A DNA stretch of 64,000 nucleotides from Taibaiella koreensis (GTDB taxonomy: Bacteria > Bacteroidota > Bacteroidia > Chitinophagales > Chitinophagaceae). The DNA lies in the NCBI RefSeq assembly GCF_003545715.1, contig NZ_QVNU01000001.1, forward strand, positions 1,231,962 through 1,295,961, in the 5' to 3' direction. Positions within the stretch are counted from its first letter, which is position 1; each line of letters starts with the position of its first letter. A program made the position numbers and the translations under genes. The notes under the pieces were generated by a model. It saw only the letters and a list, made by a program, of their open reading frames with translations, ran no database searches and had not been told where the DNA came from. Shown here piece after piece: positions 1 through 64,000 of the stretch.

Positions 1-1035
1 GAATTCCCCAAACAGATCATTAAAGGTCTGGGTGAGCAGGGCTGTTTCGGACCCTTTGTGCCGCATAAATATGGTGGTCCGGGTCTCGATTATATTTCCT
101 ACGGTATCATGATGCAGGAGCTCGAACGGGGTGATTCCGGTATCCGTTCTACAGCATCGGTACAGGGCTCGCTGGTGATGTACCCGATCCTTACCTATGG
201 TAGCGAAGAGCAAAAGATGAAATACCTGCCCAAGCTGGCTACCGGCGAGCTGATGGGCTGTTTTGGCCTTACCGAGCCCGATCATGGTTCCAACCCTGCG
301 GGCATGCTGTCCAATTATACCGACGCCGGCGACCACGTGATCCTTAACGGTTCCAAAATGTGGATATCCAACGCACCTTTTGCCGATATCGCAGTGGTAT
401 GGGCCCGTAACCCGGAAGGTAAGATCAAAGGCCTGATCGTAGAACGCGGTATGGAAGGTTTTTCCACTCCGGAAACCCATGGCAAGTGGAGCCTGCGTGC
501 TTCGGCTACCGGCGAGCTGGTCTTCGATAATGTGAAAGTTCCCAAAGAAAATATCCTGCCCAATGTAGAAGGGCTCAAGGGACCGCTGGGCTGTCTCAGT
601 AGCGCCCGCTTTGGTATTGCCTGGGGCGCCCTGGGCTGCGCTATGGATTGCTACGATACGGCATTGCGTTACTCACAGCAACGTATACAGTTTGGTAAGC
701 CCATCGGCGGCTTCCAGCTTACCCAAAAGAAGCTGGCCGAAATGATCACCGAGATCACCAAGGGCCAGTTGCTGGTATGGCGCCTGGGTGTACTGCGCAG
801 CGAAGGCCGTGCAACGCCCGAACAGATCTCCATGGCCAAGCGTAACAGCTGCCAGACGGCAATTACTATAGCCCGCGAAGCCCGCCAGATACTGGGCGGT
901 ATGGGGATTACCGGCGAGTACAGCATCATGCGTCATATGATGAACCTGGAATCGGTGATCACTTACGAAGGTACCCACGATATCCACCTGCTCATTACGG
1001 GTCAGGATGTGACCGGGTTCAATGCGTTCAAATAG
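1..1035 (+). CDS. acyl-CoA dehydrogenase (glutaryl-CoA dehydrogenase-like), 5' end truncated by the window edge
   Basis: The frame is open from base 1. The translation has ACAD middle and C-terminal domain hallmarks (…GCFGLTEPDHGSNP…, …YEGTHDIH…). The ORF track starts it at 58 only because of the first Met. Confidence 0.88.
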   Translation, partial: EFPKQIIKGLGEQGCFGPFVPHKYGGPGLDYISYGIMMQELERGDSGIRSTASVQGSLVMYPILTYGSEEQKMKYLPKLATGELMGCFGLTEPDHGSNPAGMLSNYTDAGDHVILNGSKMWISNAPFADIAVVWARNPEGKIKGLIVERGMEGFSTPETHGKWSLRASATGELVFDNVKVPKENILPNVEGLKGPLGCLSSARFGIAWGALGCAMDCYDTALRYSQQRIQFGKPIGGFQLTQKKLAEMITEITKGQLLVWRLGVLRSEGRATPEQISMAKRNSCQTAITIAREARQILGGMGITGEYSIMRHMMNLESVITYEGTHDIHLLITGQDVTGFNAFK

Positions 1036-1059
1036 TTCATTCAAATATTTCTGTAAACC

Positions 1060-1098
1060 AGAGGCCGTTCAAATCAAATTGAACGGCCTCTAGTTTTT
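1060..1098 (+). terminator. rho-independent terminator
   Basis: Perfect 13 bp stem (agaggccgttcaa / ttgaacggcctct) followed by TTTTT, directly after the ACAD stop codon. Confidence 0.7.
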
Positions 1099-1339
1099 AG
1101 GTCAGTTATCGTAAAAGTGGCTTTATCCTGCCTGGGCGGTAATGACACGGCTTATTGTTGTATTTTTGTATTTTTTTTAACAACATGACAATGGAAGCAT
1201 TATTTATTGATTGTCAATATAAAATATGAATATAGACATCGCTTTTCAGATAATAGTTGTGAAAACTTTTCCACATATATATCTTTTTGGCCTTGGGGGG
1301 TGTTATATTTGGTAAAGGGGGAGTCTAAATGGGTGATGA

Positions 1340-1954
1340 TTGACTTTAAAAAATGGCATCATGTCCAACATTGCTAAAAAGCGGAAAAGAGAACAAGACC
1401 CGGAAAGGAAAGAATACAGGAGATACCTGGATAAGACGCTGGCTTATACACTTTCCACAGATATTCCTGTTTTCAGCAAGAATGATCAGGAGTCGCACTG
1501 GCTTGTCGCCAGGATGGCTGGTCTTACGCGTCGCACAATCGATATCCTGGTAGGTTTTTATCCCCCGGATATACTATCCCGATTTCACGAAGAAAATTTA
1601 TTGCATTATTGTATCAACCACCGCATTCGCCTCAGGATACTGTGTGCCTACGATTCTGACCATGGCGCAAAGGAAAATGCTTTGTTCCGCCATGCTTGTC
1701 TTCACGACCATGCTGCTAATTGTGACATCCGGGAACTGGAGCCCGATGGCCTGGAAGCGTTACGCAGGGAACGGAAAGTGTGTGCAGATGGCGAAATTAT
1801 CAGCTTCTTTCTCTTCGACGACGACAAATACCTGATACAGCTCAGCCCCAGGGCGTCCGTCATGTCGGGCAGTTTTAACCACCCCGGCAAAAACCAAGAG
1901 TTGCGCAATATTTTTAATGCACATTTTTCGCATAATTTATATTTTGTGCATTAA
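1340..1954 (+). CDS. hypothetical protein with a Lys/Arg-rich N-terminus and a Cys/His-rich middle segment
   Basis: 204 aa ORF with coding-like composition and no antisense competitor of similar size. An alternative start at 1361 (MSNIAKK…) is possible. I recognise no family. Confidence 0.5.
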   Translation: MTLKNGIMSNIAKKRKREQDPERKEYRRYLDKTLAYTLSTDIPVFSKNDQESHWLVARMAGLTRRTIDILVGFYPPDILSRFHEENLLHYCINHRIRLRILCAYDSDHGAKENALFRHACLHDHAANCDIRELEPDGLEALRRERKVCADGEIISFFLFDDDKYLIQLSPRASVMSGSFNHPGKNQELRNIFNAHFSHNLYFVH

Positions 1955-1989
1955 ATATTCCTTATCTTTATATCCATAAGCTTTTCTTT

Positions 1990-2883
1990 ATGGATATAAA
2001 GCTATGCAATTTTACTTCTGAATACGAGATACTGGCCGGCATTTCCTCTGCATTCATCATATTGAATTTTGCCAACAGGTACATAATAAAGTACCTGACG
2101 CCGAAACTAAAGGAAAAAACGCGGCAGATTATTGCGCTGATCGAGCGTGCTAAAAACACGTCGGACTACATACGGCCGGCTCTCGCCACCTTACGGGCGA
2201 GCGGAGATGGCCGGGCAGCCGCTTTTGAAGCCTTGCTGAAAGAGACAGAACGTTGCCAGAAGGCGCTTATGCTGTATCGGACGCACATGTCCGTCAGGAA
2301 CGAGATCAAAGTGATCGTAACCAAGATGGAGGCCTTGCTATGGGCCAATTTTTTCTATTGCTTTTCTATTCTGGTCATTGCAGGTCTGGAGGCCTCGGGA
2401 TGTTTTTCTCATCCGCTTATTCCCTTTGATTTGGTTGGTAATATGACGGCTGCCTTCCTGGTCCTGGACCTGGGTTGGCTTATCATCTGGCAAGGCCCCT
2501 GGAAGGTAACAGAGTGGTATACAGGTGTACTGGTTATTGTATTGGCCATCGTAATAGCCGTGGCGTATACTTTCGCCTGTCATGCGCCGGCAACGATGGT
2601 AATGGCTTATCCCGGTTTGTTTATCGGCTGCATCATTTTGGTGGCTATCGTTTTAGGATCGGCTGATGGTTATTTGGCTATGCTTTCATTGCCCGGAGTA
2701 ACAGCCTTTCCCTTGCCGGTTTTGCTGCTTTCGCTGCTGGTATGCTTTTTGCCATTTGTGGTGGCCGGATGCAGGGTACCTTACTTTTTCCAGCGCTTGC
2801 TGCCCCGTAAAGAACGCGAGGTGCAGGCGATGGATGATCTGTTGCGACAGATCCGGGATTTTGCGGAGCCTGGTGGTTTGTAG
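1990..2883 (+). CDS. hypothetical integral membrane protein (soluble N-terminal ~110 aa, then ~6 predicted TM helices)
   Basis: 297 aa ORF with long hydrophobic stretches after residue ~115. It follows the preceding hypothetical gene on the same strand with a 36 bp gap. Confidence 0.55.
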   Translation: MDIKLCNFTSEYEILAGISSAFIILNFANRYIIKYLTPKLKEKTRQIIALIERAKNTSDYIRPALATLRASGDGRAAAFEALLKETERCQKALMLYRTHMSVRNEIKVIVTKMEALLWANFFYCFSILVIAGLEASGCFSHPLIPFDLVGNMTAAFLVLDLGWLIIWQGPWKVTEWYTGVLVIVLAIVIAVAYTFACHAPATMVMAYPGLFIGCIILVAIVLGSADGYLAMLSLPGVTAFPLPVLLLSLLVCFLPFVVAGCRVPYFFQRLLPRKEREVQAMDDLLRQIRDFAEPGGL

Positions 2884-2907
2884 CCCTGAAATAAACCCGT
2901 AACCCGA

Positions 2908-4338
2908 TTATTTTCCCCTTCCCTGGAACAATACCTTAATGGTATACAGCATGATTTTGACGTCGAGAGCCAACGAGCAATTTTCGATGTACAACAGGTC
3001 GTATTTCATACGTTCGACCATTTGGGCTACATTTTCGGCATAGCCATATTGCACCATACCCCAGGAAGTGAGGCCAGGCTTTACCCGGTGCAAATATTTG
3101 TAATGGGGGTGAGTAGCTATAATTTTGTCGATGAAGAACTTACGTTCGGGTCGTGGGCCTACCAGCGACATATGTCCCTGCAATATATTGACAAATTGCG
3201 GCAACTCGTCGATACGCCATTTACGCATCACCTTGCCCCAGGGGGTAATGCGCCTGTCCTCGTCGCTGCTGAGCGCCGGGCCTTCCGCCTCTGCATTGGT
3301 ATACATCGACCGGAATTTATAAATGTAGAATGGCCTTCCAAACAAACCGATGCGCTGTTGTTTGTAGATAATGGCCCCCGGCGACGACAGCCGTACCCTG
3401 ATTGCTGTAAACAGGTATAGCGGTGAAAGGATAGTGAGCGCCAGAAGGGAGAAAAGGATGTCGAACACACGTTTACATACCTTTTGCCAGTCGGGAAGCA
3501 GCTCGGGGTGGATGCTGATGAGCACCGGGGCATATACATTGTCGATCCTTACCGAGCCGGAAATAATGTCGTAGAGATCGGGTAGCACCTTGATAATGGT
3601 GGGGGTATAGCTAAGCTGGGTGAGAATGTGCTCCAGCTTCTTATGCTCGTGCGACTCCACGGCAATCACCACTTCCTCGATCCGGTGCCTGGCGATGATC
3701 TGCTCCAGCTGATCGATCGATCCCAGCTCGGGTACGTTGCCGATATTGAGCGGCGCCACGTTGTGGTCGGCGCTTACAAAACCGATGACTTCGTTGCCCA
3801 GCACATGGGGGTTATTCTTAATCTCGTTATATACCTTGGTCGCTTTGCCATTACCGCCTACGATAAGTGTGTGATAGCTGACTTTACCCTTAAGCAGGTC
3901 TCTTTTGACCTTGTAGAGCCATAGCAGGCGTGTGATGAGCAGGAAAAAAGTATGGGTGAGGAAATACCAGAGTGTGATCTCAAAAAAATACTTAAAGCTG
4001 TCGGTATCGTTGGAAAAGGAGACCATGCCCACGAGGAGCGAGCCTATCATGGCGATGATGAGGCTGCGGTAAATTTCGACAAGACGCGATTTGCGGTAGA
4101 GGTCAAAGTAAGCGCCGGAAAGAAAATGCAGGATGGTCCAGAATAAAGGGATAATGAGAAAGGAAATAACATAATCTCTCGGTCCCCAGTTGCGCTCGTA
4201 GGGATAAATGGAAGGAAACGCATTGTGCAGCAAATGCTGCCGGTATAGCCAAAAGACGAGCCAGGCAGCAATTGCTGTGAGGTAATCCAAAATTATCAGA
4301 ATGACAATCGCACTTTTCTTGGCCGCAGACAAATTCAT
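2908..4338 (-). CDS. undecaprenyl-phosphate sugar phosphotransferase (bacterial sugar transferase / WbaP-EPS priming glycosyltransferase family)
   Basis: N-terminal TM helices, a central Rossmann-like region, and a C-terminal bacterial sugar transferase domain (…DELPQFVNILQGHMSLVGPRPE…). Confidence 0.88.
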   Translation of the reverse strand: MNLSAAKKSAIVILIILDYLTAIAAWLVFWLYRQHLLHNAFPSIYPYERNWGPRDYVISFLIIPLFWTILHFLSGAYFDLYRKSRLVEIYRSLIIAMIGSLLVGMVSFSNDTDSFKYFFEITLWYFLTHTFFLLITRLLWLYKVKRDLLKGKVSYHTLIVGGNGKATKVYNEIKNNPHVLGNEVIGFVSADHNVAPLNIGNVPELGSIDQLEQIIARHRIEEVVIAVESHEHKKLEHILTQLSYTPTIIKVLPDLYDIISGSVRIDNVYAPVLISIHPELLPDWQKVCKRVFDILFSLLALTILSPLYLFTAIRVRLSSPGAIIYKQQRIGLFGRPFYIYKFRSMYTNAEAEGPALSSDEDRRITPWGKVMRKWRIDELPQFVNILQGHMSLVGPRPERKFFIDKIIATHPHYKYLHRVKPGLTSWGMVQYGYAENVAQMVERMKYDLLYIENCSLALDVKIMLYTIKVLFQGRGK

Positions 4339-4397
4339 TCCCGTGCTACTCCTGTTTACTATTCGTTAATGGACAATTCTATTTGCATATATCCGGT

Positions 4398-5402
4398 TTA
4401 CTCACGCATTGTTTTTTCGTTGGCCTCCGGGTTCATTTGTATGATCATTTTTTGTAAGATCTGGTGGGCGACATCCATAGCATGTAGCCCGTCGTAAACC
4501 GAAACGTTTACCGGCTTATCCTGCAGCACCGAGAGAGCAAAATCGGCCAGCTCTTCCCTTATCGAATTAACCGGCTTCACATTGGGCGTATCGATCGAAA
4601 TGATCTTTTGCCTGCCTTCTCCCAACTCGATCGGGAAATCGAAAAAGCCGCGCTCTTCCTCTTCTCCCTTCATTCGGATGATCTCGGTTTTTTTCTCCAG
4701 GAAATCAATCCCGATATAGGCATCCCGCTGAAAAAGCCTCATTTTTCTCATTTTTTTCAACGAGATCCTGCTGGCGGTCAGGTTGGCTACACAACCATTG
4801 TCAAATTCGATCCTGGCGTTGGCGATATCAGCTGTGTCGCTGATCACCGCTACGCCGCTGGCCGATATGCGCCTTACCGGAGATTTGACCAGGTGCAGAA
4901 TAATGTCTATATCGTGGATCATCAGATCCAGGATGACCGCTACATCTGTTCCCCGCGGATTAAACTGGGCCAGGCGATGGGTTTCGATGAACATGGGCTC
5001 CAGCTTCCGGTTCCTGAGGGCCAGCATAGCCGGGTTGTACCGCTCCACATGACCGATCTGGCATTTTACATTGGCTTCCGATACCAGCTTGACCAATTCC
5101 CTGGCTTCGGCCATGGTATGCGTCATCGGCTTCTCTATAAATAAATGACGAGATTGCAGCAGGCAAGCTTTGGCTATTTCGAAATGAGAAGTGGTATTGG
5201 TGACAATGTCAAGCGCATCGGCGGCAGCAATAAGGGCTTCGGGGTCGGCATAGCGCTTTACCTGGTACTGTGTAATGGCGCCCGCAGCGTGGTCATCATT
5301 GGGATCGTAAAAACCAACCAGCGTAACTCCCGGTATTTCCAGCCATTGCTGTATGTGTATTTTTCCGAGATGCCCTGCACCAAAAACGCCGACTTTAAGC
5401 AT
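4398..5402 (-). CDS. Gfo/Idh/MocA family NAD(P)-dependent oxidoreductase (sugar-nucleotide dehydrogenase-like)
   Basis: N-terminal MLKVGVFGAGHLGKIH Rossmann motif and a typical GFO_IDH_MocA C-terminal region. It is adjacent to the sugar transferase. Confidence 0.88.
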   Translation of the reverse strand: MLKVGVFGAGHLGKIHIQQWLEIPGVTLVGFYDPNDDHAAGAITQYQVKRYADPEALIAAADALDIVTNTTSHFEIAKACLLQSRHLFIEKPMTHTMAEARELVKLVSEANVKCQIGHVERYNPAMLALRNRKLEPMFIETHRLAQFNPRGTDVAVILDLMIHDIDIILHLVKSPVRRISASGVAVISDTADIANARIEFDNGCVANLTASRISLKKMRKMRLFQRDAYIGIDFLEKKTEIIRMKGEEEERGFFDFPIELGEGRQKIISIDTPNVKPVNSIREELADFALSVLQDKPVNVSVYDGLHAMDVAHQILQKMIIQMNPEANEKTMRE

Positions 5403-5515
5403 GTGTTTAATTCTCCGAATGTTATTTTTATATTAGGCTTGCAAAATAAGATAATTAGCGCAAAGCTCGCTAAGTTTGCATGCCTATATTTTCTACAAAG
5501 GCCAATTTTAGCAAG

Positions 5516-5989
5516 ATGAATCAGGATGCATTTTTCATGGAACAGGCGGTGCTGCTCAGCCAGCGTCATATGGAAGAAGGGCAGGGCGGTCCTTTTGGTT
5601 GTATTGTTGTAAAGGATGGGGTGATTGTGGGACGCGGCTGGAACAGTGTGCTGGCCGGCAATGATCCTACGGCGCATGCAGAAGTAATGGCCATCAGGGA
5701 TGCCTGTCGTCATCTGGGTACTTATCAACTCGACGGATGTGCGATCTATACCTCCTGTGAGCCCTGCCCGATGTGTATGGGCGCCATCTATTGGTCCCGC
5801 CCCGAGAAAGTGTTTTATGCCAATACCCGGGAAGATGCCGCAGAGACGGGATTCGACGATTCTTTTATCTACGATGAGCTGGTGCGGCCGCTGGAACAGC
5901 GCAAGATCCCAATGATCGCTATGGACAAGACCGAGGCGCTGAAGGTATTCCGGCTATGGCAGGAAAAAGAAAACCGGGAACAATATTAG
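5516..5989 (+). CDS. nucleoside deaminase (CMP/dCMP-type zinc deaminase; guanine/tRNA-adenosine deaminase-like)
   Basis: HAE…PCPMC zinc-binding signature. The ORF track begins at 5480, but the start at 5516 (MNQDAFFMEQA) matches the family length better. Confidence 0.8.
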   Translation: MNQDAFFMEQAVLLSQRHMEEGQGGPFGCIVVKDGVIVGRGWNSVLAGNDPTAHAEVMAIRDACRHLGTYQLDGCAIYTSCEPCPMCMGAIYWSRPEKVFYANTREDAAETGFDDSFIYDELVRPLEQRKIPMIAMDKTEALKVFRLWQEKENREQY

Positions 5990-6084
5990 ACCGCTGCAGC
6001 GGCTAAGATTGTTCGGGCTATGCCAGGATAGATTAATGAAGCCCTCAGCAGGAATACTTTTTATCCTGCTGAGGGCCTGGAAAT

Positions 6085-6495
6085 TTACCACACATATTGC
6101 TTTTTATTCATCAGCATGGCCTCGGCAGCTATGGTCTGGTCGCCGCTGGCAACATCATAAACGGCGCACTCATAAAGTACCCGGTTCTTCTCCGGAAAGA
6201 TCTCCTTTACCCGTATTACGGCTTCATATTCCTGGTCGGTGAACATGGGCTTTAGCCATTTGATACTTTGGCTCAGGTAAACATGCCCATCGGCGTACCA
6301 GAGGGAACCGAATATTTTCGTAAATACGCTGGCGCCCAGGAAGCCGTGAATAATATTGCGGCCAAACATGCTTTCTTTACCAGCCTGGGGGTCAATGTGC
6401 AGGGGATTGGTGTCGCCACTGATGCGGGCATAGTCGTTTACGTCCTGCTGTGTATAGCTGAACTTGTGGCGGAATTCATCTCCGATGTTTAACAT
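6085..6495 (-). CDS. MaoC-like (R)-specific enoyl-CoA hydratase / hotdog-fold dehydratase
   Basis: 136 aa with the hotdog-fold motif (…YARISGDTNPLHIDPQAG…NIIHGF…). Confidence 0.82.
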   Translation of the reverse strand: MLNIGDEFRHKFSYTQQDVNDYARISGDTNPLHIDPQAGKESMFGRNIIHGFLGASVFTKIFGSLWYADGHVYLSQSIKWLKPMFTDQEYEAVIRVKEIFPEKNRVLYECAVYDVASGDQTIAAEAMLMNKKQYVW

Positions 6496-6573
6496 AGGCG
6501 TATTTTACAGGTAAATGATTTAGTACCCCACTAAGTTCAAGATTCAGATCCAGAATTCAAAATCCAAAATTTG

Positions 6574-6678
6574 GGTATTAGGTATTAGGTATTAGGTATT
6601 AGGTATTGGGTATTGGGTATTGGGTATTGGGTATTGGGTATTGGGTATTGGGTATTGGGTATTGGGTATTGGGTATTC
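6574..6678. repeat. heptanucleotide tandem repeat, (GGTATTA)4(GGTATTG)10-11, inside a ~190 bp low-complexity tract (6530..6722)
   Basis: Read directly from the sequence. It is flanked by degenerate TTCAA/ATCCA and (N)TCTAA repeats. Confidence 0.95.
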
Positions 6679-6723
6679 ACCTCTAACCTCTAATGTCTAA
6701 CGTCTAAAATCTAACTTCTAATA

Positions 6724-6766
6724 AAGACAAACGCGACCGGAATACCTCCGGTCGCGTTTGTCTTTG
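6724..6766 (-). terminator. rho-independent terminator (bidirectional-capable hairpin)
   Basis: Perfect 18 bp stem (aaagacaaacgcgaccgg / ccggtcgcgtttgtcttt) immediately 3' of the minus-strand gene ending at 6777. Confidence 0.65.
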
Positions 6767-6776
6767 AATAGTCACC

Positions 6777-7934
6777 TTACCAGCGATAGTCGCCGCTGAT
6801 AGAAGGGATGGCGGCTCCACCCAAACTGTCGATAATGGGGGAGGTAGCCATTTGGCCGTTAACGTTGAAAACAAATTTCTGAGAGCCGTCCATGGCATCG
6901 AGACGATAAAGATTCTTATCGAAGCTGCCGAAATAGACATCGCCTCTATAAATGGTGGGTGAAGATTTGATCAGTCCGAAAGTCTTCATCTGCCATTTAA
7001 CCTTTCCGTCAATAATGTCGACGCAATACATATTGCCGTCGAAGCTGCCGAAGTATACATATTGATTGAATACGGAAGGTGAAGATTGTACGCCGTCGCC
7101 GGTGAGCACTTTCCAGCGTACCAGGCCGGTAGCCGAATCGACGGAATACATGTAGCGGTCGTTGCTGCCAACCAGCACATTACCGCCAATCTGGATGGGG
7201 GAACTGCGCACCTGGCCGCCGGTAGGGAATTTCCATTTGTCGCTGCCATCCTGGATCTTGAAGGAATAAACATTGCCATTGTCGTTACCGACATAGAGGA
7301 AGCTGTCGTTCACTACACAAGGCGATGAATAGAAAGCGCCCGCCTCATCCGGTGTACGTTCCCATATCATGGATAGGTTAGGCCTCAGCGCAGCGATCTT
7401 ATTGTTCATGCCGGCTACAAAAATGGCCTTGGACTCCTGGCCGGGAATATTGTGCGTGGTGGGAGAAGCAATGATCTGGCCGCCGATATCATAAGGCGTG
7501 ATGGTGGGAATATCGCCGAGAGAGCCGGGGTCCAGCGCATAAAGCTTGCTGCCTGCCGCTACAAACAATACGCCGTCGCGTACGATGGGAGTGCCGGCAA
7601 TAGGTTCGCCGAAATTGCGGTTGCTCTGGACCTTGCCATACTGGGCATCAACACGGTACAGGTTGCCCGATAAAGTGGCGATATAGACATTCTTATTGTA
7701 TAAAAGCGGGGTAGCCTGCACTTCACCTTCAACCGGGAATTTCCATTTCCACTTGTCATTCGGGCTAATGGGATCAATAGCGTAAACGATCTGGTTGTTG
7801 CTGGCAACAAACAGCGTCTGGGTATAAACATCCGGGAATGGTTCATCGGGGCTGTAATCTTTGCAGGAGCTAAGGCCTGCTATCGTAAAAACTGCCGATG
7901 CGGCCAATGCCCAATAACGTCTACGTAGGTTCAT
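6777..7934 (-). CDS. PQQ-like beta-propeller repeat lipoprotein (BamB-like outer membrane protein assembly factor family)
   Basis: Lipoprotein signal (…LSSC), repeated VYxGSxDGxLYAxD-type propeller blades and a Gly/Asp-rich periodicity. Confidence 0.8.
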   Translation of the reverse strand: MNLRRRYWALAASAVFTIAGLSSCKDYSPDEPFPDVYTQTLFVASNNQIVYAIDPISPNDKWKWKFPVEGEVQATPLLYNKNVYIATLSGNLYRVDAQYGKVQSNRNFGEPIAGTPIVRDGVLFVAAGSKLYALDPGSLGDIPTITPYDIGGQIIASPTTHNIPGQESKAIFVAGMNNKIAALRPNLSMIWERTPDEAGAFYSSPCVVNDSFLYVGNDNGNVYSFKIQDGSDKWKFPTGGQVRSSPIQIGGNVLVGSNDRYMYSVDSATGLVRWKVLTGDGVQSSPSVFNQYVYFGSFDGNMYCVDIIDGKVKWQMKTFGLIKSSPTIYRGDVYFGSFDKNLYRLDAMDGSQKFVFNVNGQMATSPIIDSLGGAAIPSISGDYRW

Positions 7935-8046
7935 CCTGTGGTATTATATTATATATTAGTTTGGCAAAAGAATGTCACAATAATAAGCATTCTATTCCTA
8001 TTATGCAAAGACGGCGGGATTATTTTTTGTGTTGGGCCGAAGCCTG

Positions 8047-8092
8047 AATAATAATGATACAGCCGGCTGATGCCGGCTGTATCATTATTATT
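8047..8092 (-). terminator. long hairpin overlapping the stop codon of the T9SS cargo gene
   Basis: 21 bp perfect inverted repeat (aataataatgatacagccggc / gccggctgtatcattattatt) with T7 on the plus strand. The stem itself is U/A-rich. Confidence 0.5.
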
Positions 8093-9641
8093 TTTTTACA
8101 AATTTCAAGCATTGCATTTTTTGTCCCTCCTTAAGCGTTAGGTTATAAATGCCATCAGGCAAGAAGGCGATATTCAGCTGGGACGATGACCTGCTGACAG
8201 GGCCGGAACTTAAAATTTGCCCGGCGATATTGGTAATGGTATACCCGCCATCACCGATACCCGTTACATGAAGTACGTCGTGCGCCGGATTAGGATAGAG
8301 CGTGCAACCCGTTAAGCGCCGGGCTCCTTCAATTTCCGTGGGCTTATAGCCGGTAATGTCGGGCGTCTCTTTGTACCAGAGATTGCCTACGTTGTCGAAC
8401 CATGCGGTGAGGAGGGCATTGCCGCGATTACTGCTGCTGCTCATAGCAAAAGGTACTTTCCCGGGAAGAAAGGGCGTGATCGGGTTGCTGTTGACCTGGT
8501 AAAAGGTCGAGGGTACGGTAATGGCGCCGGTGGCAAAATCGACCGGCTGCGTTACAAATATATTGTTGTTAACCAGATTCCAGCCAATGGAATAATTTTT
8601 ATTGTTGAAGCCTGTGCCGATATTCCCTACACCCGCAGCGATCGCCGTTAAAAAGTTCTCCGATGAGCTGAAAGGAGCGGAGCAATTATAGCTGCCGGAA
8701 TTGTTGAACATCCAGGTTTGTTTTACCGTACCATTTATTTTTGCGGCGACAACAGTCCAGGGAATATTGGGATTGAAAGGGGAGTAATCTACTGCCATGG
8801 CTTCAATGCGGGGGAAATGAAACGTGCCTGTGGCTAAAGAAAAGCCGCTTACTGTTCCTGAAGCGCAATTCAGGGAGGCAAAGTCAAGCGTATTGTTGCC
8901 GAGATTGCCGATAACGAGATAGGCCATGTCTACACCGGCAGCAATGCTGTAGGAGGCAGCTACGTCGGATAAAGTATTGTTGGTTCCCGAGCTTATCAGA
9001 TAAGGGCCGGATAAGCCTGCCGGATTAGCGATTTCGCCATAGGCGGCATAAACAACACTGCCTAAACCTCCTGCCTGGCTCCAGGATACAACGCAGCGAT
9101 GCATGATAGGAATACCCTGTGCGATATCGGCAAACATATCTATGTGCGGCGACTGGTCCAATGTCGGCGTGGTGGATAGCTGCACCGAAGCTGCAGGTGT
9201 ATAGGTCATGGCGCTACCGACACCATCTACATAATAAGTGTTGAGATACACACTGGTGTTCCGCAAAAAAACAACAGCAATGATACAATCGTGCGTCAGG
9301 GTAATATCATCGGCAATAACAATGTCGGCAAATGAAGCATTGGTGATCGCGGGTATATTGATTGCATTGCCGGCAAAGTCGATAGCGCTTATCCTCGCAC
9401 CCGTAGGGCTGTTCCAGGCAAAGGCTTTGATATTTCCTGATGGCGCCGGGAATTTATCGATGAACAACATGTCGCAGTTAACGCTGGGCAGATTAATGTT
9501 GGCCGTAGCGCTCAGGAACTGGTCGGGATTGGAAGGTGTGACGATCGTGGTCTGTGCCTGTAGCAGTCGGGGCGTTAGGGCAAGGATGGTTGCGCTGCAC
9601 AAGAGCAGCTTCCGGAAAAAGTTCTGGTATTGATTCAGCAT
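8088..9641 (-). CDS. secreted protein with a T9SS type-A C-terminal sorting domain (Por secretion system CTD)
   Basis: N-terminal signal peptide and a C-terminal …LYPNPAHDVLHVTG…YNLTLKEGQKMQCLKFVKK matching the TIGR04183-style CTD. Confidence 0.82.
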   Translation of the reverse strand: MLNQYQNFFRKLLLCSATILALTPRLLQAQTTIVTPSNPDQFLSATANINLPSVNCDMLFIDKFPAPSGNIKAFAWNSPTGARISAIDFAGNAINIPAITNASFADIVIADDITLTHDCIIAVVFLRNTSVYLNTYYVDGVGSAMTYTPAASVQLSTTPTLDQSPHIDMFADIAQGIPIMHRCVVSWSQAGGLGSVVYAAYGEIANPAGLSGPYLISSGTNNTLSDVAASYSIAAGVDMAYLVIGNLGNNTLDFASLNCASGTVSGFSLATGTFHFPRIEAMAVDYSPFNPNIPWTVVAAKINGTVKQTWMFNNSGSYNCSAPFSSSENFLTAIAAGVGNIGTGFNNKNYSIGWNLVNNNIFVTQPVDFATGAITVPSTFYQVNSNPITPFLPGKVPFAMSSSSNRGNALLTAWFDNVGNLWYKETPDITGYKPTEIEGARRLTGCTLYPNPAHDVLHVTGIGDGGYTITNIAGQILSSGPVSRSSSQLNIAFLPDGIYNLTLKEGQKMQCLKFVKK

Positions 9642-9818
9642 GATAATTGGTTTTATTTAAAGCGAATTTATTTAAATAATAATTCTTAAAAAAAATATAT
9701 TTTCAGAACAAAAATAAAGTAGCAAAAAGGGGGGTAGATACTTCCCTTCGTTTGCTACCCAATGTTTTTATCCCGGCTCTCAATACCGCCTTAAGGTGAG
9801 GTTGCCGTCAATTAAGAA

Positions 9819-11915
9819 TTACCGGATCAATGAAAGCGCTTCCTTTTGCGTATATATTTTGTTGTCGCTGCAAGTGTATTGAATATAGTACATGTAGGTA
9901 CCCGTAGCTGCGGGCTCTCCGTCTGTATAGCTGCCATCCCATCCCTTGGGTAAGTTGGTATTGTTATAGACCTGGTTGCCCCAGCGGTCAAAGATCCGGA
10001 ATTGGGTCAATGTTTGGCCGGGCTTTAGCTCGGGCCTGAAGTAATCATTACGGCTGTCATGGTTAGGGGAAAAGGCGTTAGGGATAAAGATAGTACAGCA
10101 GGGTTCTGTAAGTAGTATTAAGCTGTCCTTTCCCATGCAGCCGTAAGCATTCAGCGTGGTGAGCACAACCCGGGTGGTTTTTTGATCGAAAAGACCTGTG
10201 ACCCCGGACTGGTTGGCGCCGGAAAGGGCGAAGACATGTTCCGGTTCCCAATGATAGGTGTATTCCTGTCCGCCGGTTGCGGTCAGGGATACAGTATCGC
10301 CGGTGCATATGGGGCCTCGCCGCCAGCTGATAGCTGCTTCGGGATTATTGTGCAGGGTGGCGGTGACCACATCTGACGAATCGATGCATTGTTCGCTGTT
10401 CCGGGCATACAGCCAGTAGTCACCCGGAAGATCCACCATAAGCCCGGCGCCGGTAGCGGCGGGTATGGGAGCGTCGTTCCGGTACCATTGGTAATCGGTG
10501 CCAGCTACCGCGGGAACGACGCGAAGCTCACCGGATTGCCCGGGACAAAGATCGAGGCCGGAAGTGTTCAATGCAAGCTCAAATGTTTTTTGCTGTGTCC
10601 TGATCCTTACAGAATCGGTAAGCACGCAATCGTTTTGTCCGGGATTAGGCAAGGTAACAGTAAGTCGGAAGGTCGTATCGCCTGGTATGCTGAATGTGGG
10701 CGAAAGCGTATTGCCTCCTGAAACAATGAGCCCTGCCGGTGCCCAGCTATAGTTGGGCGCTGCAGCTGAAGACATATTGCTAACGATGCCCTGAAGGTTG
10801 CCCGGATAAGGGATACATCCGGTTACCATTTGATCGGGACCCGCATCGACTGCCGGTGGCGCTACGATTCTGAAGGTATCTGTAATGACGGGTGTACAGG
10901 CCGGATCGCCTGCCGATGTAATGACGATTACCGCATCCCCGCCGCCATTGGCCGTAAAAGCAGGGCCGGTACCTGATATCGTCACACTGCCGCTAAGCAC
11001 AGTATGCTGAAAAGGAGCATTGCCGCTGGAGGTAAGTAGCATACCAGCTGCCGGATCGCAACGGAACAGCAGGTGACTTTTGTGGGCATCGACACCACCG
11101 ATCCCGCTGCAGCTGGCAAAATCGCCTGTCCAGGTGGGGAACAGAGGGGAAACGATGGGGGTTACGGCTACGGTGCCGGCGCCTATATATCCCGAATAGG
11201 TCAATAGTCCGGGTACATCAAAATAAAGGCTATCGCCTACGATAGCAAATGAATTGTTGCCACCGAAGCCGGCAGGCAAGGGCAGGCCGGTAATGTCCCA
11301 CTGCTGCAGCAATGTGCCGGCCGGGCTATACTTACGTAGCCATGCATCCTGCGCCGGGTACGGCTTCAATACATAAAAATTGCCGGCGCAATCTGCGCTG
11401 ATATCTAGGGTACCGGTAACGCTTCCGTCGAGCCAATTGAGTACCGATACCACAAACACCGCGTTCCCGGTACCGTTGTACCGGTATACATCGCCGTCGT
11501 TGCTGATGCTGTAAATAAAGCCACCACCGGCCCCAAGGCCAAAACCGGGACCTGGTCCGGCCGTATGCCCCGTACCCACCCAGGCGCTGCCATCCCAATA
11601 GGATATTTCTCCATAAAGCAAGCCTGCGCCCGATGCCGTATAAAAAGTGGGAGAAGGGGCCAACGGATTATTGAGGTTGGGACTTACCGCCAAAGAGCCC
11701 GGTACAGGGATATGGATGGGGTAGGGATTTGCAGCCGATAGCGGCGCTGCAGGATTGAAGGCGAAAAGAGAGTTGCCGCTGAAAGGCTGCATTGTGGCGA
11801 TATAAAGAAGCTGGCTGTCGCAAGTGATCTGCTGACTGTGAGCCGCTTTTGCATTGCAAAGAATAACAGCAATAAAAATTGCGGGGAGATAGGATACGAG
11901 GGTTCTTTTGTTCAT
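9819..11915 (-). CDS. T9SS type-B cargo (gliding motility-associated C-terminal domain protein), large Gly-rich adhesin-like protein
   Basis: Signal peptide plus a C-terminal …IPNAFSPNHDSRNDYFRP…FRIFDRWGNQVY…GWDGSY… (CHU_C / type-B CTD). Confidence 0.82.
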   Translation of the reverse strand: MNKRTLVSYLPAIFIAVILCNAKAAHSQQITCDSQLLYIATMQPFSGNSLFAFNPAAPLSAANPYPIHIPVPGSLAVSPNLNNPLAPSPTFYTASGAGLLYGEISYWDGSAWVGTGHTAGPGPGFGLGAGGGFIYSISNDGDVYRYNGTGNAVFVVSVLNWLDGSVTGTLDISADCAGNFYVLKPYPAQDAWLRKYSPAGTLLQQWDITGLPLPAGFGGNNSFAIVGDSLYFDVPGLLTYSGYIGAGTVAVTPIVSPLFPTWTGDFASCSGIGGVDAHKSHLLFRCDPAAGMLLTSSGNAPFQHTVLSGSVTISGTGPAFTANGGGDAVIVITSAGDPACTPVITDTFRIVAPPAVDAGPDQMVTGCIPYPGNLQGIVSNMSSAAAPNYSWAPAGLIVSGGNTLSPTFSIPGDTTFRLTVTLPNPGQNDCVLTDSVRIRTQQKTFELALNTSGLDLCPGQSGELRVVPAVAGTDYQWYRNDAPIPAATGAGLMVDLPGDYWLYARNSEQCIDSSDVVTATLHNNPEAAISWRRGPICTGDTVSLTATGGQEYTYHWEPEHVFALSGANQSGVTGLFDQKTTRVVLTTLNAYGCMGKDSLILLTEPCCTIFIPNAFSPNHDSRNDYFRPELKPGQTLTQFRIFDRWGNQVYNNTNLPKGWDGSYTDGEPAATGTYMYYIQYTCSDNKIYTQKEALSLIR

Positions 11916-12123
11916 AAAAGCATATATGATTTATTAGCAGCAGGCGCATTGCGGGGCCTGTGCTTATTGAGCAAATCAGTTTATTTGCGCATCATATATG
12001 TTCCGGCGATGGTGAAGACCGGTCAACTTGGGTTCAGGGTGGTATTATTGTGTGCCTATGAGATACTGTCCGGGGAGGAATACCCTTATGCGGCGTCCGC
12101 TTTTTTTTAAGTAATCCGGAGAT

Positions 12124-12158
12124 AAAAAAACCTGTCCCGGAAACGGGACAGGTTTTTG
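12124..12158 (-). terminator. rho-independent terminator (A-tract / hairpin / T-tract, bidirectional)
   Basis: aaaaaaa-cctgtcccg-gaaa-cgggacagg-ttttt, between the two T9SS type-B genes. Confidence 0.7.
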
Positions 12159-12175
12159 AACGGCAATTATTAGTG

Positions 12176-14719
12176 CTAGCGCAACAAGGTCACATTGCCG
12201 GTAAATTGTTCGGTGCGGCCATTTTCCAGTATCACATTGATCTGGTAAAGGTAGACGCCTGACGGCTGCTCTTTATCGTTGAAGCGGCCATCCCAGCCTC
12301 TTCCGTTACGGTTGCTGGTTTCATATACGATCTGTCCCCAGCGGTTGAATACTTTCATCGTAAAGGCGCCTACGCTCCTGCTCAGCAGCTGGCGTGGGAA
12401 GAAGTAGTCGTTGACGCCATCCCCATTCGGCGTGAACGAGTTGGGCACGTCGATATAGCAATCTTTTTTAACCACAACAGCATCTGTAGCATTACAATCG
12501 TAAACGGTGGTCACTGTCAGGCTGTAGGTGCCATCGTGTGCAATGCGCAGCACGCCCGTGGTGTCGCCTGTATTCCAGCGGTAGCGGTCGCCGGTGCCTG
12601 CCGTAGCCAGGTTGCTCAGGAAGAAAGGCGCTGCATCCAGGCATAAGGTTGTGTCGGGACCGAGGTTGACGAGCGGTAGGGCATGCACATTTACCGAATC
12701 CTGGGCATCCTTTTCTTCGCATACACGATACCGCGCCTTCAGGTGGATAAAGTAAGTGCCGGGCAGCTCGTAAGCATGGCTGGCAGGGTTGATATCCGTG
12801 GCCAGGTTACCATCGCCGAACGACCAATCGAGGCCGATATTGCCCGAATGGGTATAGCTGGCCGTGATAGTAGCAGTCTGCCCGGTACAAATATCGTGGT
12901 TGTCGAGCAGCAAGCTTACTTGCGGCGTGCTATCTACCACAACGGTATGATATGCGGTATCGTAGCAAGGCAGTCTGTCGTGTATGGCCAGCATGATCCT
13001 GTAAGTGCCGGGAACGGTATAGACATGCGAAGGGTTGCTGAACGTTTCGCTGGTGCCATCGCCGAAATCCCAGAAATAGCTGGCGGGCTGCAGGCTTACG
13101 GTCGAATTGTTGGTGTAGTTGATCGAAGTACCCAGGCATAAGGTATCCCTGTCGGTGGTAAAGGCTGCTGCGAGCGGATGCCGGGTATCGACGATCTTGA
13201 TCACGCTGTCCTTACAGAGATAGTTGCTCGATATCAGCTTTACCTGATAGTTGTCTTGGCTGGTATAGATATGTTGCGGATGGGTTAAGGTATCGGTGCT
13301 GCCGTCGCCAAAGTACCAGAAGCTTTTGGTACCTCTTATCGATTGGTTGGTGAAATGTACGGTATCCTCGGTACAGCCCAGATTAATGCTGAACTGATAG
13401 TCGGGCAATATAGATTCATCAACCACTTTTATTCTTAATGAATCGGAAATGCTGCATCCGCCCTGGTCGGGGCCAGTCGTGACCGTAAGCTTGTAGATCG
13501 TATCGGCAACCGGAGCAATTACGGGGTTGGGCGTATTGGCGCCTGAGGTGATGAGGCCCGAAGGTGTCCAGCCATAAGTATAATTGACCCAGGAAGTACT
13601 GCCGCTTAGCGTACCGTGAAGTGTGCCGGTATAGCGCGCGCAACCGTATAAAGTATCATCAGGCCCTGCGTTTACTGATGGTGCGGGCACTACCATGATG
13701 GTATCGTAAGCTATCGGCGAGCAGGTCGAATTGCTGGTCGAGGTAAGTGCTATGGTAACCGGCTGATCGCAGGTCACGCCAAAGCTGGGTCCCGTACCGG
13801 TAATAGTACCTGTACCGCTGATAATGGTATGCGTAAAGGGAGCAGTGCCCGAAGCCGTGATCGATTTTGCGGTGCCGGGAATGCAATTGAACACTGTATC
13901 GTTGGTCGAGGCTGTGCCTGCGCCACCTACAGGGCAGGAGGCGAAATCGCCGGGACTGGGAAATGGTCCTGTAACCGGTGTGCAGACGACTGTGGTTGCG
14001 CCGATCACGCCTTGCTGCAGACCTGCATTGTGGTGATACATCATATTGCCTACAATAGCGAATCCACCGCCGGAACCGGTGCTGACGGCGCCGGTAACTT
14101 CCCATTCCTGCAACAGGGTGCCGGCAGGGCTGTACTTGCGCAACCAGGCCGGCGCCAGGGTACGGAGCACATAGAAATTACCCGCACAATCGGCAACAAT
14201 ATCGAAGGGTCCGCCGCCACCGCCCGCGGCAAAGCCGGGAACAACCAGCAGCATGGTAGCATTGCCGGTACCGTCGTATTTATATACGGTTCCGGTGCCC
14301 CCTTCAAGGCCGTAGACGAAATTGCCGCCTCCGCCAATATTCACTGTGCTGGCTGTATGGCCGGTGTTTATCCAACCGGTACCATTATAGTAGTAAAAAT
14401 TACCACCAGCGGTAGTATAAAAAGTGGGAGAGGGGCCGGTAGGGTCATTCAGGTTGTTGGCCACCGCCAAACCAACGGCGCCGGGCGGCATGGCGATGGT
14501 ATTGGTTGATGGATTGGTACCGGTTACCAGCGGGGCCGTAATATCCCAGTTCTCGATATTATTGGTATGTACATAAACGGTATGACCTGTGGGTGAGCAA
14601 TCCGGAAGCTGAGCCTGCAGTAATTGCGGGATAAGCAACAGAAAACACAGGGTCAATAAAGATGGAATAAGGACGCGTAAACGTAAGATCATAAATTCAG
14701 ATGTTTGGTGGATATACAA
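12176..14719 (-). CDS. T9SS type-B cargo with PKD domains (gliding motility-associated C-terminal domain protein)
   Basis: Several PKD-like repeats (WDFGDGT…SHVYTVPGTY) and a C-terminal …VPNSFTPNGDGVNDYFFP…FNRWGQIVYE…GWDG… The N-terminal ~300 aa is paralogous to the neighbouring gene. The start may be at 14692. Confidence 0.82.
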   Translation of the reverse strand: MYIHQTSEFMILRLRVLIPSLLTLCFLLLIPQLLQAQLPDCSPTGHTVYVHTNNIENWDITAPLVTGTNPSTNTIAMPPGAVGLAVANNLNDPTGPSPTFYTTAGGNFYYYNGTGWINTGHTASTVNIGGGGNFVYGLEGGTGTVYKYDGTGNATMLLVVPGFAAGGGGGPFDIVADCAGNFYVLRTLAPAWLRKYSPAGTLLQEWEVTGAVSTGSGGGFAIVGNMMYHHNAGLQQGVIGATTVVCTPVTGPFPSPGDFASCPVGGAGTASTNDTVFNCIPGTAKSITASGTAPFTHTIISGTGTITGTGPSFGVTCDQPVTIALTSTSNSTCSPIAYDTIMVVPAPSVNAGPDDTLYGCARYTGTLHGTLSGSTSWVNYTYGWTPSGLITSGANTPNPVIAPVADTIYKLTVTTGPDQGGCSISDSLRIKVVDESILPDYQFSINLGCTEDTVHFTNQSIRGTKSFWYFGDGSTDTLTHPQHIYTSQDNYQVKLISSNYLCKDSVIKIVDTRHPLAAAFTTDRDTLCLGTSINYTNNSTVSLQPASYFWDFGDGTSETFSNPSHVYTVPGTYRIMLAIHDRLPCYDTAYHTVVVDSTPQVSLLLDNHDICTGQTATITASYTHSGNIGLDWSFGDGNLATDINPASHAYELPGTYFIHLKARYRVCEEKDAQDSVNVHALPLVNLGPDTTLCLDAAPFFLSNLATAGTGDRYRWNTGDTTGVLRIAHDGTYSLTVTTVYDCNATDAVVVKKDCYIDVPNSFTPNGDGVNDYFFPRQLLSRSVGAFTMKVFNRWGQIVYETSNRNGRGWDGRFNDKEQPSGVYLYQINVILENGRTEQFTGNVTLLR

Positions 14720-14913
14720 TGCCCGGGCATGGAATGCTTACCGAACGGGCACCGGAGTCCTGTAGGAAAACCGGCATCCCGTTAGCAGACAGGATAAATA
14801 TAACAAGAAGTTTGTAATGTTTTGAAGAAAAAAAACATTAATATGTGGGTAGCCGGCAGGGGGCGGAAAGATATCGTTGAGACCAGCTCAGGTTGGTGAA
14901 TCATCACCGATAG

Positions 14914-14941
14914 AAAAACGGCTGTCCGTTTGGGACAGCCG
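14914..14941 (-). terminator. rho-independent terminator
   Basis: Stem cggctgtcc/ggacagccg with a gtttg loop. The plus-strand A5 gives a U-tract on the minus transcript, 25 bp after the MurF-Alr stop. Confidence 0.65.
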
Positions 14942-14966
14942 CCTGGAAATATAGGTTCCGGTCATT

Positions 14967-17498
14967 TTATTCGTTCACATAAATGCGATTTACCCGTTGC
15001 GAGATGCTGGTCATGATCTCGTAAGGAATAGTTTTGGCCCAGGAGGCCAGGAGGCTTATCGGCAGCTCATCTCCGAAGACGATGATCTCGTCGCCTACTT
15101 TGGCTTGCTCAATATCGGTAATGTCCAGCATACACATATCCATGCATACAGCGCCCAACACCGGCGCCTGCTTGCCATGCAGCAGCATATAGGCCTGGCC
15201 GTTGCCAAAGTCGCGGAAGTAGCCGTCGGCATAGCCGATGCTCACCGTGGCGATCCTGCTGTCCCTGGTCAGCTGTCCTTTGCGGCTGTAGCCAACCGTT
15301 TCGCCGGCCGGCAGTTCTTTGATCTGGGCGATGGTTGTTTTTAAGGTACCTATATGCCGTAGCTGGGACTGGATCTTGCCGCTGCCGTCATAGCCGTACA
15401 TGCCTACGCCCAGGCGCACCATGTCGAAGTAAAGCTCCGGATGCCTGGTAATGCCGGTGGAGTTGCAGAGGTGCAGCAAGGGCTTGCCGGGCAATGCGGC
15501 TATCAGCCGGTTACTCATTTGGGTAAAGGCTGTGGCCTGTTCCTGGGTGAAGCCATCGAAGTCGGCCGTGTCGCTGCCGGCAAGATGGCTGAAGATGCTC
15601 ACCACCTTGGTGGTGTCGTTTACCTTCAGCTCCTCAATAAGGGCATCGAGCTCATGAGGCATGAATCCCAGCCGGTGCATGCCTGTGTCGAGCTTGATGT
15701 GTACCGGATAGTGGTGTGTATTGAGTGTATGGGCGATCCCGGTAAACTGATGCAGGGACTCAATGCTGAATATCTCGGGTTCCAGCTTCCAGGAGATCAT
15801 CCGGTCAAAGGCGCCGGCTTCCGGGCTCATCACCATGATGGGGGCAGTAATCCCCGCTTTCCGCAAAGCGACGCCTTCGTCCACATAAGCTACCGTAAGA
15901 TAGTCTACGCCCGCAAACTGCAGCAGGTTGGCGATCTCGTAGCTGCCGCTGCCATAGGAATAGGCCTTCACCATAGCCATTGTTTTTACATTGGGCGGCA
16001 GCAGGCTCCGATAGATATTCAGGTTGTGCTGTATGGCCGAAAGATTGATCTCCAGTACCGTTTTGTGGATCTTTTGCTCGAGCAGCTTTTCTATTTTTTC
16101 AAACCGGAAGGCCCTTGCGCCTTTCAGCAGGATAGCCTCATTCTCGAACGTGATCATATGCAGCTTCTTCAACAGGTCTTCGGTTGACTTGAAGAAAATA
16201 CTACGCAGTTTTTTATACTTACGGAACACGGCCTTATGCTTGGTCAGTGCCGGGCCGATGCAGATGATGCGGTAGATATTCCGTTGGCTTACCAGTTCGG
16301 CCACTTCGGTATACAAGTCGCCGTCGGGTTTGCCTATCTGGAGCATGTCCGACAAGATCACTGTGCGCCGGGGATGCTGCTTTTGCTGTTCCAGGAAATC
16401 CAAAGCAATATTTAACGAGGTAAGATCCGAATTATAGGTGTCGTTAATGATCGTGCAGTTGTCCATACCATGCAGCAATTCCAGGCGCATGGCCACGGCA
16501 TGCAGCTTTTCCATCCTTTCCCTGATTGTGTCTTCGCCGATGCCCAGCAGCAGCAAAGTGCACCAGCAGTGGATGGCGTTTTCGATGGAGGCCGCATCGA
16601 TGAACGGAATGCGGATCGACATTTCCTTTTCCTTGTATATGCCTGTGATCTGGGTGCTGCCGGTTCCTTTTTCGATATGAAGGATCCGCAGGGTTGCTTC
16701 CGACTTTTGCGACCAGGTGAACAGCTGTAAGGGATCGTCGGGCGAATTGCGCACCTGGTGACAGTATTGCACAATACATTCGTTCAGCTCGTGATGGTCT
16801 TTGCAGTAGATCAGCTCCTTTGAATGCCGGAACAGGACCAGCTTTTCGTTGATCTTTTGCCTGAGGTTGAGAAAGCCTTCGCTATGCGCCTCCCCGATAT
16901 TGGTAAAGATACCGATCTCGGGATGCAATATTTTTTCAGAGTGGCTCATTTCGCCGGGCTGCGAAATACCCGCTTCGAAAATGCCCAGGGTATGGTGTTC
17001 CTGCATACGCCATACCGACAGGGGCACACCGATCTGCGAGTTATAGCTCTTGGGGCTGCGAATGATCTTATAGTTATCGGACAATAACTGGAAAAGCCAT
17101 TCTTTGACGATGGTCTTGCCATTGCTGCCGGTAATCCCGATAACGGGGAAGTGGAATTGGTTGCGGTGTGCCGCAGCCAATTGATGGAGCGCAGTAAGGG
17201 TATCCTGCACCTGAAGAAAAACGGCATCGGGGTACAGGTCTTCAGCGTCGCGGCTTACCAGGAAAGTACGTACGCCCTTTTTGTAGGCATCGGCTATGAA
17301 TCCATGTCCGTCGCGGTGCGATCCTTTGATAGCAATGAACATTGCCTTTGTGGGGTTAATGATCTTTCTGCTATCGATCAGTAGCTCATTTATGGTTCTG
17401 TCTTCTATGTCCGGTTTGACTTCTGCTTTGGTGATCTTCTGTATCTCTGCTAAGTTCATTGTTGTATTGATTCGGTTTATAGTGATAGGGGTATTCAA
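14967..17498 (-). CDS. murF-alr: bifunctional UDP-N-acetylmuramoyl-tripeptide--D-alanyl-D-alanine ligase (MurF) / alanine racemase (Alr) fusion
   Basis: The N-terminal ~470 aa has Mur ligase motifs (GITGSNGKT, …EAG…). The C-terminal ~370 aa has the alanine racemase PLP motif (…VKAYSYGSG…) and TIM-barrel region. Confidence 0.88.
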   Translation of the reverse strand: MNTPITINRINTTMNLAEIQKITKAEVKPDIEDRTINELLIDSRKIINPTKAMFIAIKGSHRDGHGFIADAYKKGVRTFLVSRDAEDLYPDAVFLQVQDTLTALHQLAAAHRNQFHFPVIGITGSNGKTIVKEWLFQLLSDNYKIIRSPKSYNSQIGVPLSVWRMQEHHTLGIFEAGISQPGEMSHSEKILHPEIGIFTNIGEAHSEGFLNLRQKINEKLVLFRHSKELIYCKDHHELNECIVQYCHQVRNSPDDPLQLFTWSQKSEATLRILHIEKGTGSTQITGIYKEKEMSIRIPFIDAASIENAIHCWCTLLLLGIGEDTIRERMEKLHAVAMRLELLHGMDNCTIINDTYNSDLTSLNIALDFLEQQKQHPRRTVILSDMLQIGKPDGDLYTEVAELVSQRNIYRIICIGPALTKHKAVFRKYKKLRSIFFKSTEDLLKKLHMITFENEAILLKGARAFRFEKIEKLLEQKIHKTVLEINLSAIQHNLNIYRSLLPPNVKTMAMVKAYSYGSGSYEIANLLQFAGVDYLTVAYVDEGVALRKAGITAPIMVMSPEAGAFDRMISWKLEPEIFSIESLHQFTGIAHTLNTHHYPVHIKLDTGMHRLGFMPHELDALIEELKVNDTTKVVSIFSHLAGSDTADFDGFTQEQATAFTQMSNRLIAALPGKPLLHLCNSTGITRHPELYFDMVRLGVGMYGYDGSGKIQSQLRHIGTLKTTIAQIKELPAGETVGYSRKGQLTRDSRIATVSIGYADGYFRDFGNGQAYMLLHGKQAPVLGAVCMDMCMLDITDIEQAKVGDEIIVFGDELPISLLASWAKTIPYEIMTSISQRVNRIYVNE

Positions 17499-17561
17499 AC
17501 AGGTATGGCTTATAAAAACAATAGCTGAAGATGGGTAGATCTGCAGCTATTGTCTATGGGG

Positions 17562-18731
17562 TCAATAAGTAAAGGTGCCAAATTCGCTTTCTATCAGCAA
17601 CCCGTTCTTTTCTGCTGCTTCCACATAGCCGCTGATCTGCGCTGCTATGTCAAACGTGGCTGCCAGCGCTACCAGCTCTTTTGCCGTGTCGGGATCGGTG
17701 AATATCTCCAGCCGTTGGCCCATATTGAACACCTGGTACATCTCTCTCCAGTCGGTGCCCGCGGCTTCCTGTATCATCCGGAATACGGGCGGTGCGGGTA
17801 GCAGGTTGTTCTTAACCACCTTCAGCCCCTGTGGCAGATAGTGCAGACACTTGGTCTGTCCGCCGCCGCTGCAATGGATAATACCATGCACCTGGTCAAA
17901 ATGATGTTCCAGCACCTTCAGTACCAGCGGGGCATAGGTGCGGGTAGGGGACAGGATCAGCTTGCCTGCGTCCAGGGGCGTGTCTGTGGTGTCGGTTACT
18001 TTATAATTGCCGTTGTACACCACTTCTTTGGGCAGTGCAGGGTCAACGCTTTCGGGATAGCGTGCTGCATAGTCGTGATGTAGCAGCTCGTGGCGTGCGC
18101 TGGTAAGCCCGTTGCTGCCGATACCACTGTTGTATTCTGTTTCGTATACCGCCTGTCCGTACGAAGCAAAAGAAACGATCACATCGCCGGGACGGATATT
18201 GTCGGTAGTGACGATCTTTTTCCGGGGCATCCTTGCGGCCATGGTGCCGTCCACGATCACGGTACGCACCACATCGCCTACATCGGCTGTTTCGCCGCCC
18301 ATGAAGTTTACTTCGATGCCATAGGTTTTCAAGGTGTCGAAAAATTCCTGAGACCCGTTAATGATGGCGCCGATCACTTCTCCGGGGATCAGGTGCTTGT
18401 TGCGGCCTATCGTTGAGGAGTAGGTGAAAGGGCCCGTGGCGCCCACGCAAAGCATATCGTCAATATTCATCACAATGGAATCGATCGCGATACCCTTCCA
18501 TACGCTCATATCGCCTGTTTCTTTCCAGTACAGATACGCCAGTATGGACTTGGTACCTGCACCATCGGCATGCATGATGTTGCAATAGTCATTGTCATTG
18601 CCCCAATAGTCAGGATAAATTTTGCAAAAGGCTTTTGGAAACAGTCCTTTGTCTAACTTTGCCACCGCCTGATGTACTTCTTCTTTTTGGGCAGATACCC
18701 CGCGTAGGGCGTAACGGTCTTGAGGATTCAT
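17562..18731 (-). CDS. AIR synthase-related (PurM-like) family protein
   Basis: PurM-like N- and C-domains (…MHADGAGTKS…, …DVIVSFASYG…). It resembles the Bacteroidetes 'AIR synthase related protein' family. Confidence 0.8.
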   Translation of the reverse strand: MNPQDRYALRGVSAQKEEVHQAVAKLDKGLFPKAFCKIYPDYWGNDNDYCNIMHADGAGTKSILAYLYWKETGDMSVWKGIAIDSIVMNIDDMLCVGATGPFTYSSTIGRNKHLIPGEVIGAIINGSQEFFDTLKTYGIEVNFMGGETADVGDVVRTVIVDGTMAARMPRKKIVTTDNIRPGDVIVSFASYGQAVYETEYNSGIGSNGLTSARHELLHHDYAARYPESVDPALPKEVVYNGNYKVTDTTDTPLDAGKLILSPTRTYAPLVLKVLEHHFDQVHGIIHCSGGGQTKCLHYLPQGLKVVKNNLLPAPPVFRMIQEAAGTDWREMYQVFNMGQRLEIFTDPDTAKELVALAATFDIAAQISGYVEAAEKNGLLIESEFGTFTY

Positions 18732-18887
18732 GCAGAAAATATATTGGAGGGCAAAGGTACTATATAGTTATGAAAATCGGGGTCGTTTCAGTAGTGCGCA
18801 GCCCATGCGATAGAAGAAAATGATGATCCCATTTCATAACAGTTCCGGTAATGCAGCAAAGGTATATTGCAGGTTAAAGTTTAATAT

Positions 18888-19610
18888 ATGACACAAATTT
18901 TTCCCCTTTCTGAAGGGACGTTCACGATCGGACATGACAAGATATTCCAGCCATTCAACGAAAATAGCGATGAGCTGAACGACCGGCCCGTAGGGTCGTT
19001 GCTGGTTGAAGTGCAGCCTTTTGCCGTTGTTAACGACAGGGACGTGATCCTGCTCGATACCGGGCTGGGCTTCAACAATCCCGATGGACAGGCGCATTTG
19101 CCCGGCAACCTGGCGCAGCATCATATTCATCCCGATGACGTGACTAAGGTATTGTTGTCGCATCTGCATAAAGATCATGCAGGCGGGCTCGACCTGGGCC
19201 TTTTTCCCAATGCTACCTTTTATGTGTACCGGGAAGAAATGGCTTATGCCCGTCAGGTGGGTTTCCCTTCGTATTATGTCGACGACCTGTTGCCACTGCT
19301 CGACAGCGACCGCGTACAATGGCTTGAAGGCGAAAGCGGCCTCATCGACGGCTATATCGAATACATTCATACCGACGGACATTGTCCGCAGCATATTGTA
19401 TTCAAAATACCTTCTGAAGAAGGGATCATTTTTTATGGTGGCGACGAAGCACCGCAATACAAGCAGATGAAAATGAAATATGTGGCCAAATACGATTATG
19501 ATGGGAAAAAGGCCATGCATTTGCGCGAGCAATGGGCCGAACAAGGTGCTGCAGAAGGATGGCGCTTCCTTTTCTATCACGATGTAACAACACCTGTAGC
19601 CCGATTGTAA
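18888..19610 (+). CDS. MBL-fold metallo-hydrolase
   Basis: HLHKDHAGG (HxHxDH) motif plus downstream His/Asp ligands. The 267 aa antisense ORF at 18834..19637 is rejected. Confidence 0.82.
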   Translation: MTQIFPLSEGTFTIGHDKIFQPFNENSDELNDRPVGSLLVEVQPFAVVNDRDVILLDTGLGFNNPDGQAHLPGNLAQHHIHPDDVTKVLLSHLHKDHAGGLDLGLFPNATFYVYREEMAYARQVGFPSYYVDDLLPLLDSDRVQWLEGESGLIDGYIEYIHTDGHCPQHIVFKIPSEEGIIFYGGDEAPQYKQMKMKYVAKYDYDGKKAMHLREQWAEQGAAEGWRFLFYHDVTTPVARL

Positions 19611-19611
19611 T

Positions 19612-20187
19612 ATGGATGCCGATTTGCTGGGCCGCATTATAGCGAGCCTGTTTTTTACTGCTGTAGGCAGTCTTGTGCTTTTCTTTTACCTGAAAAACCT
19701 CAGCGATCTGCTGAAAATGGTAAGCGCGCCGAATCGTCGTATGCCACCGGCGCAGGTATGGCTGCTCCTGGTGGGATTACTAAATGTGGTGCTGACCATG
19801 ATACTGCCCGTGCTGCAGTACAACGGGGTATTCGCCCTGGAATGGCTTTACTGGCTTTGCGTCTATGGCATTGCGGCTTTTGTGATCCTGTGGCAGTTCC
19901 GGATGGTTTACCGCATTGCCGACTCTATCGAGGCAGAATACGATAGCCGTTCCATTCCCATTGAGCACCGGCCCACATTCCAGACGGGAATGTTTATGGC
20001 GGCTGCGAAGGCCGCGACGCTTATCGGGATCATACCCGGCGCTGCAATAATAAGCTATCTGGCCAATATGGCTTATCTCATTGGCCTGGTCGCATACTGG
20101 GTAAGGACCCATAAGTATAAAAAGGAGCTCCGGGCCCTGGGACCGTTTACCGGTGACACGGAAAGTCTTGTCTTCAGGGATTTGTAA
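19612..20187 (+). CDS. hypothetical membrane protein (4 predicted TM helices)
   Basis: Its ATG overlaps the stop codon of the preceding MBL gene (TAATATG), and the product is hydrophobic. Confidence 0.55.
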   Translation: MDADLLGRIIASLFFTAVGSLVLFFYLKNLSDLLKMVSAPNRRMPPAQVWLLLVGLLNVVLTMILPVLQYNGVFALEWLYWLCVYGIAAFVILWQFRMVYRIADSIEAEYDSRSIPIEHRPTFQTGMFMAAAKAATLIGIIPGAAIISYLANMAYLIGLVAYWVRTHKYKKELRALGPFTGDTESLVFRDL

Positions 20188-20190
20188 TGA

Positions 20191-20916
20191 TTACAGGAGA
20201 TTGAGCCGCTCATAGACCTGCTTTTTGAACGTTTTACCTATAGGTAGCCACACACCATTGGCCAAAAGGCATTGCTCCTTTTCATTAATTGTCTCCACAT
20301 AGCGGAAATTAACGGCATAAGTACGGTGTATCTGCAATACGCCACCGGCGGGAATGCGTGTCATAAGCTCTGTAAGCGACAGCCGCACCGAGGCTTTCTC
20401 CCGCTGTATGGTATGCAGCGTGACATAATTCTTGACGTCGGCTTCCAGGTAAGTAATATCGGCCAGCGCGATGCGTCTGAGTTTGCTACCAGTACGCACA
20501 AATACATGATCCTGCTCCGTTTTTAACTCCGCTACGGGTGCCGCCGGTGTCAACGCCAGTAGCAACGCGGCTTGCAGGGCGGCCTTACCAATGGGTTTGA
20601 CCAGGTACGATTTTGCCGCCACGGCGCTGAGGGCTTCTTCGATCACTTTGTTGTTGATCTGTGCCGTGGTAAAAATGATCCGGGTATCGGGCTGCAGGCG
20701 TTGTAGCTGACTTGCCAGCATAATGCCATTGTTGCGCCCCTGCAGGTCAATATCCATCAGCACTACACCAGGCTTCAGGCGCTCGATGTCGGCCATAGCG
20801 GCGAATGGCTCTTGTTGCGATCCCGCTATGCCGTAACCCAGCTCTTCCAGCAGCATCAGCAAGTGATCCAGGTGCAGCGGCTCATCTTCTACGATATAAA
20901 TCCCTTTATTTGTCAT
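20191..20916 (-). CDS. LytR/AlgR-family response regulator (REC + LytTR DNA-binding domain)
   Basis: N-terminal receiver (IVEDEP…LMDIDL) and a C-terminal LytTR region (…ITYLEADVKNYVTLHT…). It overlaps the upstream kinase gene by 4 bp. Confidence 0.88.
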   Translation of the reverse strand: MTNKGIYIVEDEPLHLDHLLMLLEELGYGIAGSQQEPFAAMADIERLKPGVVLMDIDLQGRNNGIMLASQLQRLQPDTRIIFTTAQINNKVIEEALSAVAAKSYLVKPIGKAALQAALLLALTPAAPVAELKTEQDHVFVRTGSKLRRIALADITYLEADVKNYVTLHTIQREKASVRLSLTELMTRIPAGGVLQIHRTYAVNFRYVETINEKEQCLLANGVWLPIGKTFKKQVYERLNLL

Positions 20917-23180
20917 TCCTTATGGGTTATGGTTGCCCGATGCAGCGGAAAGTGTACGTTGACCGTGGTGCCGCTTTCCGGGCTGCTCGTCATGATTATC
21001 CGTCCCTGGTTCAGTTTTGTGAATTGACGCACCAGCGCGAGGCCGAGGCCTATGCCCTTTTCACGGCTGCTTTCCCCCGCGCTTTCTTCGGAAGCGATAA
21101 GATCCAGGTCAGGGGCAATACGGGCAGGCATGCCGGGGCCCGTATCCCGGACACGAAACAACAGCTCCCGGTCTTGCTCATGAAGCGAAATGGTCACTAC
21201 ACCACCTTTTGGGGTAAACTTAAGCGCATTGGCGATAAGGTTGCGGCAGATCAGTAAAAAGCTGCCCCGGTCGGTTACCAATGTCAGGCCTGCCGGCAAT
21301 GCTTCGATCAACCGGATCTGCTTCACGGCTGCTGTGGCCTGAAATACGGAAAGGAGTTCCCTTAGCTCCAATGATGGATCTATAGGTTCTGGTTGCAAGG
21401 TATAGCCCTTTAGCTGGGTCGTAGACCAGTAAAGCAGGTTGTCGAGTAAGTAGGACAGGCGCGTTGCGTTTTCCTGGAGTGCAAAAGCCGTATCAGTGAC
21501 CTTGTCGTAGCGTTCTTTCTGCATTTGGTATTGCATGAGCTTTCCGGCTTGCTGCAAAGGTGCTACGAGACTACGCAGGTCGTGCGAAATGATCGAAAAA
21601 AGCCTTGTTTTGACCTGGTTCAGCTCCTGCAGCTCGGCATTTTGCAGGGCCACCAACTGCCGCTGCCGGCGAACCCTGATGTTGGCCCTGATGCTGATGA
21701 AGAGCAGCAGCGCGATGATGGCGGCAACAGAAAGCGCCAGCAGTTGCCTTTGCCGGCTGCGTTTCAGCTCCTGTGCCCCGAGCAGGCGTTCCTGGGTCAT
21801 GCGCGCTATCGTTTGTTCCTTTCTGCTACTCTCGTAGCGGGTCTCCAGCTCGGCGATCTGCCGGTGTATTTCCTGCCGGTATAGGGAATCGTTGAGTGCA
21901 TGATAACGCCGGAAATGCTTCAGTGCGCTGGCGGCATCACCCTTTTGCCGGTAAGCATCGACATAGGTCTTCTCGATCCAGCCGGCAAGCTCAAGCTCCT
22001 GCAGCCGGTTATTGATCGCTTTGCTGCTATCAAGATAACGTAGGGCTGGTTCCGGTAGCTTTTCTGCCAGAGATAGCTGGGCTAGCGCTTTATACGCAAT
22101 GGCCTGTCCCCTTGTATAGCCTTCTTTTTCCCAGTCACTGAGCGCAGCCACGTAGTATTTACCGGCAGTCAGGTGATCTCTGTCGCCAAAGAATGCGGCG
22201 TCGCCCAGGCTCTTCCTCAGCGCTCCGGTATACATCGTGGTACCTTCTACCGTCTTTATCTGTTTGCTGAGCACAATCCCTTCAAGCGCCAGGGGCTTGA
22301 TCTCTCCGTAATGTCCGATCTCCTCCAGGTAGTCACAATAGACAGCGATCGCGATTAGCAGATCGGGCTTACTCTTCAGCTTCCTGCCCAGCGCGATGGC
22401 CCTGCCGGCATAGCGACCTGCCAGATCGGGCTTATTCCAGGTGAGGTACAGGTGTACCAGGTTGCCAAGGGTTGGGATCATGTGTGCCTCATCGTGCTGC
22501 AACTCTTTGAGGCGAAGTGACTCCAGGTAATAGGTTGTCGCATTTTTATAGTCATTCCTGTCTTTGTAGACCATAGCCAGGTTGTTCAGTCCCACATGCG
22601 TACGGAAGGTATCTTTCTGGCCTTTTGCATAATGGACGGCGTCGCTGTAGTAATGCTCTGCCTGAAGGTGATCGCCCGCCTCACTGTAAAGCGATCCCAT
22701 ATCGTTGAAATACTGGAACTGGTAGTCCTTTCGCTGCAGCTGCCGGGCCAGCGCATAGCCTTTCCTGTACCAGGCACGGGCTTTTTCAAAATCCTTTTTA
22801 CGGCTATGCACGCCGGCGGCAAAGTAATAAAGGTCGAGCACCGATCCCGGCAATCGCTTGTCTGTGGCCAGCTGCAGCGCTTCGTTGAAAATACGGTCTG
22901 CTTGCGCGGCATCATTTTTCCGGTAATGGAAATCATAGAGAAGCGCCATAGCATCCAGCTCGCTGGTGGTTGCGTTCTGCCGGTGTGTATATTGCCGGGC
23001 CTCGCCGGCGATCACAATAGCGCTATCCCAATCGGGTTCCAGGCTGAGCGCCCATTCCACGTAAACATCCATTTTGGCGGTAGGCCCCAAAGCCTTGTCC
23101 AGCTTCCCCGGATAGTCCTGCTGTTGCGCCAGGGCGGCAAGGCACGTCAGGGCAAGCAGTACGGTAAAACGAGCGCGCAT
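20913..23180 (-). CDS. sensor histidine kinase with a periplasmic/extracytoplasmic TPR-repeat domain
   Basis: Signal peptide (MRARFTVLLALTCLAALA), ~450 aa of TPR-like repeats, one TM helix, a HisKA (FSIISHDLRS) and an HATPase_c. I chose the start at 23180; the longer ORF to 23252 has no signal peptide. Confidence 0.82.
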   Translation of the reverse strand: MRARFTVLLALTCLAALAQQQDYPGKLDKALGPTAKMDVYVEWALSLEPDWDSAIVIAGEARQYTHRQNATTSELDAMALLYDFHYRKNDAAQADRIFNEALQLATDKRLPGSVLDLYYFAAGVHSRKKDFEKARAWYRKGYALARQLQRKDYQFQYFNDMGSLYSEAGDHLQAEHYYSDAVHYAKGQKDTFRTHVGLNNLAMVYKDRNDYKNATTYYLESLRLKELQHDEAHMIPTLGNLVHLYLTWNKPDLAGRYAGRAIALGRKLKSKPDLLIAIAVYCDYLEEIGHYGEIKPLALEGIVLSKQIKTVEGTTMYTGALRKSLGDAAFFGDRDHLTAGKYYVAALSDWEKEGYTRGQAIAYKALAQLSLAEKLPEPALRYLDSSKAINNRLQELELAGWIEKTYVDAYRQKGDAASALKHFRRYHALNDSLYRQEIHRQIAELETRYESSRKEQTIARMTQERLLGAQELKRSRQRQLLALSVAAIIALLLFISIRANIRVRRQRQLVALQNAELQELNQVKTRLFSIISHDLRSLVAPLQQAGKLMQYQMQKERYDKVTDTAFALQENATRLSYLLDNLLYWSTTQLKGYTLQPEPIDPSLELRELLSVFQATAAVKQIRLIEALPAGLTLVTDRGSFLLICRNLIANALKFTPKGGVVTISLHEQDRELLFRVRDTGPGMPARIAPDLDLIASEESAGESSREKGIGLGLALVRQFTKLNQGRIIMTSSPESGTTVNVHFPLHRATITHKE

Positions 23181-23406
23181 AGACCGGTTATAGGAAAGAG
23201 AGAATGCTGCAAATATAAAGGTATTGATCATTTGTCCACGCGGTGCAAGCATTCATCCTCACGAAATGACCCTTCGGCCACATGGTCTTACCGGAGGCGA
23301 TGGGGCGGGCCTATTTTTGATCGAAGCTACAATGCAATACTCCATAGCAACAGTGGCCCCTTTATCCCGTATCGTAGATCAGAACAAGAACTCAAAAACA
23401 TTTTTT

Positions 23407-23670
23407 ATGAAAAAGAAACAAAACAATGGCAAGCTCTTTCTAAACAAAAAGAAAATCACCGGGCTTTCTGATCCTCAAAGCACTTTTGGTGGTGGAATGA
23501 GCGGAATTACATTTATAGCATCCTGCGCAGGATCCTGTGCTTCCGATTGTATTTGCCCCACAGATCGTTGCCAGGTACATAGTATCGACAGTTGTCCTCC
23601 CCGGCCTTCCTTTATTCCGGCAAATTGCAATATTTTTTCTCTGGACAATTGCAGCCTTACGACGCCTTAA
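23407..23670 (+). CDS. GG-motif (double-glycine) leader precursor peptide A, 87 aa, with an 8-Cys Cys/Pro-rich core
   Basis: Internal start of ORF 23224..23670. Leader MKKKQNNGKLFLNKKKITGLSDPQSTFGGG resembles the Bacteroidetes GG-leader family. The core contains CPPRPSF. Confidence 0.6.
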   Translation: MKKKQNNGKLFLNKKKITGLSDPQSTFGGGMSGITFIASCAGSCASDCICPTDRCQVHSIDSCPPRPSFIPANCNIFSLDNCSLTTP

Positions 23671-23793
23671 GTCTGTTCAGGGCAGTTGTTATCAATAGAA
23701 ATAGCATCGACCTGCGTTGTACAGCCGGTCACAACAACACCTTTATTTGCCCCCACGCTACGTTAACCAAATCAACCCAAAGACAAAACCAAT

Positions 23794-24015
23794 ATGAAAA
23801 AGAAACAAAGCAATGGCCGTCTTGCCCTGAACAAGAAATGGATTACGGAGCTCTCCCATCCACAGCATGTTGCCGGTGGTGAATATTTAGATACAAGGGT
23901 ATCCTGTATTTCCCGTTGCCTGTGCCCTGTATCGGGTACCTGCCCCAGACCCTCTTTTGAGCAGCGTTGTCCTCCCTGTCCGATCAATACAATGACTTGT
24001 CCCACCCTGCCTTAA
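23794..24015 (+). CDS. GG-motif leader precursor peptide B, 73 aa, with a 7-Cys core
   Basis: Leader MKKKQSNGRLALNKKWITELSHPQHVAGG is paralogous to peptide A. The core has CPRPSF and ends in CPTLP. Confidence 0.6.
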   Translation: MKKKQSNGRLALNKKWITELSHPQHVAGGEYLDTRVSCISRCLCPVSGTCPRPSFEQRCPPCPINTMTCPTLP

Positions 24016-24047
24016 GCCGGGATTTTCTAACTTAGATAAGCATCCGT

Positions 24048-24254
24048 ATGAAAAAGCATGCGCCAAGAACAAGGCTTAGCCTGAAAAAGGTTGTCGTAAC
24101 GCCTTTAAAAGATCTGCATAAGACGGGGGGCTATCCTACACGGGAACCCTCGCTGTATTCCTGTATGTCGGAATGCAATTGTCCACGGCCCACTTATTGG
24201 ACCGTTTACTGTTGCGGCGGGCAAGGTACCTTCGTTTGCCCACACCTGCCTTAG
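24048..24254 (+). CDS. GG-motif leader precursor peptide C, 68 aa, with a 6-Cys core
   Basis: Leader MKKHAPRTRLSLKKVVVTPLKDLHKTGG. The core has CPRPTYW and ends in CPHLP. Confidence 0.55.
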   Translation: MKKHAPRTRLSLKKVVVTPLKDLHKTGGYPTREPSLYSCMSECNCPRPTYWTVYCCGGQGTFVCPHLP

Positions 24255-24278
24255 GCGCAACGAACCACATTTATTGGG

Positions 24279-24306
24279 GGCGATGTCACACGGCATCGCC
24301 TTTTTT
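24279..24306 (+). terminator. rho-independent terminator closing the three-peptide gene array
   Basis: Stem ggcgatg/catcgcc with loop tcacacgg, followed by TTTTTT, 25 bp after the peptide C stop. Confidence 0.7.
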
Positions 24307-24445
24307 GTAGCAGCATCTTGCAGCCACCAGGATTAATAGCCTGCCTTGCCGGTTTGGTCAGCAAAAACAGGTGCTTGGTCTAAAAAGATAAAAGCATGTC
24401 GGGCAGAATCACCATTTTTGCCTGCCGGACCAATCCGGCGATACC

Positions 24446-25555
24446 ATGTTGAAAAAGACCGGCAATACCATACTGAAACTATTAACGCATAGGTTGGCGC
24501 TTAACTTGTATGTGTGGTTCTTCTTTATCGATACCGTTTGGAATAATAATCATAGCAACGCTTCGGTGCCGCGTCACGACGGCCACGTCCTGCACATTGT
24601 GCTGATGCACCTGGTATGGGTGGCCATGATCTATGGCAATACCATGATCTATATACCCAGGCTGCTCATCCGGCGCAAATACGGCTGGTATCTCCTGGTT
24701 TTACTGGCACATGCCTTATTGTTTTCTCTCATCATTGGCTGGTACAGCGAATGGCTGATCGCTGCCTTCCCCGGTACCCGAAAGCTGGACTATATCGTGA
24801 TCAATATTGCCCAGCGCTCCGATATGGTCTCTTACCGGCAGTACCTGGTCAATGTGTTGCTGGGGGCGGTGGGCGATACCCTTATCCTGTTCACCATAGG
24901 GCGGTTGATGCAATACTTTTTCGTAGAACGCCGGCGCAATGAGCTGCTGGAAAAAAAGCAGCTTGAATCGGAGCTGATGCTGCTCCGCTCGCAGATCAAT
25001 CCGCACTTTCTGTTCAATGTGCTCAACAGCATTTATTCGCTCTCGCTTAAAAAATCGGATGAGGCTCCGGGCGTCATCCTGAAGTTGTCCGATATCCTGC
25101 GGTATATGCTCTATGAATCGCGCCAGGACTATGTGCCGCTCGACAAAGAGCTGCAGATGCTGCGCGACTATATTGCGATCGAGCAAATAAGGATCAGCAG
25201 TAAAGATGCCATTAGCCTGGATATCGGCGCCGACACGGGCAGCGGAAAGATAGCCCCGGCACTACTGATCGCGTTTGTGGAAAACGCGGTGAAGCATGGT
25301 CTGGATTCCCGGATGGCCGATGCCTTTGTCCGTATCAGCATCAGGGTAGCCCCGGGGCAGCTGCTGGAGTTCCAATGCGTCAACAATTATCTGCCCCGTA
25401 GCGCCGGTATGCATACCAACAAGACGGGCGGCATAGGGCTGGAAAATGTGAAGAAACGGCTGGAGTTGCTGTATCCGGGAAAACACCATCTTACCATCGA
25501 CAACGATAATACCGTCTTCCAAGTGAAGCTCACCTTAAAACTAAGTACCGAATGA
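24446..25555 (+). CDS. LytS/YehU-family sensor histidine kinase (4-5 TM sensor + His_kinase domain)
   Basis: Polytopic N-terminus, then …QINPHFLFNVLNSIYSL… (PF06580-type) and a C-terminal ATPase. Its stop overlaps the downstream regulator start (ATGA). Confidence 0.82.
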   Translation: MLKKTGNTILKLLTHRLALNLYVWFFFIDTVWNNNHSNASVPRHDGHVLHIVLMHLVWVAMIYGNTMIYIPRLLIRRKYGWYLLVLLAHALLFSLIIGWYSEWLIAAFPGTRKLDYIVINIAQRSDMVSYRQYLVNVLLGAVGDTLILFTIGRLMQYFFVERRRNELLEKKQLESELMLLRSQINPHFLFNVLNSIYSLSLKKSDEAPGVILKLSDILRYMLYESRQDYVPLDKELQMLRDYIAIEQIRISSKDAISLDIGADTGSGKIAPALLIAFVENAVKHGLDSRMADAFVRISIRVAPGQLLEFQCVNNYLPRSAGMHTNKTGGIGLENVKKRLELLYPGKHHLTIDNDNTVFQVKLTLKLSTE

Positions 25556-26247
25556 CCTGCCTTATCATCGACGACGAAATACTGGCCCAGGATGTGATCG
25601 AACATTACCTGTCGCGTACCGAGGGCCTGCAGCTGGTAGCCAAATGCAGCAATGCCCTGGAGGCCTTTGCCCTGTTGAGCAAAGAAGAGATCGATCTCAT
25701 TTTCCTGGACATACAAATGCCGGAGATCAACGGTCTCGAATTTGTCAAAATACTGAAACATCCTCCCAAGATCATTCTCACAACAGCCTATACGGAATAT
25801 GCGCTGGACGGCTACGAGCTCAATGTGGTCGATTATTTGCTGAAACCGGTATCTTTCGAACGCTTTCTGAAAGCCGTAGATAAGGCGCGCATGACAAGAT
25901 CTGCGCCGGCTGAAAAAATCCCGGCCCCATCATCCCAGGATATTTTTGTCAAATGCGACGGGAAGCTGGTACGTGTACGGGCACAGGATATCCGCTACGT
26001 GGAAGGGCTTAAAAATTATCTTATCCTACATACCACAGCCCGGAAAATGGTTGTGCACGGCACCATGAGCAATATGGAAGAGGAACTGGGCGTCTTCGGA
26101 CACTTTGTAAGGATACACAAATCTTACCTGGTCAACAAGCAATACATTACCGAGATCAGCGGCAACATGATCAGGATCGAGCAGGCAGAACTGCCCATCG
26201 GCGGCGTATACAAGCCCGAGCTGCTAAAATTGCTCAAAGTGATCTGA
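25552..26247 (+). CDS. LytTR-family response regulator
   Basis: REC domain (LIIDDE…FLDIQMP) plus a LytTR domain (…IRYVEGLKNYLILHT…). It is translationally coupled to the kinase. Confidence 0.88.
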   Translation: MTCLIIDDEILAQDVIEHYLSRTEGLQLVAKCSNALEAFALLSKEEIDLIFLDIQMPEINGLEFVKILKHPPKIILTTAYTEYALDGYELNVVDYLLKPVSFERFLKAVDKARMTRSAPAEKIPAPSSQDIFVKCDGKLVRVRAQDIRYVEGLKNYLILHTTARKMVVHGTMSNMEEELGVFGHFVRIHKSYLVNKQYITEISGNMIRIEQAELPIGGVYKPELLKLLKVI

Positions 26248-26252
26248 GCGGC

Positions 26253-27617
26253 TTATCGATCAGACGGTAGCCGCGCCCCGGCACGGCGAAAGGGCCATTC
26301 CCTGCGCATGCGCGCCTGAACGAGGTATACGGCAGCGCCTAAGGCGGTAACACCTATGCCTGCCAGCATCAGCATGGCGCCTGTAGCGAAGAACAGCGCC
26401 CCCCACATAACAATGGCCAGCACGACAGGCAACGGAAAGAGGGGCATCTTATACGGAAAGTCGGAAGCCTTGCGGCGCCGGCGCAATATCAGCAGACCGA
26501 TCGCCTGGCTGATAAACTGGATGAGGATACGCATGGCCAGTATCGCACTGATCACCTCTTTCAGTTTGAACAGAAGGCTAAATACAAAGGCTACGCCCCC
26601 GAGTACCAGCAGAGAAACATATGGAAACTTACGTGTGGGATGCAGCCGGGCAAATACTTTGAAGAAGGCGCCGTCGGCCGCGGCTGCGTAAGGAATGCGG
26701 CTGTAGCCGAGTGTGGCCGAAAATACAGACGCGAAGGCTACCCATAGGATCAATACGGTGATCACCTTTGCCGCAGTGCTGCCCATCAACTGCTGCATGT
26801 ACAGGCTAAGCACAAAGTCATGCTCCCTGATCTGGTGCCAGGGGATCACACTGGTGACACTAATATTCATCAGCAGATACAATACGGCAATGCCGGCAAT
26901 AGACAGGAACATACTGCGGGGAATATTCCGGGAAGGGTTGATGATCTCTCCGCCGAGGTGGCATACATTGTAGTAGCCCAGGTAGCTGTATACGGTCTTT
27001 ACGCTGGAATAGCCTATAGCGGCGATAAAAGCATAATTAAAGCTGAGTCCATCGTTGATGTGCCTGATGGGTTCCAGAAAACGGCCGTGCGCCAGTCCGC
27101 CGCCGATAATCCAGAACATAGTGATCAGCACGCCACCCCAGAGCAGCACACTGATCTTGCCGATAGCCTCGATCCTGCGGTACAGCAAAACGATGATAAG
27201 GACGACCACACCGCCGCTTGCAGCCTTAAACCACAAGCCGGGCAAAGGCACCAGATAAGAAAGATAGGTGGCAAATCCGATGGCCGCCGAGGCGATCACC
27301 AATGGCGCCTGGATCATCGTTTGCCATACAAACAGGAAGCTCATAAAGCGGCCCATGCCCTTAGGACCGTAGGCCTCTTTCAGGAAATTGTAAGAGCCCC
27401 CGGCTTTTGGAAAAGCCGCGCCCAATTCACTCCATACCATAGCGTCAACGAACGACAAGATGGCTCCGGCGATCCATGCATAAAGAAAATAAGGGCCGTT
27501 CATCATCCCGATCACCATAGGTAAGGTGATAAAAGGTCCTATGCCTACCATATCGATCATATTGATCGCGGTTGCCTGGCGAAGGCTCAGCCTCCTTTCC
27601 AGATCATGTTCAGCCAT
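26253..27617 (-). CDS. APC-superfamily amino acid permease
   Basis: 454 aa with 12 predicted TM helices and an N-terminal …ATAINMIDMVGIGPFITLP… typical of amino acid/polyamine transporters. Confidence 0.85.
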   Translation of the reverse strand: MAEHDLERRLSLRQATAINMIDMVGIGPFITLPMVIGMMNGPYFLYAWIAGAILSFVDAMVWSELGAAFPKAGGSYNFLKEAYGPKGMGRFMSFLFVWQTMIQAPLVIASAAIGFATYLSYLVPLPGLWFKAASGGVVVLIIVLLYRRIEAIGKISVLLWGGVLITMFWIIGGGLAHGRFLEPIRHINDGLSFNYAFIAAIGYSSVKTVYSYLGYYNVCHLGGEIINPSRNIPRSMFLSIAGIAVLYLLMNISVTSVIPWHQIREHDFVLSLYMQQLMGSTAAKVITVLILWVAFASVFSATLGYSRIPYAAAADGAFFKVFARLHPTRKFPYVSLLVLGGVAFVFSLLFKLKEVISAILAMRILIQFISQAIGLLILRRRRKASDFPYKMPLFPLPVVLAIVMWGALFFATGAMLMLAGIGVTALGAAVYLVQARMRREWPFRRAGARLPSDR

Positions 27618-27704
27618 GTATGTATGTTGCGTTCAGTTCAGGGCCTAAAGATTGCCTTTAGTTTTTACAAATCTCATTGAAAAATCTTATCAGGCATTTT
27701 GACC

Positions 27705-28064
27705 TCAGGCAATCAACTCTCCTATTTTTTCAAGGAGATCGGTCATCTGGAAAGGCTTGGAAAGGAAATCGTCGGCGCCGGCCCTGCGGGCAGAATCTTC
27801 AATGCCACGGCTGGCCGAAAACAGTATGACCGGTATGTCGCGGGTATGCTCCTGCTTCTTGAGCTGCCGGCACACCTCCCGGCCGTCGGCGCCTGCAATC
27901 CATACATCAAGAAGGAACAGGTCGGGGAGTCGCTGTGGTGTGAGCGCCATAGCGGCTGTAGGGCTATGGACCACGCTATAGCCGGCAAATTCGAGCATGC
28001 TGCCGACCATATCCAGTATGCTGGAATCGTCATCGGCTACCATGATCTGCTTAGGAGAATTCAT
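27705..28064 (-). CDS. stand-alone receiver-domain response regulator (CheY-like)
   Basis: IMVADDD…LLDVWI…KPF pattern. It has no output domain. Confidence 0.78.
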   Translation of the reverse strand: MNSPKQIMVADDDSSILDMVGSMLEFAGYSVVHSPTAAMALTPQRLPDLFLLDVWIAGADGREVCRQLKKQEHTRDIPVILFSASRGIEDSARRAGADDFLSKPFQMTDLLEKIGELIA

Positions 28065-28295
28065 AATGGTAAAATACAAAAAAAGCGATGAGATTGTTGG
28101 GCATTTTTAAGGTAATACCCCGGTTATTTACCGGCATAAAAGCGACGTCCCTTTATGTCGCCGGCGCGGGTAAAGCTGCAAACGTTCCGTAAAAATAGAA
28201 GTGGGCTCATAATGGGTGGCAAAACATTGATTTTTGTAAAGAAAATCAAAAATATAGACCCACCAGTGTTATCAATAGATTATTGTACGTACATT

Positions 28296-28372
28296 TGTGT
28301 TTTCATGGTGATAGGGTTTATAGGGGCTGACTCATTCTTGGGTCGGCTTTCTTTTTTTACATAGGCCAGCCT
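28296..28372. repeat. copy 1 of a ~75 bp duplicated element (ttttcatggtgatagg…tcttggg…ggc…tttcttttttt)
   Basis: Read by eye. About 75% identical to copy 2. Lies inside sORF 28155..28364. Confidence 0.6.
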
Positions 28373-28516
28373 CCCCCTTTACGGGTGATTTTCCTTCTTT
28401 TAACGTTATTTTTAGACTGTCTAACTGCTATATCCTCAGCTGGTTGTAGTAGGAATATTACTTTTTTTGCTTTATTTGGGAGCCATCAAGCGGAGATGTA
28501 AACATTGTTTATTAGC

Positions 28517-28597
28517 TTTGCTTTTTTCATGGTGATAGGATTTCTTGCCGGCCCAGTCTTGGGCTGGCATTTCTTTTTTTGTCAAGGCCGGAATGGC
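28517..28597. repeat. copy 2 of the ~75 bp duplicated element
   Basis: The shared 16 bp core ttttcatggtgatagg is identical. Lies inside sORF 28505..28783. Confidence 0.6.
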
Positions 28598-28813
28598 GAA
28601 AAATGGAAATCAAAGTGGATATCTGGTGAAAAAATAATGTTGTGGAAAAAGACCGGCAAATTCCTCGTCTATGCAATATACATGCAGCTTACATTCCCTT
28701 ACAGTTTTTTTAGGAACAAAATTCCCCGGTCCTTTTTGACATGCTCAGGGACTGGGGAATTTTGTTTCTTGTACAGGGAGTGAAGCTTCCGTTTTACACA
28801 ATCGTGATATTCC

Positions 28814-30580
28814 TTAACGGTCGATCTTGCTGATCTTCTCAAACCGGTCACCGGCTTCGCCATGGTATTTGACAATATAGCTGCCGGCAGGTAACTGCTG
28901 CAGGTCGATTGTGGTTTGTGCATTGGCCGCTTCCGCCGTCAGGCAGGTTCTGCCACTAATGTCAATTATAGTCAGTGTACCGCCCGCCAGGGGTGCTGAT
29001 ACGGTCAGCCGGTTGGTCGCCGGGTTCGGGAAAACCTTAAGCTGCGACTGCGCCTGTTGGTCTGCATATACCGATACTATGGCCGAATATTTTTCCTGTC
29101 CCAGCTTTAACCGGTAATAGTTCATACCGGGTGCGGGTGAGAGATCCCTGTATTCATTGAGGGCGGGACTCCCTTTCTGCTGCACCTGTGCCAGCGGTTG
29201 AAAGCGGCGGCCGTCTATGCTGCGTTCCATGCCGATCCATCCGTTGTCCTCAGCAGCACCTGCATTCCAGGAGATCAGGTTTGCCTGGCCGTCGCGGCCG
29301 GCTTCCAGCATACTAGTGAAAGCCGGAGCGAGGTTATATTCCGCATCAAAGCTGATATTATTTCCGGTACCGCCATTCCAGGTAAATGCAGCCTGCCCGT
29401 ATTGGGGGTCGATAGCTATGCTGGGTGCAGGATCATTGTCTACGGCCACATCGGCATAATTGCTGCTGATCACCTTCCAGGCATCTGCATTCCTGTAGCC
29501 GGCTTTCAGTAAGCGCAATTCCCGGTTATCTTTTTGATAGTAGCTCATGGCAAATTGCTGATGCATAGCATCAAAGGCAATAGCGGGCTTTGCTCCGGCA
29601 GCCATTACGGAGCCTTTCCAATAGGGCGTAAAATGGGAGCGCTCGTTAGTGAACGTTACAATCGCAGCGGCTCCGTCCCGATCGTACTCTGCCAGCAGTA
29701 CAGCAGTGCAGGAGGCCGAATCATTGTCGCCTGTCGTGGATACGGCCAGCACGGGGTTACGTAGCTTCCCGGCCATTTGCGGGTCGGAGGCGCCCATTTG
29801 TACAGGTGCGGTAGTGCCCGAAGTCACACCCGAAGTATTGCGCGCCGTATATACCTTACCCCAGGCTGCTTTGGGCTGCAGGTATTCGTCCCAGGCCATA
29901 AAATAACGCCCTGCCGATGCCCTGTCGCTGCGACCGTAGCTAATGGATACATTACGGAAATAGCCGTTGCTGCTGGTTATCATATGCGGGGTCGTAAAGC
30001 TTTTACCACCATCGGTCGACGTTTGCTGCAGCAGCTGGCGGCTATCGCTTGCAGATTGGGCATACAGTAAGGAAAGGCTTGGTTCGCCGCCGGCTTCGCC
30101 CACCGGTACCGGGCTGGTCGCCAGGTCGCAGGCATAAAAGGTTCCATTAATCGTACGACGTAGCGGTTCGCCGGAAAAAGAGCCCGTGAGGGCGTTGTAG
30201 CGACGTACGAAAAGCGTTTGCGTGAGGTCTCTTTTATCACGGATAATTCCGGCGACAAACACACCGAGCGACTGCTCGTTGTTGCCGCTCACGATTATAG
30301 AAGGGGCATCAAAGGTCAAACCTGCCGTCGAAAGGTTGGTAAAGGGTTGCCAGCTGAGACCACGATCCTTCGAAACGTTGACAATAATGGCTTCGCCCGA
30401 GCGGCAGGCGCTATATATCCAGCCATTAAAGGCAATAGCCATGTCGGTCGCGCTGCAGGTCTGCTGGGTGTTGGCTATGCTTATCTGCCTGTCCAATCCC
30501 AGGCTCTGGCCATAGGCCGCGCCGGTCATCAGGCAGGACAAAACAATGCTGCTGAAGAGTACGTGTTTGTTGGTCATCAC
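28814..30580 (-). CDS. BNR/Asp-box repeat protein (sialidase-like beta-propeller) with a T9SS type-A C-terminal sorting domain
   Basis: Signal peptide, Asp-box motifs (SKDRGLSW, STDGGKSF) and a C-terminal …KVFPNPATNRLTV…G…Y…K CTD. Confidence 0.78.
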   Translation of the reverse strand: MMTNKHVLFSSIVLSCLMTGAAYGQSLGLDRQISIANTQQTCSATDMAIAFNGWIYSACRSGEAIIVNVSKDRGLSWQPFTNLSTAGLTFDAPSIIVSGNNEQSLGVFVAGIIRDKRDLTQTLFVRRYNALTGSFSGEPLRRTINGTFYACDLATSPVPVGEAGGEPSLSLLYAQSASDSRQLLQQTSTDGGKSFTTPHMITSSNGYFRNVSISYGRSDRASAGRYFMAWDEYLQPKAAWGKVYTARNTSGVTSGTTAPVQMGASDPQMAGKLRNPVLAVSTTGDNDSASCTAVLLAEYDRDGAAAIVTFTNERSHFTPYWKGSVMAAGAKPAIAFDAMHQQFAMSYYQKDNRELRLLKAGYRNADAWKVISSNYADVAVDNDPAPSIAIDPQYGQAAFTWNGGTGNNISFDAEYNLAPAFTSMLEAGRDGQANLISWNAGAAEDNGWIGMERSIDGRRFQPLAQVQQKGSPALNEYRDLSPAPGMNYYRLKLGQEKYSAIVSVYADQQAQSQLKVFPNPATNRLTVSAPLAGGTLTIIDISGRTCLTAEAANAQTTIDLQQLPAGSYIVKYHGEAGDRFEKISKIDR

Positions 30581-31004
30581 TAAACGGTTTAAAAGTTACC
30601 AAGGTGGTTCTGACGGGCAAATTAGGATTACGCCCGGTTCCGGTATTATTATGCGAAATAAGTAATTATTATTTTAATGGAAGCAGGGAAAAGCCTGCGT
30701 TTCTGAAAGAAAAGGCTGATAATAAAGAAAATTTATCTATCTAACGAAAGCCATAAATAAATAATATGGTTCGTTTTGATACATTCAAACGCTGTTCCAC
30801 GCTACCTTTGGGTCAAATTTATTCAAGCCGTGAAAACATCACCGGTACCCTCGTTTCTGACTGCCTTTATTTTGTCCCGTTTCAATACTTCCCCTCCTCA
30901 GCCTTAGTACACCGCTCCTATTGGGGCGATGCATCAGCTAAGTTCCGCATGTAATAGCGGAAGAACATCTTTTTTCTTTTTTTATTGTTAACCCGGCTGA
31001 AGCC

Positions 31005-32996
31005 ATGCTGCCCGTTTTTGGCGGCGGCAGGACTATGCCATTTGATCATCTAAATGCCATGATACAGTTCATGAATGAGCATCGCTTGCTCGTAACCCTT
31101 GTTGTCCTTTTTATTTTCTGTTTGTTGCTCCACAAAGTCATTTTGCGCGTACTGCTGGGAATGGTCATCGTACCGGAAGACCGCCTGGGGCTTGTTACCA
31201 AGAAATTTGTGCTCTTTGGTGCGCATCGTGCGCTACCCGATGGCAAGATTATCGCCACCTACGGCGAACCAGGCTTCCAGGCCCGTACCCTGGCCCCGGG
31301 ACTTTACTGGGGTATGTGGATATGGCAATACCACATCGACATGCATCCTTTTACCATTATACCTGAAGGAAAGATAGGTTTGGTGCTGGCTAACGACGGG
31401 CAGGAAATTCCTACCGGATCGATACTGGCCCGTAAGGTCGATAGCGACAACTTCCAGGATGCCGAGAAGTTCCTCAACAATGGCGGTCAGAAGGGCCGGC
31501 AGACGGCTTATATTACCGCCGGTACCTACCGTATCAATACTATGGCTTTTACGGTGACCATAGCCGATATGGTGATCATCCATGAGAACAGGGTGGGAGT
31601 GGTAACCACATTGGATGGGCTCCCCATCAGCAAAGACCAGATCGCTGGTGTCCGGATCGAAGGGCACAATAATTTCCAGGACTTCGACGCCTTCCTGCTA
31701 CAAGGTGGTAACCGTGGCTTGCAGCCGCACATTATTCTGGCGGGGTCTTACAACATCAATCCCTGGGCGGTGCAGATTGAAGAAAGCCTGATGACAGATG
31801 TGCCCATTGGCTATGTAGGCGTCGTGATCTCTTATATCGGGGACGATGGACAGGATGTGACCGGGGAATCGTTCAAGCATGGCAATATCGTGGCCAAAGG
31901 CTATAGGGGTGTATGGCTGGAACCGCTTGGCCCCGGCAAATACCCACTCAATAAATATACCATGAAGCTGGAGCTGGTACCCACCACCAATCTGGTGCTC
32001 AACTGGGCCAACGCCCGCAGCGAGGCGCATGCCCTGGACAAGAACCTTTCTACAATTACCGTGCGCTCCAAAGATGGCTTCCCCTTTAACCTCGACGTAT
32101 CCCAGATCATCCATATCCCGGCCAACGAAGCACCCAAAGTGATCGGCCGCTTCGGTAGCATGACCAACCTGGTAAGCCAGGTGCTGGAGCCCACAATAGG
32201 CAACTACTTTCGTAACTCGGCCCAGGACAGCGATGTGATCAGCTTCCTCAGCACCCGTAAGGAACGCCAGGAAAGCGCCAGGGAGCATATTCGTACCGTG
32301 CTGGAAGAGTATAATGTGAATGCCGTAGATACGCTTATCGGCGATATTACGCCTCCCGAAGCCCTGATGAAGACCCTTACCGACCGTAAGATAGCAGAAG
32401 AAGAGCAAAAGACCTACCAGACACAGCGCATGGCCCAGGAGCAACGGCAGGGTATGGAAAAAGAAACGGCCATTGCCGATATGCAAAAGGAAATCGTAAA
32501 AGCGCAGCAAAGCGTTGAGATATCCCAGCGCACAGCAGATGCTACGGTAAAAAAAGCGGAAGGTGATGCCACCAGCCTCAAGCTGCAGGTAGAAGCGGAA
32601 GCCCAGGCAACAAAAATGCGCGCTATCGCCGAAGCGGAAGCTACGAAAGCCCGTGCCGGGGCGCAGGCTGAAGCCACCAAGCTGAATGCCGTTTCCGATG
32701 CCGAACGGATATCCCGTACCGGCCTGGCCGAAGCGGAAAAGATCATGGCTATCGGTAAAAGCACCGCAGAGGCTTATGAGCTGCAAGTAAAAGCAATGGG
32801 CGGTGATAACTTTACCCGCTATAAAGTGACCGAGGAAATAGGTAAAAGCGGTATCAAAGTGATCCCCGATATGCTGATCACGGGCAACAGCGGCGGCGAA
32901 GGAAGCCTGAGCGGTCTGCTGGGTCTGCAGCTGATGAAAATGATGGGCGCCGATCCTGCGCAGAAGGGCAACGACGAAAACGGCGCAGCCAATTAA
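31005..32996 (+). CDS. flotillin-family (SPFH / band-7) membrane protein
   Basis: N-terminal TM helix, an SPFH domain and a long Ala/Glu-rich coiled-coil (…EAEAQATKMRAIAEAEATKARAGAQAEATK…). The start may be at 31035 or 31059. Confidence 0.82.
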   Translation: MLPVFGGGRTMPFDHLNAMIQFMNEHRLLVTLVVLFIFCLLLHKVILRVLLGMVIVPEDRLGLVTKKFVLFGAHRALPDGKIIATYGEPGFQARTLAPGLYWGMWIWQYHIDMHPFTIIPEGKIGLVLANDGQEIPTGSILARKVDSDNFQDAEKFLNNGGQKGRQTAYITAGTYRINTMAFTVTIADMVIIHENRVGVVTTLDGLPISKDQIAGVRIEGHNNFQDFDAFLLQGGNRGLQPHIILAGSYNINPWAVQIEESLMTDVPIGYVGVVISYIGDDGQDVTGESFKHGNIVAKGYRGVWLEPLGPGKYPLNKYTMKLELVPTTNLVLNWANARSEAHALDKNLSTITVRSKDGFPFNLDVSQIIHIPANEAPKVIGRFGSMTNLVSQVLEPTIGNYFRNSAQDSDVISFLSTRKERQESAREHIRTVLEEYNVNAVDTLIGDITPPEALMKTLTDRKIAEEEQKTYQTQRMAQEQRQGMEKETAIADMQKEIVKAQQSVEISQRTADATVKKAEGDATSLKLQVEAEAQATKMRAIAEAEATKARAGAQAEATKLNAVSDAERISRTGLAEAEKIMAIGKSTAEAYELQVKAMGGDNFTRYKVTEEIGKSGIKVIPDMLITGNSGGEGSLSGLLGLQLMKMMGADPAQKGNDENGAAN

Positions 32997-33028
32997 TACG
33001 ATTAATGCAAGCATAAAGCAAGAGGCCG

Positions 33029-33063
33029 CCGGCTTTGGTACCGGTGGCCTCTTCGCGCATACC
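33029..33063. terminator. hairpin between convergent genes (candidate bidirectional terminator)
   Basis: Stem agaggccgccgg / ccggtggcctct (one G-U) with loop ctttggta. There is no strong T-tract. Confidence 0.4.
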
Positions 33064-33070
33064 CTTGCGG

Positions 33071-33817
33071 TTACCAGGGTGTAATATTCTTTATGGCCTG
33101 GCTCGATGCGACAAGGAGCAGCAGCGTAGCAATGAGTATGAGCAGGGCAGTCTTTTTTTTGACCTCGTCGCTTACGCGGAACAAGATCGCAACATCATCG
33201 CGCCACAGTGTAAGGCAAAGCACGCTGTGCAGCGCGAGCCGCCAGAAATACCCCAGTATGGTCGTGCCGGCTATTGCCGACAGGGACGACAAGAAGTCGG
33301 ATATCCGGAATACTTCGGAGACGACTACAAACAGGCTGGTAGCAAACAACAGGATCCATCCCCATTTCCGTCTTCTATAGAATAGCGCCAGGGTCAGCAC
33401 ATTGGTGGCCAGATCGAGGTAGACGAACAAAGAATAAGGCCATACCCATATGCCCTGCGTAAGATGCCTGTAAATAGAATAGAAGTCATTATAAAGATAC
33501 CAGGCATATTGTAATGCGATGCAGAGCAGCAGGGTCCATTGCCAGCGGGACAATTGCAGCCCCGGCGTTTCAGGTGCAAGAATGTCCGTCAGCAGGTCTG
33601 CTCCCTGTTCGTCTGGTAACGAAGGCGATGGCGCGGTGGGAGTTCCATCCAGCGCGGCAGCGGCCGCAACCTGTTCTTCTTCTGTCACCGTACGCTCCGC
33701 CAATATGGCCTGTGCGGCGTTCAACGCATCGGGTTGATAACGGTCAGGCTGAAGCAGGATCTTCAGCAACTCGGTGTTGTTGTAATTTTTATAAGTCTCC
33801 TTAAAATCGAAAAGCAT
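33071..33817 (-). CDS. hypothetical membrane protein (N-terminal soluble region, C-terminal TM helices)
   Basis: ORF with a hydrophobic C-terminal half. The start is uncertain (33817 or 33847). Confidence 0.5.
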   Translation of the reverse strand: MLFDFKETYKNYNNTELLKILLQPDRYQPDALNAAQAILAERTVTEEEQVAAAAALDGTPTAPSPSLPDEQGADLLTDILAPETPGLQLSRWQWTLLLCIALQYAWYLYNDFYSIYRHLTQGIWVWPYSLFVYLDLATNVLTLALFYRRRKWGWILLFATSLFVVVSEVFRISDFLSSLSAIAGTTILGYFWRLALHSVLCLTLWRDDVAILFRVSDEVKKKTALLILIATLLLLVASSQAIKNITPW

Positions 33818-33918
33818 ACTGATCGGGGGCATCAGGGATGGTGGCATTTACCCGGTCCAAATGTAGCAAAAACCAGGAAATCTGTTGAAGGCCTGAAGGG
33901 CTGCTGGTGTTCCGGTGA

Positions 33919-34956
33919 TCAGCCGGCGGCTACAATGGCAGGCGCCGGCAGTTGTTGGCGGTACGACGTAGGCGTATGGCCCGTCCAGCGCCGGAAAGCC
34001 CTCACAAAAGCACTTTGCTCGTTATAGCCCAGGATGCTGGCAATATCCTTCACCTGGTAATCTTCTTGCTGCAGGTAATGCGTGGCAAGCGTCTTGCGTA
34101 CCGACTCCACGATCTGCAGATAGGTTATGCCCTCTTCCTTCAACTTACGTTGCAGGTTGCGGGGACTGATATGGAAATTGGCAGCTACGGTTTCCTGCGA
34201 GAGGGCATAGCAATAGGAATTGGTCAGAAGATAATTGTAAATACGGGTATGCAGGAGCGGTCGCTCGTCAACGTTGCGGGCAAGTTGCTGGACCTGCTGC
34301 AGCAGATATCTTTGTAAGCCCCGGTTGGCAGTGAGCACAGGCTCGTCTCCTACGCTGCCGGGCAGGCTGATACGGAATATATGCTCTTTGCGCCTGACCG
34401 GGCAGCGGAATGCCCTGACGTATTCGGGCATGCTTGCCGTCTCACAGGGAAGCGTTACTTCCAGAGGTGTTATGCGATGAAGTGTCAACCCGTTCAGCTC
34501 ATGCAGGGTAAATGCCAGCAGGTAGTCCGATAGCTGCCGGAAGGTATGGGGATAGGCTGCCGACTGTACCGGATCGTATAGCAAATGCAGGTCCAGTTGT
34601 TGCTCCTCATGATTGATCTGCATCTGGAACATACCGGTAACAAGGTGAAGCAGCGCGCCGGCATGGCCCAGCGCCTCGCCTGCAGTACTGCTGCTTTGCA
34701 GTATCTGTCCCATTACACCCAGCGCCGCCAGCTGCATCGATTCTCCGAAATGAAGTCCGAAAAAAGGATCGTGGGTTTCCAGCGTGGCCTGCTGCCATAG
34801 CGCTTCCATCTGCCGGTCGTCCGGGGCGGGGGTGCCGGGCAATGGCAATACGTGATAGGCTATCCCGGCCCTCTGGCAGAGTGCCTGCGGCGACAAACCG
34901 CGTTGGGCTGTATAAGCCAGTAACGATAAGGCGAACTGTTTGCGGAAATCTTCCAT
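33919..34956 (-). CDS. AraC-family transcriptional regulator
   Basis: C-terminal HTH_18 signature (…AFVRAFRRWTGHTPTSYRQQ). Confidence 0.85.
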   Translation of the reverse strand: MEDFRKQFALSLLAYTAQRGLSPQALCQRAGIAYHVLPLPGTPAPDDRQMEALWQQATLETHDPFFGLHFGESMQLAALGVMGQILQSSSTAGEALGHAGALLHLVTGMFQMQINHEEQQLDLHLLYDPVQSAAYPHTFRQLSDYLLAFTLHELNGLTLHRITPLEVTLPCETASMPEYVRAFRCPVRRKEHIFRISLPGSVGDEPVLTANRGLQRYLLQQVQQLARNVDERPLLHTRIYNYLLTNSYCYALSQETVAANFHISPRNLQRKLKEEGITYLQIVESVRKTLATHYLQQEDYQVKDIASILGYNEQSAFVRAFRRWTGHTPTSYRQQLPAPAIVAAG

Positions 34957-35124
34957 CGGTTATTGGTCGCATAAAGATAGCGCAGGAGCGGCAACCGCCA
35001 ATCATTTTGCCGTTAAAACGGAACTAAATGGCCGAAAAGACAAGGCTTTGACCGCCATCGCAGATAAATACGGGTTTTTTGAAATGCCGTCTTGCACTAG
35101 CTTTGTTGTCTAAACCAATGCGAC

Positions 35125-35397
35125 ATGAAGGAGGAAAAAAGAGCACCGGGACCCGACGATTTTGTCCGCTATAAGGGTTATACCTTTACACAGGCGCAAT
35201 ATGAACGGTACCGCGAGGCCGGTGATGTGGACGAAACGCAGGTTCAGTACTTTGATCCGCACGAAGCTATCGATAAGGCCCGGGCAATGATACAGGAACG
35301 GGCGCGACAAGATGCCGGGCTGGGCGACTTGCTGAAGCGGCTGTTTGCCTTCGAAGATAAAGTGATCGATTACTACCGCCTCAGGCATTTAAAGTAA
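35125..35397 (+). CDS. hypothetical small protein (90 aa)
   Basis: ORF only. It is charged and helical-looking. Confidence 0.4.
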   Translation: MKEEKRAPGPDDFVRYKGYTFTQAQYERYREAGDVDETQVQYFDPHEAIDKARAMIQERARQDAGLGDLLKRLFAFEDKVIDYYRLRHLK

Positions 35398-35460
35398 CCG
35401 TTATTATATGGCCGAAACAAAAATCAGGCCGTGTTGTTATTTCATCTAAATCAAACCAAA

Positions 35461-36225
35461 ATGAAGATTAAAGCACTACTGCTCTCGGCAATATTAATGG
35501 CTTCGGCTCTATGCGGACAAGCGCAATTGCAGCCGGTCGCCTATCGCGACGGCACGCAACAGCTGAACGGGTTCCTGGCCCGGCCCGGTAAGCCGCAAGC
35601 CGTCAAAGCAGGGATCCTGATCCTGCCGGCCTGGATGGGCATCGACCAGCACAGTAAGGCAGTAGCGGAGCAGCTGGCAGGTATGGGCTATTATGCTTTC
35701 GTAGCCGACATCTATGGCGAAGGACATTACCCCCAGACCCCCAAAGAGGCGGGGACGCAATCGGCCTATTACAAGCAGCATGTGGCCGAATACCAGCAAC
35801 GCATCCGGTTGGCCCTGGAACAGCTGCGGCAGGCGGGTGCTGCAGAAGTGGTGGTGATCGGCTACTGCTTTGGTGGCGCAGGCGCACTGGAAGCTGCGAG
35901 GGTCAACCTCCCGGTAAAAGGCATCGTCTCTTTCCACGGTGCTTACGGCAGGGATCCTGCACGTAAGATAGAACCTATCCGGGCAAAGGTGCTCATCTTA
36001 CATGGCGCCGATGATCCCTACAGCTCGGCAGAGGATATCCGGAATTTACAGGATGAGTTGCGCAAGGCTAAAGCCGATTGGCAAATGGTTTATTATTCCG
36101 GCGCTGTACATGCCTTTACCGATCCCGGCGCCGGCAACGACAATAGCAAAGGCGCGGCATACAATAAGCAAGCCGACCAACGGTCCTGGCAGGCGATGCT
36201 GCAATTCCTGAAGGAAACACTCTGA
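35461..36225 (+). CDS. dienelactone hydrolase family protein (secreted alpha/beta hydrolase)
   Basis: Signal peptide MKIKALLLSAILMASALCGQA, a DLH-like nucleophile region (…IGYCFGG…) and a …HGADDP… motif. Confidence 0.82.
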   Translation: MKIKALLLSAILMASALCGQAQLQPVAYRDGTQQLNGFLARPGKPQAVKAGILILPAWMGIDQHSKAVAEQLAGMGYYAFVADIYGEGHYPQTPKEAGTQSAYYKQHVAEYQQRIRLALEQLRQAGAAEVVVIGYCFGGAGALEAARVNLPVKGIVSFHGAYGRDPARKIEPIRAKVLILHGADDPYSSAEDIRNLQDELRKAKADWQMVYYSGAVHAFTDPGAGNDNSKGAAYNKQADQRSWQAMLQFLKETL

Positions 36226-36351
36226 CCCGGCAGAAAGGCGCTGTAATTGGAAAGCAAAATCGCTGCATTGGTAGCCATTTTGGGTTCGTTGGTCGAAAAG
36301 AATTGGTACGGAGGGAGGTTCCACTTTTCTTTGTGGCATAATAACGATCAA

Positions 36352-37785
36352 ATGAAAAAGAACCTAATCCCTGTTGTGCTGTACCGTTGGGGCAAGATAA
36401 GCTTCTTGTCGGCCGTCCTGGCGCTTTGCAGTCTTAACCTGCGGGCGCAAAAAGCGCTGCTGCCCCAAATCGATAGCCTGTTCACCGCTTTACAGGCAGA
36501 TCAACGTTTTAACGGCAATGTACTGATCGCGGAAAACGGGAAGCCGGTATTTGAGAAGAGTTATGGCTACGAGAATTTTGACACCAGGCAGCCGCTTACC
36601 CATGCTTCGGTTTTTGAGCTGGCTTCCTGCTCCAAGCAATTCACGGCCTTTGCCATTGCCCTCCTGCAACATCAGAAAAAGCTTTCGTACAATGATGATA
36701 TCACCCGATTTCTCCCGGAGCTGAGCGCCTATAAGGGTATTACTGTCGGCAACCTTGTGCACCATACTTCCGGCCTTCCGGATTATATGGCGCTGTTCGA
36801 TTCGCTTTGGGATAAAAGCAAAATAGCCTCAAATGCTGACCTGGTAAAGCTTTTGGCGCAGCATCATCCTGCAGTGCTGTTTGCACCGGGGGCCAAATTT
36901 GAATATAGCAATACCGGTTACGCCTTACTGGCCTCCATTATTGAGAAAGCATCGGGGAAGAGCTATGGGGCTTACCTGCAGCAGTATATTTTCAAGCCGC
37001 TGAAAATGGAGCATTCCCTGGTCTATAACCGGCGCTACCGTCCGCAAAAGATAGCGCATTACGCTTATGACTTTATCTATCAGCCGGAGCAGGAAAAATA
37101 TGTCCTGATCGACAGCATCCCTGAAATGAATATGGTCTATTGGCTGGATGGTATTTCGGGCGATGGTACGGTCAATACCACAGCCCGCGACCTGCTACTC
37201 TGGGACCAGGCATTGTACACCGACAAGCTGTTGCCCTCGGCAGAGCGTGCCGTGTTGTTTACACCCGGAAAGCTCAAAGACGGTACGGCTACGGACTATG
37301 CCTTTGGCTGGATGATACAGGAGCATCCTGAGGCGGGAAAGCTGGCTCTGCATACCGGCGGCTGGGGCGGTTACTGTACTTTTATTGAAAGAGAACTGGA
37401 CAGAAATAAAACCGTTATTATTCTTCAAAATATCGACAAGGGCGCTATACCCGGCAAATCGGTCCGCAGCCTGCTGTATGGTAAGCCGCTTGCACCGGCC
37501 GCTGTACGAAAAGAAATCGCCGTTGACGAAAAGGTACTGGATCAGTACACCGGCGAATATGAGCTGGAGCCCGGCTTCAGCCTCGTGGTTACGCAGGAAG
37601 GTAATCAGCTGTACACCCAGGCGACCGGGCAGAGCAAAGTGAAGGTGTATCCCGAATCGGAGCGTAAATTTTTTCTGAAAGTAATAGATGCCCAGCTGGA
37701 GTTTGTGAAAGATGATTCCGGTAAAGTAACACATGCAGTGCTCTACCAGGGTGGCGCTGCCATGAATGCAAAGAAGATCAAATAG
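36352..37785 (+). CDS. serine hydrolase of the beta-lactamase / penicillin-binding protein fold (class C-like)
   Basis: Signal peptide, an SxxK motif (ASCSKQFTA), YxN (YSNTGY) and a C-terminal extension. The start is at MKKNLIPVV. Confidence 0.82.
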   Translation: MKKNLIPVVLYRWGKISFLSAVLALCSLNLRAQKALLPQIDSLFTALQADQRFNGNVLIAENGKPVFEKSYGYENFDTRQPLTHASVFELASCSKQFTAFAIALLQHQKKLSYNDDITRFLPELSAYKGITVGNLVHHTSGLPDYMALFDSLWDKSKIASNADLVKLLAQHHPAVLFAPGAKFEYSNTGYALLASIIEKASGKSYGAYLQQYIFKPLKMEHSLVYNRRYRPQKIAHYAYDFIYQPEQEKYVLIDSIPEMNMVYWLDGISGDGTVNTTARDLLLWDQALYTDKLLPSAERAVLFTPGKLKDGTATDYAFGWMIQEHPEAGKLALHTGGWGGYCTFIERELDRNKTVIILQNIDKGAIPGKSVRSLLYGKPLAPAAVRKEIAVDEKVLDQYTGEYELEPGFSLVVTQEGNQLYTQATGQSKVKVYPESERKFFLKVIDAQLEFVKDDSGKVTHAVLYQGGAAMNAKKIK

Positions 37786-37800
37786 CATCAGCTCATATAA

Positions 37801-37842
37801 TAAAGCGACGCCGGCACACCAATCCCGGCGTCGCTTTATTAT
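37801..37842 (+). terminator. rho-independent terminator
   Basis: 14 bp perfect stem (taaagcgacgccgg / ccggcgtcgcttta) followed by TTAT, 16 bp after the stop. Confidence 0.65.
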
Positions 37843-37920
37843 GCGATAAAAAGGGAGGTAACATTTAATTAAGGGCTGGAAAGCAATTCTTTCGTTCCTT
37901 TGCCGTTCGTTCCCTTTGAG

Positions 37921-39129
37921 ATGCGATTTCCCCTGATAGCCGGTACCATTGTCCTTATCATCCTGCAATATGCGGGTATAGCCGCTGCGCAAACGGTCGT
38001 TACTCAGCCAGCCGGAAACATACCGCAGGCAAGCGATACCGTTGCCTATGTACGGTACCTGAATCAAGTGAGCGCGACGTTACTGCAGCAGGGAGAAACC
38101 GAACAGGCGGCGCAATATGCCACACAGGCTTTGGCTATGGCCCAGGCTTCAGGCGATGAAGAAGGCGCTTCCTTATCCCTGGCGACCATAGGCGACAGCT
38201 ATGCCGCAAAGGGAAATTCGGGAAAAGCGCTTTCCAACTTTATCCGTTCCCTTAAAATAAAGAACAGCCAACGGAACCATAAGCTGGCAGGGCAGCTGTA
38301 TCGCGGCATGGCCGTCGCTTTTGCCCGTATGAAGCAGTACCCATTGGCGCTCAAGTATTTTCACAAATCGGCGCAGCAACAGGAACGACAGCAGGATACT
38401 TCCTTCGCTTCCTCGGGCGGGCCAGCCCCGGATTCGTTGTGGACCAATGCTACCCGCGATTTTGAGCTATATGATGACCTGCTCGATGTTACTGCCGATG
38501 GGCGCCTGGTAGTCGATAAGGATACGATCATGATAGCCGATGGCGACCGGCACGCTGGCGCCATGACGCTGAGTGAGATCACGGCGCCTTTTGATGATGG
38601 CAAAAAAGCGATCGCTTATGGCATCCTGCTGCACTTTAAGCAACCTGTTGCCGGCACACGGAAGGCCTTTACCGGCATCAATACCGTGGGGCATATGTTC
38701 ATTACGCTGACCAAGTTCAATGCCGATTCCGGCTATGTATCCCGTACATTCGGCTTTTATCCCGATAAAGACTACCTGTTGTCGGCGACGCCACTAATGC
38801 CCGGATCAACGGCGGTGTTTAAAGACGATGCCGGCCGCGATTGGGATGAGCTGATGGCCAAATTTGTGAGCAAGCGGAAATTTAACCGTATCCTGCGTAT
38901 GGTTATGCGTTACAGCCGCAGGCGATACCATCTCAACAAGAATAACTGCACCGATTTCGGTCTTGTGATCGCAGGTATCGCCGGCATACGGATCAAAGAT
39001 ACCAGGGGCAGCTGGCCACTGGGTAGCGGCAACAACCCGGGCGACGCAGGCCAAAGTGTGCAGGAAGGGAAAGTCGAGCAGCTCGACAGTGAACAGCTGT
39101 TTATTTACCCGGCACCGCCCACGCATTGA
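37921..39129 (+). CDS. hypothetical protein with an N-terminal signal/TM segment and a TPR-like region
   Basis: ORF with an N-terminal hydrophobic segment and a helical repeat-like N-terminal third. Confidence 0.55.
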   Translation: MRFPLIAGTIVLIILQYAGIAAAQTVVTQPAGNIPQASDTVAYVRYLNQVSATLLQQGETEQAAQYATQALAMAQASGDEEGASLSLATIGDSYAAKGNSGKALSNFIRSLKIKNSQRNHKLAGQLYRGMAVAFARMKQYPLALKYFHKSAQQQERQQDTSFASSGGPAPDSLWTNATRDFELYDDLLDVTADGRLVVDKDTIMIADGDRHAGAMTLSEITAPFDDGKKAIAYGILLHFKQPVAGTRKAFTGINTVGHMFITLTKFNADSGYVSRTFGFYPDKDYLLSATPLMPGSTAVFKDDAGRDWDELMAKFVSKRKFNRILRMVMRYSRRRYHLNKNNCTDFGLVIAGIAGIRIKDTRGSWPLGSGNNPGDAGQSVQEGKVEQLDSEQLFIYPAPPTH

Positions 39130-39186
39130 ACCCAAGGCGGTAAATTGTTGTTATAAGAACAGAATTTCATCTTCAATCTTACGGCT

Positions 39187-39468
39187 ATGAAAAGGATCGT
39201 TCTGTTGCTCGGACTCATGTGGATAAGCGTTGCTTCGATGGCGCAAACGGGAAAAGATACTGCCCGGAACCTTAAGTATGAGCCGGCATCGCCCTTGCTG
39301 GGACCGGATTCAGGCGCTTATAACAACCAGATCTACCGTAATAGCATCAAAAACGCTGAATATCAGAACCGCGGGGCCGAAGACCGCAGAAATCCCAACT
39401 CGGCCGATCCCAATGCCCAGCCCAATAAGCAGGTTCCCGCCAAGCCCGGCAATGCCAGGGAAAAATAA
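39187..39468 (+). CDS. small secreted hypothetical protein (93 aa, signal peptide)
   Basis: MKRIVLLLGLMWISVASMAQ signal peptide. The mature part is polar and low-complexity. Confidence 0.5.
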   Translation: MKRIVLLLGLMWISVASMAQTGKDTARNLKYEPASPLLGPDSGAYNNQIYRNSIKNAEYQNRGAEDRRNPNSADPNAQPNKQVPAKPGNAREK

Positions 39469-39558
39469 GGATAGGACAGAAAACTTTTCATTACGCATTT
39501 CCGTACATACCTTTGCAGACCAAAATTTGATATTATGAATATATTGAGCGATACAACC

Positions 39559-39750
39559 ATGCTGCTATCTATGCCCGGAGGCAGCGAATGGCTCATCATC
39601 GTGCTGGTGGTGATTATCCTATTTGGCGGCAAAAAAATACCGGAGCTGGCGCGTGGCCTGGGTAAAGGTATGCGCGACTTCAAAGACGCGAAAGACGGTA
39701 TGAAGCAGGAAAGCGGATCTGGTATTCAAAAGGAACCGGATCATTCCTGA
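39559..39750 (+). CDS. tatA: twin-arginine translocase subunit TatA/TatE
   Basis: …GGSEWLIIVLVVIILFGGKKIPELARGLGKGMRDFK… is the TatA TM plus amphipathic-helix signature. Confidence 0.8.
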   Translation: MLLSMPGGSEWLIIVLVVIILFGGKKIPELARGLGKGMRDFKDAKDGMKQESGSGIQKEPDHS

Positions 39751-39770
39751 AACGAGTAAAAATAGTTTTT

Positions 39771-39797
39771 GGCGCTGCGATGGCAGCGCCTTTTTTT
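39771..39797 (+). terminator. rho-independent terminator after tatA
   Basis: Stem ggcgctgc/gcagcgcc with loop gatg, followed by TTTTTTT. Confidence 0.7.
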
Positions 39798-39921
39798 ATT
39801 CAGATAATGCCTGCCGGAAAGGAGATTCCCGTTTCCGTACCCGGGTTGTGATAGATTCAGCCCAAAAGAATAGGCCCTGCATGAGGTTTACAGGGCCTGT
39901 TATAGTAAAAATCTCCGCTGA

Positions 39922-40740
39922 TCAGGGCACAATAAATGGTCCTACAATGCTCATTACCTGTTGCTTTTCCAGCGGTTCGTCAAAGCATTCGCTGGCGGCA
40001 TCAGCGGTAACGCCGCTGCTGTTGATATTGGTGATCTGCAGGCCGGCCTGAGTGGTATTCTCCTCGCCGTCGTAGATCGGTTGCACCGCAGGGCTGCCAA
40101 TGCCGCTCTGGTTGCCGGTGATCCAGGGCTTTACATTGCCCTGGTTATTGTTCTTACGCATCTGCCGTATATGCGACGCGTGCCTGGCTTCCACAGAATG
40201 GATGTTCAATGCTGCAGTGAGCACATCATTGCTGCTCTTCAGGTTGCCGGCCTGGCCCTTGTAGGCCCTCACGCCGGTGTCTTCGAAGGCCTGTGCTACA
40301 GCAAGGAAGGTCGCATAGTTACTGAACACATCCGGGAATAACCCACCGGCCGTAAAGTCGAAATTGGGTTTGCCTACAGGCATATTGCCGGAGGCGGTAA
40401 TCGCCGTTTTTAAGAAATTGACGTGCGCGGCTTCATGGCCGCCTATCGTAGCGATAGCGCCCGATGCTGCACCCGATGGTATAAGACCGTTACTGGCAAT
40501 AGCTGTAGCATAAAATTCTGCTTCCAGGTACTCCAGGGTCAATGCAAAGTTGAGCACGCCGGGAATATCACCGGAGGTCTGCCCGTATGCTTTTTTAAAA
40601 AGAGAACCCAGGGCAAAAGGTAGCGCTGCAACCGCCACTTTGGCGCCGAAGCTCTTCAGCAGGTGCCGGCGGCCGCTCGTTCTTTCATATACTTCGGGAT
40701 CTATCTTTTCGATTTCATTCAGGATATTGGAAAAGTTCAT
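39922..40740 (-). CDS. ferritin-like domain protein with a twin-arginine (Tat) signal peptide
   Basis: N-terminal …SGRRHLLKSFGAKVAVAALPFALG… is a Tat motif. Repeated EA…H…E ferritin-like helices follow. It is paralogous to the next gene. Confidence 0.72.
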   Translation of the reverse strand: MNFSNILNEIEKIDPEVYERTSGRRHLLKSFGAKVAVAALPFALGSLFKKAYGQTSGDIPGVLNFALTLEYLEAEFYATAIASNGLIPSGAASGAIATIGGHEAAHVNFLKTAITASGNMPVGKPNFDFTAGGLFPDVFSNYATFLAVAQAFEDTGVRAYKGQAGNLKSSNDVLTAALNIHSVEARHASHIRQMRKNNNQGNVKPWITGNQSGIGSPAVQPIYDGEENTTQAGLQITNINSSGVTADAASECFDEPLEKQQVMSIVGPFIVP

Positions 40741-40750
40741 GTAGCTGGTT

Positions 40751-41449
40751 TTAGTCGGTGGGTAAATTGTTTGCAGAGATGCGGTCCTTGATAAATTTGC
40801 CGGCGATGGACAAGACTTCAGCCGGCGGCTTGCTCATTTCCATGCCATTACTATCGATCACGGTATTGTCGGCAAAAGAGCCGTTGCTGATAAGATCGCG
40901 GATATAGGCGGCATGCCTGGCTTCCACCGATACGATCTTCCCTGCCAGCAACAGGTAGTTCACATCCTCGATCAGCTTTCCTGCACCGTTGTAAGCGGCA
41001 ACGCCCAGATCTTCAAAGGCTTTTGCCGCGCCCAGCACACTATCCCGGCTGGAGAAGTCGATCCCGTCGAAGCGAATGGTAAGGGCAGGTATTGCCTTAC
41101 TGCCCAGGGCGTTCTTCAGGAACTCACGGTGCGCGATCTCATGCATCTTGATGTCATTCAGCATTTGCTGTTCGGCAGCGGTCATGCCCACATACATATT
41201 GTACATTACCGAGGAATAGAACGCGGCTTCGATCTGCTCCAGCGCATAAGCATAATTGAGAATGCCCGTATCGCCGCCGCCCAGGTCAACATCCTGGCCA
41301 TCAAGGACGGGATTGTCTTTCTTGCAGGAGGCCGTAAGGGTCGCGCCGGCGAGTCCCAGACCAGCAACGGAAAGGAATTTTCTCCGGGAAAAGCCCTGCG
41401 GCTGCGCCGTTTCGGCTGAAGCCGGTAAGGTGTCTTGTTTCATAAGCAT
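40751..41449 (-). CDS. ferritin-like domain protein with a Tat signal / lipoprotein motif
   Basis: …FSRRKFLSVAGLGLAGATLTASC… is Tat plus a lipobox. It is paralogous to 39922..40740. The start is uncertain (41443-41548). Confidence 0.72.
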   Translation of the reverse strand: MLMKQDTLPASAETAQPQGFSRRKFLSVAGLGLAGATLTASCKKDNPVLDGQDVDLGGGDTGILNYAYALEQIEAAFYSSVMYNMYVGMTAAEQQMLNDIKMHEIAHREFLKNALGSKAIPALTIRFDGIDFSSRDSVLGAAKAFEDLGVAAYNGAGKLIEDVNYLLLAGKIVSVEARHAAYIRDLISNGSFADNTVIDSNGMEMSKPPAEVLSIAGKFIKDRISANNLPTD

Positions 41450-41749
41450 TGTTTTTGAGGATGAAAATGAAGAGGTGCTTACCGGTATATACGGGGCGGT
41501 AGCGGAGGGAGTTTTACAGCAGGAGCAGCCGCATGGATAATTCTGCAAAAATGGCTATCTTAGAGGTGACGGGCCAGTAAGAGAGCGCAAGGTATGGCGC
41601 CGGGACCCCTGCTTTCCATACCAGGTGAGACGAAGCTTAATGAACTGGTAATGTTATCACTAATGAACTAATTACAGATCTTGTTGTTCCTTTGCCGTTA
41701 ATGCCCGGTATGTTTCGGGCCTTCTATTTGTGAAATTTAATATAATCCT

Positions 41750-42706
41750 ATGACAACCCTTAGATGCCTGCTACTTGCAGGTGGATGCAGCCTGTTACTG
41801 AATACCGGATGTGGATCGAACGAACCGAATAAAGAGGAAGCAAAGACTATAGCGGCAGATTCGGTCAAACAGAAAGAACCCGGACACAAAGAGGAGGCGC
41901 CTGTCCCGGCGGCATTGACGATCCGCTACCATGCCTACCCGGTAAAGGGCGTGGACACCGCGGTCAAAACCTTCAGGAAAACATATTCTGCAGAACAACG
42001 CTGGCTGATACTGGCATTGAACCGGTTGGACAACGGCTCCATAGGCCGTGCCGATACTTTAATAGTACCCGATACCTTATTGCCCGATATGGGTGCCTAC
42101 AGCCCTTTCCCAGCCGAAGTGCCAATGCTGAAAGACGTGAATAAGTTCGTGATCTTTTCCTATCCCATACAAGCCTTCGCGGCTTATGAAAAAGGTAAAC
42201 GTGTGTATTGGGGACCTACCAGCATGGGCAGCAAAATACATCCTACGCCCACAGGCTTGCATTTTGCCAATTGGAAAGCGAAAGAAACCATCAGCACGGT
42301 CAACGATGAATGGAAGCTGAAATGGAATTTTAACATCGCAAATAAAGAAGGCGTCGGCTGGCACCAGTATTCGATGCCGGGCTATCCGGCCTCGCACTCC
42401 TGTCTTCGTATGCTTGCCGAGCAGGCGCAATGGATGTACAGTTGGGCCGAGCAATGGATCGTACAAGGGACCAGCACAGTGCTGGCCCAGGGTACGCCGG
42501 TAATCGTTTATGGCGCCTACCCCTTTGGCAGCCGGAGGCCCTGGCGCAATATGCTTGAGAACGCCAAGGCCAATGAGATCAGTATCGCGGATATTGAAAA
42601 AGAGATCGAGCCTTATCTGCAGCGTATCCTGGAGCAACAGCAAAGAAGAGAAGGCATAATCAGTCAGCGGCAGCAGCCCGATACAGCGGCAAAGCCCGCC
42701 AGCTGA
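41750..42706 (+). CDS. L,D-transpeptidase (YkuD) family lipoprotein
   Basis: Lipoprotein signal (…LNTGC) and the catalytic …GYPASHSCLRM… (H…SHGC-like) motif. Confidence 0.82.
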   Translation: MTTLRCLLLAGGCSLLLNTGCGSNEPNKEEAKTIAADSVKQKEPGHKEEAPVPAALTIRYHAYPVKGVDTAVKTFRKTYSAEQRWLILALNRLDNGSIGRADTLIVPDTLLPDMGAYSPFPAEVPMLKDVNKFVIFSYPIQAFAAYEKGKRVYWGPTSMGSKIHPTPTGLHFANWKAKETISTVNDEWKLKWNFNIANKEGVGWHQYSMPGYPASHSCLRMLAEQAQWMYSWAEQWIVQGTSTVLAQGTPVIVYGAYPFGSRRPWRNMLENAKANEISIADIEKEIEPYLQRILEQQQRREGIISQRQQPDTAAKPAS

Positions 42707-42722
42707 TTGAAATAGTTGCAGA

Positions 42723-42765
42723 AAGAGGCCCCGGCTGTATGTGCCGGGGCCTCTTTTGCTTTTTA
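42723..42765. terminator. bidirectional rho-independent terminator between convergent genes
   Basis: 14 bp stem (aaagaggccccggc / gccggggcctcttt) followed by tgcttttt. Confidence 0.7.
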
Positions 42766-42850
42766 GGCTCGTTGAAGGGGCTGGCGTAGCTTGCTTCGAC
42801 GGGCGTAGCAACCGATCCCGGGCCATGAGCCTGTCCCAGGGGACAAGAGG

Positions 42851-44089
42851 TTATTTCTTCTTTTTCCTTTTGGCCAGCCGTTCTGCTTCTTCTGCTTCCC
42901 GGAGCAGCAATTGCCAGTTATCATTAGGCGTGTCTTCCGAAAAATTAAGCGTTGCCGAATAGTCTGTTTTATCGATAGTCATTACACGGATATCTTTGCC
43001 CATCCACGCCTCTATGGCCTTCAGCAGCGGCTCCTCTTCCGGTGCGCAGAAAGAAACAGCCTGGCCTTTCTTCACGCCACGGCCGGTACGGCCTACGCGG
43101 TGCACATAGTTTTCCGGCACATCGGGAAGGTCATAATTCACCACAAAATCTACATCCGGGATGTCGATGCCGCGGGCGCTCACATCGGTAGCAACCAGCA
43201 TTTTGACCACACCTTTTTTGAAATCGGCCATCACCTGCAACCGGTCTTCCTGCTCTTTGTCGCCATGCATGGTAATGCTGTCGATACCTACCCGCTTCAT
43301 GGCGCTATGCACCCTCTCGGCCCGTACCTTAGTACGTACAAATACCAGTATCTTATTGTCGGGTAACTCGCGCACCAGGCGCTCCAGGAAAAAGCGCTTA
43401 TCGTCCATACCTACGAAGGCCACCGAATGGCTCACGTTTTTGGATACGGGATCTTTGGGTGATATCTGTATTCTTATGGGGTTCCGGACCACCGAATGGG
43501 CAAGATCCTTGATCCCTTTGTCGATAGTGGCGGAGAAAAACAGCGTCTGGTGTCTCCGGGGCAGGTGTCGTAGCACATCCTGTATGTCTTTTAGAAAGCC
43601 CTTGGCCAGCATATGATCCGCTTCGTCGAGCACCAGGGTGCTTACCCTGCTCAGGTCGATATAGCCCTGGCTCACCAGGTCAAACATACGTCCCGGTGTA
43701 GCGACCAGGATATCCACGCCTTTCTCCAACTTGCGTATCTGGTCGTCCTGCTCCACGCCGCCATACAGGCCCATAATGACCAGGCGCGTATATTTCCCGA
43801 TCTGGATAAAGGCCTCCGCGATCTGAGCAGACAACTCGCGGGTGGGTACCATCACCAGGCATTTTACTTCCTTTCTTTTTTTGATGTCGTACCGTTGCTG
43901 CAGCAAATGCAGCAGGGGAATGGCAAACGCGGCGGTCTTGCCCGTACCCGTCTGGGCTATTGCCAGCACGTCGTCGCCTTTCAATATAGAAGGGATTGCC
44001 TTGAACTGGATGTCGGTGGGCCGTTTGAAATCCAGCTCTTCCAGGCTGCGTTTGATCTCGGGAGCAATATGGTACTGTTCAAATTTCAT
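42851..44089 (-). CDS. DEAD-box ATP-dependent RNA helicase (RhlE-like)
   Basis: Q-motif, Walker A AQTGTGKT, DEAD, SAT and HRVGRTGR motifs, plus a basic C-terminal tail. Confidence 0.9.
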   Translation of the reverse strand: MKFEQYHIAPEIKRSLEELDFKRPTDIQFKAIPSILKGDDVLAIAQTGTGKTAAFAIPLLHLLQQRYDIKKRKEVKCLVMVPTRELSAQIAEAFIQIGKYTRLVIMGLYGGVEQDDQIRKLEKGVDILVATPGRMFDLVSQGYIDLSRVSTLVLDEADHMLAKGFLKDIQDVLRHLPRRHQTLFFSATIDKGIKDLAHSVVRNPIRIQISPKDPVSKNVSHSVAFVGMDDKRFFLERLVRELPDNKILVFVRTKVRAERVHSAMKRVGIDSITMHGDKEQEDRLQVMADFKKGVVKMLVATDVSARGIDIPDVDFVVNYDLPDVPENYVHRVGRTGRGVKKGQAVSFCAPEEEPLLKAIEAWMGKDIRVMTIDKTDYSATLNFSEDTPNDNWQLLLREAEEAERLAKRKKKK

Positions 44090-44183
44090 GGGTTGCGCTG
44101 CGCTTAAGCTGCAAAGGTACTACATAGGGGCAAGATGCAGGGTAGAAAGCACAAACATCCCTGGTATGGTCGCAGGCAATACT

Positions 44184-44220
44184 AAAAAGAGCTGCCGTTG
44201 ACCGGCAGCTCTTTGCTTTT
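44184..44220 (-). terminator. rho-independent terminator after the GNAT gene
   Basis: aaaaagagctgccg / cggcagctcttt stem flanked by A- and T-tracts. Confidence 0.6.
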
Positions 44221-44509
44221 ATTGTACAATGCGCTCCCATTCGGGATGACGCTTGATATAGCTGAGCACAAAAGGACAAAGCGGGATGATCTTCTGCTGT
44301 GCTGCCTCGATATAGGTCAGGGTCTTCTGCACCAGGACCGAGCCAAAGCCCTTCCCTTCCAGCGCTATCGGTACCTCGGTATGAGTGAGGGCGAGGGCGC
44401 CGCGATGCGGTTCGTAAGCGATAAAGGCAATGTTGCCGTCGATGTTCAGCTCAAATTGTTGCGCTTGCTTATTATCCTTCAGCGGAAGGTCTTTGATCTC
44501 TGTTGACAT
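44219..44509 (-). CDS. small GNAT-family N-acetyltransferase (YjdJ-like)
   Basis: 96 aa with an acetyl-CoA-binding-like …LEGKGFGSVLV… region. Confidence 0.7.
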   Translation of the reverse strand: MSTEIKDLPLKDNKQAQQFELNIDGNIAFIAYEPHRGALALTHTEVPIALEGKGFGSVLVQKTLTYIEAAQQKIIPLCPFVLSYIKRHPEWERIVQ

Positions 44510-44559
44510 GATGCGTTTTTGTTCTTATGTTCAAAAGGTGAAACTACGAAATAGTTGCA

Positions 44560-45429
44560 TTAGGCCAGTGTGCCGAATTTTCCGGCCTGGAAATCCTGTA
44601 TAGCTTCCAGTATCTCCTGTTGCGTGTTCATCACAAACGGACCGTAGCTGGCAATGGGCTCATCGATCGGCATACCGCTCATCAACAGCAGCACGCTGTC
44701 TTTGCCGGCTTCTATCGTGATCTCTTCGCCTTCGTTCCGGAACAGGGTAAAGCTGTGCTCCGCCGCAAGGGCGCCATTTACGGTCGCCCCACCTTCGATT
44801 ACCAGCACAGCGGTATTGTGCGTCGCAGGTATCGAGGTGCTGAGCTTGCCACCGGCTTTCAATTTGATATCAAACAGGTTGACCTCGGTAAAGGTCCTGG
44901 CGGGGCCCCTGGCGCCGTTAAAGCTGCCCGCGATCACATTGACGATACCGGCATCACCGAGCAACGACACCTTGACGATATCGGTAGCCGTGATCGATTG
45001 GTAGCCCGGTGGCGTCGGTTTATCCTTTGCCGGCAGGTTTACCCACAGTTGCACCATCTCGAAAGGGCCTCCCTGGCGGGCAAATTCCTGCTCATGATAT
45101 TCCTTGTGCAGGATACCGGCGCCGGCAGTCATCCATTGCACATCGCCGGGATAGATCACGCCGCTGTTGCCGGCGCTGTCGTGGTGGGCTACACTGCCCT
45201 TATAAGCAATGGTTACGGTTTCGAATCCCTTATGCGGATGTACATCGACACCGCGCTGCTTTTCCGATTTGCCAAAATCATAAGCGGGGTTGAAATCCAG
45301 CATCAGGAAGGGGCTTAATCTGCTTTGCAGGTTGTATTGTCCCGGAATATAATTATATACCCGGAAGCCATCGCCGACCATACCGAATTGCGGTGGACGG
45401 TTAAATACTTTTTCTATGGACTTGTTCAT
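44560..45429 (-). CDS. pirin family protein (cupin; quercetinase-like)
   Basis: …HPHKGFETVTIAYKG…H…, pirin N- and C-cupin domains, and ~290 aa length. Confidence 0.88.
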   Translation of the reverse strand: MNKSIEKVFNRPPQFGMVGDGFRVYNYIPGQYNLQSRLSPFLMLDFNPAYDFGKSEKQRGVDVHPHKGFETVTIAYKGSVAHHDSAGNSGVIYPGDVQWMTAGAGILHKEYHEQEFARQGGPFEMVQLWVNLPAKDKPTPPGYQSITATDIVKVSLLGDAGIVNVIAGSFNGARGPARTFTEVNLFDIKLKAGGKLSTSIPATHNTAVLVIEGGATVNGALAAEHSFTLFRNEGEEITIEAGKDSVLLLMSGMPIDEPIASYGPFVMNTQQEILEAIQDFQAGKFGTLA

Positions 45430-45531
45430 GGAAAATCTCCTTGTATGTTAAGGATACAAAGGTACGGTCGCGCCGGGCCGGCGGGAAATGACCTAGATCA
45501 AGTCTGCCGCCAAATGGCTTATAGCTAAAAT

Positions 45532-46125
45532 CTATCCTTTGCGCGAAGCTGGCTGCCGGAGCATGCGGCTGAGGAATTCGGGCGTTACGCCGATATAGGA
45601 AGCGACCTGCTTTTGGGGCAGCTCGCGGATAAGGGTAGGGTAAGCGCGGCAAAAATGCTCATAGCGTTCGCGGGCCGAAAGACTGAGGTTGTCCAGCAGC
45701 CGGTTCTGGTAAGTGACTACCGAACGTTCGAGTAGCAACCGGAAATGCCGTTCCAATTGCGGTATCTCGCGATAAAGACGTTCCATATCGCTCATGCCGA
45801 TCTGCAGGAGGGTACTTGCCTGTATGGCATCGATATTGAGCTTGCCGGGTACCTGGTCGAGCAGGCTTTGCATATCGGCGATCCACCAGCCTTCGGGTGC
45901 AAATTGCAATATATGCTCAAATCCATTGTGGTCGATCGCATAGCTGCGCAGGCAGCCGGAAGTTACAAATACCTGGCTCTTCAGTATCTCGCCCTCTTGA
46001 AACAGGAATTGTTTTGGCTTCAGCGACCGTTCCCGGAACAGGCCGGTCACCAGCTCTTCTTCGGCAGGGCCAAGGTTAATATTGCGGCCGATATGTTCCA
46101 GTAACAAAGCATAAGGATCTTTCAT
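45532..46125 (-). CDS. Crp/Fnr-family transcriptional regulator
   Basis: cNMP-binding-like beta-roll and a C-terminal HTH (…RELPQKQVASYIGVTPEFLSRM…). Confidence 0.85.
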   Translation of the reverse strand: MKDPYALLLEHIGRNINLGPAEEELVTGLFRERSLKPKQFLFQEGEILKSQVFVTSGCLRSYAIDHNGFEHILQFAPEGWWIADMQSLLDQVPGKLNIDAIQASTLLQIGMSDMERLYREIPQLERHFRLLLERSVVTYQNRLLDNLSLSARERYEHFCRAYPTLIRELPQKQVASYIGVTPEFLSRMLRQPASRKG

Positions 46126-46213
46126 GTGGACCGAAGGTACACAATTGAAAAAATCCCGGTCTTTTGAGACCAGGGATCTTATAAACTATTTAGATTATCC
46201 GCTTACCTGCCGC

Positions 46214-46366
46214 TTAATTCTGGCAATAGCGGCATACCGAAGGGCCGGCGGGTCCGAAGCGGCTGTGGTTAAAAGCGCCATTGTGGCCACCGGCTACTTT
46301 ATCCAATGTTGCAATGCGTAGCTTGGTAAGCGAAAGGCTTTTCCTTGTGCTGGTCTTCTTTTTCAT
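46214..46366 (-). CDS. GG-motif leader precursor peptide (50 aa) with a short CxxC core
   Basis: MKKKTSTRKSLSLTKLRIATLDKVAGG-HNGAFNHSRFGPAGPSVCRYCQN. The leader matches the Bacteroidetes GG-leader pattern (L-x-L-x-K-x-x-I-A-x-L…GG). It is an internal start of ORF 46214..46447. Confidence 0.45.
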   Translation of the reverse strand: MKKKTSTRKSLSLTKLRIATLDKVAGGHNGAFNHSRFGPAGPSVCRYCQN

Positions 46367-46635
46367 AAATCTGGTTTTTAAAAGATGAAGAAAAATGCTG
46401 ATCCAAAATTCAGCCTCTTTTACAGGATGGACAATTGGTGAAAACAAGGATTTTTGTGCCTCAATGTTTTACCCGGGAGCATTGTCTGCGGTATGCCTTT
46501 TTATAAGCTTCATGTTGTCTGGGCCTTTTACCAGGCAAATGGCCGGGAACAAACGATAGGTAATTGGATGGATTAATTTGCAGAAAAAGAGACTGACCTT
46601 TTGGGGCAGTCTCCGGCGATAGGGGAAAGGGGCTG

Positions 46636-47052
46636 TTATTGCTGGGGACCCGGGTTGTTATAACGGGCGTTCATCTCATATTCCAACCTTTTTTGTTTGG
46701 CCACGCGTTTACCTCTGAAGAACAGGTACAGGTTGAGAAAGAGCATGATGCCCAGGTAGATGCTAAAGCCACCTACTTTGAAGCTTAGGGTTTCGATGGC
46801 CCCCTGGGCGCTGGTGAGCTGTTCGCCGATCTTGAGGATATACAGGGCGAAGCCGATATTCAGCAGGTAAAAGCCTATCCGGAACAGGGTATTGGTGGCC
46901 AGTGCTATCTCTTCCCGGCCGTTGAAGATGTCTTTCATAAAAACGATACTGTTGCGGAACAGACTGCGGGCTACATACCAGGTAAGACCCAGCGCAATGG
47001 GCAGATAGCAGAGATAAGCAATGACCATATAGTCGATACGATCGGTGTGCAT
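46636..47052 (-). CDS. hypothetical small membrane protein (4 TM helices), paralog 1
   Basis: Hydrophobic ORF, homologous to the adjacent 47064..47420 product. Confidence 0.6.
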   Translation of the reverse strand: MHTDRIDYMVIAYLCYLPIALGLTWYVARSLFRNSIVFMKDIFNGREEIALATNTLFRIGFYLLNIGFALYILKIGEQLTSAQGAIETLSFKVGGFSIYLGIMLFLNLYLFFRGKRVAKQKRLEYEMNARYNNPGPQQ

Positions 47053-47063
47053 GACATGGAGAT

Positions 47064-47420
47064 TTAAGAAGTGAAACGATGATGTCTTTTAGACAGAAAA
47101 TAAATTAAGGCGATATTAAAATAATGGGTTAAGGCAAGGATAAGGGTCAGCAGGCCGAGATGATGCCCCAGCGATGCTACCAGCTGGGCTGTGGACAATA
47201 CCTTTTCCCAGTTCTTGAGCCGAAGCAGGGCATAGCCGGTGTTGAACAGGTAATAGGCCAGCAGCAGGATATTATTGATGGTATCGGTGGCCTCCGTATC
47301 GCCATGATATAGCTTGAGGATAAATATCCGGCCGTTGCGGTGGCACATCCGGCCTACCCAGTAGATAAGGTAGAGGGTCGATGCGATATAGATCGTATAG
47401 GCAAGCACGTTGTTGTCCAT
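47064..47420 (-). CDS. hypothetical small membrane protein, paralog 2
   Basis: Aligns with paralog 1 (…Y-WV-R…F…NTGYALL-LK…). Confidence 0.6.
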   Translation of the reverse strand: MDNNVLAYTIYIASTLYLIYWVGRMCHRNGRIFILKLYHGDTEATDTINNILLLAYYLFNTGYALLRLKNWEKVLSTAQLVASLGHHLGLLTLILALTHYFNIALIYFLSKRHHRFTS

Positions 47421-47489
47421 GGTAAGCTTTTTTTGATGCTTCTGTTCCTGCGCCGCTTTGCTGATACAAAGATAATATTATTTTCTGAA

Positions 47490-47509
47490 TTTTCAATAAT
47501 TATTGAAAA
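47490..47509. promoter_or_regulatory. perfect 20 bp palindrome TTTTCAATAATTATTGAAAA in the divergent intergenic region (candidate operator)
   Basis: Read directly. It lies between minus-strand membrane-protein genes and the plus-strand radical SAM gene. Confidence 0.4.
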
Positions 47510-47611
47510 TATTGTACAATTTTCTTTACCACAACCCGGTATGGTATTACAGGTCGGGCATAACCATACAAATGCAATAACTTTGGCGTTTCAAATAGCA
47601 AAGCGCAGGCC

Positions 47612-49810
47612 TTGGACCAGAAAGTTTTTTTCATTACTCCGCCATTTACCCAGCTCAATACGCCTTACCCGGCTACTGCTTACCTCAAGGGTTTTCTCAA
47701 TACCCTGGGTGTAGCGGCAGGGCAGGCAGACATGGGTATGGAGGTTATCTTGTCCCTGTTCTCACCGGCCGGGCTCAAGCGGCTGTTTGCCGCAGTGGCC
47801 CAAAGCGGTGTGCGGCTGTCGGCCAACGGACGCCGTATCGTGCAGCTATCAGATGTTTATTGCAGCACGATCGGCCCGGTTATCGATTTCCTGCAGGACA
47901 AAAATCCCACGCTGGCCCATTCGATCTGTACCGGCAATTACCTGCCCGAAGCCTCCCGCTTTAATCAACTGGCCGACCTGGAATGGGCTTTCGGCGCCAT
48001 GGGCATACGCGACAAGGCCAGGCACCTGGCCACGCTGTACCTGGAAGATCTTTCCGACCTGATCGTTGAAGCAGTGGATCCCCATTTCGGCTTTAGCCGC
48101 TATGCCGAAAGGCTGGGCCGTTCTGCGGCTTCTTTCGATGCGCTGGATGCAGCCTTGCGTGGTCCGCTTTCCTTTATTGACGAGCTGCTGCTGGAATTGC
48201 TGGCGACGCGTATTGTGACTGAAAAACCTACTTTGGTAGCGCTTTCGGTGCCCTTTCCCGGAAACCTGTACAGCGCTTTTAAATGTGGGCAATGGCTCAA
48301 GGAGCATTACCCCGAAATGAAAGTATGCCTGGGTGGTGGCTATGCCAATACAGAGTTGCGGGGCATCAGGGATCCCAGGGTATTCGACTATGTCGATTTT
48401 ATAACCCTGGACGATGGCGAGGCGCCCCTGGTCAATCTGCTGGAATATCTTGAAGGAAAGCGACCCGTTGATTTCCTCAAGCGGACCTTTGTTCGCCTGG
48501 GAGATGAGGTGGTTTACTGCAATGCTTCATTACAGCCCGATTACAAACAAATAGATGTGGGTACGCCCGACTACTCCGGTTTGCGGCTGGACGAATACCT
48601 GTCGGTGATCGAGATCGCCAATCCCATGCACCGGCTCTGGAGCGACGGACGCTGGAACAAGCTGACCCTTGCACACGGCTGCTATTGGGGAAAATGTACT
48701 TTTTGTGATATATCGCTCGATTATATCCGCACTTACGAAGCGACTACCGCGGTAGTGCTGGTTGATCGTATGGAGACGATCATGCGGCAGACCGGGCAGA
48801 ACGGCTTCCATTTCGTAGACGAAGCAGCGCCGCCGGCATTGATGCGTGAAGTGGCGCTGGAGTTGCTGCGCCGCAAGCTCAGTGTGACCTGGTGGACCAA
48901 TATCCGCTTTGAGAAGAGCTTTACCGCCGACCTGTGCCGGCTCCTGGCTGCCTCGGGCTGCATTGCGGTCTCCGGCGGACTAGAGGTCGCCTCCGACCGC
49001 TTGCTCAACCTCATTAAAAAAGGCGTTACGGTAGCCCAGGTGGCCAAAGTAGCCGCTAATTTTACCGAGGCCGGTATTATGGTGCATGCCTACCTGATGT
49101 ATGGTTTTCCCACGCAAACGGCCCAGGAAACCATAGATGCGCTGGAGGTCGTGCGTCAGCTGTTTGCCCTCGGTATCGTACAATCCGGTTTCTGGCACCA
49201 GTTTGCGATGACGGCCCATAGCCCCGTAGGAATGGATCCCGCCGCATTTAAGGTAAAGAAAGTAACGGAGGCCGTCGGCGCCTTTGCCCACAACGATATG
49301 GAGCACACCGATCCTACGGGGACCGATCATGAGCGCTTTAGTGCGGGACTGCGCAAATCCCTGTTTAATTATATGCATGGGATCTGCTTCGATTTTCCCT
49401 TGCAGGAATGGTTCGACTTTAAAGTGCCGCGCACGGGCGTAGAACCCGATTATATCGAGCATGAGTTGTTGCACTACCCCGAAAAGGAGCTGAAACCGGG
49501 TGCGAAGATCGTTTGGCTGGGCGACAAGCCCGTGCTGCAACGGCAGCAGCGGCAGAAGAAAGGAAAAAGCTTTACGGTAACACAGCTGGTGGTGTATACC
49601 CGCCGGGAAGAGCTTAAGATCGCGGTAGACGAGCAGGATGGCGCCTGGCTGGAGACACGGCTACCACTGCTGCAGCCTGTTGGGGAAAAGGTATATAGCT
49701 ATGCTGTGCTGGCGGAGGACTACCAGGCAGCGACCGGCCGGGATTTCGAATCGTTGTGGCAGGGTCCGGTCGTAGACGAGCTGCGCCAGCTGGGGCTGCT
49801 TGCCCTGTAA
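47612..49810 (+). CDS. B12-binding domain-containing radical SAM protein with a ~250 aa C-terminal extension
   Basis: N-terminal cobalamin-binding-like Rossmann domain, a Cys cluster AHGCYWGKCTFCD (CX4CX2C) and a radical-SAM core (…FHFVDEA…, …GGLEVASDR…). Confidence 0.78.
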   Translation: MDQKVFFITPPFTQLNTPYPATAYLKGFLNTLGVAAGQADMGMEVILSLFSPAGLKRLFAAVAQSGVRLSANGRRIVQLSDVYCSTIGPVIDFLQDKNPTLAHSICTGNYLPEASRFNQLADLEWAFGAMGIRDKARHLATLYLEDLSDLIVEAVDPHFGFSRYAERLGRSAASFDALDAALRGPLSFIDELLLELLATRIVTEKPTLVALSVPFPGNLYSAFKCGQWLKEHYPEMKVCLGGGYANTELRGIRDPRVFDYVDFITLDDGEAPLVNLLEYLEGKRPVDFLKRTFVRLGDEVVYCNASLQPDYKQIDVGTPDYSGLRLDEYLSVIEIANPMHRLWSDGRWNKLTLAHGCYWGKCTFCDISLDYIRTYEATTAVVLVDRMETIMRQTGQNGFHFVDEAAPPALMREVALELLRRKLSVTWWTNIRFEKSFTADLCRLLAASGCIAVSGGLEVASDRLLNLIKKGVTVAQVAKVAANFTEAGIMVHAYLMYGFPTQTAQETIDALEVVRQLFALGIVQSGFWHQFAMTAHSPVGMDPAAFKVKKVTEAVGAFAHNDMEHTDPTGTDHERFSAGLRKSLFNYMHGICFDFPLQEWFDFKVPRTGVEPDYIEHELLHYPEKELKPGAKIVWLGDKPVLQRQQRQKKGKSFTVTQLVVYTRREELKIAVDEQDGAWLETRLPLLQPVGEKVYSYAVLAEDYQAATGRDFESLWQGPVVDELRQLGLLAL

Positions 49811-49827
49811 ATGGATGTCTAAAGACC

Positions 49828-49854
49828 AAGGGCCTCCGCCGAACGAAGGCCCTT
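49828..49854. terminator. weak hairpin between convergent genes
   Basis: 8 bp stem aagggcct/aggccctt with an 11 nt loop and no T-tract. Confidence 0.3.
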
Positions 49855-49876
49855 GATACGTGGGGACGCCGGCGTA

Positions 49877-50062
49877 TTAAGCTTCTTTATCGCTGTTTTT
49901 GATCTCTGTTACCTGGTTACGGATCTCCTGGGCCAGCGCTTTTATCTCCTGCATGCCACCCCGCAGACGGGTACCGGCAACTTTGCTTCCCTTGTTATAG
50001 AATTTGTCGGCGTCGGCTTCGATCGAAGCGAGCAGCTCCTTCAGCTGATTGAATTTCTCCAT
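49877..50062 (-). CDS. histone H1-like small basic DNA-binding protein (61 aa)
   Basis: MEKFNQLKELLASIEADADKFYNKGSKVAGTRLRGGMQEIKALAQEIRNQV… resembles the small Lys-rich 'histone H1'-annotated proteins of Bacteroidota. Confidence 0.55.
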   Translation of the reverse strand: MEKFNQLKELLASIEADADKFYNKGSKVAGTRLRGGMQEIKALAQEIRNQVTEIKNSDKEA

Positions 50063-50233
50063 TTTTTATTGATTTAGTGCTGCAAATATAGAATTCTACG
50101 CGAAATGGCCCCGGAATTTAATTTTCTCTTAAGGTCCGGACACCGGGATGAAGCCCGTATGTAAAAAACAGGCCGGGAACGCAACCTTTGAAACGGCATT
50201 TTTGTTACCCCTGCAAATGTAATCGGACACCAC

Positions 50234-50656
50234 ATGCTTTCCCTCAAAGAAATAGAACACCTGATTTACAAAGATGCGGCGCATACCATCGAAAATCCCG
50301 GATGGCTGGAACAGTTCTACGAGCTCTGGCTCGAGCGGTATCATGCGCTTAACATCGTCAAGTCGCCCGAACAGGTGATCAGGCCGGGTAGGGAGCTGAT
50401 ACTGGCTTTGTTGCGCGACTACCGCTTCGATGAGATCCACCTGTTCAAGATACACGACGGGGCCAATGTATACGCCCTGCTGCAGGACAAGGGAGAGGGC
50501 AACTGGTCGTATCAGTTTGTTGTGATCTATAAAGATCAGCCGGAAAAAGTAATACAGTGTTGCCAGGATGTGGAGGAGCTCAAGGTATTTTTCGATCATA
50601 AAGAGCCTATATTGGAAATACCGTTGCCCAATGACCGGAAATACGTGGAAGATTAA
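50234..50656 (+). CDS. hypothetical protein (140 aa)
   Basis: ORF with protein-like composition. The competing antisense ORF 50129..50599 looks less plausible. Confidence 0.45.
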   Translation: MLSLKEIEHLIYKDAAHTIENPGWLEQFYELWLERYHALNIVKSPEQVIRPGRELILALLRDYRFDEIHLFKIHDGANVYALLQDKGEGNWSYQFVVIYKDQPEKVIQCCQDVEELKVFFDHKEPILEIPLPNDRKYVED

Positions 50657-50672
50657 GGAGTATCTTTGAAAG

Positions 50673-51404
50673 ATGAAAGATTTCTTTTCGGCATCAGCTT
50701 CGGTCTATGCGCTCAATCGTCCCGGTTATCCGCAGGCCTTGTTCGATTACCTCAGGTTGGCCTGTCCCCGCCGGGAATGTGCCTGGGATTGCGCCACGGG
50801 CAACGGGCAGATCGCCGGTGGCCTGTCGGCTTTTTTCAAAGAGGTAAAAGCTACCGATATCAGCGAGCAGCAAATGGCCCATGCTTACCAGGCCCCCAAT
50901 ATCAGCTACAGTAAGGAAGCCGCAGAACAGTCTTCCTTTGCCGGTCACAGTTTCGACCTGATCATCGTTGCCCAGGCGATCCACTGGTTCCGCTTCGACG
51001 AATTCTATAAGGAGGTCAGGCGTACGCTGAGGCCCGATGGCCTTTTTGTGGTTGCGGGCTATAATATGGCTGTGATTACGCCGGCTGTGGACAAAATACT
51101 CCTGGATTTCCAAAACGACGTAGTAGGACCTTACTGGGACCCCGAACGGATATATATCGATGAGCGTTATGAAACGATCCCGTTCCCTTTCCGGGAGATC
51201 GATACTCCTTCGCTGGCATATGAAGCCCGCTGGAGCCTGGAGCGCCTCTGCGGCTATGTTGAAAGCTGGTCGGCCACCCGGCACTATATTAAGGCCAGGG
51301 GAACCAATCCTGTGCCGGCGCTTATGGAGGCATTGCGCCCGGTATGGGGCAATGAGCCGCTGCCGCTGGCTTTTCCGGTGCTGCTGCGTGCAGGAAGGTT
51401 GTAA
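50673..51404 (+). CDS. class I SAM-dependent methyltransferase
   Basis: Motif I-like …AWDCATGNGQIAG… and motif II …DLIIVAQAIHWF…. Confidence 0.82.
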   Translation: MKDFFSASASVYALNRPGYPQALFDYLRLACPRRECAWDCATGNGQIAGGLSAFFKEVKATDISEQQMAHAYQAPNISYSKEAAEQSSFAGHSFDLIIVAQAIHWFRFDEFYKEVRRTLRPDGLFVVAGYNMAVITPAVDKILLDFQNDVVGPYWDPERIYIDERYETIPFPFREIDTPSLAYEARWSLERLCGYVESWSATRHYIKARGTNPVPALMEALRPVWGNEPLPLAFPVLLRAGRL

Positions 51405-51504
51405 ATGATCCTTTTATTAAGAAGACAGCATTCCTTTCCCGGGCATCCCCGGAGAGGCTATTTTTACGGTTCTATTCATTATTTCTCCAAAAATAAAATC
51501 AAAA

Positions 51505-51915
51505 ATGAAACGCAAAGCATCAGCAGTATGGAATGGCTCCGGTAAGGAAGGCCAGGGTGCGCTCAGCACGCAGAGCACTGTATTGAACAATACCCAATAT
51601 TCTTTCAAGACCCGGTTTGAGGATGGCGTAGGCACCAATCCCGAAGAGCTCGTAGCTGCGGCGCATGCCGGCTGCTTTACGATGCAGCTTACGTTTAACA
51701 TCGATGGCGCCGGGTTTACCGCTACCGATATTCATACCGATTGCGACATCACTTTTGAGAACGGCGCCATTACGCAGTCGCATCTTACGGTACATGCCCA
51801 GGTAGATGGCATCAGCCAGGAGAAATTTGATGAGCTGGTAGCACATGCCGAAAAGAACTGTCCTATTTCGAAACTGCTTAACACAGAGATATCCGTAACG
51901 GCGACATTGAACTAG
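51505..51915 (+). CDS. osmC: OsmC family peroxiredoxin / organic hydroperoxide resistance-like protein
   Basis: Paired cysteine pattern …AHAGCFTM… and …EKNCPISK… typical of OsmC. Confidence 0.85.
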
Positions 51916-51935
51916 TTCCGATCGCAATGTTGACG

Positions 51936-51966
51936 AAAGCCGGCCGCATAGGCCGGCTTTTCTATT
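51936..51966 (+). terminator. rho-independent terminator
   Basis: Stem aaagccggcc/ggccggcttt followed by a T-rich tract, 20 bp after the osmC stop. Confidence 0.65.
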
Positions 51967-52163
51967 TGTAAACAGCGAGAATTAAAAATGTAATTTATGA
52001 GCATTTATTATGATTATTTTCTAGAATAATCTCTATTTTTTGACTTTTTAATGCTTTTATTAAAAAAGAATAAGCATTTTTTATGCTTTTGGCATGCTTT
52101 TTGTTCCTACTTATTTGGTGCATCATTAGTTTGGTGTTGGTTTATTGGTTTGAGCCCTCTTGT

Positions 52164-53180
52164 TTAAGAGGGCTTTACCTTTTCACCATTTTCCGGCAGA
52201 TCGCCGGATGAAGATCCGGCGCCGGGAGACATATTGTCGTATTGTGGTGGAAGCACAGCTACATCACGTTCGATCTCTTTTTGCTCCACATGCACGGCAT
52301 AGGAGGCGGGTTCGATATGTCTTCCTTTGTATTCGGCAAATACCTGGGTAAACTCTGCTCCGATATAAAGAATGGCTGCGGTATAGTATACCCATACCAA
52401 GATGACGATGAGGGAGCCTGCAGCGCCAAAAGTAGAGCCGGTACCCGTTGTAGAAATGTAAAGACTGATCAGAAACCGGCCCAGCATGAACAGGCAGGCT
52501 GTAAAAAAGGCGCCGGCGCGCACATCCCGCCACCGGATGTGCACATCGGGAAGCACCTTGAATATGGCGCCGAAGAGGATCGTGATCACCAGGAAGCTGA
52601 TGATCGCGTTCACCACGTCGGCTACGAACAAGGTGATCTGCGGCAACACGTGGGTAAGGCGGTCGGTAAGGGCCAGGAGCGCGCCATTGATAATAAGGGA
52701 AACGGCCAGGAGGAAGCCCAGGCTAACGATAAGGGAGGAGGAGAGTAAGCGGTCCTTAAGGATCTTCAGCCAACCTCTTTTGGGTTTGGCCTTCACCTTC
52801 CATATGATGTTGATCGAATCCTGCACCTCGCCAAAGAGGCTGGTGGCGCCGATGAGCAGGGTAACGATGCCGATAATGAGCGCGGGCTTACTTTTGCCCG
52901 AGAGCTCGATGGCCCTGATCATATTCTGGATCTGCGTGGCGGCATCGTTGCCGATGAGGCCGTGAAGCTCTTCGAAAATACGGCCCTGTATGGCATCCCT
53001 GCCCAGGAAAATACCAGCCAGCGATATGAGCAGCAGCAGTAGTGGCGCCAGGGCGAATACAGTATAATAGGCCAGGGCGGCGCTTAGCTTCAGCCCTTTA
53101 TCATTCATGAAGCCGATAAAAGTGTTTTGTGCGATCAGAACAAAAGGCCGCCTGGATAGTTTTTTCAGGAATTGCTTCAT
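52164..53180 (-). CDS. YihY/BrkB (virulence factor BrkB / ribonuclease BN-like) family membrane protein
   Basis: …LSAALAYYTVFALAPLLLLLISLAG… plus six TM helices and a C-terminal charged tail. Confidence 0.82.
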   Translation of the reverse strand: MKQFLKKLSRRPFVLIAQNTFIGFMNDKGLKLSAALAYYTVFALAPLLLLLISLAGIFLGRDAIQGRIFEELHGLIGNDAATQIQNMIRAIELSGKSKPALIIGIVTLLIGATSLFGEVQDSINIIWKVKAKPKRGWLKILKDRLLSSSLIVSLGFLLAVSLIINGALLALTDRLTHVLPQITLFVADVVNAIISFLVITILFGAIFKVLPDVHIRWRDVRAGAFFTACLFMLGRFLISLYISTTGTGSTFGAAGSLIVILVWVYYTAAILYIGAEFTQVFAEYKGRHIEPASYAVHVEQKEIERDVAVLPPQYDNMSPGAGSSSGDLPENGEKVKPS

Positions 53181-53294
53181 AATTGCTGTATTGCCTGCAG
53201 GAAGGCATATGTCTTGCGGATACAACAACATGCGTTTCGATTTGTTCTTATGCTAAACAACGATGTTTTTTTAACGACCTCAAATTTATACTCG

Positions 53295-54611
53295 ATGAAC
53301 CGCTTACGTTTACTTATTACAGGCGCTGGCCTGCTGCTTCTGGCCGCCTGCTCCGGCCCATCTGATCAAAGCGCCACAGCAGCTACTGTCGATACGGCCG
53401 GGAATGGCGACAGCTTGCCTGCGCCGTTTGCAACAGAATCATCGGTTAACCTTTCCAAAGTGGTGGGCTGGCCCGATAGCCTTAGTCCTAAAGCACCCGA
53501 GGGCTTTTCCGTTACGCGTTTTGCAGGAGGACTTAACAGCCCCCGCTGGATCTATATTGCCCCCAACGGGGACATACTGGTGGCAGAGGCGCGCACGACA
53601 CCCCACAAAGGTTTTGGCGCCAATATGGTAGAGGGTTCCCGGAATATCAACAAAGATGGCGGGGCCAACCGTATCCTGCTGTTCCGGGATACGGACAACG
53701 ACGGCGTGCCCGATATGACCAGCAACTTTATGACCGGCCTCAACCAGCCCTTCGGTATGCTGATCATCGGTTCCAGCTTCTATGTGGCCAATACCGACGG
53801 CGTGTGGAAATATGCCTATAAGGAAGGCGATACACGAATCAGCGGCCCTGGCAAGAAGATCGTTAGCCTGCCCGCGGGAGGCTATAACAATCACTGGACC
53901 CGCAATATCATTACCAACCAGGCGCAGGACAAGCTTTATATATCGGTAGGCTCGGGCAGCAATGTCGCGGAGCATGGTATGGAGAATGAAGTGCGGCGGG
54001 CCAATATCCTGGTCACCGATCTTGAAGGCGGACAGGAGCAGGTATATGCTTCGGGTTTACGCAACCCGGTGGGTATGGATTGGGCGCCAGGCACGCAAAC
54101 TTTATGGACGGCCGTGAATGAAAGAGATGAGCTGGGCGACGAGTTGGTGCCCGATTACCTGACCAGCGTAAAGCCCGACGGCTTTTACGGATGGCCCTAT
54201 GCTTACTGGGGCCAGCATCCCGATCCCCGCATGAAGGGAGCGCATATGGAATTGGTACGGCAATCGCTGGTGCCTGATGTAAACCTGGGCTCACATACCG
54301 CTTCGCTGGGCCTGGCGTTCAGCAAAGGCGGATCTTTTCCCGCACCCTACGCCAGTGGCGCCTTTATAGGACAGCACGGCTCCTGGAACCGCTCCCAGCT
54401 GAGCGGCTACAAGGTAGTCTATGTGCCCTTTAAGAATGGTAAGCCTGATGGTAAGCCCCGGGATTTTCTTACCGGCTTTATTGTAAAGTCTGGTGAAAGC
54501 GAAGTGCATGGCCGGCCGGTAGGGATCGCTTTTACCAAAAGCGGCTATATGCTGGTGGCCGACGATGCTGCCAATATCATATGGTGCGTGAAGGCCAATA
54601 CTACCCGTTAA
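53295..54611 (+). CDS. PQQ-dependent sugar dehydrogenase (sorbosone dehydrogenase / SGDH family) lipoprotein
   Basis: Lipoprotein signal …LLAACSG and beta-propeller glucose/sorbosone dehydrogenase motifs (…PDGFYGWPY…, …HGRPVGIAF…). Confidence 0.82.
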   Translation: MNRLRLLITGAGLLLLAACSGPSDQSATAATVDTAGNGDSLPAPFATESSVNLSKVVGWPDSLSPKAPEGFSVTRFAGGLNSPRWIYIAPNGDILVAEARTTPHKGFGANMVEGSRNINKDGGANRILLFRDTDNDGVPDMTSNFMTGLNQPFGMLIIGSSFYVANTDGVWKYAYKEGDTRISGPGKKIVSLPAGGYNNHWTRNIITNQAQDKLYISVGSGSNVAEHGMENEVRRANILVTDLEGGQEQVYASGLRNPVGMDWAPGTQTLWTAVNERDELGDELVPDYLTSVKPDGFYGWPYAYWGQHPDPRMKGAHMELVRQSLVPDVNLGSHTASLGLAFSKGGSFPAPYASGAFIGQHGSWNRSQLSGYKVVYVPFKNGKPDGKPRDFLTGFIVKSGESEVHGRPVGIAFTKSGYMLVADDAANIIWCVKANTTR

Positions 54612-56635
54612 TGTTCTGGCTCCGGCTAACCTGTCTGCTACCGCTGAGTCTTTTGCTCCTGGCGCCGCTATGGGGGCAAGATTCCACGCAGGTACTGGAT
54701 GAGGTACGTGTGCAGGCTTACGGACTGCCCTCGTCGGGACTTCGTGCTGCTGTAGAACGCATAGCCACAGCAAGTGGAGAACAGTATGCACCCGCCTCGG
54801 CGGTTCCCCTGGTCAATGCTTTGGCGGGTGTACGCCTGGACGAAAGGTCGCCCGGCAGCTACCGGCTCAGCATCAGGGGCAGCGCCTTACGCGCCCCCTT
54901 TGGTGTACGCAATGTCAAGATCTATATGGACGGTATACCCTTTACCGACCCGGGTGGGGTAAGCTACCTCAACCAGCTGGGCCCGCTGCAGTTTGCCGGT
55001 GCTACCGTACTTAAAGGGCCGGGGAGCAGCATGTATGGCGCCGGTACTGGCGGGGTGATGCTGCTGGAGCCGGCAGCTGCCGACACCACAGGAGGCGCAG
55101 CCGGGTATAGCTATGGCAGCTACCAGCAGCATACCATCCTGGCCGATCTGCGCTGGCATACGAGGTTGGATCAGGCGGTAGCCTATCAACAAGTAAGCGG
55201 GCAGGGCTATCGCGATCAGTCGGCACTGGACCGTAAGCTGCTCAGCTGGAGCGGGCGTTACCGCATCAGCGACCGGCAGGAGCTGTCGGCCGTACTGTTG
55301 CTGGGCCGGCTGCATTATGAAACGCCGGGTGCGCTTACGCTTGAAGAATACGAACACGACCCTGCTGCGTCGCGGGCTGCGGGCAATGGCTTTCCTTCGG
55401 CTGCCGGAGCAGGCGCTGCTATCGATCAGCGTATGGCCTGGCTGGGTATCGGCTTCAGGACCGATATGGGACGAGGTTTGCATCAGCAAACCGGCATCGG
55501 CCTGGCGTATACCGAGCTGAGGAACCCCGCCATCCGCAATTATGCAGTGACCACTCAGCCCCAGGTCAGCATTCGCTCTGCATTTGCTTATGAAAAGCAG
55601 CTGAATGGGATCGGGCTCCGCATCAACGCCGGTATCGAAGGGCAGACCGGCTGGTCGCGGGTGCAGGTATACACTAACAATGAGGGGCAAAAGGGTGTGC
55701 AGCAAAGCAAAGAAAGGATCGTTCCGGCGCAGGGCATTGTCTTCCTGCAGTCGGCTTTAAGTTACAACAATTGGGAATTGATCCTGGGCGCGAGCCTGAA
55801 TGGGAGTTCTTTCCGTTATGAGCAGGTATTCCCGCAAACTACCGGAGTATTGGGGCGTAGCCTGGCGCCTCAGCTGGTTCCCAGGATCGTGCTTTCGCGT
55901 GCCCTGGGCCGGCGGGCATTTCTTTATGCATCCTTCTCCAAGGGCTTTTCGCCACCTGTAGCCGATGAGCTGCTGCCGAGCGGCAGCGCCTTCAACCGCA
56001 ATTTGCAGCCTGAGATAGGGCAGAACTATGAGCTTGGTTTCCGGTGCCGGCCATGGCCCGGGTTGCAAGCCGCAGTGAATGCTTATTATTTTCTGCTGCG
56101 GAATACGATCGTCCAGCGGAGGGATGCCGGCGGGGGCGACTATTATGTAAATGCCGGGCAAACCCGGCAGCCGGGTATTGAAGCCTCACTCAGCTACGAA
56201 GGTGGCCGGCCCGGGCGCTATGCCTGGTCGCTGCGGGGTAGCTATGCCTTCCAGCCTTACCGGTATGCCGATTTCATACGGGGGCAGGACGACTATTCGG
56301 GCAAGGCTTTGCCCGGATTGGCGGAGCATAACCTTTATGCAGGGATACAACTGACCTTTCTTGATCATATCCTGGTAGCAATGCATGATTACTATTCCGG
56401 CGCTGTTCCTTTGAATGATGCCAATTCGGCCTATGGCGGGCCGGTACATCTGGTCACGGGAAAAGCGGGATATCAATGGCAGAGAGGAATGTACCGCCTG
56501 GCAGCATTTATAGGAGTCGATAATCTCCTGGACCGGCGTTACAGCCTTGGTTACGACATCAATGCTGCGGGCAGCCGCTACTACAATGCGGCACCGCCGC
56601 GTAACTACTACTTTCAGTTGCTTTTTTCGCTTTAA
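54611..56635 (+). CDS. TonB-dependent outer membrane receptor
   Basis: Signal peptide, a plug domain (…RLDERSPGSYRLSIRGS…), a long beta-barrel and a C-terminal aromatic residue. It overlaps the upstream stop by 1 bp (TAATG). Confidence 0.82.
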   Translation: MFWLRLTCLLPLSLLLLAPLWGQDSTQVLDEVRVQAYGLPSSGLRAAVERIATASGEQYAPASAVPLVNALAGVRLDERSPGSYRLSIRGSALRAPFGVRNVKIYMDGIPFTDPGGVSYLNQLGPLQFAGATVLKGPGSSMYGAGTGGVMLLEPAAADTTGGAAGYSYGSYQQHTILADLRWHTRLDQAVAYQQVSGQGYRDQSALDRKLLSWSGRYRISDRQELSAVLLLGRLHYETPGALTLEEYEHDPAASRAAGNGFPSAAGAGAAIDQRMAWLGIGFRTDMGRGLHQQTGIGLAYTELRNPAIRNYAVTTQPQVSIRSAFAYEKQLNGIGLRINAGIEGQTGWSRVQVYTNNEGQKGVQQSKERIVPAQGIVFLQSALSYNNWELILGASLNGSSFRYEQVFPQTTGVLGRSLAPQLVPRIVLSRALGRRAFLYASFSKGFSPPVADELLPSGSAFNRNLQPEIGQNYELGFRCRPWPGLQAAVNAYYFLLRNTIVQRRDAGGGDYYVNAGQTRQPGIEASLSYEGGRPGRYAWSLRGSYAFQPYRYADFIRGQDDYSGKALPGLAEHNLYAGIQLTFLDHILVAMHDYYSGAVPLNDANSAYGGPVHLVTGKAGYQWQRGMYRLAAFIGVDNLLDRRYSLGYDINAAGSRYYNAAPPRNYYFQLLFSL

Positions 56636-56644
56636 GTGTATGAA

Positions 56645-56669
56645 AAAAGCCGGCGCAATTGCCGGCCTT
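56645..56669 (+). terminator. rho-independent terminator after the TonB-dependent receptor gene
   Basis: Palindromic gccggc arms around gcaatt, flanked by aaa/ttt. Confidence 0.5.
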
Positions 56670-56716
56670 TAACTCAGAAAAACACATCTTCAGGTTGGGT
56701 GGCAGTAATATGCCGC

Positions 56717-57081
56717 TTAGATAAAATACAGACCCAGGATCAGGGCAAGGCCGGTAAAAGACAACAGTACAGTAGTTGTAGTCAGTGTATATTTCAAGGG
56801 AAACATCGCCATAAGGGTGACACCCATGGTCAGGTCCAGGGTCTCATGAACCTTATGACCGATATAACGGAGCAGGCCATGACGATAGTCGGTGAAAATG
56901 GCATACAAAATAAGTCCTGAGCCTGTGATCATGATTGCGGCCAGCACTTTGGTATTGGCATCGCTTACAAAGAACCAGGGTAGTGTTACCAACAGAACGC
57001 CGGCAAAAAAATCAAGCAAGCCATTCATTTGGTTTTCCCCGAGACCCAGGGATGTAAGCATTTTGGTAATGAGCGTTTTCA
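56717..57081 (-). CDS. hypothetical small membrane protein (SPW-repeat-like)
   Basis: Start chosen at MKTLITK (57081). Four hydrophobic segments, including an LPWFF motif. Confidence 0.5.
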
Positions 57082-57296
57082 TACAACAGTTGTTTAAAGG
57101 GGCCAGATGGGTAATGCAGCCTTTATATGCTTGTATTGAAAAAATTGTGCCAAAATCGCTTTCGGAACTATAAAAAGAGATTTTTTTTCGGAAAGCCCAC
57201 ATAGTATTGGATTTGCGGCTTTGTAAACCTGGTATTAAGTATTCCCCGGCAGCTAGATTGCAAGGGTATAAATTAATAATATGGGGGAAAGGCATA

Positions 57297-57326
57297 GAAA
57301 AGCGGGGAAGAAATTCCCCGCTTTTC
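57297..57326. terminator. bidirectional rho-independent terminator
   Basis: aaaa-gcggggaa-gaaa-ttccccgc-ttttc, immediately 3' of the DJ-1/PfpI gene. Confidence 0.65.
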
Positions 57327-57364
57327 TTGTTTGTGGATGCTCAAAGGTATTTTGGCAATACCTG

Positions 57365-57925
57365 TCATACGCCTGCGCTGCTGTGAATGCCTTCGGCGAT
57401 CTCTTCGATCATTTTCCGGTTGAATGCCGGCAGGTCGTCCGGTTTACGGCTGGTGACCAGGCCCCTGTCTACCACTACTTCACGGTCGGTCCAGGTAGCG
57501 CCGGCATTTTCAAGGTCGGTTTTCAATGAGGGATAAGAGGTCATTTCCCTGCCTTTGAGCATGCCCGTTTCAATAAGCGTTTGCGGCCCGTGGCAGATGG
57601 CCGCTATCGGCTTGCCCTGCTCAAAGAAGCGGGCGGCGAAAGCCACTGCATTTTTATCCAGGCGCAACTTGTCGGGATTCATCACGCCACCAGGCAGCAT
57701 CAGGGCGTCATAATCGTCAGCATTCGCTTCTTCCAGGGTGTGATCTACCGGAACGGCTATACCCCAGTCTTTTTGCTTCCAGGCACGGATATCCTCTTTT
57801 TCCGGTGCGATGATATCTACTTTCGCTCCGGCTTCCTCCAGCGCTTTCTTCGGTTCTGTCAACTCTACTTCTTCAAAGCCATGGGTCGAGAGAATAGCCA
57901 CTTTTTTGTTGCTTAGCTTAGCCAT
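57365..57925 (-). CDS. DJ-1/PfpI family protein (type 1 glutamine amidotransferase-like; YhbO-like stress protein)
   Basis: …KVAILSTHGFEEVE… with the nucleophile elbow …AAICHGPQ…. Confidence 0.88.
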   Translation of the reverse strand: MAKLSNKKVAILSTHGFEEVELTEPKKALEEAGAKVDIIAPEKEDIRAWKQKDWGIAVPVDHTLEEANADDYDALMLPGGVMNPDKLRLDKNAVAFAARFFEQGKPIAAICHGPQTLIETGMLKGREMTSYPSLKTDLENAGATWTDREVVVDRGLVTSRKPDDLPAFNRKMIEEIAEGIHSSAGV

Positions 57926-58285
57926 GATCGTATCATTTTTTCAATTAAAGAATAGATGGTCTATTGCAACAAAAAGTTGCCGTTGCAGTTTTTAAGGAAA
58001 TGTTGAATCGGGTCTTAGGCTTGGCTACACGATGCTTGCAGCAGCCTGTGCTGCCCGGAGTTGTGCTTTCCATTATCCGCTGTCAACAAACAGGACGGAG
58101 AGGCGTTAAGCTATCAGTGCAGCTTATCAGCACGCAGGTTTAAGGATTGGGGATAAGCAATACTACGCTGTTTGGTGAAAGCATTTCGAAGGGAAACCAC
58201 GTAGCTAACCACGAAGGGCGCCAGGCTATACGCAAGGGCGTAACGAATTGATGCGAAGAATATTGCCGGTAACTCACAGGCGGAT

Positions 58286-59122
58286 ATGATCATATGCGCC
58301 CTGAGGAGCGAAGTTAAAGTGCAACAGATATCGCTTTTTTGCTACATGACTTTGGATAGGAGTTACCTTATCGGCGCTTGCTTCCCGATAATGGCCTTTT
58401 TTTGCGCTAGCCAAACCCTCCTATCTTTAGTACCTTTGATTATGGCAACAGATCATACACCTGATTATATGCGGCTGATGCAGAAGATGACAGATGTTAT
58501 CGCGCATGATGTCCGCAATCCGCTCAACAATATCCTGCTGTCTACGGCCCAGTTCAAGCTCGACAGTCTGCCCGATAAAGAAGATACCGCTTTTTATGTC
58601 GATATTATCGAACGCAATTGCGACCGGATCCATGCCTTGCTGGCCGAGATTACAGCGGTCATCCACATGCAGGGGCTTACGCCCGGTACCTTCGACCTTA
58701 CCGAAATGATCAGGGAGCTGCTGGAAGAACAATCCGAACGCCTGGAGCTGAAGCAGATCACCTGTATGCCATCGCTCAACGAGGTGATTGTGTCCCGCTT
58801 TGACAGGGAAAAATTGAAATCGGCCCTCGGCAAACTGCTGGATAATGCGCTGGAGGCGATGAACGGCGGAGGAATTCTTAAGGTCGCGGCCAGCGAACAG
58901 GACGATGAGATATGCCTCCTGGTGGGTGACTCGGGCGAGGGCATACCGCCCGAAGTGTTGCCCCACATTTTTGCGCCTTTCTTTACCACCCGCGAGCGGA
59001 ATCGGGGCCTGGGCCTGGCCTGGGTGAAGAATATAATAGAAGCGCACCAGGGAAGGGTAGCCGTGGAAACCGGTACGGATGGTTCCCGCTTTATGCTCTT
59101 CCTGCCGAAGCCCGTTATCTGA
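58286..59122 (+). CDS. sensor histidine kinase (HisKA + HATPase_c, minimal sensor region)
   Basis: H-box …IAHDVRNPLN…, N-box …LLDNALEAM… and G-boxes. The true start may be at 58346 or 58442. Confidence 0.8.
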   Translation: MIICALRSEVKVQQISLFCYMTLDRSYLIGACFPIMAFFCASQTLLSLVPLIMATDHTPDYMRLMQKMTDVIAHDVRNPLNNILLSTAQFKLDSLPDKEDTAFYVDIIERNCDRIHALLAEITAVIHMQGLTPGTFDLTEMIRELLEEQSERLELKQITCMPSLNEVIVSRFDREKLKSALGKLLDNALEAMNGGGILKVAASEQDDEICLLVGDSGEGIPPEVLPHIFAPFFTTRERNRGLGLAWVKNIIEAHQGRVAVETGTDGSRFMLFLPKPVI

Positions 59123-59156
59123 CACGGGGCGACGGGCCAAGCAATTGTTGTCTGCC

Positions 59157-60587
59157 TTATTTATCGTTGGATTGCTGCATCGAGCGGAGCTTGTTGTACA
59201 GCGTTTTCCGGTCGATATTGAGTATCTCTGCCGCTTTGGTCTTATTGAATTTGACCTGTTGCAGCACTTCCATGATCCGTTTTTGCTCACCCTGGATCGC
59301 CGCATTTTTGAGGCTGGGATCATTTCCGGACTGGTCTTCCTCATTTCCTGACCGGCTCTGTTGTGGCGCAAACTGGCTCATGTTCTTGGAATTGAGCAGC
59401 TCGAGGGGCAGCGCTTTCTGCGTGATCTCTTTACCTTCCGGCGTCAGCAAACAAGCCCTGCGAATTACATTTTTCAGTTCCCGGATGTTCCCGGGCCATT
59501 TATAGACCAGCAGCAGCTCCCATACTGCCGGTGAAATGCCGGCTATGGATTTGTTCAGTTCTTTGCCGGCGTTAGCGAGGAAGGTATTAACAAACTGCGG
59601 CAGATCGGCTTCCCGTTCACGCAATGCGGGCACTTTAAGGGTAAATTCGTTGAGTCTGTGATAGAGATCTTCCCTGAATGTTTTGTTCAGTACATTTTCG
59701 TAGAGATTCTCGTTAGAGGCGACAATAATGCGTATATCCACTTTGATCGTCTTGACGCCACCGACCTTCCGGACCGATTTTTCCTGCAGGGCACGCAATA
59801 GGTACACCTGCACTTCGTAAGAAAGGTTGCCGATCTCATCGAGAAAAATGGTGCCGCCTTCTGCCTGCTCAAATGCACCTTCCTTGGTATGCAGCGCACC
59901 AGTAAAAGCCCCTTTCTCGTGTCCGAAAAGCTCGCTGGCTGCGAGCTCTTTGGACAGGCTGCCACAGTCGATCGCGATAAACGGACCGTTCCTGCGATTG
60001 CTTTTCTGGTGGATGAGGTGCGCCAGGGCTTCCTTGCCGGTACCTGTTTCACCGTAGAGGATAACGCTGTAATCGGTAGGGGCTACGAGATTGACGTGCT
60101 CAAAGAGGTTCCTGGAGGCTTCACTTTCGCCAATAACATAACCATCGGGGGAGGCGGTAGTGAGCGGCCCGGGGGTACTATAGCCATTTTTCGCTTCCGG
60201 GATTGCATGTGTTGCCACGGGCATATTACCATCCTTGAGCGCATTGTCGATGATCTTCAGTATCTCATCGGGGTACAGCGGCTTGGATAGGTAATGATAA
60301 GCGCCATTTTTGATCAGGTCCACGGCAACGCGTACATCCGCATATCCTGTAATGAAAATAACAATGATGTTGGGGTAAAGTGGCTGTATTTTCTCGAAAA
60401 GTTCTTTACCGGTAATATCCTGCAAATGATAATCGCAAAGCATGATATCGTACGATTCGCTTTTCAGCTGACGCAGCGCGTCGGCACCTGAAGTACAGCT
60501 TTGGGCATCATAGCCGTTCTTGCTCAGGAAGCGTGTTAGCAAAGTACATACGGATAGCTCATCATCTACAATCAGGATTTTCTTCAT
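59157..60587 (-). CDS. sigma-54-dependent response regulator (NtrC family: REC + AAA+ + Fis-type HTH)
   Basis: REC domain, Walker A GETGTGKE, GAFTGA sigma-54 contact motif, …GGTIFLDEIG… and a C-terminal HTH. Confidence 0.9.
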   Translation of the reverse strand: MKKILIVDDELSVCTLLTRFLSKNGYDAQSCTSGADALRQLKSESYDIMLCDYHLQDITGKELFEKIQPLYPNIIVIFITGYADVRVAVDLIKNGAYHYLSKPLYPDEILKIIDNALKDGNMPVATHAIPEAKNGYSTPGPLTTASPDGYVIGESEASRNLFEHVNLVAPTDYSVILYGETGTGKEALAHLIHQKSNRRNGPFIAIDCGSLSKELAASELFGHEKGAFTGALHTKEGAFEQAEGGTIFLDEIGNLSYEVQVYLLRALQEKSVRKVGGVKTIKVDIRIIVASNENLYENVLNKTFREDLYHRLNEFTLKVPALREREADLPQFVNTFLANAGKELNKSIAGISPAVWELLLVYKWPGNIRELKNVIRRACLLTPEGKEITQKALPLELLNSKNMSQFAPQQSRSGNEEDQSGNDPSLKNAAIQGEQKRIMEVLQQVKFNKTKAAEILNIDRKTLYNKLRSMQQSNDK

Positions 60588-61015
60588 ACGGGCCGGTAAG
60601 TTGGGGACTATTGATTATTGGGATTTCAAATATACTGTAAATTATGGAACTACAGAGATGAACTAATTATAAATGAAGGGTTAATATGATTGTTGTGATC
60701 CTTTGCTGCAAAGGGTTTCGGCCTTCTGCTCTTCTTTTGCTGTTTTGCGTATTTTAACACAGGAATGACTTTTGTCCAACATATTTTTCTGAAAAGGACT
60801 AAAGCTCCCAGGCTCAGGGCAATGATGCGTCGGCACGAAAAGGGATAAAGCCTCCTTTTTACTATTGTAGGCCGGCCATAAAGGCGGGCCGGTCCTGCTT
60901 TCTGCCAGGCCGGCACCGATATTGCGGTAGTCTACCCGGAATAGCCCGGGGCAGGATAATTGCATGTGATTTTCAAACAGCCCGAAGGCGCGTTAAGGTG
61001 ATAGATAAGGTCTTT

Positions 61016-61534
61016 TCAGGACAGGGGCTCCAGTATGGCTGCCGTGCTGTGTGCCAGCTCCTCCTGCCCGGGCATGAGCTTATCGGCAAGAATGCGGATA
61101 AGGCGCTGGGCATATTCCACCGGTACAGCGCTGGGCGCTTTTGCCATGGGGACGAGCTTTTCTGCATAGATCACTTTATTCAAACGGACGATCGCGGCGT
61201 AGGCAGGTTCATAGAGACCTTCCGCATTGGAAACACAGCCATTGATCGCCAGGCCGATTTCACTATTGAATTGCAGGGCTACCTTCCTTGCCATTTCTAT
61301 GGTCAACGACAGATTCACCTCATTCTTGCGGTCAGATGCTATGGGATCCACACCCAGCTGCTCGCTCAGCTGATGATTGTTGCAAGTGGTAATGCCGCCC
61401 TGAAAATATTCGCCGGCTTGCTCTACGCTACCCAGCAGCATCTGCAGGCAGCCCGAGGTAATGTTTTCTGCAACGGCAATGCTTTCATAATGATAAACGC
61501 AATACTCTTTGATGGATCGGATCAGTTGTTTCAT
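61016..61534 (-). CDS. CinA family protein (C-terminal domain; nicotinamide-nucleotide amidohydrolase PncC-like)
   Basis: …SIAVAENITSGCLQ… matches the CinA C-terminal domain signature. The start was chosen at MKQLIRS. Confidence 0.78.
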   Translation of the reverse strand: MKQLIRSIKEYCVYHYESIAVAENITSGCLQMLLGSVEQAGEYFQGGITTCNNHQLSEQLGVDPIASDRKNEVNLSLTIEMARKVALQFNSEIGLAINGCVSNAEGLYEPAYAAIVRLNKVIYAEKLVPMAKAPSAVPVEYAQRLIRILADKLMPGQEELAHSTAAILEPLS

Positions 61535-62160
61535 ATCAGTTGTTGGTTTTTCGCAGCACTCGCATCGCAGCACTCGCACAAGTATTGTTCAAAAATGGTT
61601 CCTAAATCCGTTGCAAGAGCCTTGGTTCAACGGATTTAATTTAGCTTCTGCTTAATGTAGTGGTACGTAATTGTTTATGTAAGGAACACGGTGTGAACAA
61701 TACGATGCAGCACATGGTTGTATTCACCGGATTTTCCCCGGTTTGGGTAATTTATTCCCCTAGGTGCCCAATTTGCTGATAGCAGTATCATGAAGCAACG
61801 CTTACCATCGTTGCATGTGTGCAGTAAGGGCTGTGTGACAGGCTATTGTGGAAAGCGATTATGGAAAACTGCCACAGATCGTGGAACAAAATACCGACCG
61901 TGGATAAACTAACTTTTGTTTAAGTAGTTTGTAATCATTTATTTGTGTAAGTGGCACGATTTTCGGACGGAATATAAATATGGAAAAGCTGTTCAAGACC
62001 ACATATGGATTGATGCAATACCTCTTGCTGGGCTTGCTTACCCTCGGTTACTGGGTAGAGATGGCGGAAGAACTGGAAGCTGGCAATCAGAGTGCACGTC
62101 TGGGCAAGAGCCTGTTGGTGCTGCTGAAGTTGCTGGTGTACCCAAAATAAGCGGCTTCTC

Positions 62161-62526
62161 TCATTGATACTTTCCGTACCGGGTAACGACTTGCTCAAAT
62201 TCCTTCAGGTCGAAGGGTTTCTTAATATAAGTATCGGCGCCGGCTTCGCTGGCCAGGGATTCCACATCCCTGTTAGCCGAAAAATAGATCACAGGTATCT
62301 GCCGCAGGTCTTCGGTGTCTTTAAGCCGGCGGGTAGCGGCGATACCGCCGTCTTCGGGGATCCAGTTGTCCATGAGGATAACATCGGGCTTTTCTGTCCT
62401 TACCTTAGCGATAATATCGTTGCAATTGAGCGATGAGCTTACTTCCCATCCCAGCCTTTTGAAAATAAAAGTACAGATGGATAAGATATCCTTGTCATCG
62501 TCGAAAATCATCAATTTATTAGTCAT
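62161..62526 (-). CDS. stand-alone receiver-domain response regulator
   Basis: …LMIFDDDKDIL…ILMDNWIP…KPF…. It lies immediately downstream of the PAS kinase gene and overlaps it by 8 bp. Confidence 0.78.
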   Translation of the reverse strand: MTNKLMIFDDDKDILSICTFIFKRLGWEVSSSLNCNDIIAKVRTEKPDVILMDNWIPEDGGIAATRRLKDTEDLRQIPVIYFSANRDVESLASEAGADTYIKKPFDLKEFEQVVTRYGKYQ

Positions 62527-64000
62527 TGTTTGTCTGTTTCTGATAAGGGCCTGCAGGAAGCGGTAGGGTGAACCAAAAGGTGCTGCCTTTACCCAGCTCG
62601 CTTTCCACACCTATTTCGCCGCCATGCCGGCGAATAATATCGGCCGAGATATAAAGCCCCAGGCCCAACCCCGAGTATTTTTCCGATGAATTGAATCCCC
62701 TGAAGAAGCGATCGAAAACGAGCGGTACATTTTCGGAGCTGATGCCGATACCGCTGTCTTTTACCTCCACGCGTAGCAGGTCGTTTGTAATATAAGCATC
62801 CAGCACTACTTCTGTTGCTTCGGGCGAATATTTTACAGCATTCGAAAGGAAGTTCAGCACCACCTGCTCGATACGGTTCTGGTCGCCGAAGATCAGGAGC
62901 GGCTTGTTACGCCTGATGCTGATCTGGTTCTGTGAGAGATTTTGTATGTGGTAAACACATTCTTTTATCAGCTCGCTGATGTCGAACGATGACTGGCTGA
63001 AGGTCATTTTTCCCGCCTGTATTTTGGTTACATCGAGCAAATTTTCGACCAGTGTTGTCAGCTTATCCACCTGGTCATTGGCCCGCTGGATGAAATCCCT
63101 GGCAAGGCCCTGGCTATTGTCTTCCTCCAGCACACGTTCTACGATCTGTAGCGAAGCCTTCATGCTCGTAATAGGTGTTTTGAGCTCATGGCTGGCGATG
63201 CTCATGAACTCATCTTTCCTTTGCAGCAGCTCCAGCGTGGCCTCTTCGGCTTTCTTTAACGGTGTGATGTCCATGAGCGAGCTGATGAGCCGGTAGGGCA
63301 TACCCAGCTCATCTTTCAGTATGTAGCCCCGTTCCAGCACATAGCCGTATTGGCCCTTGCCGTTGCGCAGCCGGTACTCACCGGTCCATTGCGGCTCGCC
63401 GGTATTGATCGCATTAAAGATGCCCTGCTTCACCTCTTTAAGATCGTCTTTATGAATATGGGTAAACCAGAAGTCAATGGTAGGTTGTATATCGTCGTGT
63501 GAAAAATGAAAGAGGCTGAAGAAGCTTTCACTGTTCCACACCTGGTTGTTGACCAGGTCCCAGTCTTTGATCACATCATTAGTAGCGCGACTTACGAGCC
63601 GGAAGCGCTCTTCGCTCAGCGAAAGCGCCTGCGTGCGGTTGTTCACTTCTTCTTCCAGGCGGGTATTGAGCTCTTTCAGGCTTTCCCGTGTGGCGATCAG
63701 CTCGTGGTAATTCTTTTTCAGTCGCTTTTCTGCATTTTTCTTTTGGGTTACCTCACTGTACGTGATCATAACGCCTTCGTTGATCTTTACTGCCGAGAGA
63801 TCAAAATGCCGCTCTCCGGCGGGAGCGGGAAAATGATACTCCAGGTTGAGCGCCCTGCCGTTTTCGATTACACGGAGCAGCTTTTCCCATATTTCATGAA
63901 GCAGCAGGTGGGGTCCCATTTTCCGGAACGACCGGCCATTGAGATTGTCCTTTTTGCCGGCCAGCAGCAATTCGGCAGCATGATTCACTGCCGTGATCCT
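62519..64000 (-). CDS. PAS-domain sensor histidine kinase, 5' end beyond the window
   Basis: PAS region, coiled-coil, HisKA (…SIASHELKTPITSMK…) and HATPase_c. The frame stays open through base 64000. Confidence 0.85.
   Translation of the reverse strand, partial: RITAVNHAAELLLAGKKDNLNGRSFRKMGPHLLLHEIWEKLLRVIENGRALNLEYHFPAPAGERHFDLSAVKINEGVMITYSEVTQKKNAEKRLKKNYHELIATRESLKELNTRLEEEVNNRTQALSLSEERFRLVSRATNDVIKDWDLVNNQVWNSESFFSLFHFSHDDIQPTIDFWFTHIHKDDLKEVKQGIFNAINTGEPQWTGEYRLRNGKGQYGYVLERGYILKDELGMPYRLISSLMDITPLKKAEEATLELLQRKDEFMSIASHELKTPITSMKASLQIVERVLEEDNSQGLARDFIQRANDQVDKLTTLVENLLDVTKIQAGKMTFSQSSFDISELIKECVYHIQNLSQNQISIRRNKPLLIFGDQNRIEQVVLNFLSNAVKYSPEATEVVLDAYITNDLLRVEVKDSGIGISSENVPLVFDRFFRGFNSSEKYSGLGLGLYISADIIRRHGGEIGVESELGKGSTFWFTLPLPAGPYQKQTNND

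What the first reader, a model, noticed from the sequence alone, without database searches (positions are those of the whole stretch)
20191..26247. Three tandem GG-leader, Cys/Pro-rich peptide genes between two LytTR-type two-component systems
Three small co-directional genes (23407..23670, 23794..24015, 24048..24254) each encode a ~28 aa Lys-rich leader ending in Gly-Gly. The leaders are MKKKQNNGKLFLNKKKITGLSDPQSTFGGG, MKKKQSNGRLALNKKWITELSHPQHVAGG and MKKHAPRTRLSLKKVVVTPLKDLHKTGG. Each is followed by a 40-57 aa core with 6-8 cysteines. The array ends at a clean intrinsic terminator (24279..24306). On the left a TPR sensor kinase and a LytTR regulator are transcribed divergently. On the right lies a translationally coupled LytS-type kinase and LytTR regulator. 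In Firmicutes, LytTR regulators (AgrA/ComE/BlpR/PlnC) classically control double-glycine-leader pheromones and bacteriocins. GG-leader precursors are normally cleaved and exported by C39-peptidase ABC transporters, and none is present in this window. A peptide array bracketed by two LytTR systems in a Bacteroidota genome looks like an undescribed peptide signalling or bacteriocin-like module. No modification enzyme or dedicated transporter gene lies adjacent, so the cores may mature by disulfide formation alone, or the processing machinery is elsewhere.
Basis: partly seen in the sequence, partly recalled or inferred. Interest (0 to 1): 0.78.

Follow-up and report, generated by a model that had tools for sequence, protein, structure and literature searches.

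The report
Orphan lanthipeptide-type precursor gene array
Three small tandem genes in Taibaiella koreensis encode real, conserved Gly-Gly-leader, cysteine-rich peptides of the kind Bacteroidota use as class I lanthipeptide precursors, but they sit far from any modifying enzyme or exporter, next to two sensor-regulator pairs that may or may not control them.

Summary
Three co-directional ORFs (87, 73 and 68 aa), one terminator and two flanking histidine kinase/LytTR pairs lie at the stated coordinates.

They fit the Bacteroidota class I lanthipeptide leader (NCBIfam NF038153, motif LxLxKx5L...GG). RefSeq already names the middle peptide 'class I lanthipeptide'.

Peptides with the same leader type and a C-x-S-x-C-hydrophobic-C core lie directly beside LanC in three other Bacteroidota (split LanB confirmed in one). 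The Kordia cluster shows the full layout with a C39 exporter.

In Taibaiella, Kordia and Chitinophaga they mostly occur as dispersed 'orphan' tandem arrays with variable cores among unrelated genes.

The pep1 ortholog is under strong purifying selection (pN/pS 0.19).

The full flanking arrangement is conserved only in one close metagenomic relative. Periplasmic-TPR sensors or LytS/LytTR pairs lie near arrays in three other loci.

Best reading: precursors matured in trans by LanB/LanC and a C39 exporter encoded elsewhere, probably under local two-component control.

I could not test whether T. koreensis has those enzymes. Moderate interest; a new variant of a known kind.

The parts
20191..20916 (-). 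RR1: response regulator with REC and LytTR DNA-binding domains. Its start overlaps the HK1 stop by 4 nt.
   Evidence: Pfam Response_reg 1.3e-19 and LytTR 2.6e-13. RefSeq WP_118973067.1. 64% identical ortholog in L001.
20913..23180 (-). HK1: sensor histidine kinase. It has a signal-like N-terminus, about 450 aa of TPR repeats, one transmembrane segment (about residues 503-525 of the long ORF), then HisKA and HATPase_c. The TPR domain is therefore inferred to be periplasmic. The ORF is open up to 23252, but the conserved and annotated start is 23180.
   Evidence: Pfam TPR_12, TPR_8 and HATPase_c. Best NCBIfam match is FimS-type, 169 bits, below cut-off. Hydropathy. RefSeq 755-aa product WP_162902866.1. 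49% identical ortholog in L001.
23181..23406 (.). Divergent control region. Candidate Bacteroidetes -7 boxes (TAnnTTTG) lie at 23312-23319 (+, towards the peptides) and 23210-23217 (-, towards HK1). The block CGGCCACAT at 23278-23286 is conserved.
   Evidence: Motif positions. The + strand -7 box and the CGGCCACAT block are conserved in register in the L001 intergenic region. The motif is not enriched in the window overall (44 found, 37 expected), so these are candidates only.
23407..23670 (+). pep1: 87-aa precursor with a 30-aa GG leader and a 57-aa core (8 Cys, 13 Ser/Thr, 6 Pro). Its 3' end is rearranged relative to the ortholog.
   Evidence: NF038153 22.3 bits; pN/pS 0.19 against the L001 ortholog.
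23703..23756 (+). Out-of-frame relic of the ancestral pep1 C-terminus (…SIDLRCTAGHNNTFICPH…), left in the pep1-pep2 spacer. An 89-nt insertion at about 23598-23686 carries a 24-nt tandem duplication.
   Evidence: DNA alignment with L001. Repeat families D7 and D8.
23794..24015 (+). pep2: 73-aa precursor with a 29-aa GG leader and a 44-aa core (7 Cys, 9 Ser/Thr, 8 Pro). It is the only one of the three present in the public protein collection, where it is named 'class I lanthipeptide'.
   Evidence: (NF038153 24.5 bits).
24048..24254 (+). pep3: 68-aa precursor with a 28-aa GG leader and a 40-aa core (6 Cys, 7 Ser/Thr, 6 Pro). It starts 32 nt after pep2.
   Evidence: (NF038153 13.3 bits, below cut-off, but the LxLxKx5L...GG motif is present).
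24276..24306 (+). Intrinsic terminator (GC-rich hairpin plus T-run) that closes the three-gene unit.
   Evidence: Fold of -23.4 kcal/mol, z = -3.7.
24446..25555 (+). HK2: multi-pass membrane kinase of the LytS/YehU-like type (PF06580).
   Evidence: Pfam His_kinase 1.4e-26. Hydropathy. 67% identical ortholog in L001 and L002.
25552..26247 (+). RR2: REC+LytTR response regulator, with a 4-nt overlap with HK2.
   Evidence: Pfam Response_reg and LytTR. NCBIfam best match BtsR, 142 bits, below cut-off.
46214..46366 (-). pep4: a fourth, separately located peptide with the same leader type (MKKKTSTRKSLSLTKLRIATLDKVAGG | HNGAFNHSRFGPAGPSVCRYCQN). It shows that such genes are dispersed in this genome.
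   Evidence: Regex scan. NF038153 15.3 bits, below cut-off. Not present in the public protein collection.

Best explanation
The three genes form one transcription unit of paralogous precursor peptides. They carry the leader type of Bacteroidota class I lanthipeptide precursors (LanA): a Lys-rich leader with LxLxKx5L, ending in Gly-Gly.

Proposed mechanism:
1. The leader guides the peptide to a split LanB dehydratase and a LanC cyclase. These convert the conserved Ser/Thr and Cys of the core (motif S-C-x-S-x-C-[LIN]-C-P ... R-P-S/T) into thioether rings.
2. A C39-peptidase ABC exporter with a membrane-fusion partner cuts after Gly-Gly and exports the product.
3. All of these enzymes would be encoded elsewhere in the T. 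koreensis genome and would act in trans on this array and on other dispersed arrays.
4. Transcription starts from a conserved promoter in the region shared with the divergent TPR-kinase/LytTR operon. It is probably controlled by that system, whose periplasmic TPR domain could sense the exported peptide. That would be autoinduction of the NisRK/SpaRK kind.

Shown: the genes, their paralogy, leader-family membership, purifying selection, the lack of enzymes in the 64 kb, and conserved local synteny and promoter in one relative.

Inferred: maturation in trans, thioether chemistry, the regulatory link and the ligand.
For: Leader:
- NF038153 scores above cut-off for pep1 and pep2.
- LxLxKx5L plus GG is present in all three, as described for Bacteroidetes class I LanAs with C39 proteases (PMC7268733).
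- Peptides lying beside LanC score in the same range on this model: L119 21.3, L080 26.5 and L065 41.8 bits.

Core:
- The motif S-C-x-S-x-C-L/I-C recurs in distant homologs. Only 23 hits were found among 1.84 billion representatives. The central Ser is present in all 13 HMM-derived members that carry the motif.
- The peptide in locus L119 (…NSCESRCLC…) lies 305 bp from LanC, next to a split LanB. Kordia locus L019 has …VSCVSRCICP… against pep2 …VSCISRCLCP….

Dispersal as a general pattern:
- Tandem arrays of 2-5 peptides with this leader and different cores occur in T. chishuiensis, T. helva, a Chitinophaga MAG and several Kordia. Their neighbours are mostly unrelated genes.
- Kordia genomes carry a LanC / LanB-N / LanB-C / TPR-AraC / LanA x3 / MFP / C39-ABC cluster.

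Real genes: pep1 against its L001 ortholog gives pN 0.15, pS 0.82 and pN/pS 0.19. The flanking kinases and regulator give 0.35-0.46.

Regulation:
- The order RR / TPR-HK / divergent peptide / LytS-HK / RR is conserved in L001 and L002.
- The -7 box and an upstream block are conserved.
- TPR sensors sit next to such peptides in T. helva L117 (TPR-HisKA_3 kinase directly downstream), in Kordia L019 (TPR-AraC) and inside the Kordia clusters.
- A LytS-type kinase/LytTR pair is divergent from a four-peptide array in Chitinophaga L093.
Against: - LanB, LanC and a C39 exporter were not shown to exist in T. koreensis. The LanC search listed only 120 of 1284 hits and none was from Taibaiella. The held part of the Walker supplement has no Taibaiella entry.
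- That supplement's list of LanC-adjacent precursors contains none of the core strings tested (SQCLC, SECLC, SRCLC, SDCIC, SKCIC, SRCIC). The link between this core motif and LanBC therefore rests mainly on L119.
- L119 was found with a DNA pattern that forced part of the motif. Its pairwise similarity to pep2 is modest (E = 4e-4).
- The leader is not class-specific. The L065 peptide also passes TIGR04149, the rSAM-modified RiPP model.
- Cys counts are mostly even (8, 6, 8), which also fits disulfides.
- Most arrays of the family have no sensor next to them. LytTR and TPR regulators are, to my knowledge, numerous in Chitinophagaceae. L001 has a lipoprotein gene and a beta-lactamase-like gene inserted between the peptide gene and the two kinases.
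- No convincing LytTR-type direct repeat was found.
Confidence: 0.45

Rival explanations
1. The peptides are as in the best explanation (lanthipeptide-type precursors matured in trans), but the two flanking two-component systems have nothing to do with them. The adjacency is inherited synteny in one lineage.
For: - Seven of the loci looked up around family members have neither a LytTR system nor LanBC within up to 10 kb on each side (less where a contig ends).
- Most neighbours in the 8-kb genome blocks are unrelated genes.
- L001 has other genes inserted between the peptide gene and each kinase.
- No orthologs of HK1 were found outside L001 and L002, so co-occurrence cannot be tested.
Against: - The promoter elements in the region shared with the HK1 operon are conserved although synonymous sites are saturated.
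- Sensors recur next to arrays in L117, L019, L093 and inside the Kordia clusters. My rough estimate is that chance alone would give fewer than one such case among about 15 loci.
Confidence: 0.2
2. One reading: unmodified (disulfide-only) Gly-Gly-leader peptides that act as bacteriocins or pheromones. They would be exported by a C39 transporter encoded elsewhere and sensed through the LytTR systems, as in Blp/Com/Pln of Firmicutes.
For: - GG leaders next to kinase/LytTR pairs, and synteny conserved in L001.
- Even Cys counts in pep1 and pep3.
- No enzyme in the window.
- The leader family also occurs on non-lanthipeptide RiPP models.
- No Taibaiella entry among LanC-associated precursors in the held part of the Walker supplement.
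Against: - Generic bacteriocin leader models do not hit.
- The kinases are not HPK10-type.
- pep2 has 7 Cys.
- Ser residues interleaved with the Cys are conserved across very divergent members. That is expected for dehydration sites and not for disulfide knots.
- Pattern-matched peptides with a similar core motif sit beside LanBC.
Confidence: 0.2
3. The peptides are precursors of another RiPP class that shares the Bacteroidota GG leader, for example radical-SAM-modified peptides. The modifying enzyme would lie elsewhere, possibly the B12-binding radical SAM protein at 47612-49810.
For: - A B12-rSAM protein with weak similarity to RiPP C-methyltransferases (TIGR03975 85 bits, PhpK family 88 bits) lies 1.2 kb from the fourth leader peptide.
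- One peptide lying beside LanC also passes TIGR04149.
Against: - The rSAM scores are far below the cut-offs of 282 and 600 bits.
- The enzyme is 23 kb from the array.
- TIGR04149 does not hit pep1-3.
Confidence: 0.07
4. The ORFs are decaying remnants of a lost gene cluster and are no longer functional.
For: - The pep1 3' end is rearranged by an 89-nt insertion, leaving an out-of-frame relic.
- pep1, pep3 and pep4 are absent from the public protein collection.
- No enzymes are nearby.
Against: - pN/pS is 0.19 with saturated synonymous sites for both leader and core.
- Reading frames, start codons, the promoter box and the terminator are intact.
- Three paralogs are retained.
Confidence: 0.05

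Closest known systems
Bacteroidota class I lanthipeptide precursors with LxLxKx5L / Gly-Gly leaders (NCBIfam NF038153, Pfam PF28317 Lant_leader_dom). Examples are pinensins of Chitinophaga pinensis and PedA15 peptides of Pedobacter lusitanus. Described by Walker et al. 2020, PMC7268733.
   Same: Leader sequence family and motif. Gly-Gly end. Ser/Thr/Cys-rich cores. Several different precursors side by side.
   Different: Described members lie within a few genes of LanC, a (split) LanB and a C39 exporter. Here none is present within 64 kb, and the neighbours are two two-component systems. No product is known.
Prochlorosins / ProcM (class II lanthipeptides of marine cyanobacteria)
   Same: Many precursor genes with a conserved leader and hypervariable cores, scattered in the genome far from the single synthetase (stated in PMC7268733).
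   Different: Nif11-type leader and a LanM enzyme. A different phylum. Trans-maturation is proven there and only inferred here.
Nisin and subtilin autoinduction (NisRK, SpaRK)
   Same: Lanthipeptide structural genes next to a sensor kinase/regulator pair. The proposed logic is that the mature peptide induces its own gene.
   Different: There the regulators are OmpR-type and the kinases have no TPR domain, all inside the biosynthetic cluster (my knowledge). Here there is a TPR periplasmic sensor plus a LytTR regulator, and the cluster is absent.
LytTR-controlled double-glycine peptide systems of Firmicutes (BlpRH/BlpC, ComDE/CSP, PlnBCD)
   Same: Gly-Gly-leader peptide genes beside a kinase and a LytTR regulator.
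   Different: Those use HPK10 kinases, short unmodified pheromones, an adjacent C39 ABC exporter and 9-bp direct repeats in promoters (my knowledge). None of these was found here.
Kordia class I lanthipeptide clusters (L130, L141): LanC / LanB-N / LanB-C / TPR-AraC regulator / LanA x3 / MFP / C39-ABC
   Same: Same leader type. Tandem LanA genes. A regulator with an N-terminal signal-like sequence and TPR repeats directly next to the LanA genes.
   Different: The regulator output is an AraC helix-turn-helix rather than a kinase with a LytTR partner. Enzymes and exporter are adjacent.

Membership tests
Bacteroidota class I lanthipeptide precursor (LanA; NF038153 / LxLxKx5L-GG type) | Leader matches the family HMM above its curated cut-off (22 bits) | tested here: met
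   pep1 22.3 bits and pep2 24.5 bits. pep3 scores 13.3 bits and fails the cut-off.
Bacteroidota class I lanthipeptide precursor (LanA; NF038153 / LxLxKx5L-GG type) | LxLxKx5L motif followed by a Gly-Gly cleavage site | tested here: met
   L10-x-L12-x-K14-x5-L20 and GG are present in all three peptides.
Bacteroidota class I lanthipeptide precursor (LanA; NF038153 / LxLxKx5L-GG type) | Core contains both Cys and Ser/Thr in numbers that allow thioether rings | tested here: met
   Cys versus Ser+Thr: 8 vs 13, 7 vs 9, and 6 vs 7. The Ser of S-C-x-S-x-C is conserved across homologs.
Bacteroidota class I lanthipeptide precursor (LanA; NF038153 / LxLxKx5L-GG type) | LanB dehydratase and LanC cyclase encoded in the same gene cluster | tested here: not met
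   No Lant_dehydr_N/C or LANC_like domain in any scanned ORF of the 64-kb window. tblastn with LanB and LanC from L119 and Kordia finds nothing in the window.
Bacteroidota class I lanthipeptide precursor (LanA; NF038153 / LxLxKx5L-GG type) | LanB, LanC and a C39 exporter present somewhere in the same genome | not testable with these tools
   The rest of the T. koreensis genome could not be searched. The LanC search output was truncated at 120 of 1284 hits.
Bacteroidota class I lanthipeptide precursor (LanA; NF038153 / LxLxKx5L-GG type) | Mature product carries lanthionine or methyllanthionine | not testable with these tools
   This needs mass spectrometry.
LytTR-regulated double-glycine pheromone/bacteriocin locus (Blp/Com/Pln type) | Leader matches the generic double-glycine bacteriocin leader models | tested here: not met
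   The NCBIfam scan at E up to 10 returned only NF038153. It returned no TIGR01847 and no pheromone families. Pfam gave no hit.
LytTR-regulated double-glycine pheromone/bacteriocin locus (Blp/Com/Pln type) | Adjacent response regulator with a LytTR domain | tested here: met
   RR1 and RR2 both carry PF04397.
LytTR-regulated double-glycine pheromone/bacteriocin locus (Blp/Com/Pln type) | HPK10-type polytopic peptide-sensing kinase | tested here: not met
   HK1 has TPR, HisKA and HATPase_c domains. HK2 has the PF06580 LytS-like domain, with only a weak HATPase_c_5 match below cut-off.
LytTR-regulated double-glycine pheromone/bacteriocin locus (Blp/Com/Pln type) | C39-peptidase ABC exporter and accessory protein in the locus | tested here: not met
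   None in the window.
LytTR-regulated double-glycine pheromone/bacteriocin locus (Blp/Com/Pln type) | Paired 9-bp direct repeats about 21 bp apart upstream of the peptide promoter | tested here: inconclusive
   One imperfect pair (CATTTGTCC and CATTCATCC at 23229 and 23250, read) is no better than chance by my estimate and overlaps possible start codons. It is not conserved in L001.
TIGR04149 (GG_sam_targ_CFB) radical-SAM-modified RiPP precursors | Match to the TIGR04149 model and an adjacent radical SAM maturase | tested here: not met
   No TIGR04149 hit for pep1-3. The only radical SAM gene is 23 kb away and is of a different, B12-binding type.

The most novel reading that the evidence does not exclude
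Bacteroidota such as Taibaiella, Kordia and Chitinophaga may run a prochlorosin-like combinatorial system for class I lanthipeptides. Many dispersed tandem arrays with one leader type and hypervariable cores would be served in trans by one LanB/LanC/C39-exporter set. Individual arrays would be wired to their own periplasmic-TPR sensor (kinase plus LytTR regulator here, AraC-type one-component regulators in Kordia) that recognises the exported peptide. Each array would then be a private, self-inducing signal or weapon.
Probability: 0.2. Interest if true: 0.7.

Novelty: new variant of a known kind. Interest (0 to 1): 0.45.

Why it matters
Genome mining for lanthipeptides normally looks only a few genes around LanC. 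Walker et al. used seven genes either side.

If precursor arrays like this one are matured in trans, much of the peptide repertoire of Bacteroidota is being missed. [quoted passage not shown]

pep1, pep3 and pep4 are absent from the public protein collection queried.

The locus also offers a testable case of a periplasmic TPR sensor kinase with a LytTR partner. That combination is, to my knowledge, common in Bacteroidota and has no known ligand. Its candidate ligand would be encoded next door.

If T. koreensis instead has no LanBC, the RefSeq name 'class I lanthipeptide' is wrong for this whole group of peptides. The leader would then mark a broader export class.

Tried and rejected
- I replaced it with a hand-made degenerate DNA pattern. 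Most were chance matches in AT-rich genomes; 14 were true family members. T. koreensis itself was not among the rows returned.
- A LanC profile search meant to reveal a Taibaiella LanC returned 1284 hits, of which only the best 120 were listed. All named hits were Flavobacteriia, Bacteroidales or unclassified Bacteroidota, so it says nothing about T. koreensis.
- A metagenome scan for HK1 orthologs gave only generic kinase-core matches at 21-37% identity. The reverse co-occurrence test could not be done.
- Attempts to extend the window with the look-up of encoding contigs failed because the exact products are not on record.
- Literature: no paper combines Taibaiella with lanthipeptide. Brinkmann et al. 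give 16 gene clusters for T. koreensis but no types. Bothwell et al. 2021 is not held.
- Rfam found nothing in 19000-28000.
- I looked for LytTR-type direct repeats and found only a pair that chance would explain.
- TPR domains of HK1, the T. helva kinase and the Kordia regulator share only a juxtamembrane coiled-coil-like stretch. They are not specifically related.
- The 148-aa TTG-started ORF 23224-23670 was rejected as the true pep1 gene, because similarity to L001 begins only just upstream of the ATG at 23407.

Full report
**1. Observation**

The leader sequences are as quoted.

- The cores have 8, 7 and 6 Cys; 13, 9 and 7 Ser+Thr; and 6, 8 and 6 Pro.
- A strong hairpin with a T-run follows at about 24276-24306. 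It folds at -23.4 kcal/mol (z = -3.7) and no shuffle folds as well. The simple terminator scanner missed it.
- Left flank, minus strand: a kinase with TPR, HisKA and HATPase_c domains, and a REC+LytTR regulator. The two overlap by 4 nt.
- Right flank, plus strand: a PF06580 (LytS-like) kinase and a second REC+LytTR regulator, also overlapping by 4 nt.
- Exact look-ups show the window is Taibaiella koreensis.
- RefSeq starts the TPR kinase at 23180 (755 aa). This agrees with where similarity to its ortholog begins.
- RefSeq names pep2 'class I lanthipeptide' (WP_162902867.1). pep1 and pep3 are absent from the collection.

**2. More than chance, and real genes**

- The genes are paralogs at DNA level. 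Leaders are 71% identical over 72 nt, and a core block is repeated three times.
- A metagenomic contig (L001, 6970 bp) carries an ortholog of pep1 that is 76% identical over the best BLASTP alignment.
- Over the 63 alignable codons, synonymous sites are saturated (pS 0.82) while pN is 0.15. The ratio is 0.19 and is similar for leader (0.16) and core (0.21). It is lower than for the flanking kinases and regulator, which give 0.35-0.46.
- These ORFs are therefore translated and constrained.

**3. What the leader is**

- NCBIfam gives a single hit for all three peptides: NF038153 'lant_leader_L1a, class I lanthipeptide'. Scores are 22.3, 24.5 and 13.3 bits against a cut-off of 22.
- TIGR04149, TIGR01847 and the local Pfam copy give nothing.
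- Walker et al. (PMC7268733) describe a leader motif LxLxKx5L for Bacteroidetes class I LanAs. It often ends in Gly-Gly and is accompanied by a C39 protease in the cluster. All three leaders fit it exactly (L10, L12, K14, L20).
- Peptides that lie directly beside LanC elsewhere score in the same range on NF038153: 21.3, 26.5 and 41.8 bits.
- One of these also passes TIGR04149. The leader therefore marks the Bacteroidota GG-export class more reliably than it marks one chemistry.

**4. The core family and its genomic contexts**

A full HMMER search of 1.84 billion representative proteins found only 23 hits. Many share C-x(1-2)-S-C-x-S-[QED]-C-L-C, often followed by P-C-C-P. Several are named 'class I lanthipeptide' in T. 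chishuiensis.

Contexts of seven such peptides, looked up with up to 10 kb on each side (less where the contig ends), show no LanB, LanC, C39-ABC or LytTR system. The genomes include T. chishuiensis, T. helva, a 5.3-Mb genome and several metagenomic contigs.

A degenerate DNA pattern (leader plus C-x-S-x-C-hydrophobic-C) scanned over GTDB genomes gave 14 true members:

| Group | Loci |
|---|---|
| Kordia | seven loci |
| T. chishuiensis | two loci |
| T. helva | L117 |
| Chitinophaga MAG | L093 |
| Saprospiraceae MAG | L065 |
| Bacteroidales MAG | L080 |
| Flavobacteriaceae MAG | L119 |

- In L119 the peptide (…NSCESRCLC…) is 305 bp from LanC and next to Lant_dehydr_N. A 70%-identical homolog of the Kordia Lant_dehydr_C gene follows.
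- LanC is also adjacent in L080 and L065.
- None of the Taibaiella or Kordia blocks contains LanB or LanC.
- The orphan loci are usually tandem arrays with unrelated cores:

| Locus | Peptides in the array |
|---|---|
| L003 | 2 |
| L004 | 2 |
| L005 | 3 |
| L011 | 2 |
| L019 | 2 |
| L055 | 5 |
| L070 | 3 |
| L079 | 3 |
| L093 | 4 |

- The window itself holds a fourth member at 46214-46366 (-).
- Kordia genomes do carry a complete cluster: LanC, LanB-N, LanB-C, a TPR-AraC regulator, three LanAs, an MFP and a C39-ABC exporter. I could not show this for the same Kordia assemblies that hold the orphan arrays.

**5. The window has no maturation genes**

- All ORFs of 500 aa or more, and most of 250 aa or more, were scanned. 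They encode T9SS cargo proteins, a Mur ligase/alanine racemase fusion, an amino-acid permease, an SPFH protein, a beta-lactamase, a DEAD helicase, a TonB receptor and others.
- The only candidate enzyme is a B12-binding radical SAM protein at 47612-49810. Its matches to RiPP C-methyltransferase and PhpK models are far below cut-off. It is 23 kb from the array but 1.2 kb from pep4.
- Whether T. koreensis has LanB, LanC or a C39 exporter elsewhere could not be tested. This is the main gap.

**6. The two-component systems**

- L001 and L002 keep the order RR1 (64% identical), TPR-HK1 (49%), divergent peptide, HK2 (67%), RR2.
- In L001 a 135-aa lipoprotein-like gene sits between HK1 and the peptide gene. 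A beta-lactamase/T9SS gene sits between the peptide gene and HK2.
- The intergenic regions share a -7 box (TATTTTTG and TACTTTTG). They also share an upstream block, CGGCCACAT, at similar spacing (25 and 28 bp). A conserved rightward promoter therefore exists.
- No -7 box precedes pep2 or pep3, and one terminator follows pep3. This suggests a single tricistronic unit.
- HK1 has a signal-like N-terminus and one transmembrane segment after the TPR region. The TPR domain should therefore face the periplasm. HK2 is a multi-pass membrane sensor.

Sensors recur near such peptides elsewhere:

- In T. helva L117 a TPR-HisKA_3 kinase lies directly downstream on the same strand.
- In Kordia L019 TPR-AraC regulators flank an orphan pair whose core, VSCVSRCICP, nearly matches pep2 VSCISRCLCP.
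- The Kordia clusters contain TPR-AraC regulators beside the LanAs.
- In Chitinophaga L093 an operon of S41 peptidase, LytS-type kinase and LytTR regulator (39% identical to RR2) is divergent from a four-peptide array.

Against this, most arrays have unrelated neighbours. The TPR domains are not specifically related to each other. No HK1 orthologs beyond L001 and L002 were found. I regard the regulatory link as plausible but unproven.

**7. Mechanism proposed**

The array encodes class I lanthipeptide-type precursors.

1. LanB glutamylates and eliminates the conserved Ser/Thr.
2. LanC closes thioether rings with the conserved Cys.
3. A C39 exporter cuts after Gly-Gly and secretes the product.
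4. All of these act in trans from another locus.
5. HK1/RR1, and possibly HK2/RR2, set the transcription level, perhaps in response to the exported peptide.

Steps shown: gene structure, family membership of the leader, selection, absence of local enzymes, and conserved promoter and synteny. Steps inferred: everything biochemical and regulatory.

Rivals are set out in the rival explanations section:
- incidental adjacency of the sensors;
- unmodified disulfide peptides under LytTR control;
- another RiPP chemistry;
- gene decay.

**8. Comparison with the known, and novelty**

- The peptides are members of a described leader family, and one of them is already annotated.
- They fail the cluster criterion for lanthipeptide membership, because LanBC is not adjacent.
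- They resemble prochlorosins in dispersal, and nisin or subtilin in having a sensor next to the structural gene.
- They do not meet the defining features of Firmicutes LytTR pheromone loci apart from the LytTR regulator itself.
- In the papers searched here I found no description of dispersed orphan arrays of class I-type precursors in Bacteroidota, or of their pairing with TPR sensors. Walker et al. limited their search to seven genes around LanC. A Bacteroidales survey mentions TPR and HK/RR genes in some GG-motif clusters (PMC10352776).
- I rate this a new variant of a known kind with moderate interest (0.45).

Noticed in passing
window 45532-49810: A fourth peptide with the same leader type lies at 46214-46366 (-): MKKKTSTRKSLSLTKLRIATLDKVAGG followed by a 23-aa core with 2 Cys. 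It sits 88 bp upstream of a Crp/Fnr-like regulator (45532-46125, -). Two small membrane proteins without family matches (46636-47052 and 47064-47420, -) separate it from a 732-aa B12-binding radical SAM protein (47612-49810, +). That protein weakly resembles RiPP C-methyltransferases. This may be a separate RiPP locus.
   Followed up: partly
window 23598-23756: Relative to the L001 ortholog, pep1 carries an 89-nt insertion containing a 24-nt tandem duplication (23611-23658). The insertion gives pep1 a new C-terminus and stop codon. The ancestral C-terminal coding sequence (…SIDLRCTAGHNNTFICPH…) survives out of frame in the pep1-pep2 spacer.
   Followed up: yes
window 23407-23670, 24048-24254, 46214-46366: pep1, pep3 and pep4 are not present as exact sequences in the 15-billion-protein collection, whereas pep2 is. 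They appear to be unannotated, or annotated with other starts, in public records.
   Followed up: partly
window 23181-23252: The mechanical ORF for the TPR kinase starts at 23252. The N-terminal 24 residues are not conserved in L001, and RefSeq starts the protein at 23180. A candidate -7 box for it lies at 23210-23217 (-).
   Followed up: yes
L093 2410-7878: In a Chitinophaga MAG, an S41 peptidase, a LytS-type kinase and a LytTR regulator lie in tandem on the minus strand. They are transcribed divergently from four tandem GG-leader peptides with unrelated cores. One of the cores is …CYSCMSQCLCDPPPP…PCCP.
   Followed up: partly
L117 1412-3924: In T. helva, a 93-aa peptide of the family (…SCQSECLCP…) lies immediately upstream of a TPR-HisKA_3 sensor kinase on the same strand.
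   Followed up: partly
L130 8503-21218 and L141 6495-17218: Kordia lanthipeptide clusters begin with a sigma-70 region 2 protein and a TPR protein (possibly a sigma/anti-sigma pair). They also contain TPR-AraC regulators with signal-like N-termini next to the LanA genes.
   Followed up: no
L065 6805-6963: A peptide lying next to LanC passes both NF038153 (41.8 bits) and TIGR04149, the rSAM-modified RiPP model (30.2 bits, cut-off 25). Leader-only models therefore cannot assign RiPP class in Bacteroidota.
   Followed up: no
window 8088-14719 and 28814-30580: Several large secreted proteins carry type IX secretion C-terminal domains (CHU_C or Por_Secre_tail). One of them has PKD repeats.
   Followed up: no
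window 14967-17498: An 843-aa fusion of a Mur ligase (N-terminal, middle and C-terminal domains) with a complete alanine racemase.
   Followed up: no
window 24276-24306: The consensus terminator scanner reported no + strand site here, although the hairpin plus T-run is clear by folding. Negative results from that scanner should not be trusted.
   Followed up: yes

What the first reader, a model, noticed from the sequence alone, without database searches (positions are those of the whole stretch)
23407..24254. Conserved CP(P)RP[ST][FY] and C-terminal CP[TH]LP motifs define a Cys-rich core family
Beyond the shared leader, all three cores carry a C-P-(P)-R-P-S/T-F/Y element (SCPPRPSF, TCPRPSF, NCPRPTYW). 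Two of them end in CPTLP and CPHLP. Cysteine spacing is irregular but always dense (8, 7 and 6 Cys). A conserved motif across otherwise divergent cores argues for real paralogous genes under selection rather than chance ORFs, and it suggests a shared fold or a shared modification or recognition site. I do not recognise this motif from characterised lanthipeptides, sactipeptides or class II bacteriocins.
Basis: seen in the sequence. Interest (0 to 1): 0.6.

Follow-up and report, generated by a model that had tools for sequence, protein, structure and literature searches.

The report
Orphan lanthipeptide-type precursor peptide trio
Three small tandem genes in Taibaiella koreensis encode real, conserved, cysteine-rich precursor peptides with the leader typical of Bacteroidota class I lanthipeptides, but no modifying enzyme lies nearby, so their final chemistry is unproven.

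Summary
Three + strand ORFs (23407-23670, 23794-24015, 24048-24254) share a leader and carry CP(P)RP[ST][FY]; two end in CP[TH]LP; Cys counts are 8, 7 and 6. These motifs occur nowhere else in the window's six-frame translation.

The genes are real. The p1 ortholog in a metagenome is 76% identical in protein although synonymous sites are saturated.

They are not an unrecognised class. The leader is the Bacteroidota class I lanthipeptide leader (LxLxKx5L...GG; NCBIfam NF038153), and p2 is already RefSeq WP_162902867.1, "class I lanthipeptide".

p1 once ended like the others. A 92-nt insertion cut off its 3' end, which survives out of frame in the p1-p2 spacer.

No LanB, LanC or C39 transporter lies in the 64-kb window or within about 10 kb at nine related loci. 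The peptides instead sit between two LytTR two-component systems.

Best reading: orphan lanthipeptide-type precursors modified in trans (confidence 0.5). New member of a known kind; moderate interest.

The parts
23407..23670 (+). p1, an 87-aa precursor peptide: leader residues 1-30 (LxLxKx5L, GGG) and a 57-aa core with 8 Cys
   Evidence: ORF. NF038153 leader hit of 22.3 bits against a cutoff of 22. 76% identical to metagenomic P0002, with saturated synonymous sites.
23794..24015 (+). p2, a 73-aa precursor peptide with 7 Cys, ending in CPTLP. It is RefSeq WP_162902867.1, 'class I lanthipeptide'.
   Evidence: NF038153 hit of 24.5 bits. Exact match to P0001.
24048..24254 (+). p3, a 68-aa precursor peptide with 6 Cys, ending in CPHLP. 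Its exact sequence is absent from the public protein collection.
   Evidence: NF038153 hit of 13.3 bits, below cutoff, but the leader has LxLxKx5L and GG. Family HMM E-value 1.9e-19. Exact look-up negative.
23533..23556 (+). S-C-x-S-x-C-x-C motif of p1 (SCASDCIC). The equivalents are 23902-23925 in p2 (SCISRCLC) and 24159-24182 in p3 (SCMSECNC).
   Evidence: These are invariant or near-invariant columns in the 20-sequence family alignment. The motif is unique to the three ORFs in the window.
23593..23613 (+). CPPRPSF motif of p1. The equivalents are 23941-23958 in p2 (CPRPSF) and 24180-24197 in p3 (CPRPTY).
   Evidence: It aligns with the family-wide P-x-P-[ST] block.
23998..24012 (+). C-terminal CPTLP of p2. 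The equivalent in p3 is CPHLP at 24237-24251.
   Evidence: P0002 also ends in CPTLP. It aligns with the family's C-[PQ]-x(1-3)-P end.
23611..23702 (+). 92-nt insertion in p1 relative to the L001 ortholog, starting right after the Ser68 codon. It is not a multiple of three. It supplies the present tail FIPANCNIFSLDNCSLTTP and the stop codon, and it contains an internal 24-nt-spaced repeat.
   Evidence: DNA alignment with L001. Repeat D8. No other copy in the window or the fetched loci.
23703..23766 (+). Relic of the ancestral 3' end of p1, reading SIDLRCTAGHNNTFICPH(A)TL in another frame. Compared with the ends of p3 and P0002 it has lost its stop codon in that frame.
   Evidence: Repeat D7 matches the end of p3. 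My reading of the sequence suggests that one extra G plus a CCT>CGT change explains CPHATL instead of CPHLP-stop.
23275..23319 (+). Candidate promoter: the block CGGCCACAT-N27-CTATTTTTG, conserved with L001. TAnnTTTG is the Bacteroidetes -7 consensus (from my own knowledge). It lies 87 nt upstream of the p1 ATG.
   Evidence: No TAnnTTTG lies before p2 or p3, so one p1-p2-p3 transcript is inferred, not shown.
24276..24307 (+). Intrinsic-terminator-like hairpin plus a T-run, directly after p3
   Evidence: Fold of -23.1 kcal/mol, z = -4.26, with 0 of 200 shuffles as stable.
20913..23252 (-). TPR-containing histidine kinase, divergent from p1. Its likely true start is 23180 (MRARF...).
   Evidence: Pfam TPR_12 and HATPase_c. 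51% identical to the syntenic L001 kinase.
20191..20916 (-). LytTR-family response regulator, in an operon with the TPR kinase
   Evidence: Pfam Response_reg and LytTR. 64% identical to the L001 copy.
24446..25555 (+). LytS-type histidine kinase (PF06580), downstream of the terminator
   Evidence: 67% identical to the syntenic L001 kinase.
25552..26247 (+). Second LytTR-family response regulator
   Evidence: Pfam Response_reg and LytTR.

Best explanation
p1, p2 and p3 are ribosomally made precursor peptides of the Bacteroidota class I lanthipeptide type.

Proposed mechanism. A roughly 28-30-residue leader (MKK...LxLxKx5L...GG) would guide a LanB-type dehydratase and a LanC-type cyclase encoded elsewhere in the Taibaiella koreensis genome. 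The conserved Ser/Thr residues would be dehydrated: the two invariant Ser of S-C-x-S-x-C-x-C, the S/T of P-R-P-[ST], and the Thr of T-[FM]-x-C-P-[TH]-L-P. The Cys that follow them would add to form (methyl)lanthionine rings. The prolines would shape those rings. The leader would be cut after Gly-Gly on export.

Origin. The three genes arose by local duplication, and p1 later acquired a new tail through a 92-nt insertion. They probably form one transcript, from a TAnnTTTG promoter at 23312 to the hairpin at 24276-24307.

Shown versus inferred. Shown here: the genes are real and under purifying selection, the leader type, the wider core family, and the orphan context. Inferred: dehydration, ring formation, action of the enzymes in trans, export and the operon structure.
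For: Leader: NF038153 'class I lanthipeptide' hits at or above cutoff for p1 and p2. The wider family scores 25-37 bits. All three peptides have LxLxKx5L plus GG, the motif reported for Bacteroidetes class I LanAs (PMC7268733). RefSeq names p2 and relatives in T. koreensis, T. chishuiensis and T. helva 'class I lanthipeptide'.

Real genes: for p1 against P0002, pS is 0.76, pN is 0.22 and core dN/dS is about 0.14. The peptide is 76% identical while the flanking kinases are 51% and 67% identical.

Core chemistry: the invariant core columns in 20 sequences are 2 Ser and 2 Cys, with one more Cys nearly invariant. Several members have an odd Cys count (7 in p2, P0026, P0027, P0006 and P0032). In 16 of 20 cores, every Cys has at least as many Ser/Thr before it, usually with a margin of 0 or 1. 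The chance of this per peptide is 0.11-0.43.

No autonomous fold: AlphaFold2 gives pLDDT below 50 over the core, and there are no relatives in the PDB.

Precedent: scattered precursors with a shared leader and variable cores are known from the prochlorosins (my own knowledge). C. pinensis has several LanB/LanC pairs in one genome (PMC9680876).
Against: No LanB, LanC, YcaO or C39-ABC transporter is encoded in the 64-kb window. All ORFs of at least 350 aa were scanned except one antisense ORF (31698-33014) judged spurious. None lies within about 10 kb of the family members at L001/2, L003/4, L005-7, L008/10, L009, L011, L012, L013 or L016.

I could not check whether Taibaiella genomes encode LanBC at all.

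Four family members have one more Cys than available upstream Ser/Thr, so not every Cys can be in a conventional N-to-C thioether.

The same leader type also occurs on a fourth peptide in this window that lies next to a B12-radical SAM enzyme. The leader alone therefore does not prove LanBC chemistry.

p3's leader scores below the curated cutoff.
Confidence: 0.5

Rival explanations
1. The peptides are exported after Gly-Gly cleavage and are not enzymatically cross-linked. They act as disulfide-rich (or metal-binding) secreted peptides, for example bacteriocin-like toxins. The lanthipeptide name would then be an over-propagated, leader-only annotation.
For: High Cys density, with CxC and CC pairs. 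No modifying enzyme lies near any of 10 loci. The NCBIfam model covers only the leader. Some members have more Cys than upstream Ser/Thr.
Against: The Ser residues are as invariant as the Cys, which disulfides or metal binding do not require. Odd Cys counts occur in p2 and four relatives. AlphaFold2 finds no fold in the core, although the alignment is shallow. There is no C39 transporter nearby either.
Confidence: 0.17
2. They are precursors of a different RiPP chemistry that uses the same Bacteroidota leader. Examples are azole or thiopeptide-like products (YcaO plus split LanB), or radical-SAM cross-linked peptides, perhaps made by the B12-radical SAM enzyme 23 kb away.
For: The alternating Ser/Cys run (A-S-x-C-x-S-C-x-S-x-C-L-C) recalls thiopeptide and azole cores (my own knowledge). 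A fourth peptide with the same leader type lies 1.1 kb from a 732-aa B12-radical SAM. That enzyme's best NCBIfam hits include 'RiPP maturation radical SAM C-methyltransferase', at 85 bits, far below the cutoff. Walker et al. note LanB-elimination-like extra proteins of unknown role in Bacteroidetes clusters.
Against: There is no YcaO or SPASM radical SAM in the window. The B12-radical SAM has no homolog at any related locus. Cores of 40-60 residues are long for thiopeptides.
Confidence: 0.13
3. Whatever their chemistry, their role is signalling. They would be secreted peptide cues sensed by, or produced under the control of, the two flanking histidine kinase/LytTR systems, by analogy with Gram-positive GG-leader pheromone and bacteriocin circuits (Blp, Com, Pln) and lantibiotic autoinduction.
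For: Kinase/LytTR pairs flank the peptides on both sides. This arrangement is kept in L001 although the kinases are only 51-67% identical and other genes have been inserted. An independent Chitinophaga array of about 10 leader peptides sits beside His_kinase, LytTR and an S41 peptidase. The T. helva member is followed by a TPR/HisKA_3 kinase.
Against: Five other loci have no adjacent two-component system. At L012 the only one lies about 6.5 kb away. Such genes are very dense here, with 4 kinases and 4 receiver-domain proteins in about 55 genes, so chance adjacency is not rare. No closely spaced direct repeats (LytTR-box-like) lie upstream of p1. The peptides are divergent from one system and separated from the other by a terminator.
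Confidence: 0.15
4. The ORFs are decaying remnants with no present function.
For: p1 lost its ancestral C-terminus to a frame-breaking 92-nt insertion, and the relic is decaying. p1 and p3 are absent from the public protein collection. The family is very rare.
Against: All three frames are intact, and all keep the leader motifs and the invariant core residues. There is strong purifying selection. A conserved promoter block and a strong terminator bracket the genes.
Confidence: 0.05

Closest known systems
Bacteroidota class I lanthipeptide precursors (pinensins of Chitinophaga pinensis; Ped15.1/15.2 of Pedobacter lusitanus; NCBIfam NF038153 leader family)
   Same: Same phylum and, for the pinensins, the same family (Chitinophagaceae). 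Same leader architecture (LxLxKx5L, Gly-Gly end). Ser/Thr- and Cys-containing cores. RefSeq gives p2 this name.
   Different: Those precursors are described from clusters that encode LanB (or split LanB) and LanC. Here none lies in 64 kb or at nine related loci. The cores are unrelated, longer and far richer in Cys and Pro. No product has been isolated.
Prochlorosins (class II lanthipeptides of Prochlorococcus: many scattered ProcA genes and one ProcM) - from my own knowledge
   Same: A conserved leader with highly variable cores, multiple precursor genes per genome, and many of them unlinked to the synthetase. This matches p1-p3, P0018 on another contig, and the array of about 10 genes in L011.
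   Different: The leader family (Nif11/NHLP), enzyme class (LanM) and phylum are all different. A single promiscuous enzyme in Taibaiella is only an inference.
Double-glycine-leader class II bacteriocins and pheromones with LytTR regulation (BlpC/BlpRH, ComC/ComDE, PlnA/PlnBCD) - from my own knowledge
   Same: A short Lys-rich leader ending in Gly-Gly, small tandem peptide genes, and histidine kinase plus LytTR regulators as immediate neighbours.
   Different: The peptides are not co-operonic with the kinases. There is no C39-ABC exporter or immunity gene nearby and no LytTR-type repeats upstream. The only sequence link is a chance-level BlpC hit (E = 0.056) for one relative. This is a Gram-negative phylum in which no such circuit is known.
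Thiopeptide and azole-peptide cores (for example thiocillin and GE2270) - from my own knowledge
   Same: Dense alternation of Ser and Cys in a short conserved run.
   Different: There is no YcaO or pyridine synthase nearby. The cores are 2-4 times longer, and the leader matches a lanthipeptide model.

Membership tests
Class I lanthipeptide precursor (LanA), Bacteroidota leader type | N-terminal leader matching NCBIfam NF038153 at the curated cutoff (22 bits) | tested here: met
   p1 scores 22.3 bits and p2 scores 24.5 bits. p3 scores 13.3 bits, below the cutoff. Wider family members score 25-37 bits.
Class I lanthipeptide precursor (LanA), Bacteroidota leader type | LxLxKx5L leader motif and a Gly-Gly cleavage site (Walker et al. 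2020) | tested here: met
   L10-x-L12-x-K14-x5-L20 is present in all three peptides. GG is at residues 28-30 (p1), 28-29 (p2) and 27-28 (p3).
Class I lanthipeptide precursor (LanA), Bacteroidota leader type | Core with Ser/Thr donors and Cys acceptors in a workable order | tested here: met
   Ser/Thr against Cys is 13/8, 9/7 and 7/6. Every Cys has enough upstream Ser/Thr in p1-p3 and in 16 of 20 family cores. This evidence is only permissive.
Class I lanthipeptide precursor (LanA), Bacteroidota leader type | LanB dehydratase and LanC cyclase encoded with the precursor | tested here: not met
   None is in the 64-kb window or within about 10 kb at nine related loci.
Class I lanthipeptide precursor (LanA), Bacteroidota leader type | LanB/LanC present somewhere in the same genome | not testable with these tools
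   The rest of the T. koreensis genome could not be read.
Class I lanthipeptide precursor (LanA), Bacteroidota leader type | Dehydrated residues and (methyl)lanthionine rings in the mature product | not testable with these tools
   This needs mass spectrometry or NMR.
GG-leader peptide exported by a C39 peptidase-ABC transporter | C39-ABC transporter gene near the peptide | tested here: not met
   No such protein is in the window or the related loci. The only ABC protein seen is a soluble ABC-F type in L005.
Peptide pheromone / LytTR two-component circuit (Agr, Com, Blp, Pln type) | Peptide gene adjacent to a histidine kinase and a LytTR regulator | tested here: met
   This holds on both sides in the window and in L001, and on one side in L011. 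The background density of such genes is high.
Peptide pheromone / LytTR two-component circuit (Agr, Com, Blp, Pln type) | Paired direct repeats (LytTR boxes) in the peptide promoter | tested here: not met
   No direct repeats within 35 nt lie in 23181-23406 or in the L001 and L011 upstream regions. Degenerate repeats could have been missed.
Peptide pheromone / LytTR two-component circuit (Agr, Com, Blp, Pln type) | Peptide co-transcribed with its kinase and regulator | tested here: not met
   The peptides are divergent from the TPR kinase operon. A strong terminator at 24276-24307 separates p3 from the downstream kinase.
SCIFF / ranthipeptide / sactipeptide | Adjacent radical SAM (SPASM) maturase | tested here: not met
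   The only radical SAM in the window is a B12-binding type 23 kb away. No related locus has one.

The most novel reading that the evidence does not exclude
The LxLxKx5L-GG leader in Chitinophagaceae may not be tied to LanBC at all. These stand-alone Cys/Ser/Pro-rich peptides would then be either products of an undescribed maturation route or secreted peptide signals read by the neighbouring histidine kinase/LytTR systems. The second case would be the first peptide-based cell-cell signalling circuit in Bacteroidota.
Probability: 0.12. Interest if true: 0.75.

Novelty: new member of a known kind. Interest (0 to 1): 0.35.

Why it matters
If the peptides are matured in trans, Taibaiella would be a Bacteroidota counterpart of the prochlorosin system, with one enzyme set and many dispersed precursors. 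Cluster-anchored genome mining would miss such precursors by design, and the family's motif strings were absent from the part of one such survey's precursor list that is held as text (that file was cut). The conserved S-C-x-S-x-C-L-C, P-x-P-[ST] and C-P-x-L-P modules would then give an unusually Pro- and Cys-dense ring scaffold to characterise. The repeated position next to sensor kinases offers a testable lead on how these peptides are regulated or sensed. As it stands, however, this is a new core family within an already annotated class, not a new kind of system.

Tried and rejected
- Chance ORFs: rejected (leader HMM hits, selection analysis, homologs).
- Pfam on the three peptides: no hit.
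- Profile search against the PDB: no hit.
- Rfam on 23100-24500: only chance-level hits. No tRNAs in the window.
- AlphaFold2 of p2 with an 18-sequence alignment: mean pLDDT 54.5, core below 50. No fold search was run because it would be meaningless.
- First genome-collection scan, with the 4-peptide alignment: 81 pattern matches, none confirmed. The window's own genome was not found, so it is apparently absent or masked there.
- The 20-sequence alignment was too diverse to scan with.
- Second genome scan: only T. chishuiensis (two loci) and one Chitinophaga MAG.
- Metagenome scan: two short contigs.
- Two viral scans: nothing.
- Context look-ups for p2, P0006 and P0018: not on record. P0012 and P0016 lie on contigs too short to be useful.
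- Searching for LanBC next to any relative: none found.
- LytTR-box-like repeats upstream of p1: none.
- The 92-nt insertion: no other copy found, so its source is unknown.
- Literature: nothing on Taibaiella lanthipeptides. The Walker 2020 and Nat Commun 2022 supplements contain neither the motif strings nor Taibaiella, but the files were cut when stored. The Bacteroidetes BGC survey gives 16 BGCs for T. koreensis without types.
- GC content dips only mildly (0.44-0.47) over the locus, so a foreign island is not indicated.
- One homolog search was left unused, because I had no reliable Bacteroidota LanB/LanC query sequence.
Full report
**What is there.** The interval holds three tandem + strand ORFs: p1 at 23407-23670 (87 aa), p2 at 23794-24015 (73 aa) and p3 at 24048-24254 (68 aa). 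I searched the six-frame translation of the whole window (95,943 residues). CP{1,2}RP[ST][FYI] occurs three times and CP[TH]LP twice, always in these ORFs. A third shared motif, S-C-x-S-x-C-x-C, also occurs three times and only here.

**Source organism.** p2 is identical to RefSeq WP_162902867.1, "class I lanthipeptide [Taibaiella koreensis]", on a 1.59-Mb contig. T. koreensis belongs to the Chitinophagaceae, phylum Bacteroidota. The exact sequences of p1 and p3 are not in the 15-billion-protein collection, so they appear to be unannotated.

**The genes are real.**
- The only close relative in 5.8 billion clustered proteins, and in an exhaustive profile search of 1.84 billion representatives, is P0002. 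It is an 88-aa metagenomic peptide.
- Its locus (L001) is syntenic with the window, although the flanking kinases are only 51% and 67% identical.
- p1 and P0002 are 76% identical in protein. Their synonymous sites are saturated (pS 0.76) while pN is 0.22, and core dN/dS is about 0.14. For p1 against p2, dN/dS is about 0.15. This is purifying selection on the peptide sequence.
- A noncoding block, CGGCCACAT-N27-CTAYTTTTG, is conserved with L001 upstream of p1. It contains the Bacteroidetes-type -7 box TAnnTTTG (the consensus is from my own knowledge) at 23312-23319.
- A strong hairpin with a T-run follows p3 at 24276-24307 (-23.1 kcal/mol, z = -4.3).
- No such box precedes p2 or p3, so one p1-p2-p3 transcript is the simplest reading. 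This is inferred, not shown.

**The leader is a known type.** All three peptides start MKK and carry L10-x-L12-x-K14-x5-L20 followed by Gly-Gly. Walker et al. describe exactly this for Bacteroidetes class I LanAs, often with a C39 protease in the cluster (PMC7268733). p1 and p2 pass the curated cutoff of NCBIfam NF038153, "class I lanthipeptide" (22.3 and 24.5 bits against 22). p3 scores 13.3 bits. Pfam gives nothing.

**The cores belong to a wider, rare family.**
- The profile search returned 23 proteins with E <= 1e-3, and a second search with a 14-sequence alignment returned 16.
- About 20 of these proteins share one core plan. It runs (A)S-x-C-x-S-C-[MIVL]-S-[QE]-C-L-C, then a Pro-rich P-x-P-[ST] block, then (P)C-C-[PQ]-x-P.
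- The invariant core columns are two Ser and two Cys.
- The window's SCASDCIC, SCISRCLC and SCMSECNC are local versions of the first block. CP[TH]LP is the local version of the terminal C-[PQ]-x(1-3)-P.
- Named members come from T. koreensis (a second locus, P0018), T. chishuiensis and T. helva, all called "class I lanthipeptide".
- Across 185,579 species genomes, the motif C[YH]SCMSQC found only T. chishuiensis (two loci) and one Chitinophaga MAG. Metagenome and viral scans added almost nothing.

**p1 has been rearranged.** Aligned with the L001 gene, p1 carries a 92-nt insertion (23611-23702) directly after the Ser of CPPRPS. The insertion is not a multiple of three. It supplies the present tail FIPANCNIFSLDNCSLTTP and the stop codon. 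The ancestral 3' end survives in another frame at 23703-23766 as SIDLRCTAGHNNTFICPH(A)TL. Compare SIDQRCITGQNSTFVCPTLP in P0002. By my reading, one extra base and one substitution have removed the relic's stop codon, so it is decaying. The insertion has no other copy in the data.

**Context.**
- I scanned every ORF of at least 350 aa in the window, apart from one antisense ORF (31698-33014) judged spurious, and most smaller ones. There is no LanB, LanC, YcaO or C39-ABC transporter.
- The same holds within about 10 kb of family members at L001/2, L003/4, L005-7, L008/10, L009, L011, L012 and L013, and of a leader-only relative at L016. The family consists of orphan precursors.
- In the window, the trio lies between two two-component systems. 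On one side is a divergent operon of a TPR histidine kinase and a LytTR regulator. On the other is a co-directional LytS-type kinase and LytTR regulator.
- L001 keeps this arrangement despite inserted genes.
- A Chitinophaga MAG has an array of about ten peptides with the same leader type and diverse cores. It sits beside His_kinase, LytTR and an S41 peptidase.
- The T. helva member is followed by a TPR/HisKA_3 kinase.
- Against reading too much into this: five loci have no adjacent two-component system, and at L012 the only one lies about 6.5 kb away. Such genes are dense here, with 4 kinases and 4 receiver-domain proteins in about 55 genes. No LytTR-box-like repeats lie upstream of p1.

**Most likely mechanism (confidence 0.5).** These are lanthipeptide-type precursors matured in trans. 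The argument rests on four points:
- the leader type;
- Ser residues that are as invariant as the Cys;
- odd Cys counts in p2 and four relatives;
- Ser/Thr that keep pace with the Cys from N- to C-terminus in 16 of 20 cores.

The last point is only permissive, because chance gives 0.11-0.43 per peptide and the sequences are related. AlphaFold2 finds no fold in the core (pLDDT below 50, shallow alignment), as expected for a RiPP substrate. That is inference.

**Weak points.** The enzymes were never seen. Four relatives have one Cys too many. A fourth peptide with the same leader type, at 46214-46366 (-), lies next to a B12-radical SAM enzyme, so the leader is not proof of LanBC chemistry.

**Rivals.**
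- Unmodified disulfide-rich or metal-binding secreted peptides (0.17).
- Another RiPP chemistry that uses the same leader (0.13).
- A signalling role tied to the flanking LytTR systems (0.15). This is a claim about function and can coexist with any of the chemistries.
- Decaying remnants (0.05).

**Comparison with known systems.** The closest known are the Bacteroidota class I lanthipeptides: the pinensins and Ped15.1/15.2. The leader features were tested and met. The clustered-LanBC feature was tested and not met. Genome-wide presence of LanBC and the actual chemistry could not be tested. In organisation the family resembles the prochlorosins (scattered precursors, shared leader, variable cores), but it is not a member of that family.

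**Verdict.** The finding is real, and the genes are conserved and selected. They belong to a class that public annotation already assigns, so this is a new core family of a known kind. The orphan context, and the repeated position next to sensor kinases, are the only mildly unexpected features. Interest 0.35.

Noticed in passing
window 46214-46366 (-) and 47612-49810 (+): A fourth small ORF has the same leader type: MKKKTSTRKSLSLTKLRIATLDKVAGG|HNGAFNHSRFGPAGPSVCRYCQN. It is RefSeq WP_162902868.1, 'hypothetical protein'. Two small membrane-protein ORFs separate it from a divergent 732-aa B12-binding radical SAM. That enzyme's best NCBIfam hits (PhpK family; RiPP maturation C-methyltransferase) are far below their cutoffs. 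A SAM methyltransferase lies at 50673-51404. This may be a separate RiPP locus.
   Followed up: partly
window 23407-23670 and 24048-24254: The exact p1 and p3 sequences are absent from the 15-billion-protein public collection, while p2 is present. Two of the three genes therefore seem to be missing from the public annotation.
   Followed up: yes
L011 5684-8501 and 12466-13024 (Chitinophaga sp. MAG, NZ_DATLKJ010000171.1): An array of about ten small ORFs with the same leader type and very different Ser/Thr/Cys cores. One is a member of the S-C-M-S-Q-C-L-C family. The array sits next to a LytTR regulator, a His_kinase, an S41 peptidase and an AraC regulator, and no LanBC lies in the 17.9 kb held.
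   Followed up: partly
L008 about 9400-9520 and 9880-10000 (T. chishuiensis): The two tandem family members each have a TAnnTTTG box about 120 nt upstream. They also share a conserved block of about 50 nt in the 5' untranslated region (ATGCTGAACAATC.TCCCGAGGCATTGCCCCG...AGAAAGGGA.GACC). This could be a regulatory RNA element or simply part of the duplication.
   Followed up: no
window 23674-23684 and 23823-23833: A perfect 11-nt inverted repeat (TGTTCAGGGCA / TGCCCTGAACA) links the sequence just after the p1 stop codon with the leader-coding part of p2. It may be chance, or a structure affecting p2 translation.
   Followed up: no
window 23180-23252 (-): The longest ORF of the TPR kinase starts at 23252. 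However, the alignment with the L001 ortholog and a signal-like MRARFTVLL... suggest a start at 23180. A TAnnTTTG box on the minus strand at 23217-23210 would then lie just upstream.
   Followed up: partly
window, whole: Two-component genes are unusually dense. There are four histidine kinases (20913, 24446, 58286, 62519) and four receiver-domain proteins (20191, 25552, 27705, 59157) in 64 kb. This weakens any argument from adjacency.
   Followed up: yes
L001 3391-3798 (+): In the metagenomic relative, a 135-aa lipoprotein-like ORF with no Pfam match lies between the conserved promoter block and the peptide gene. The window has no counterpart.
   Followed up: partly
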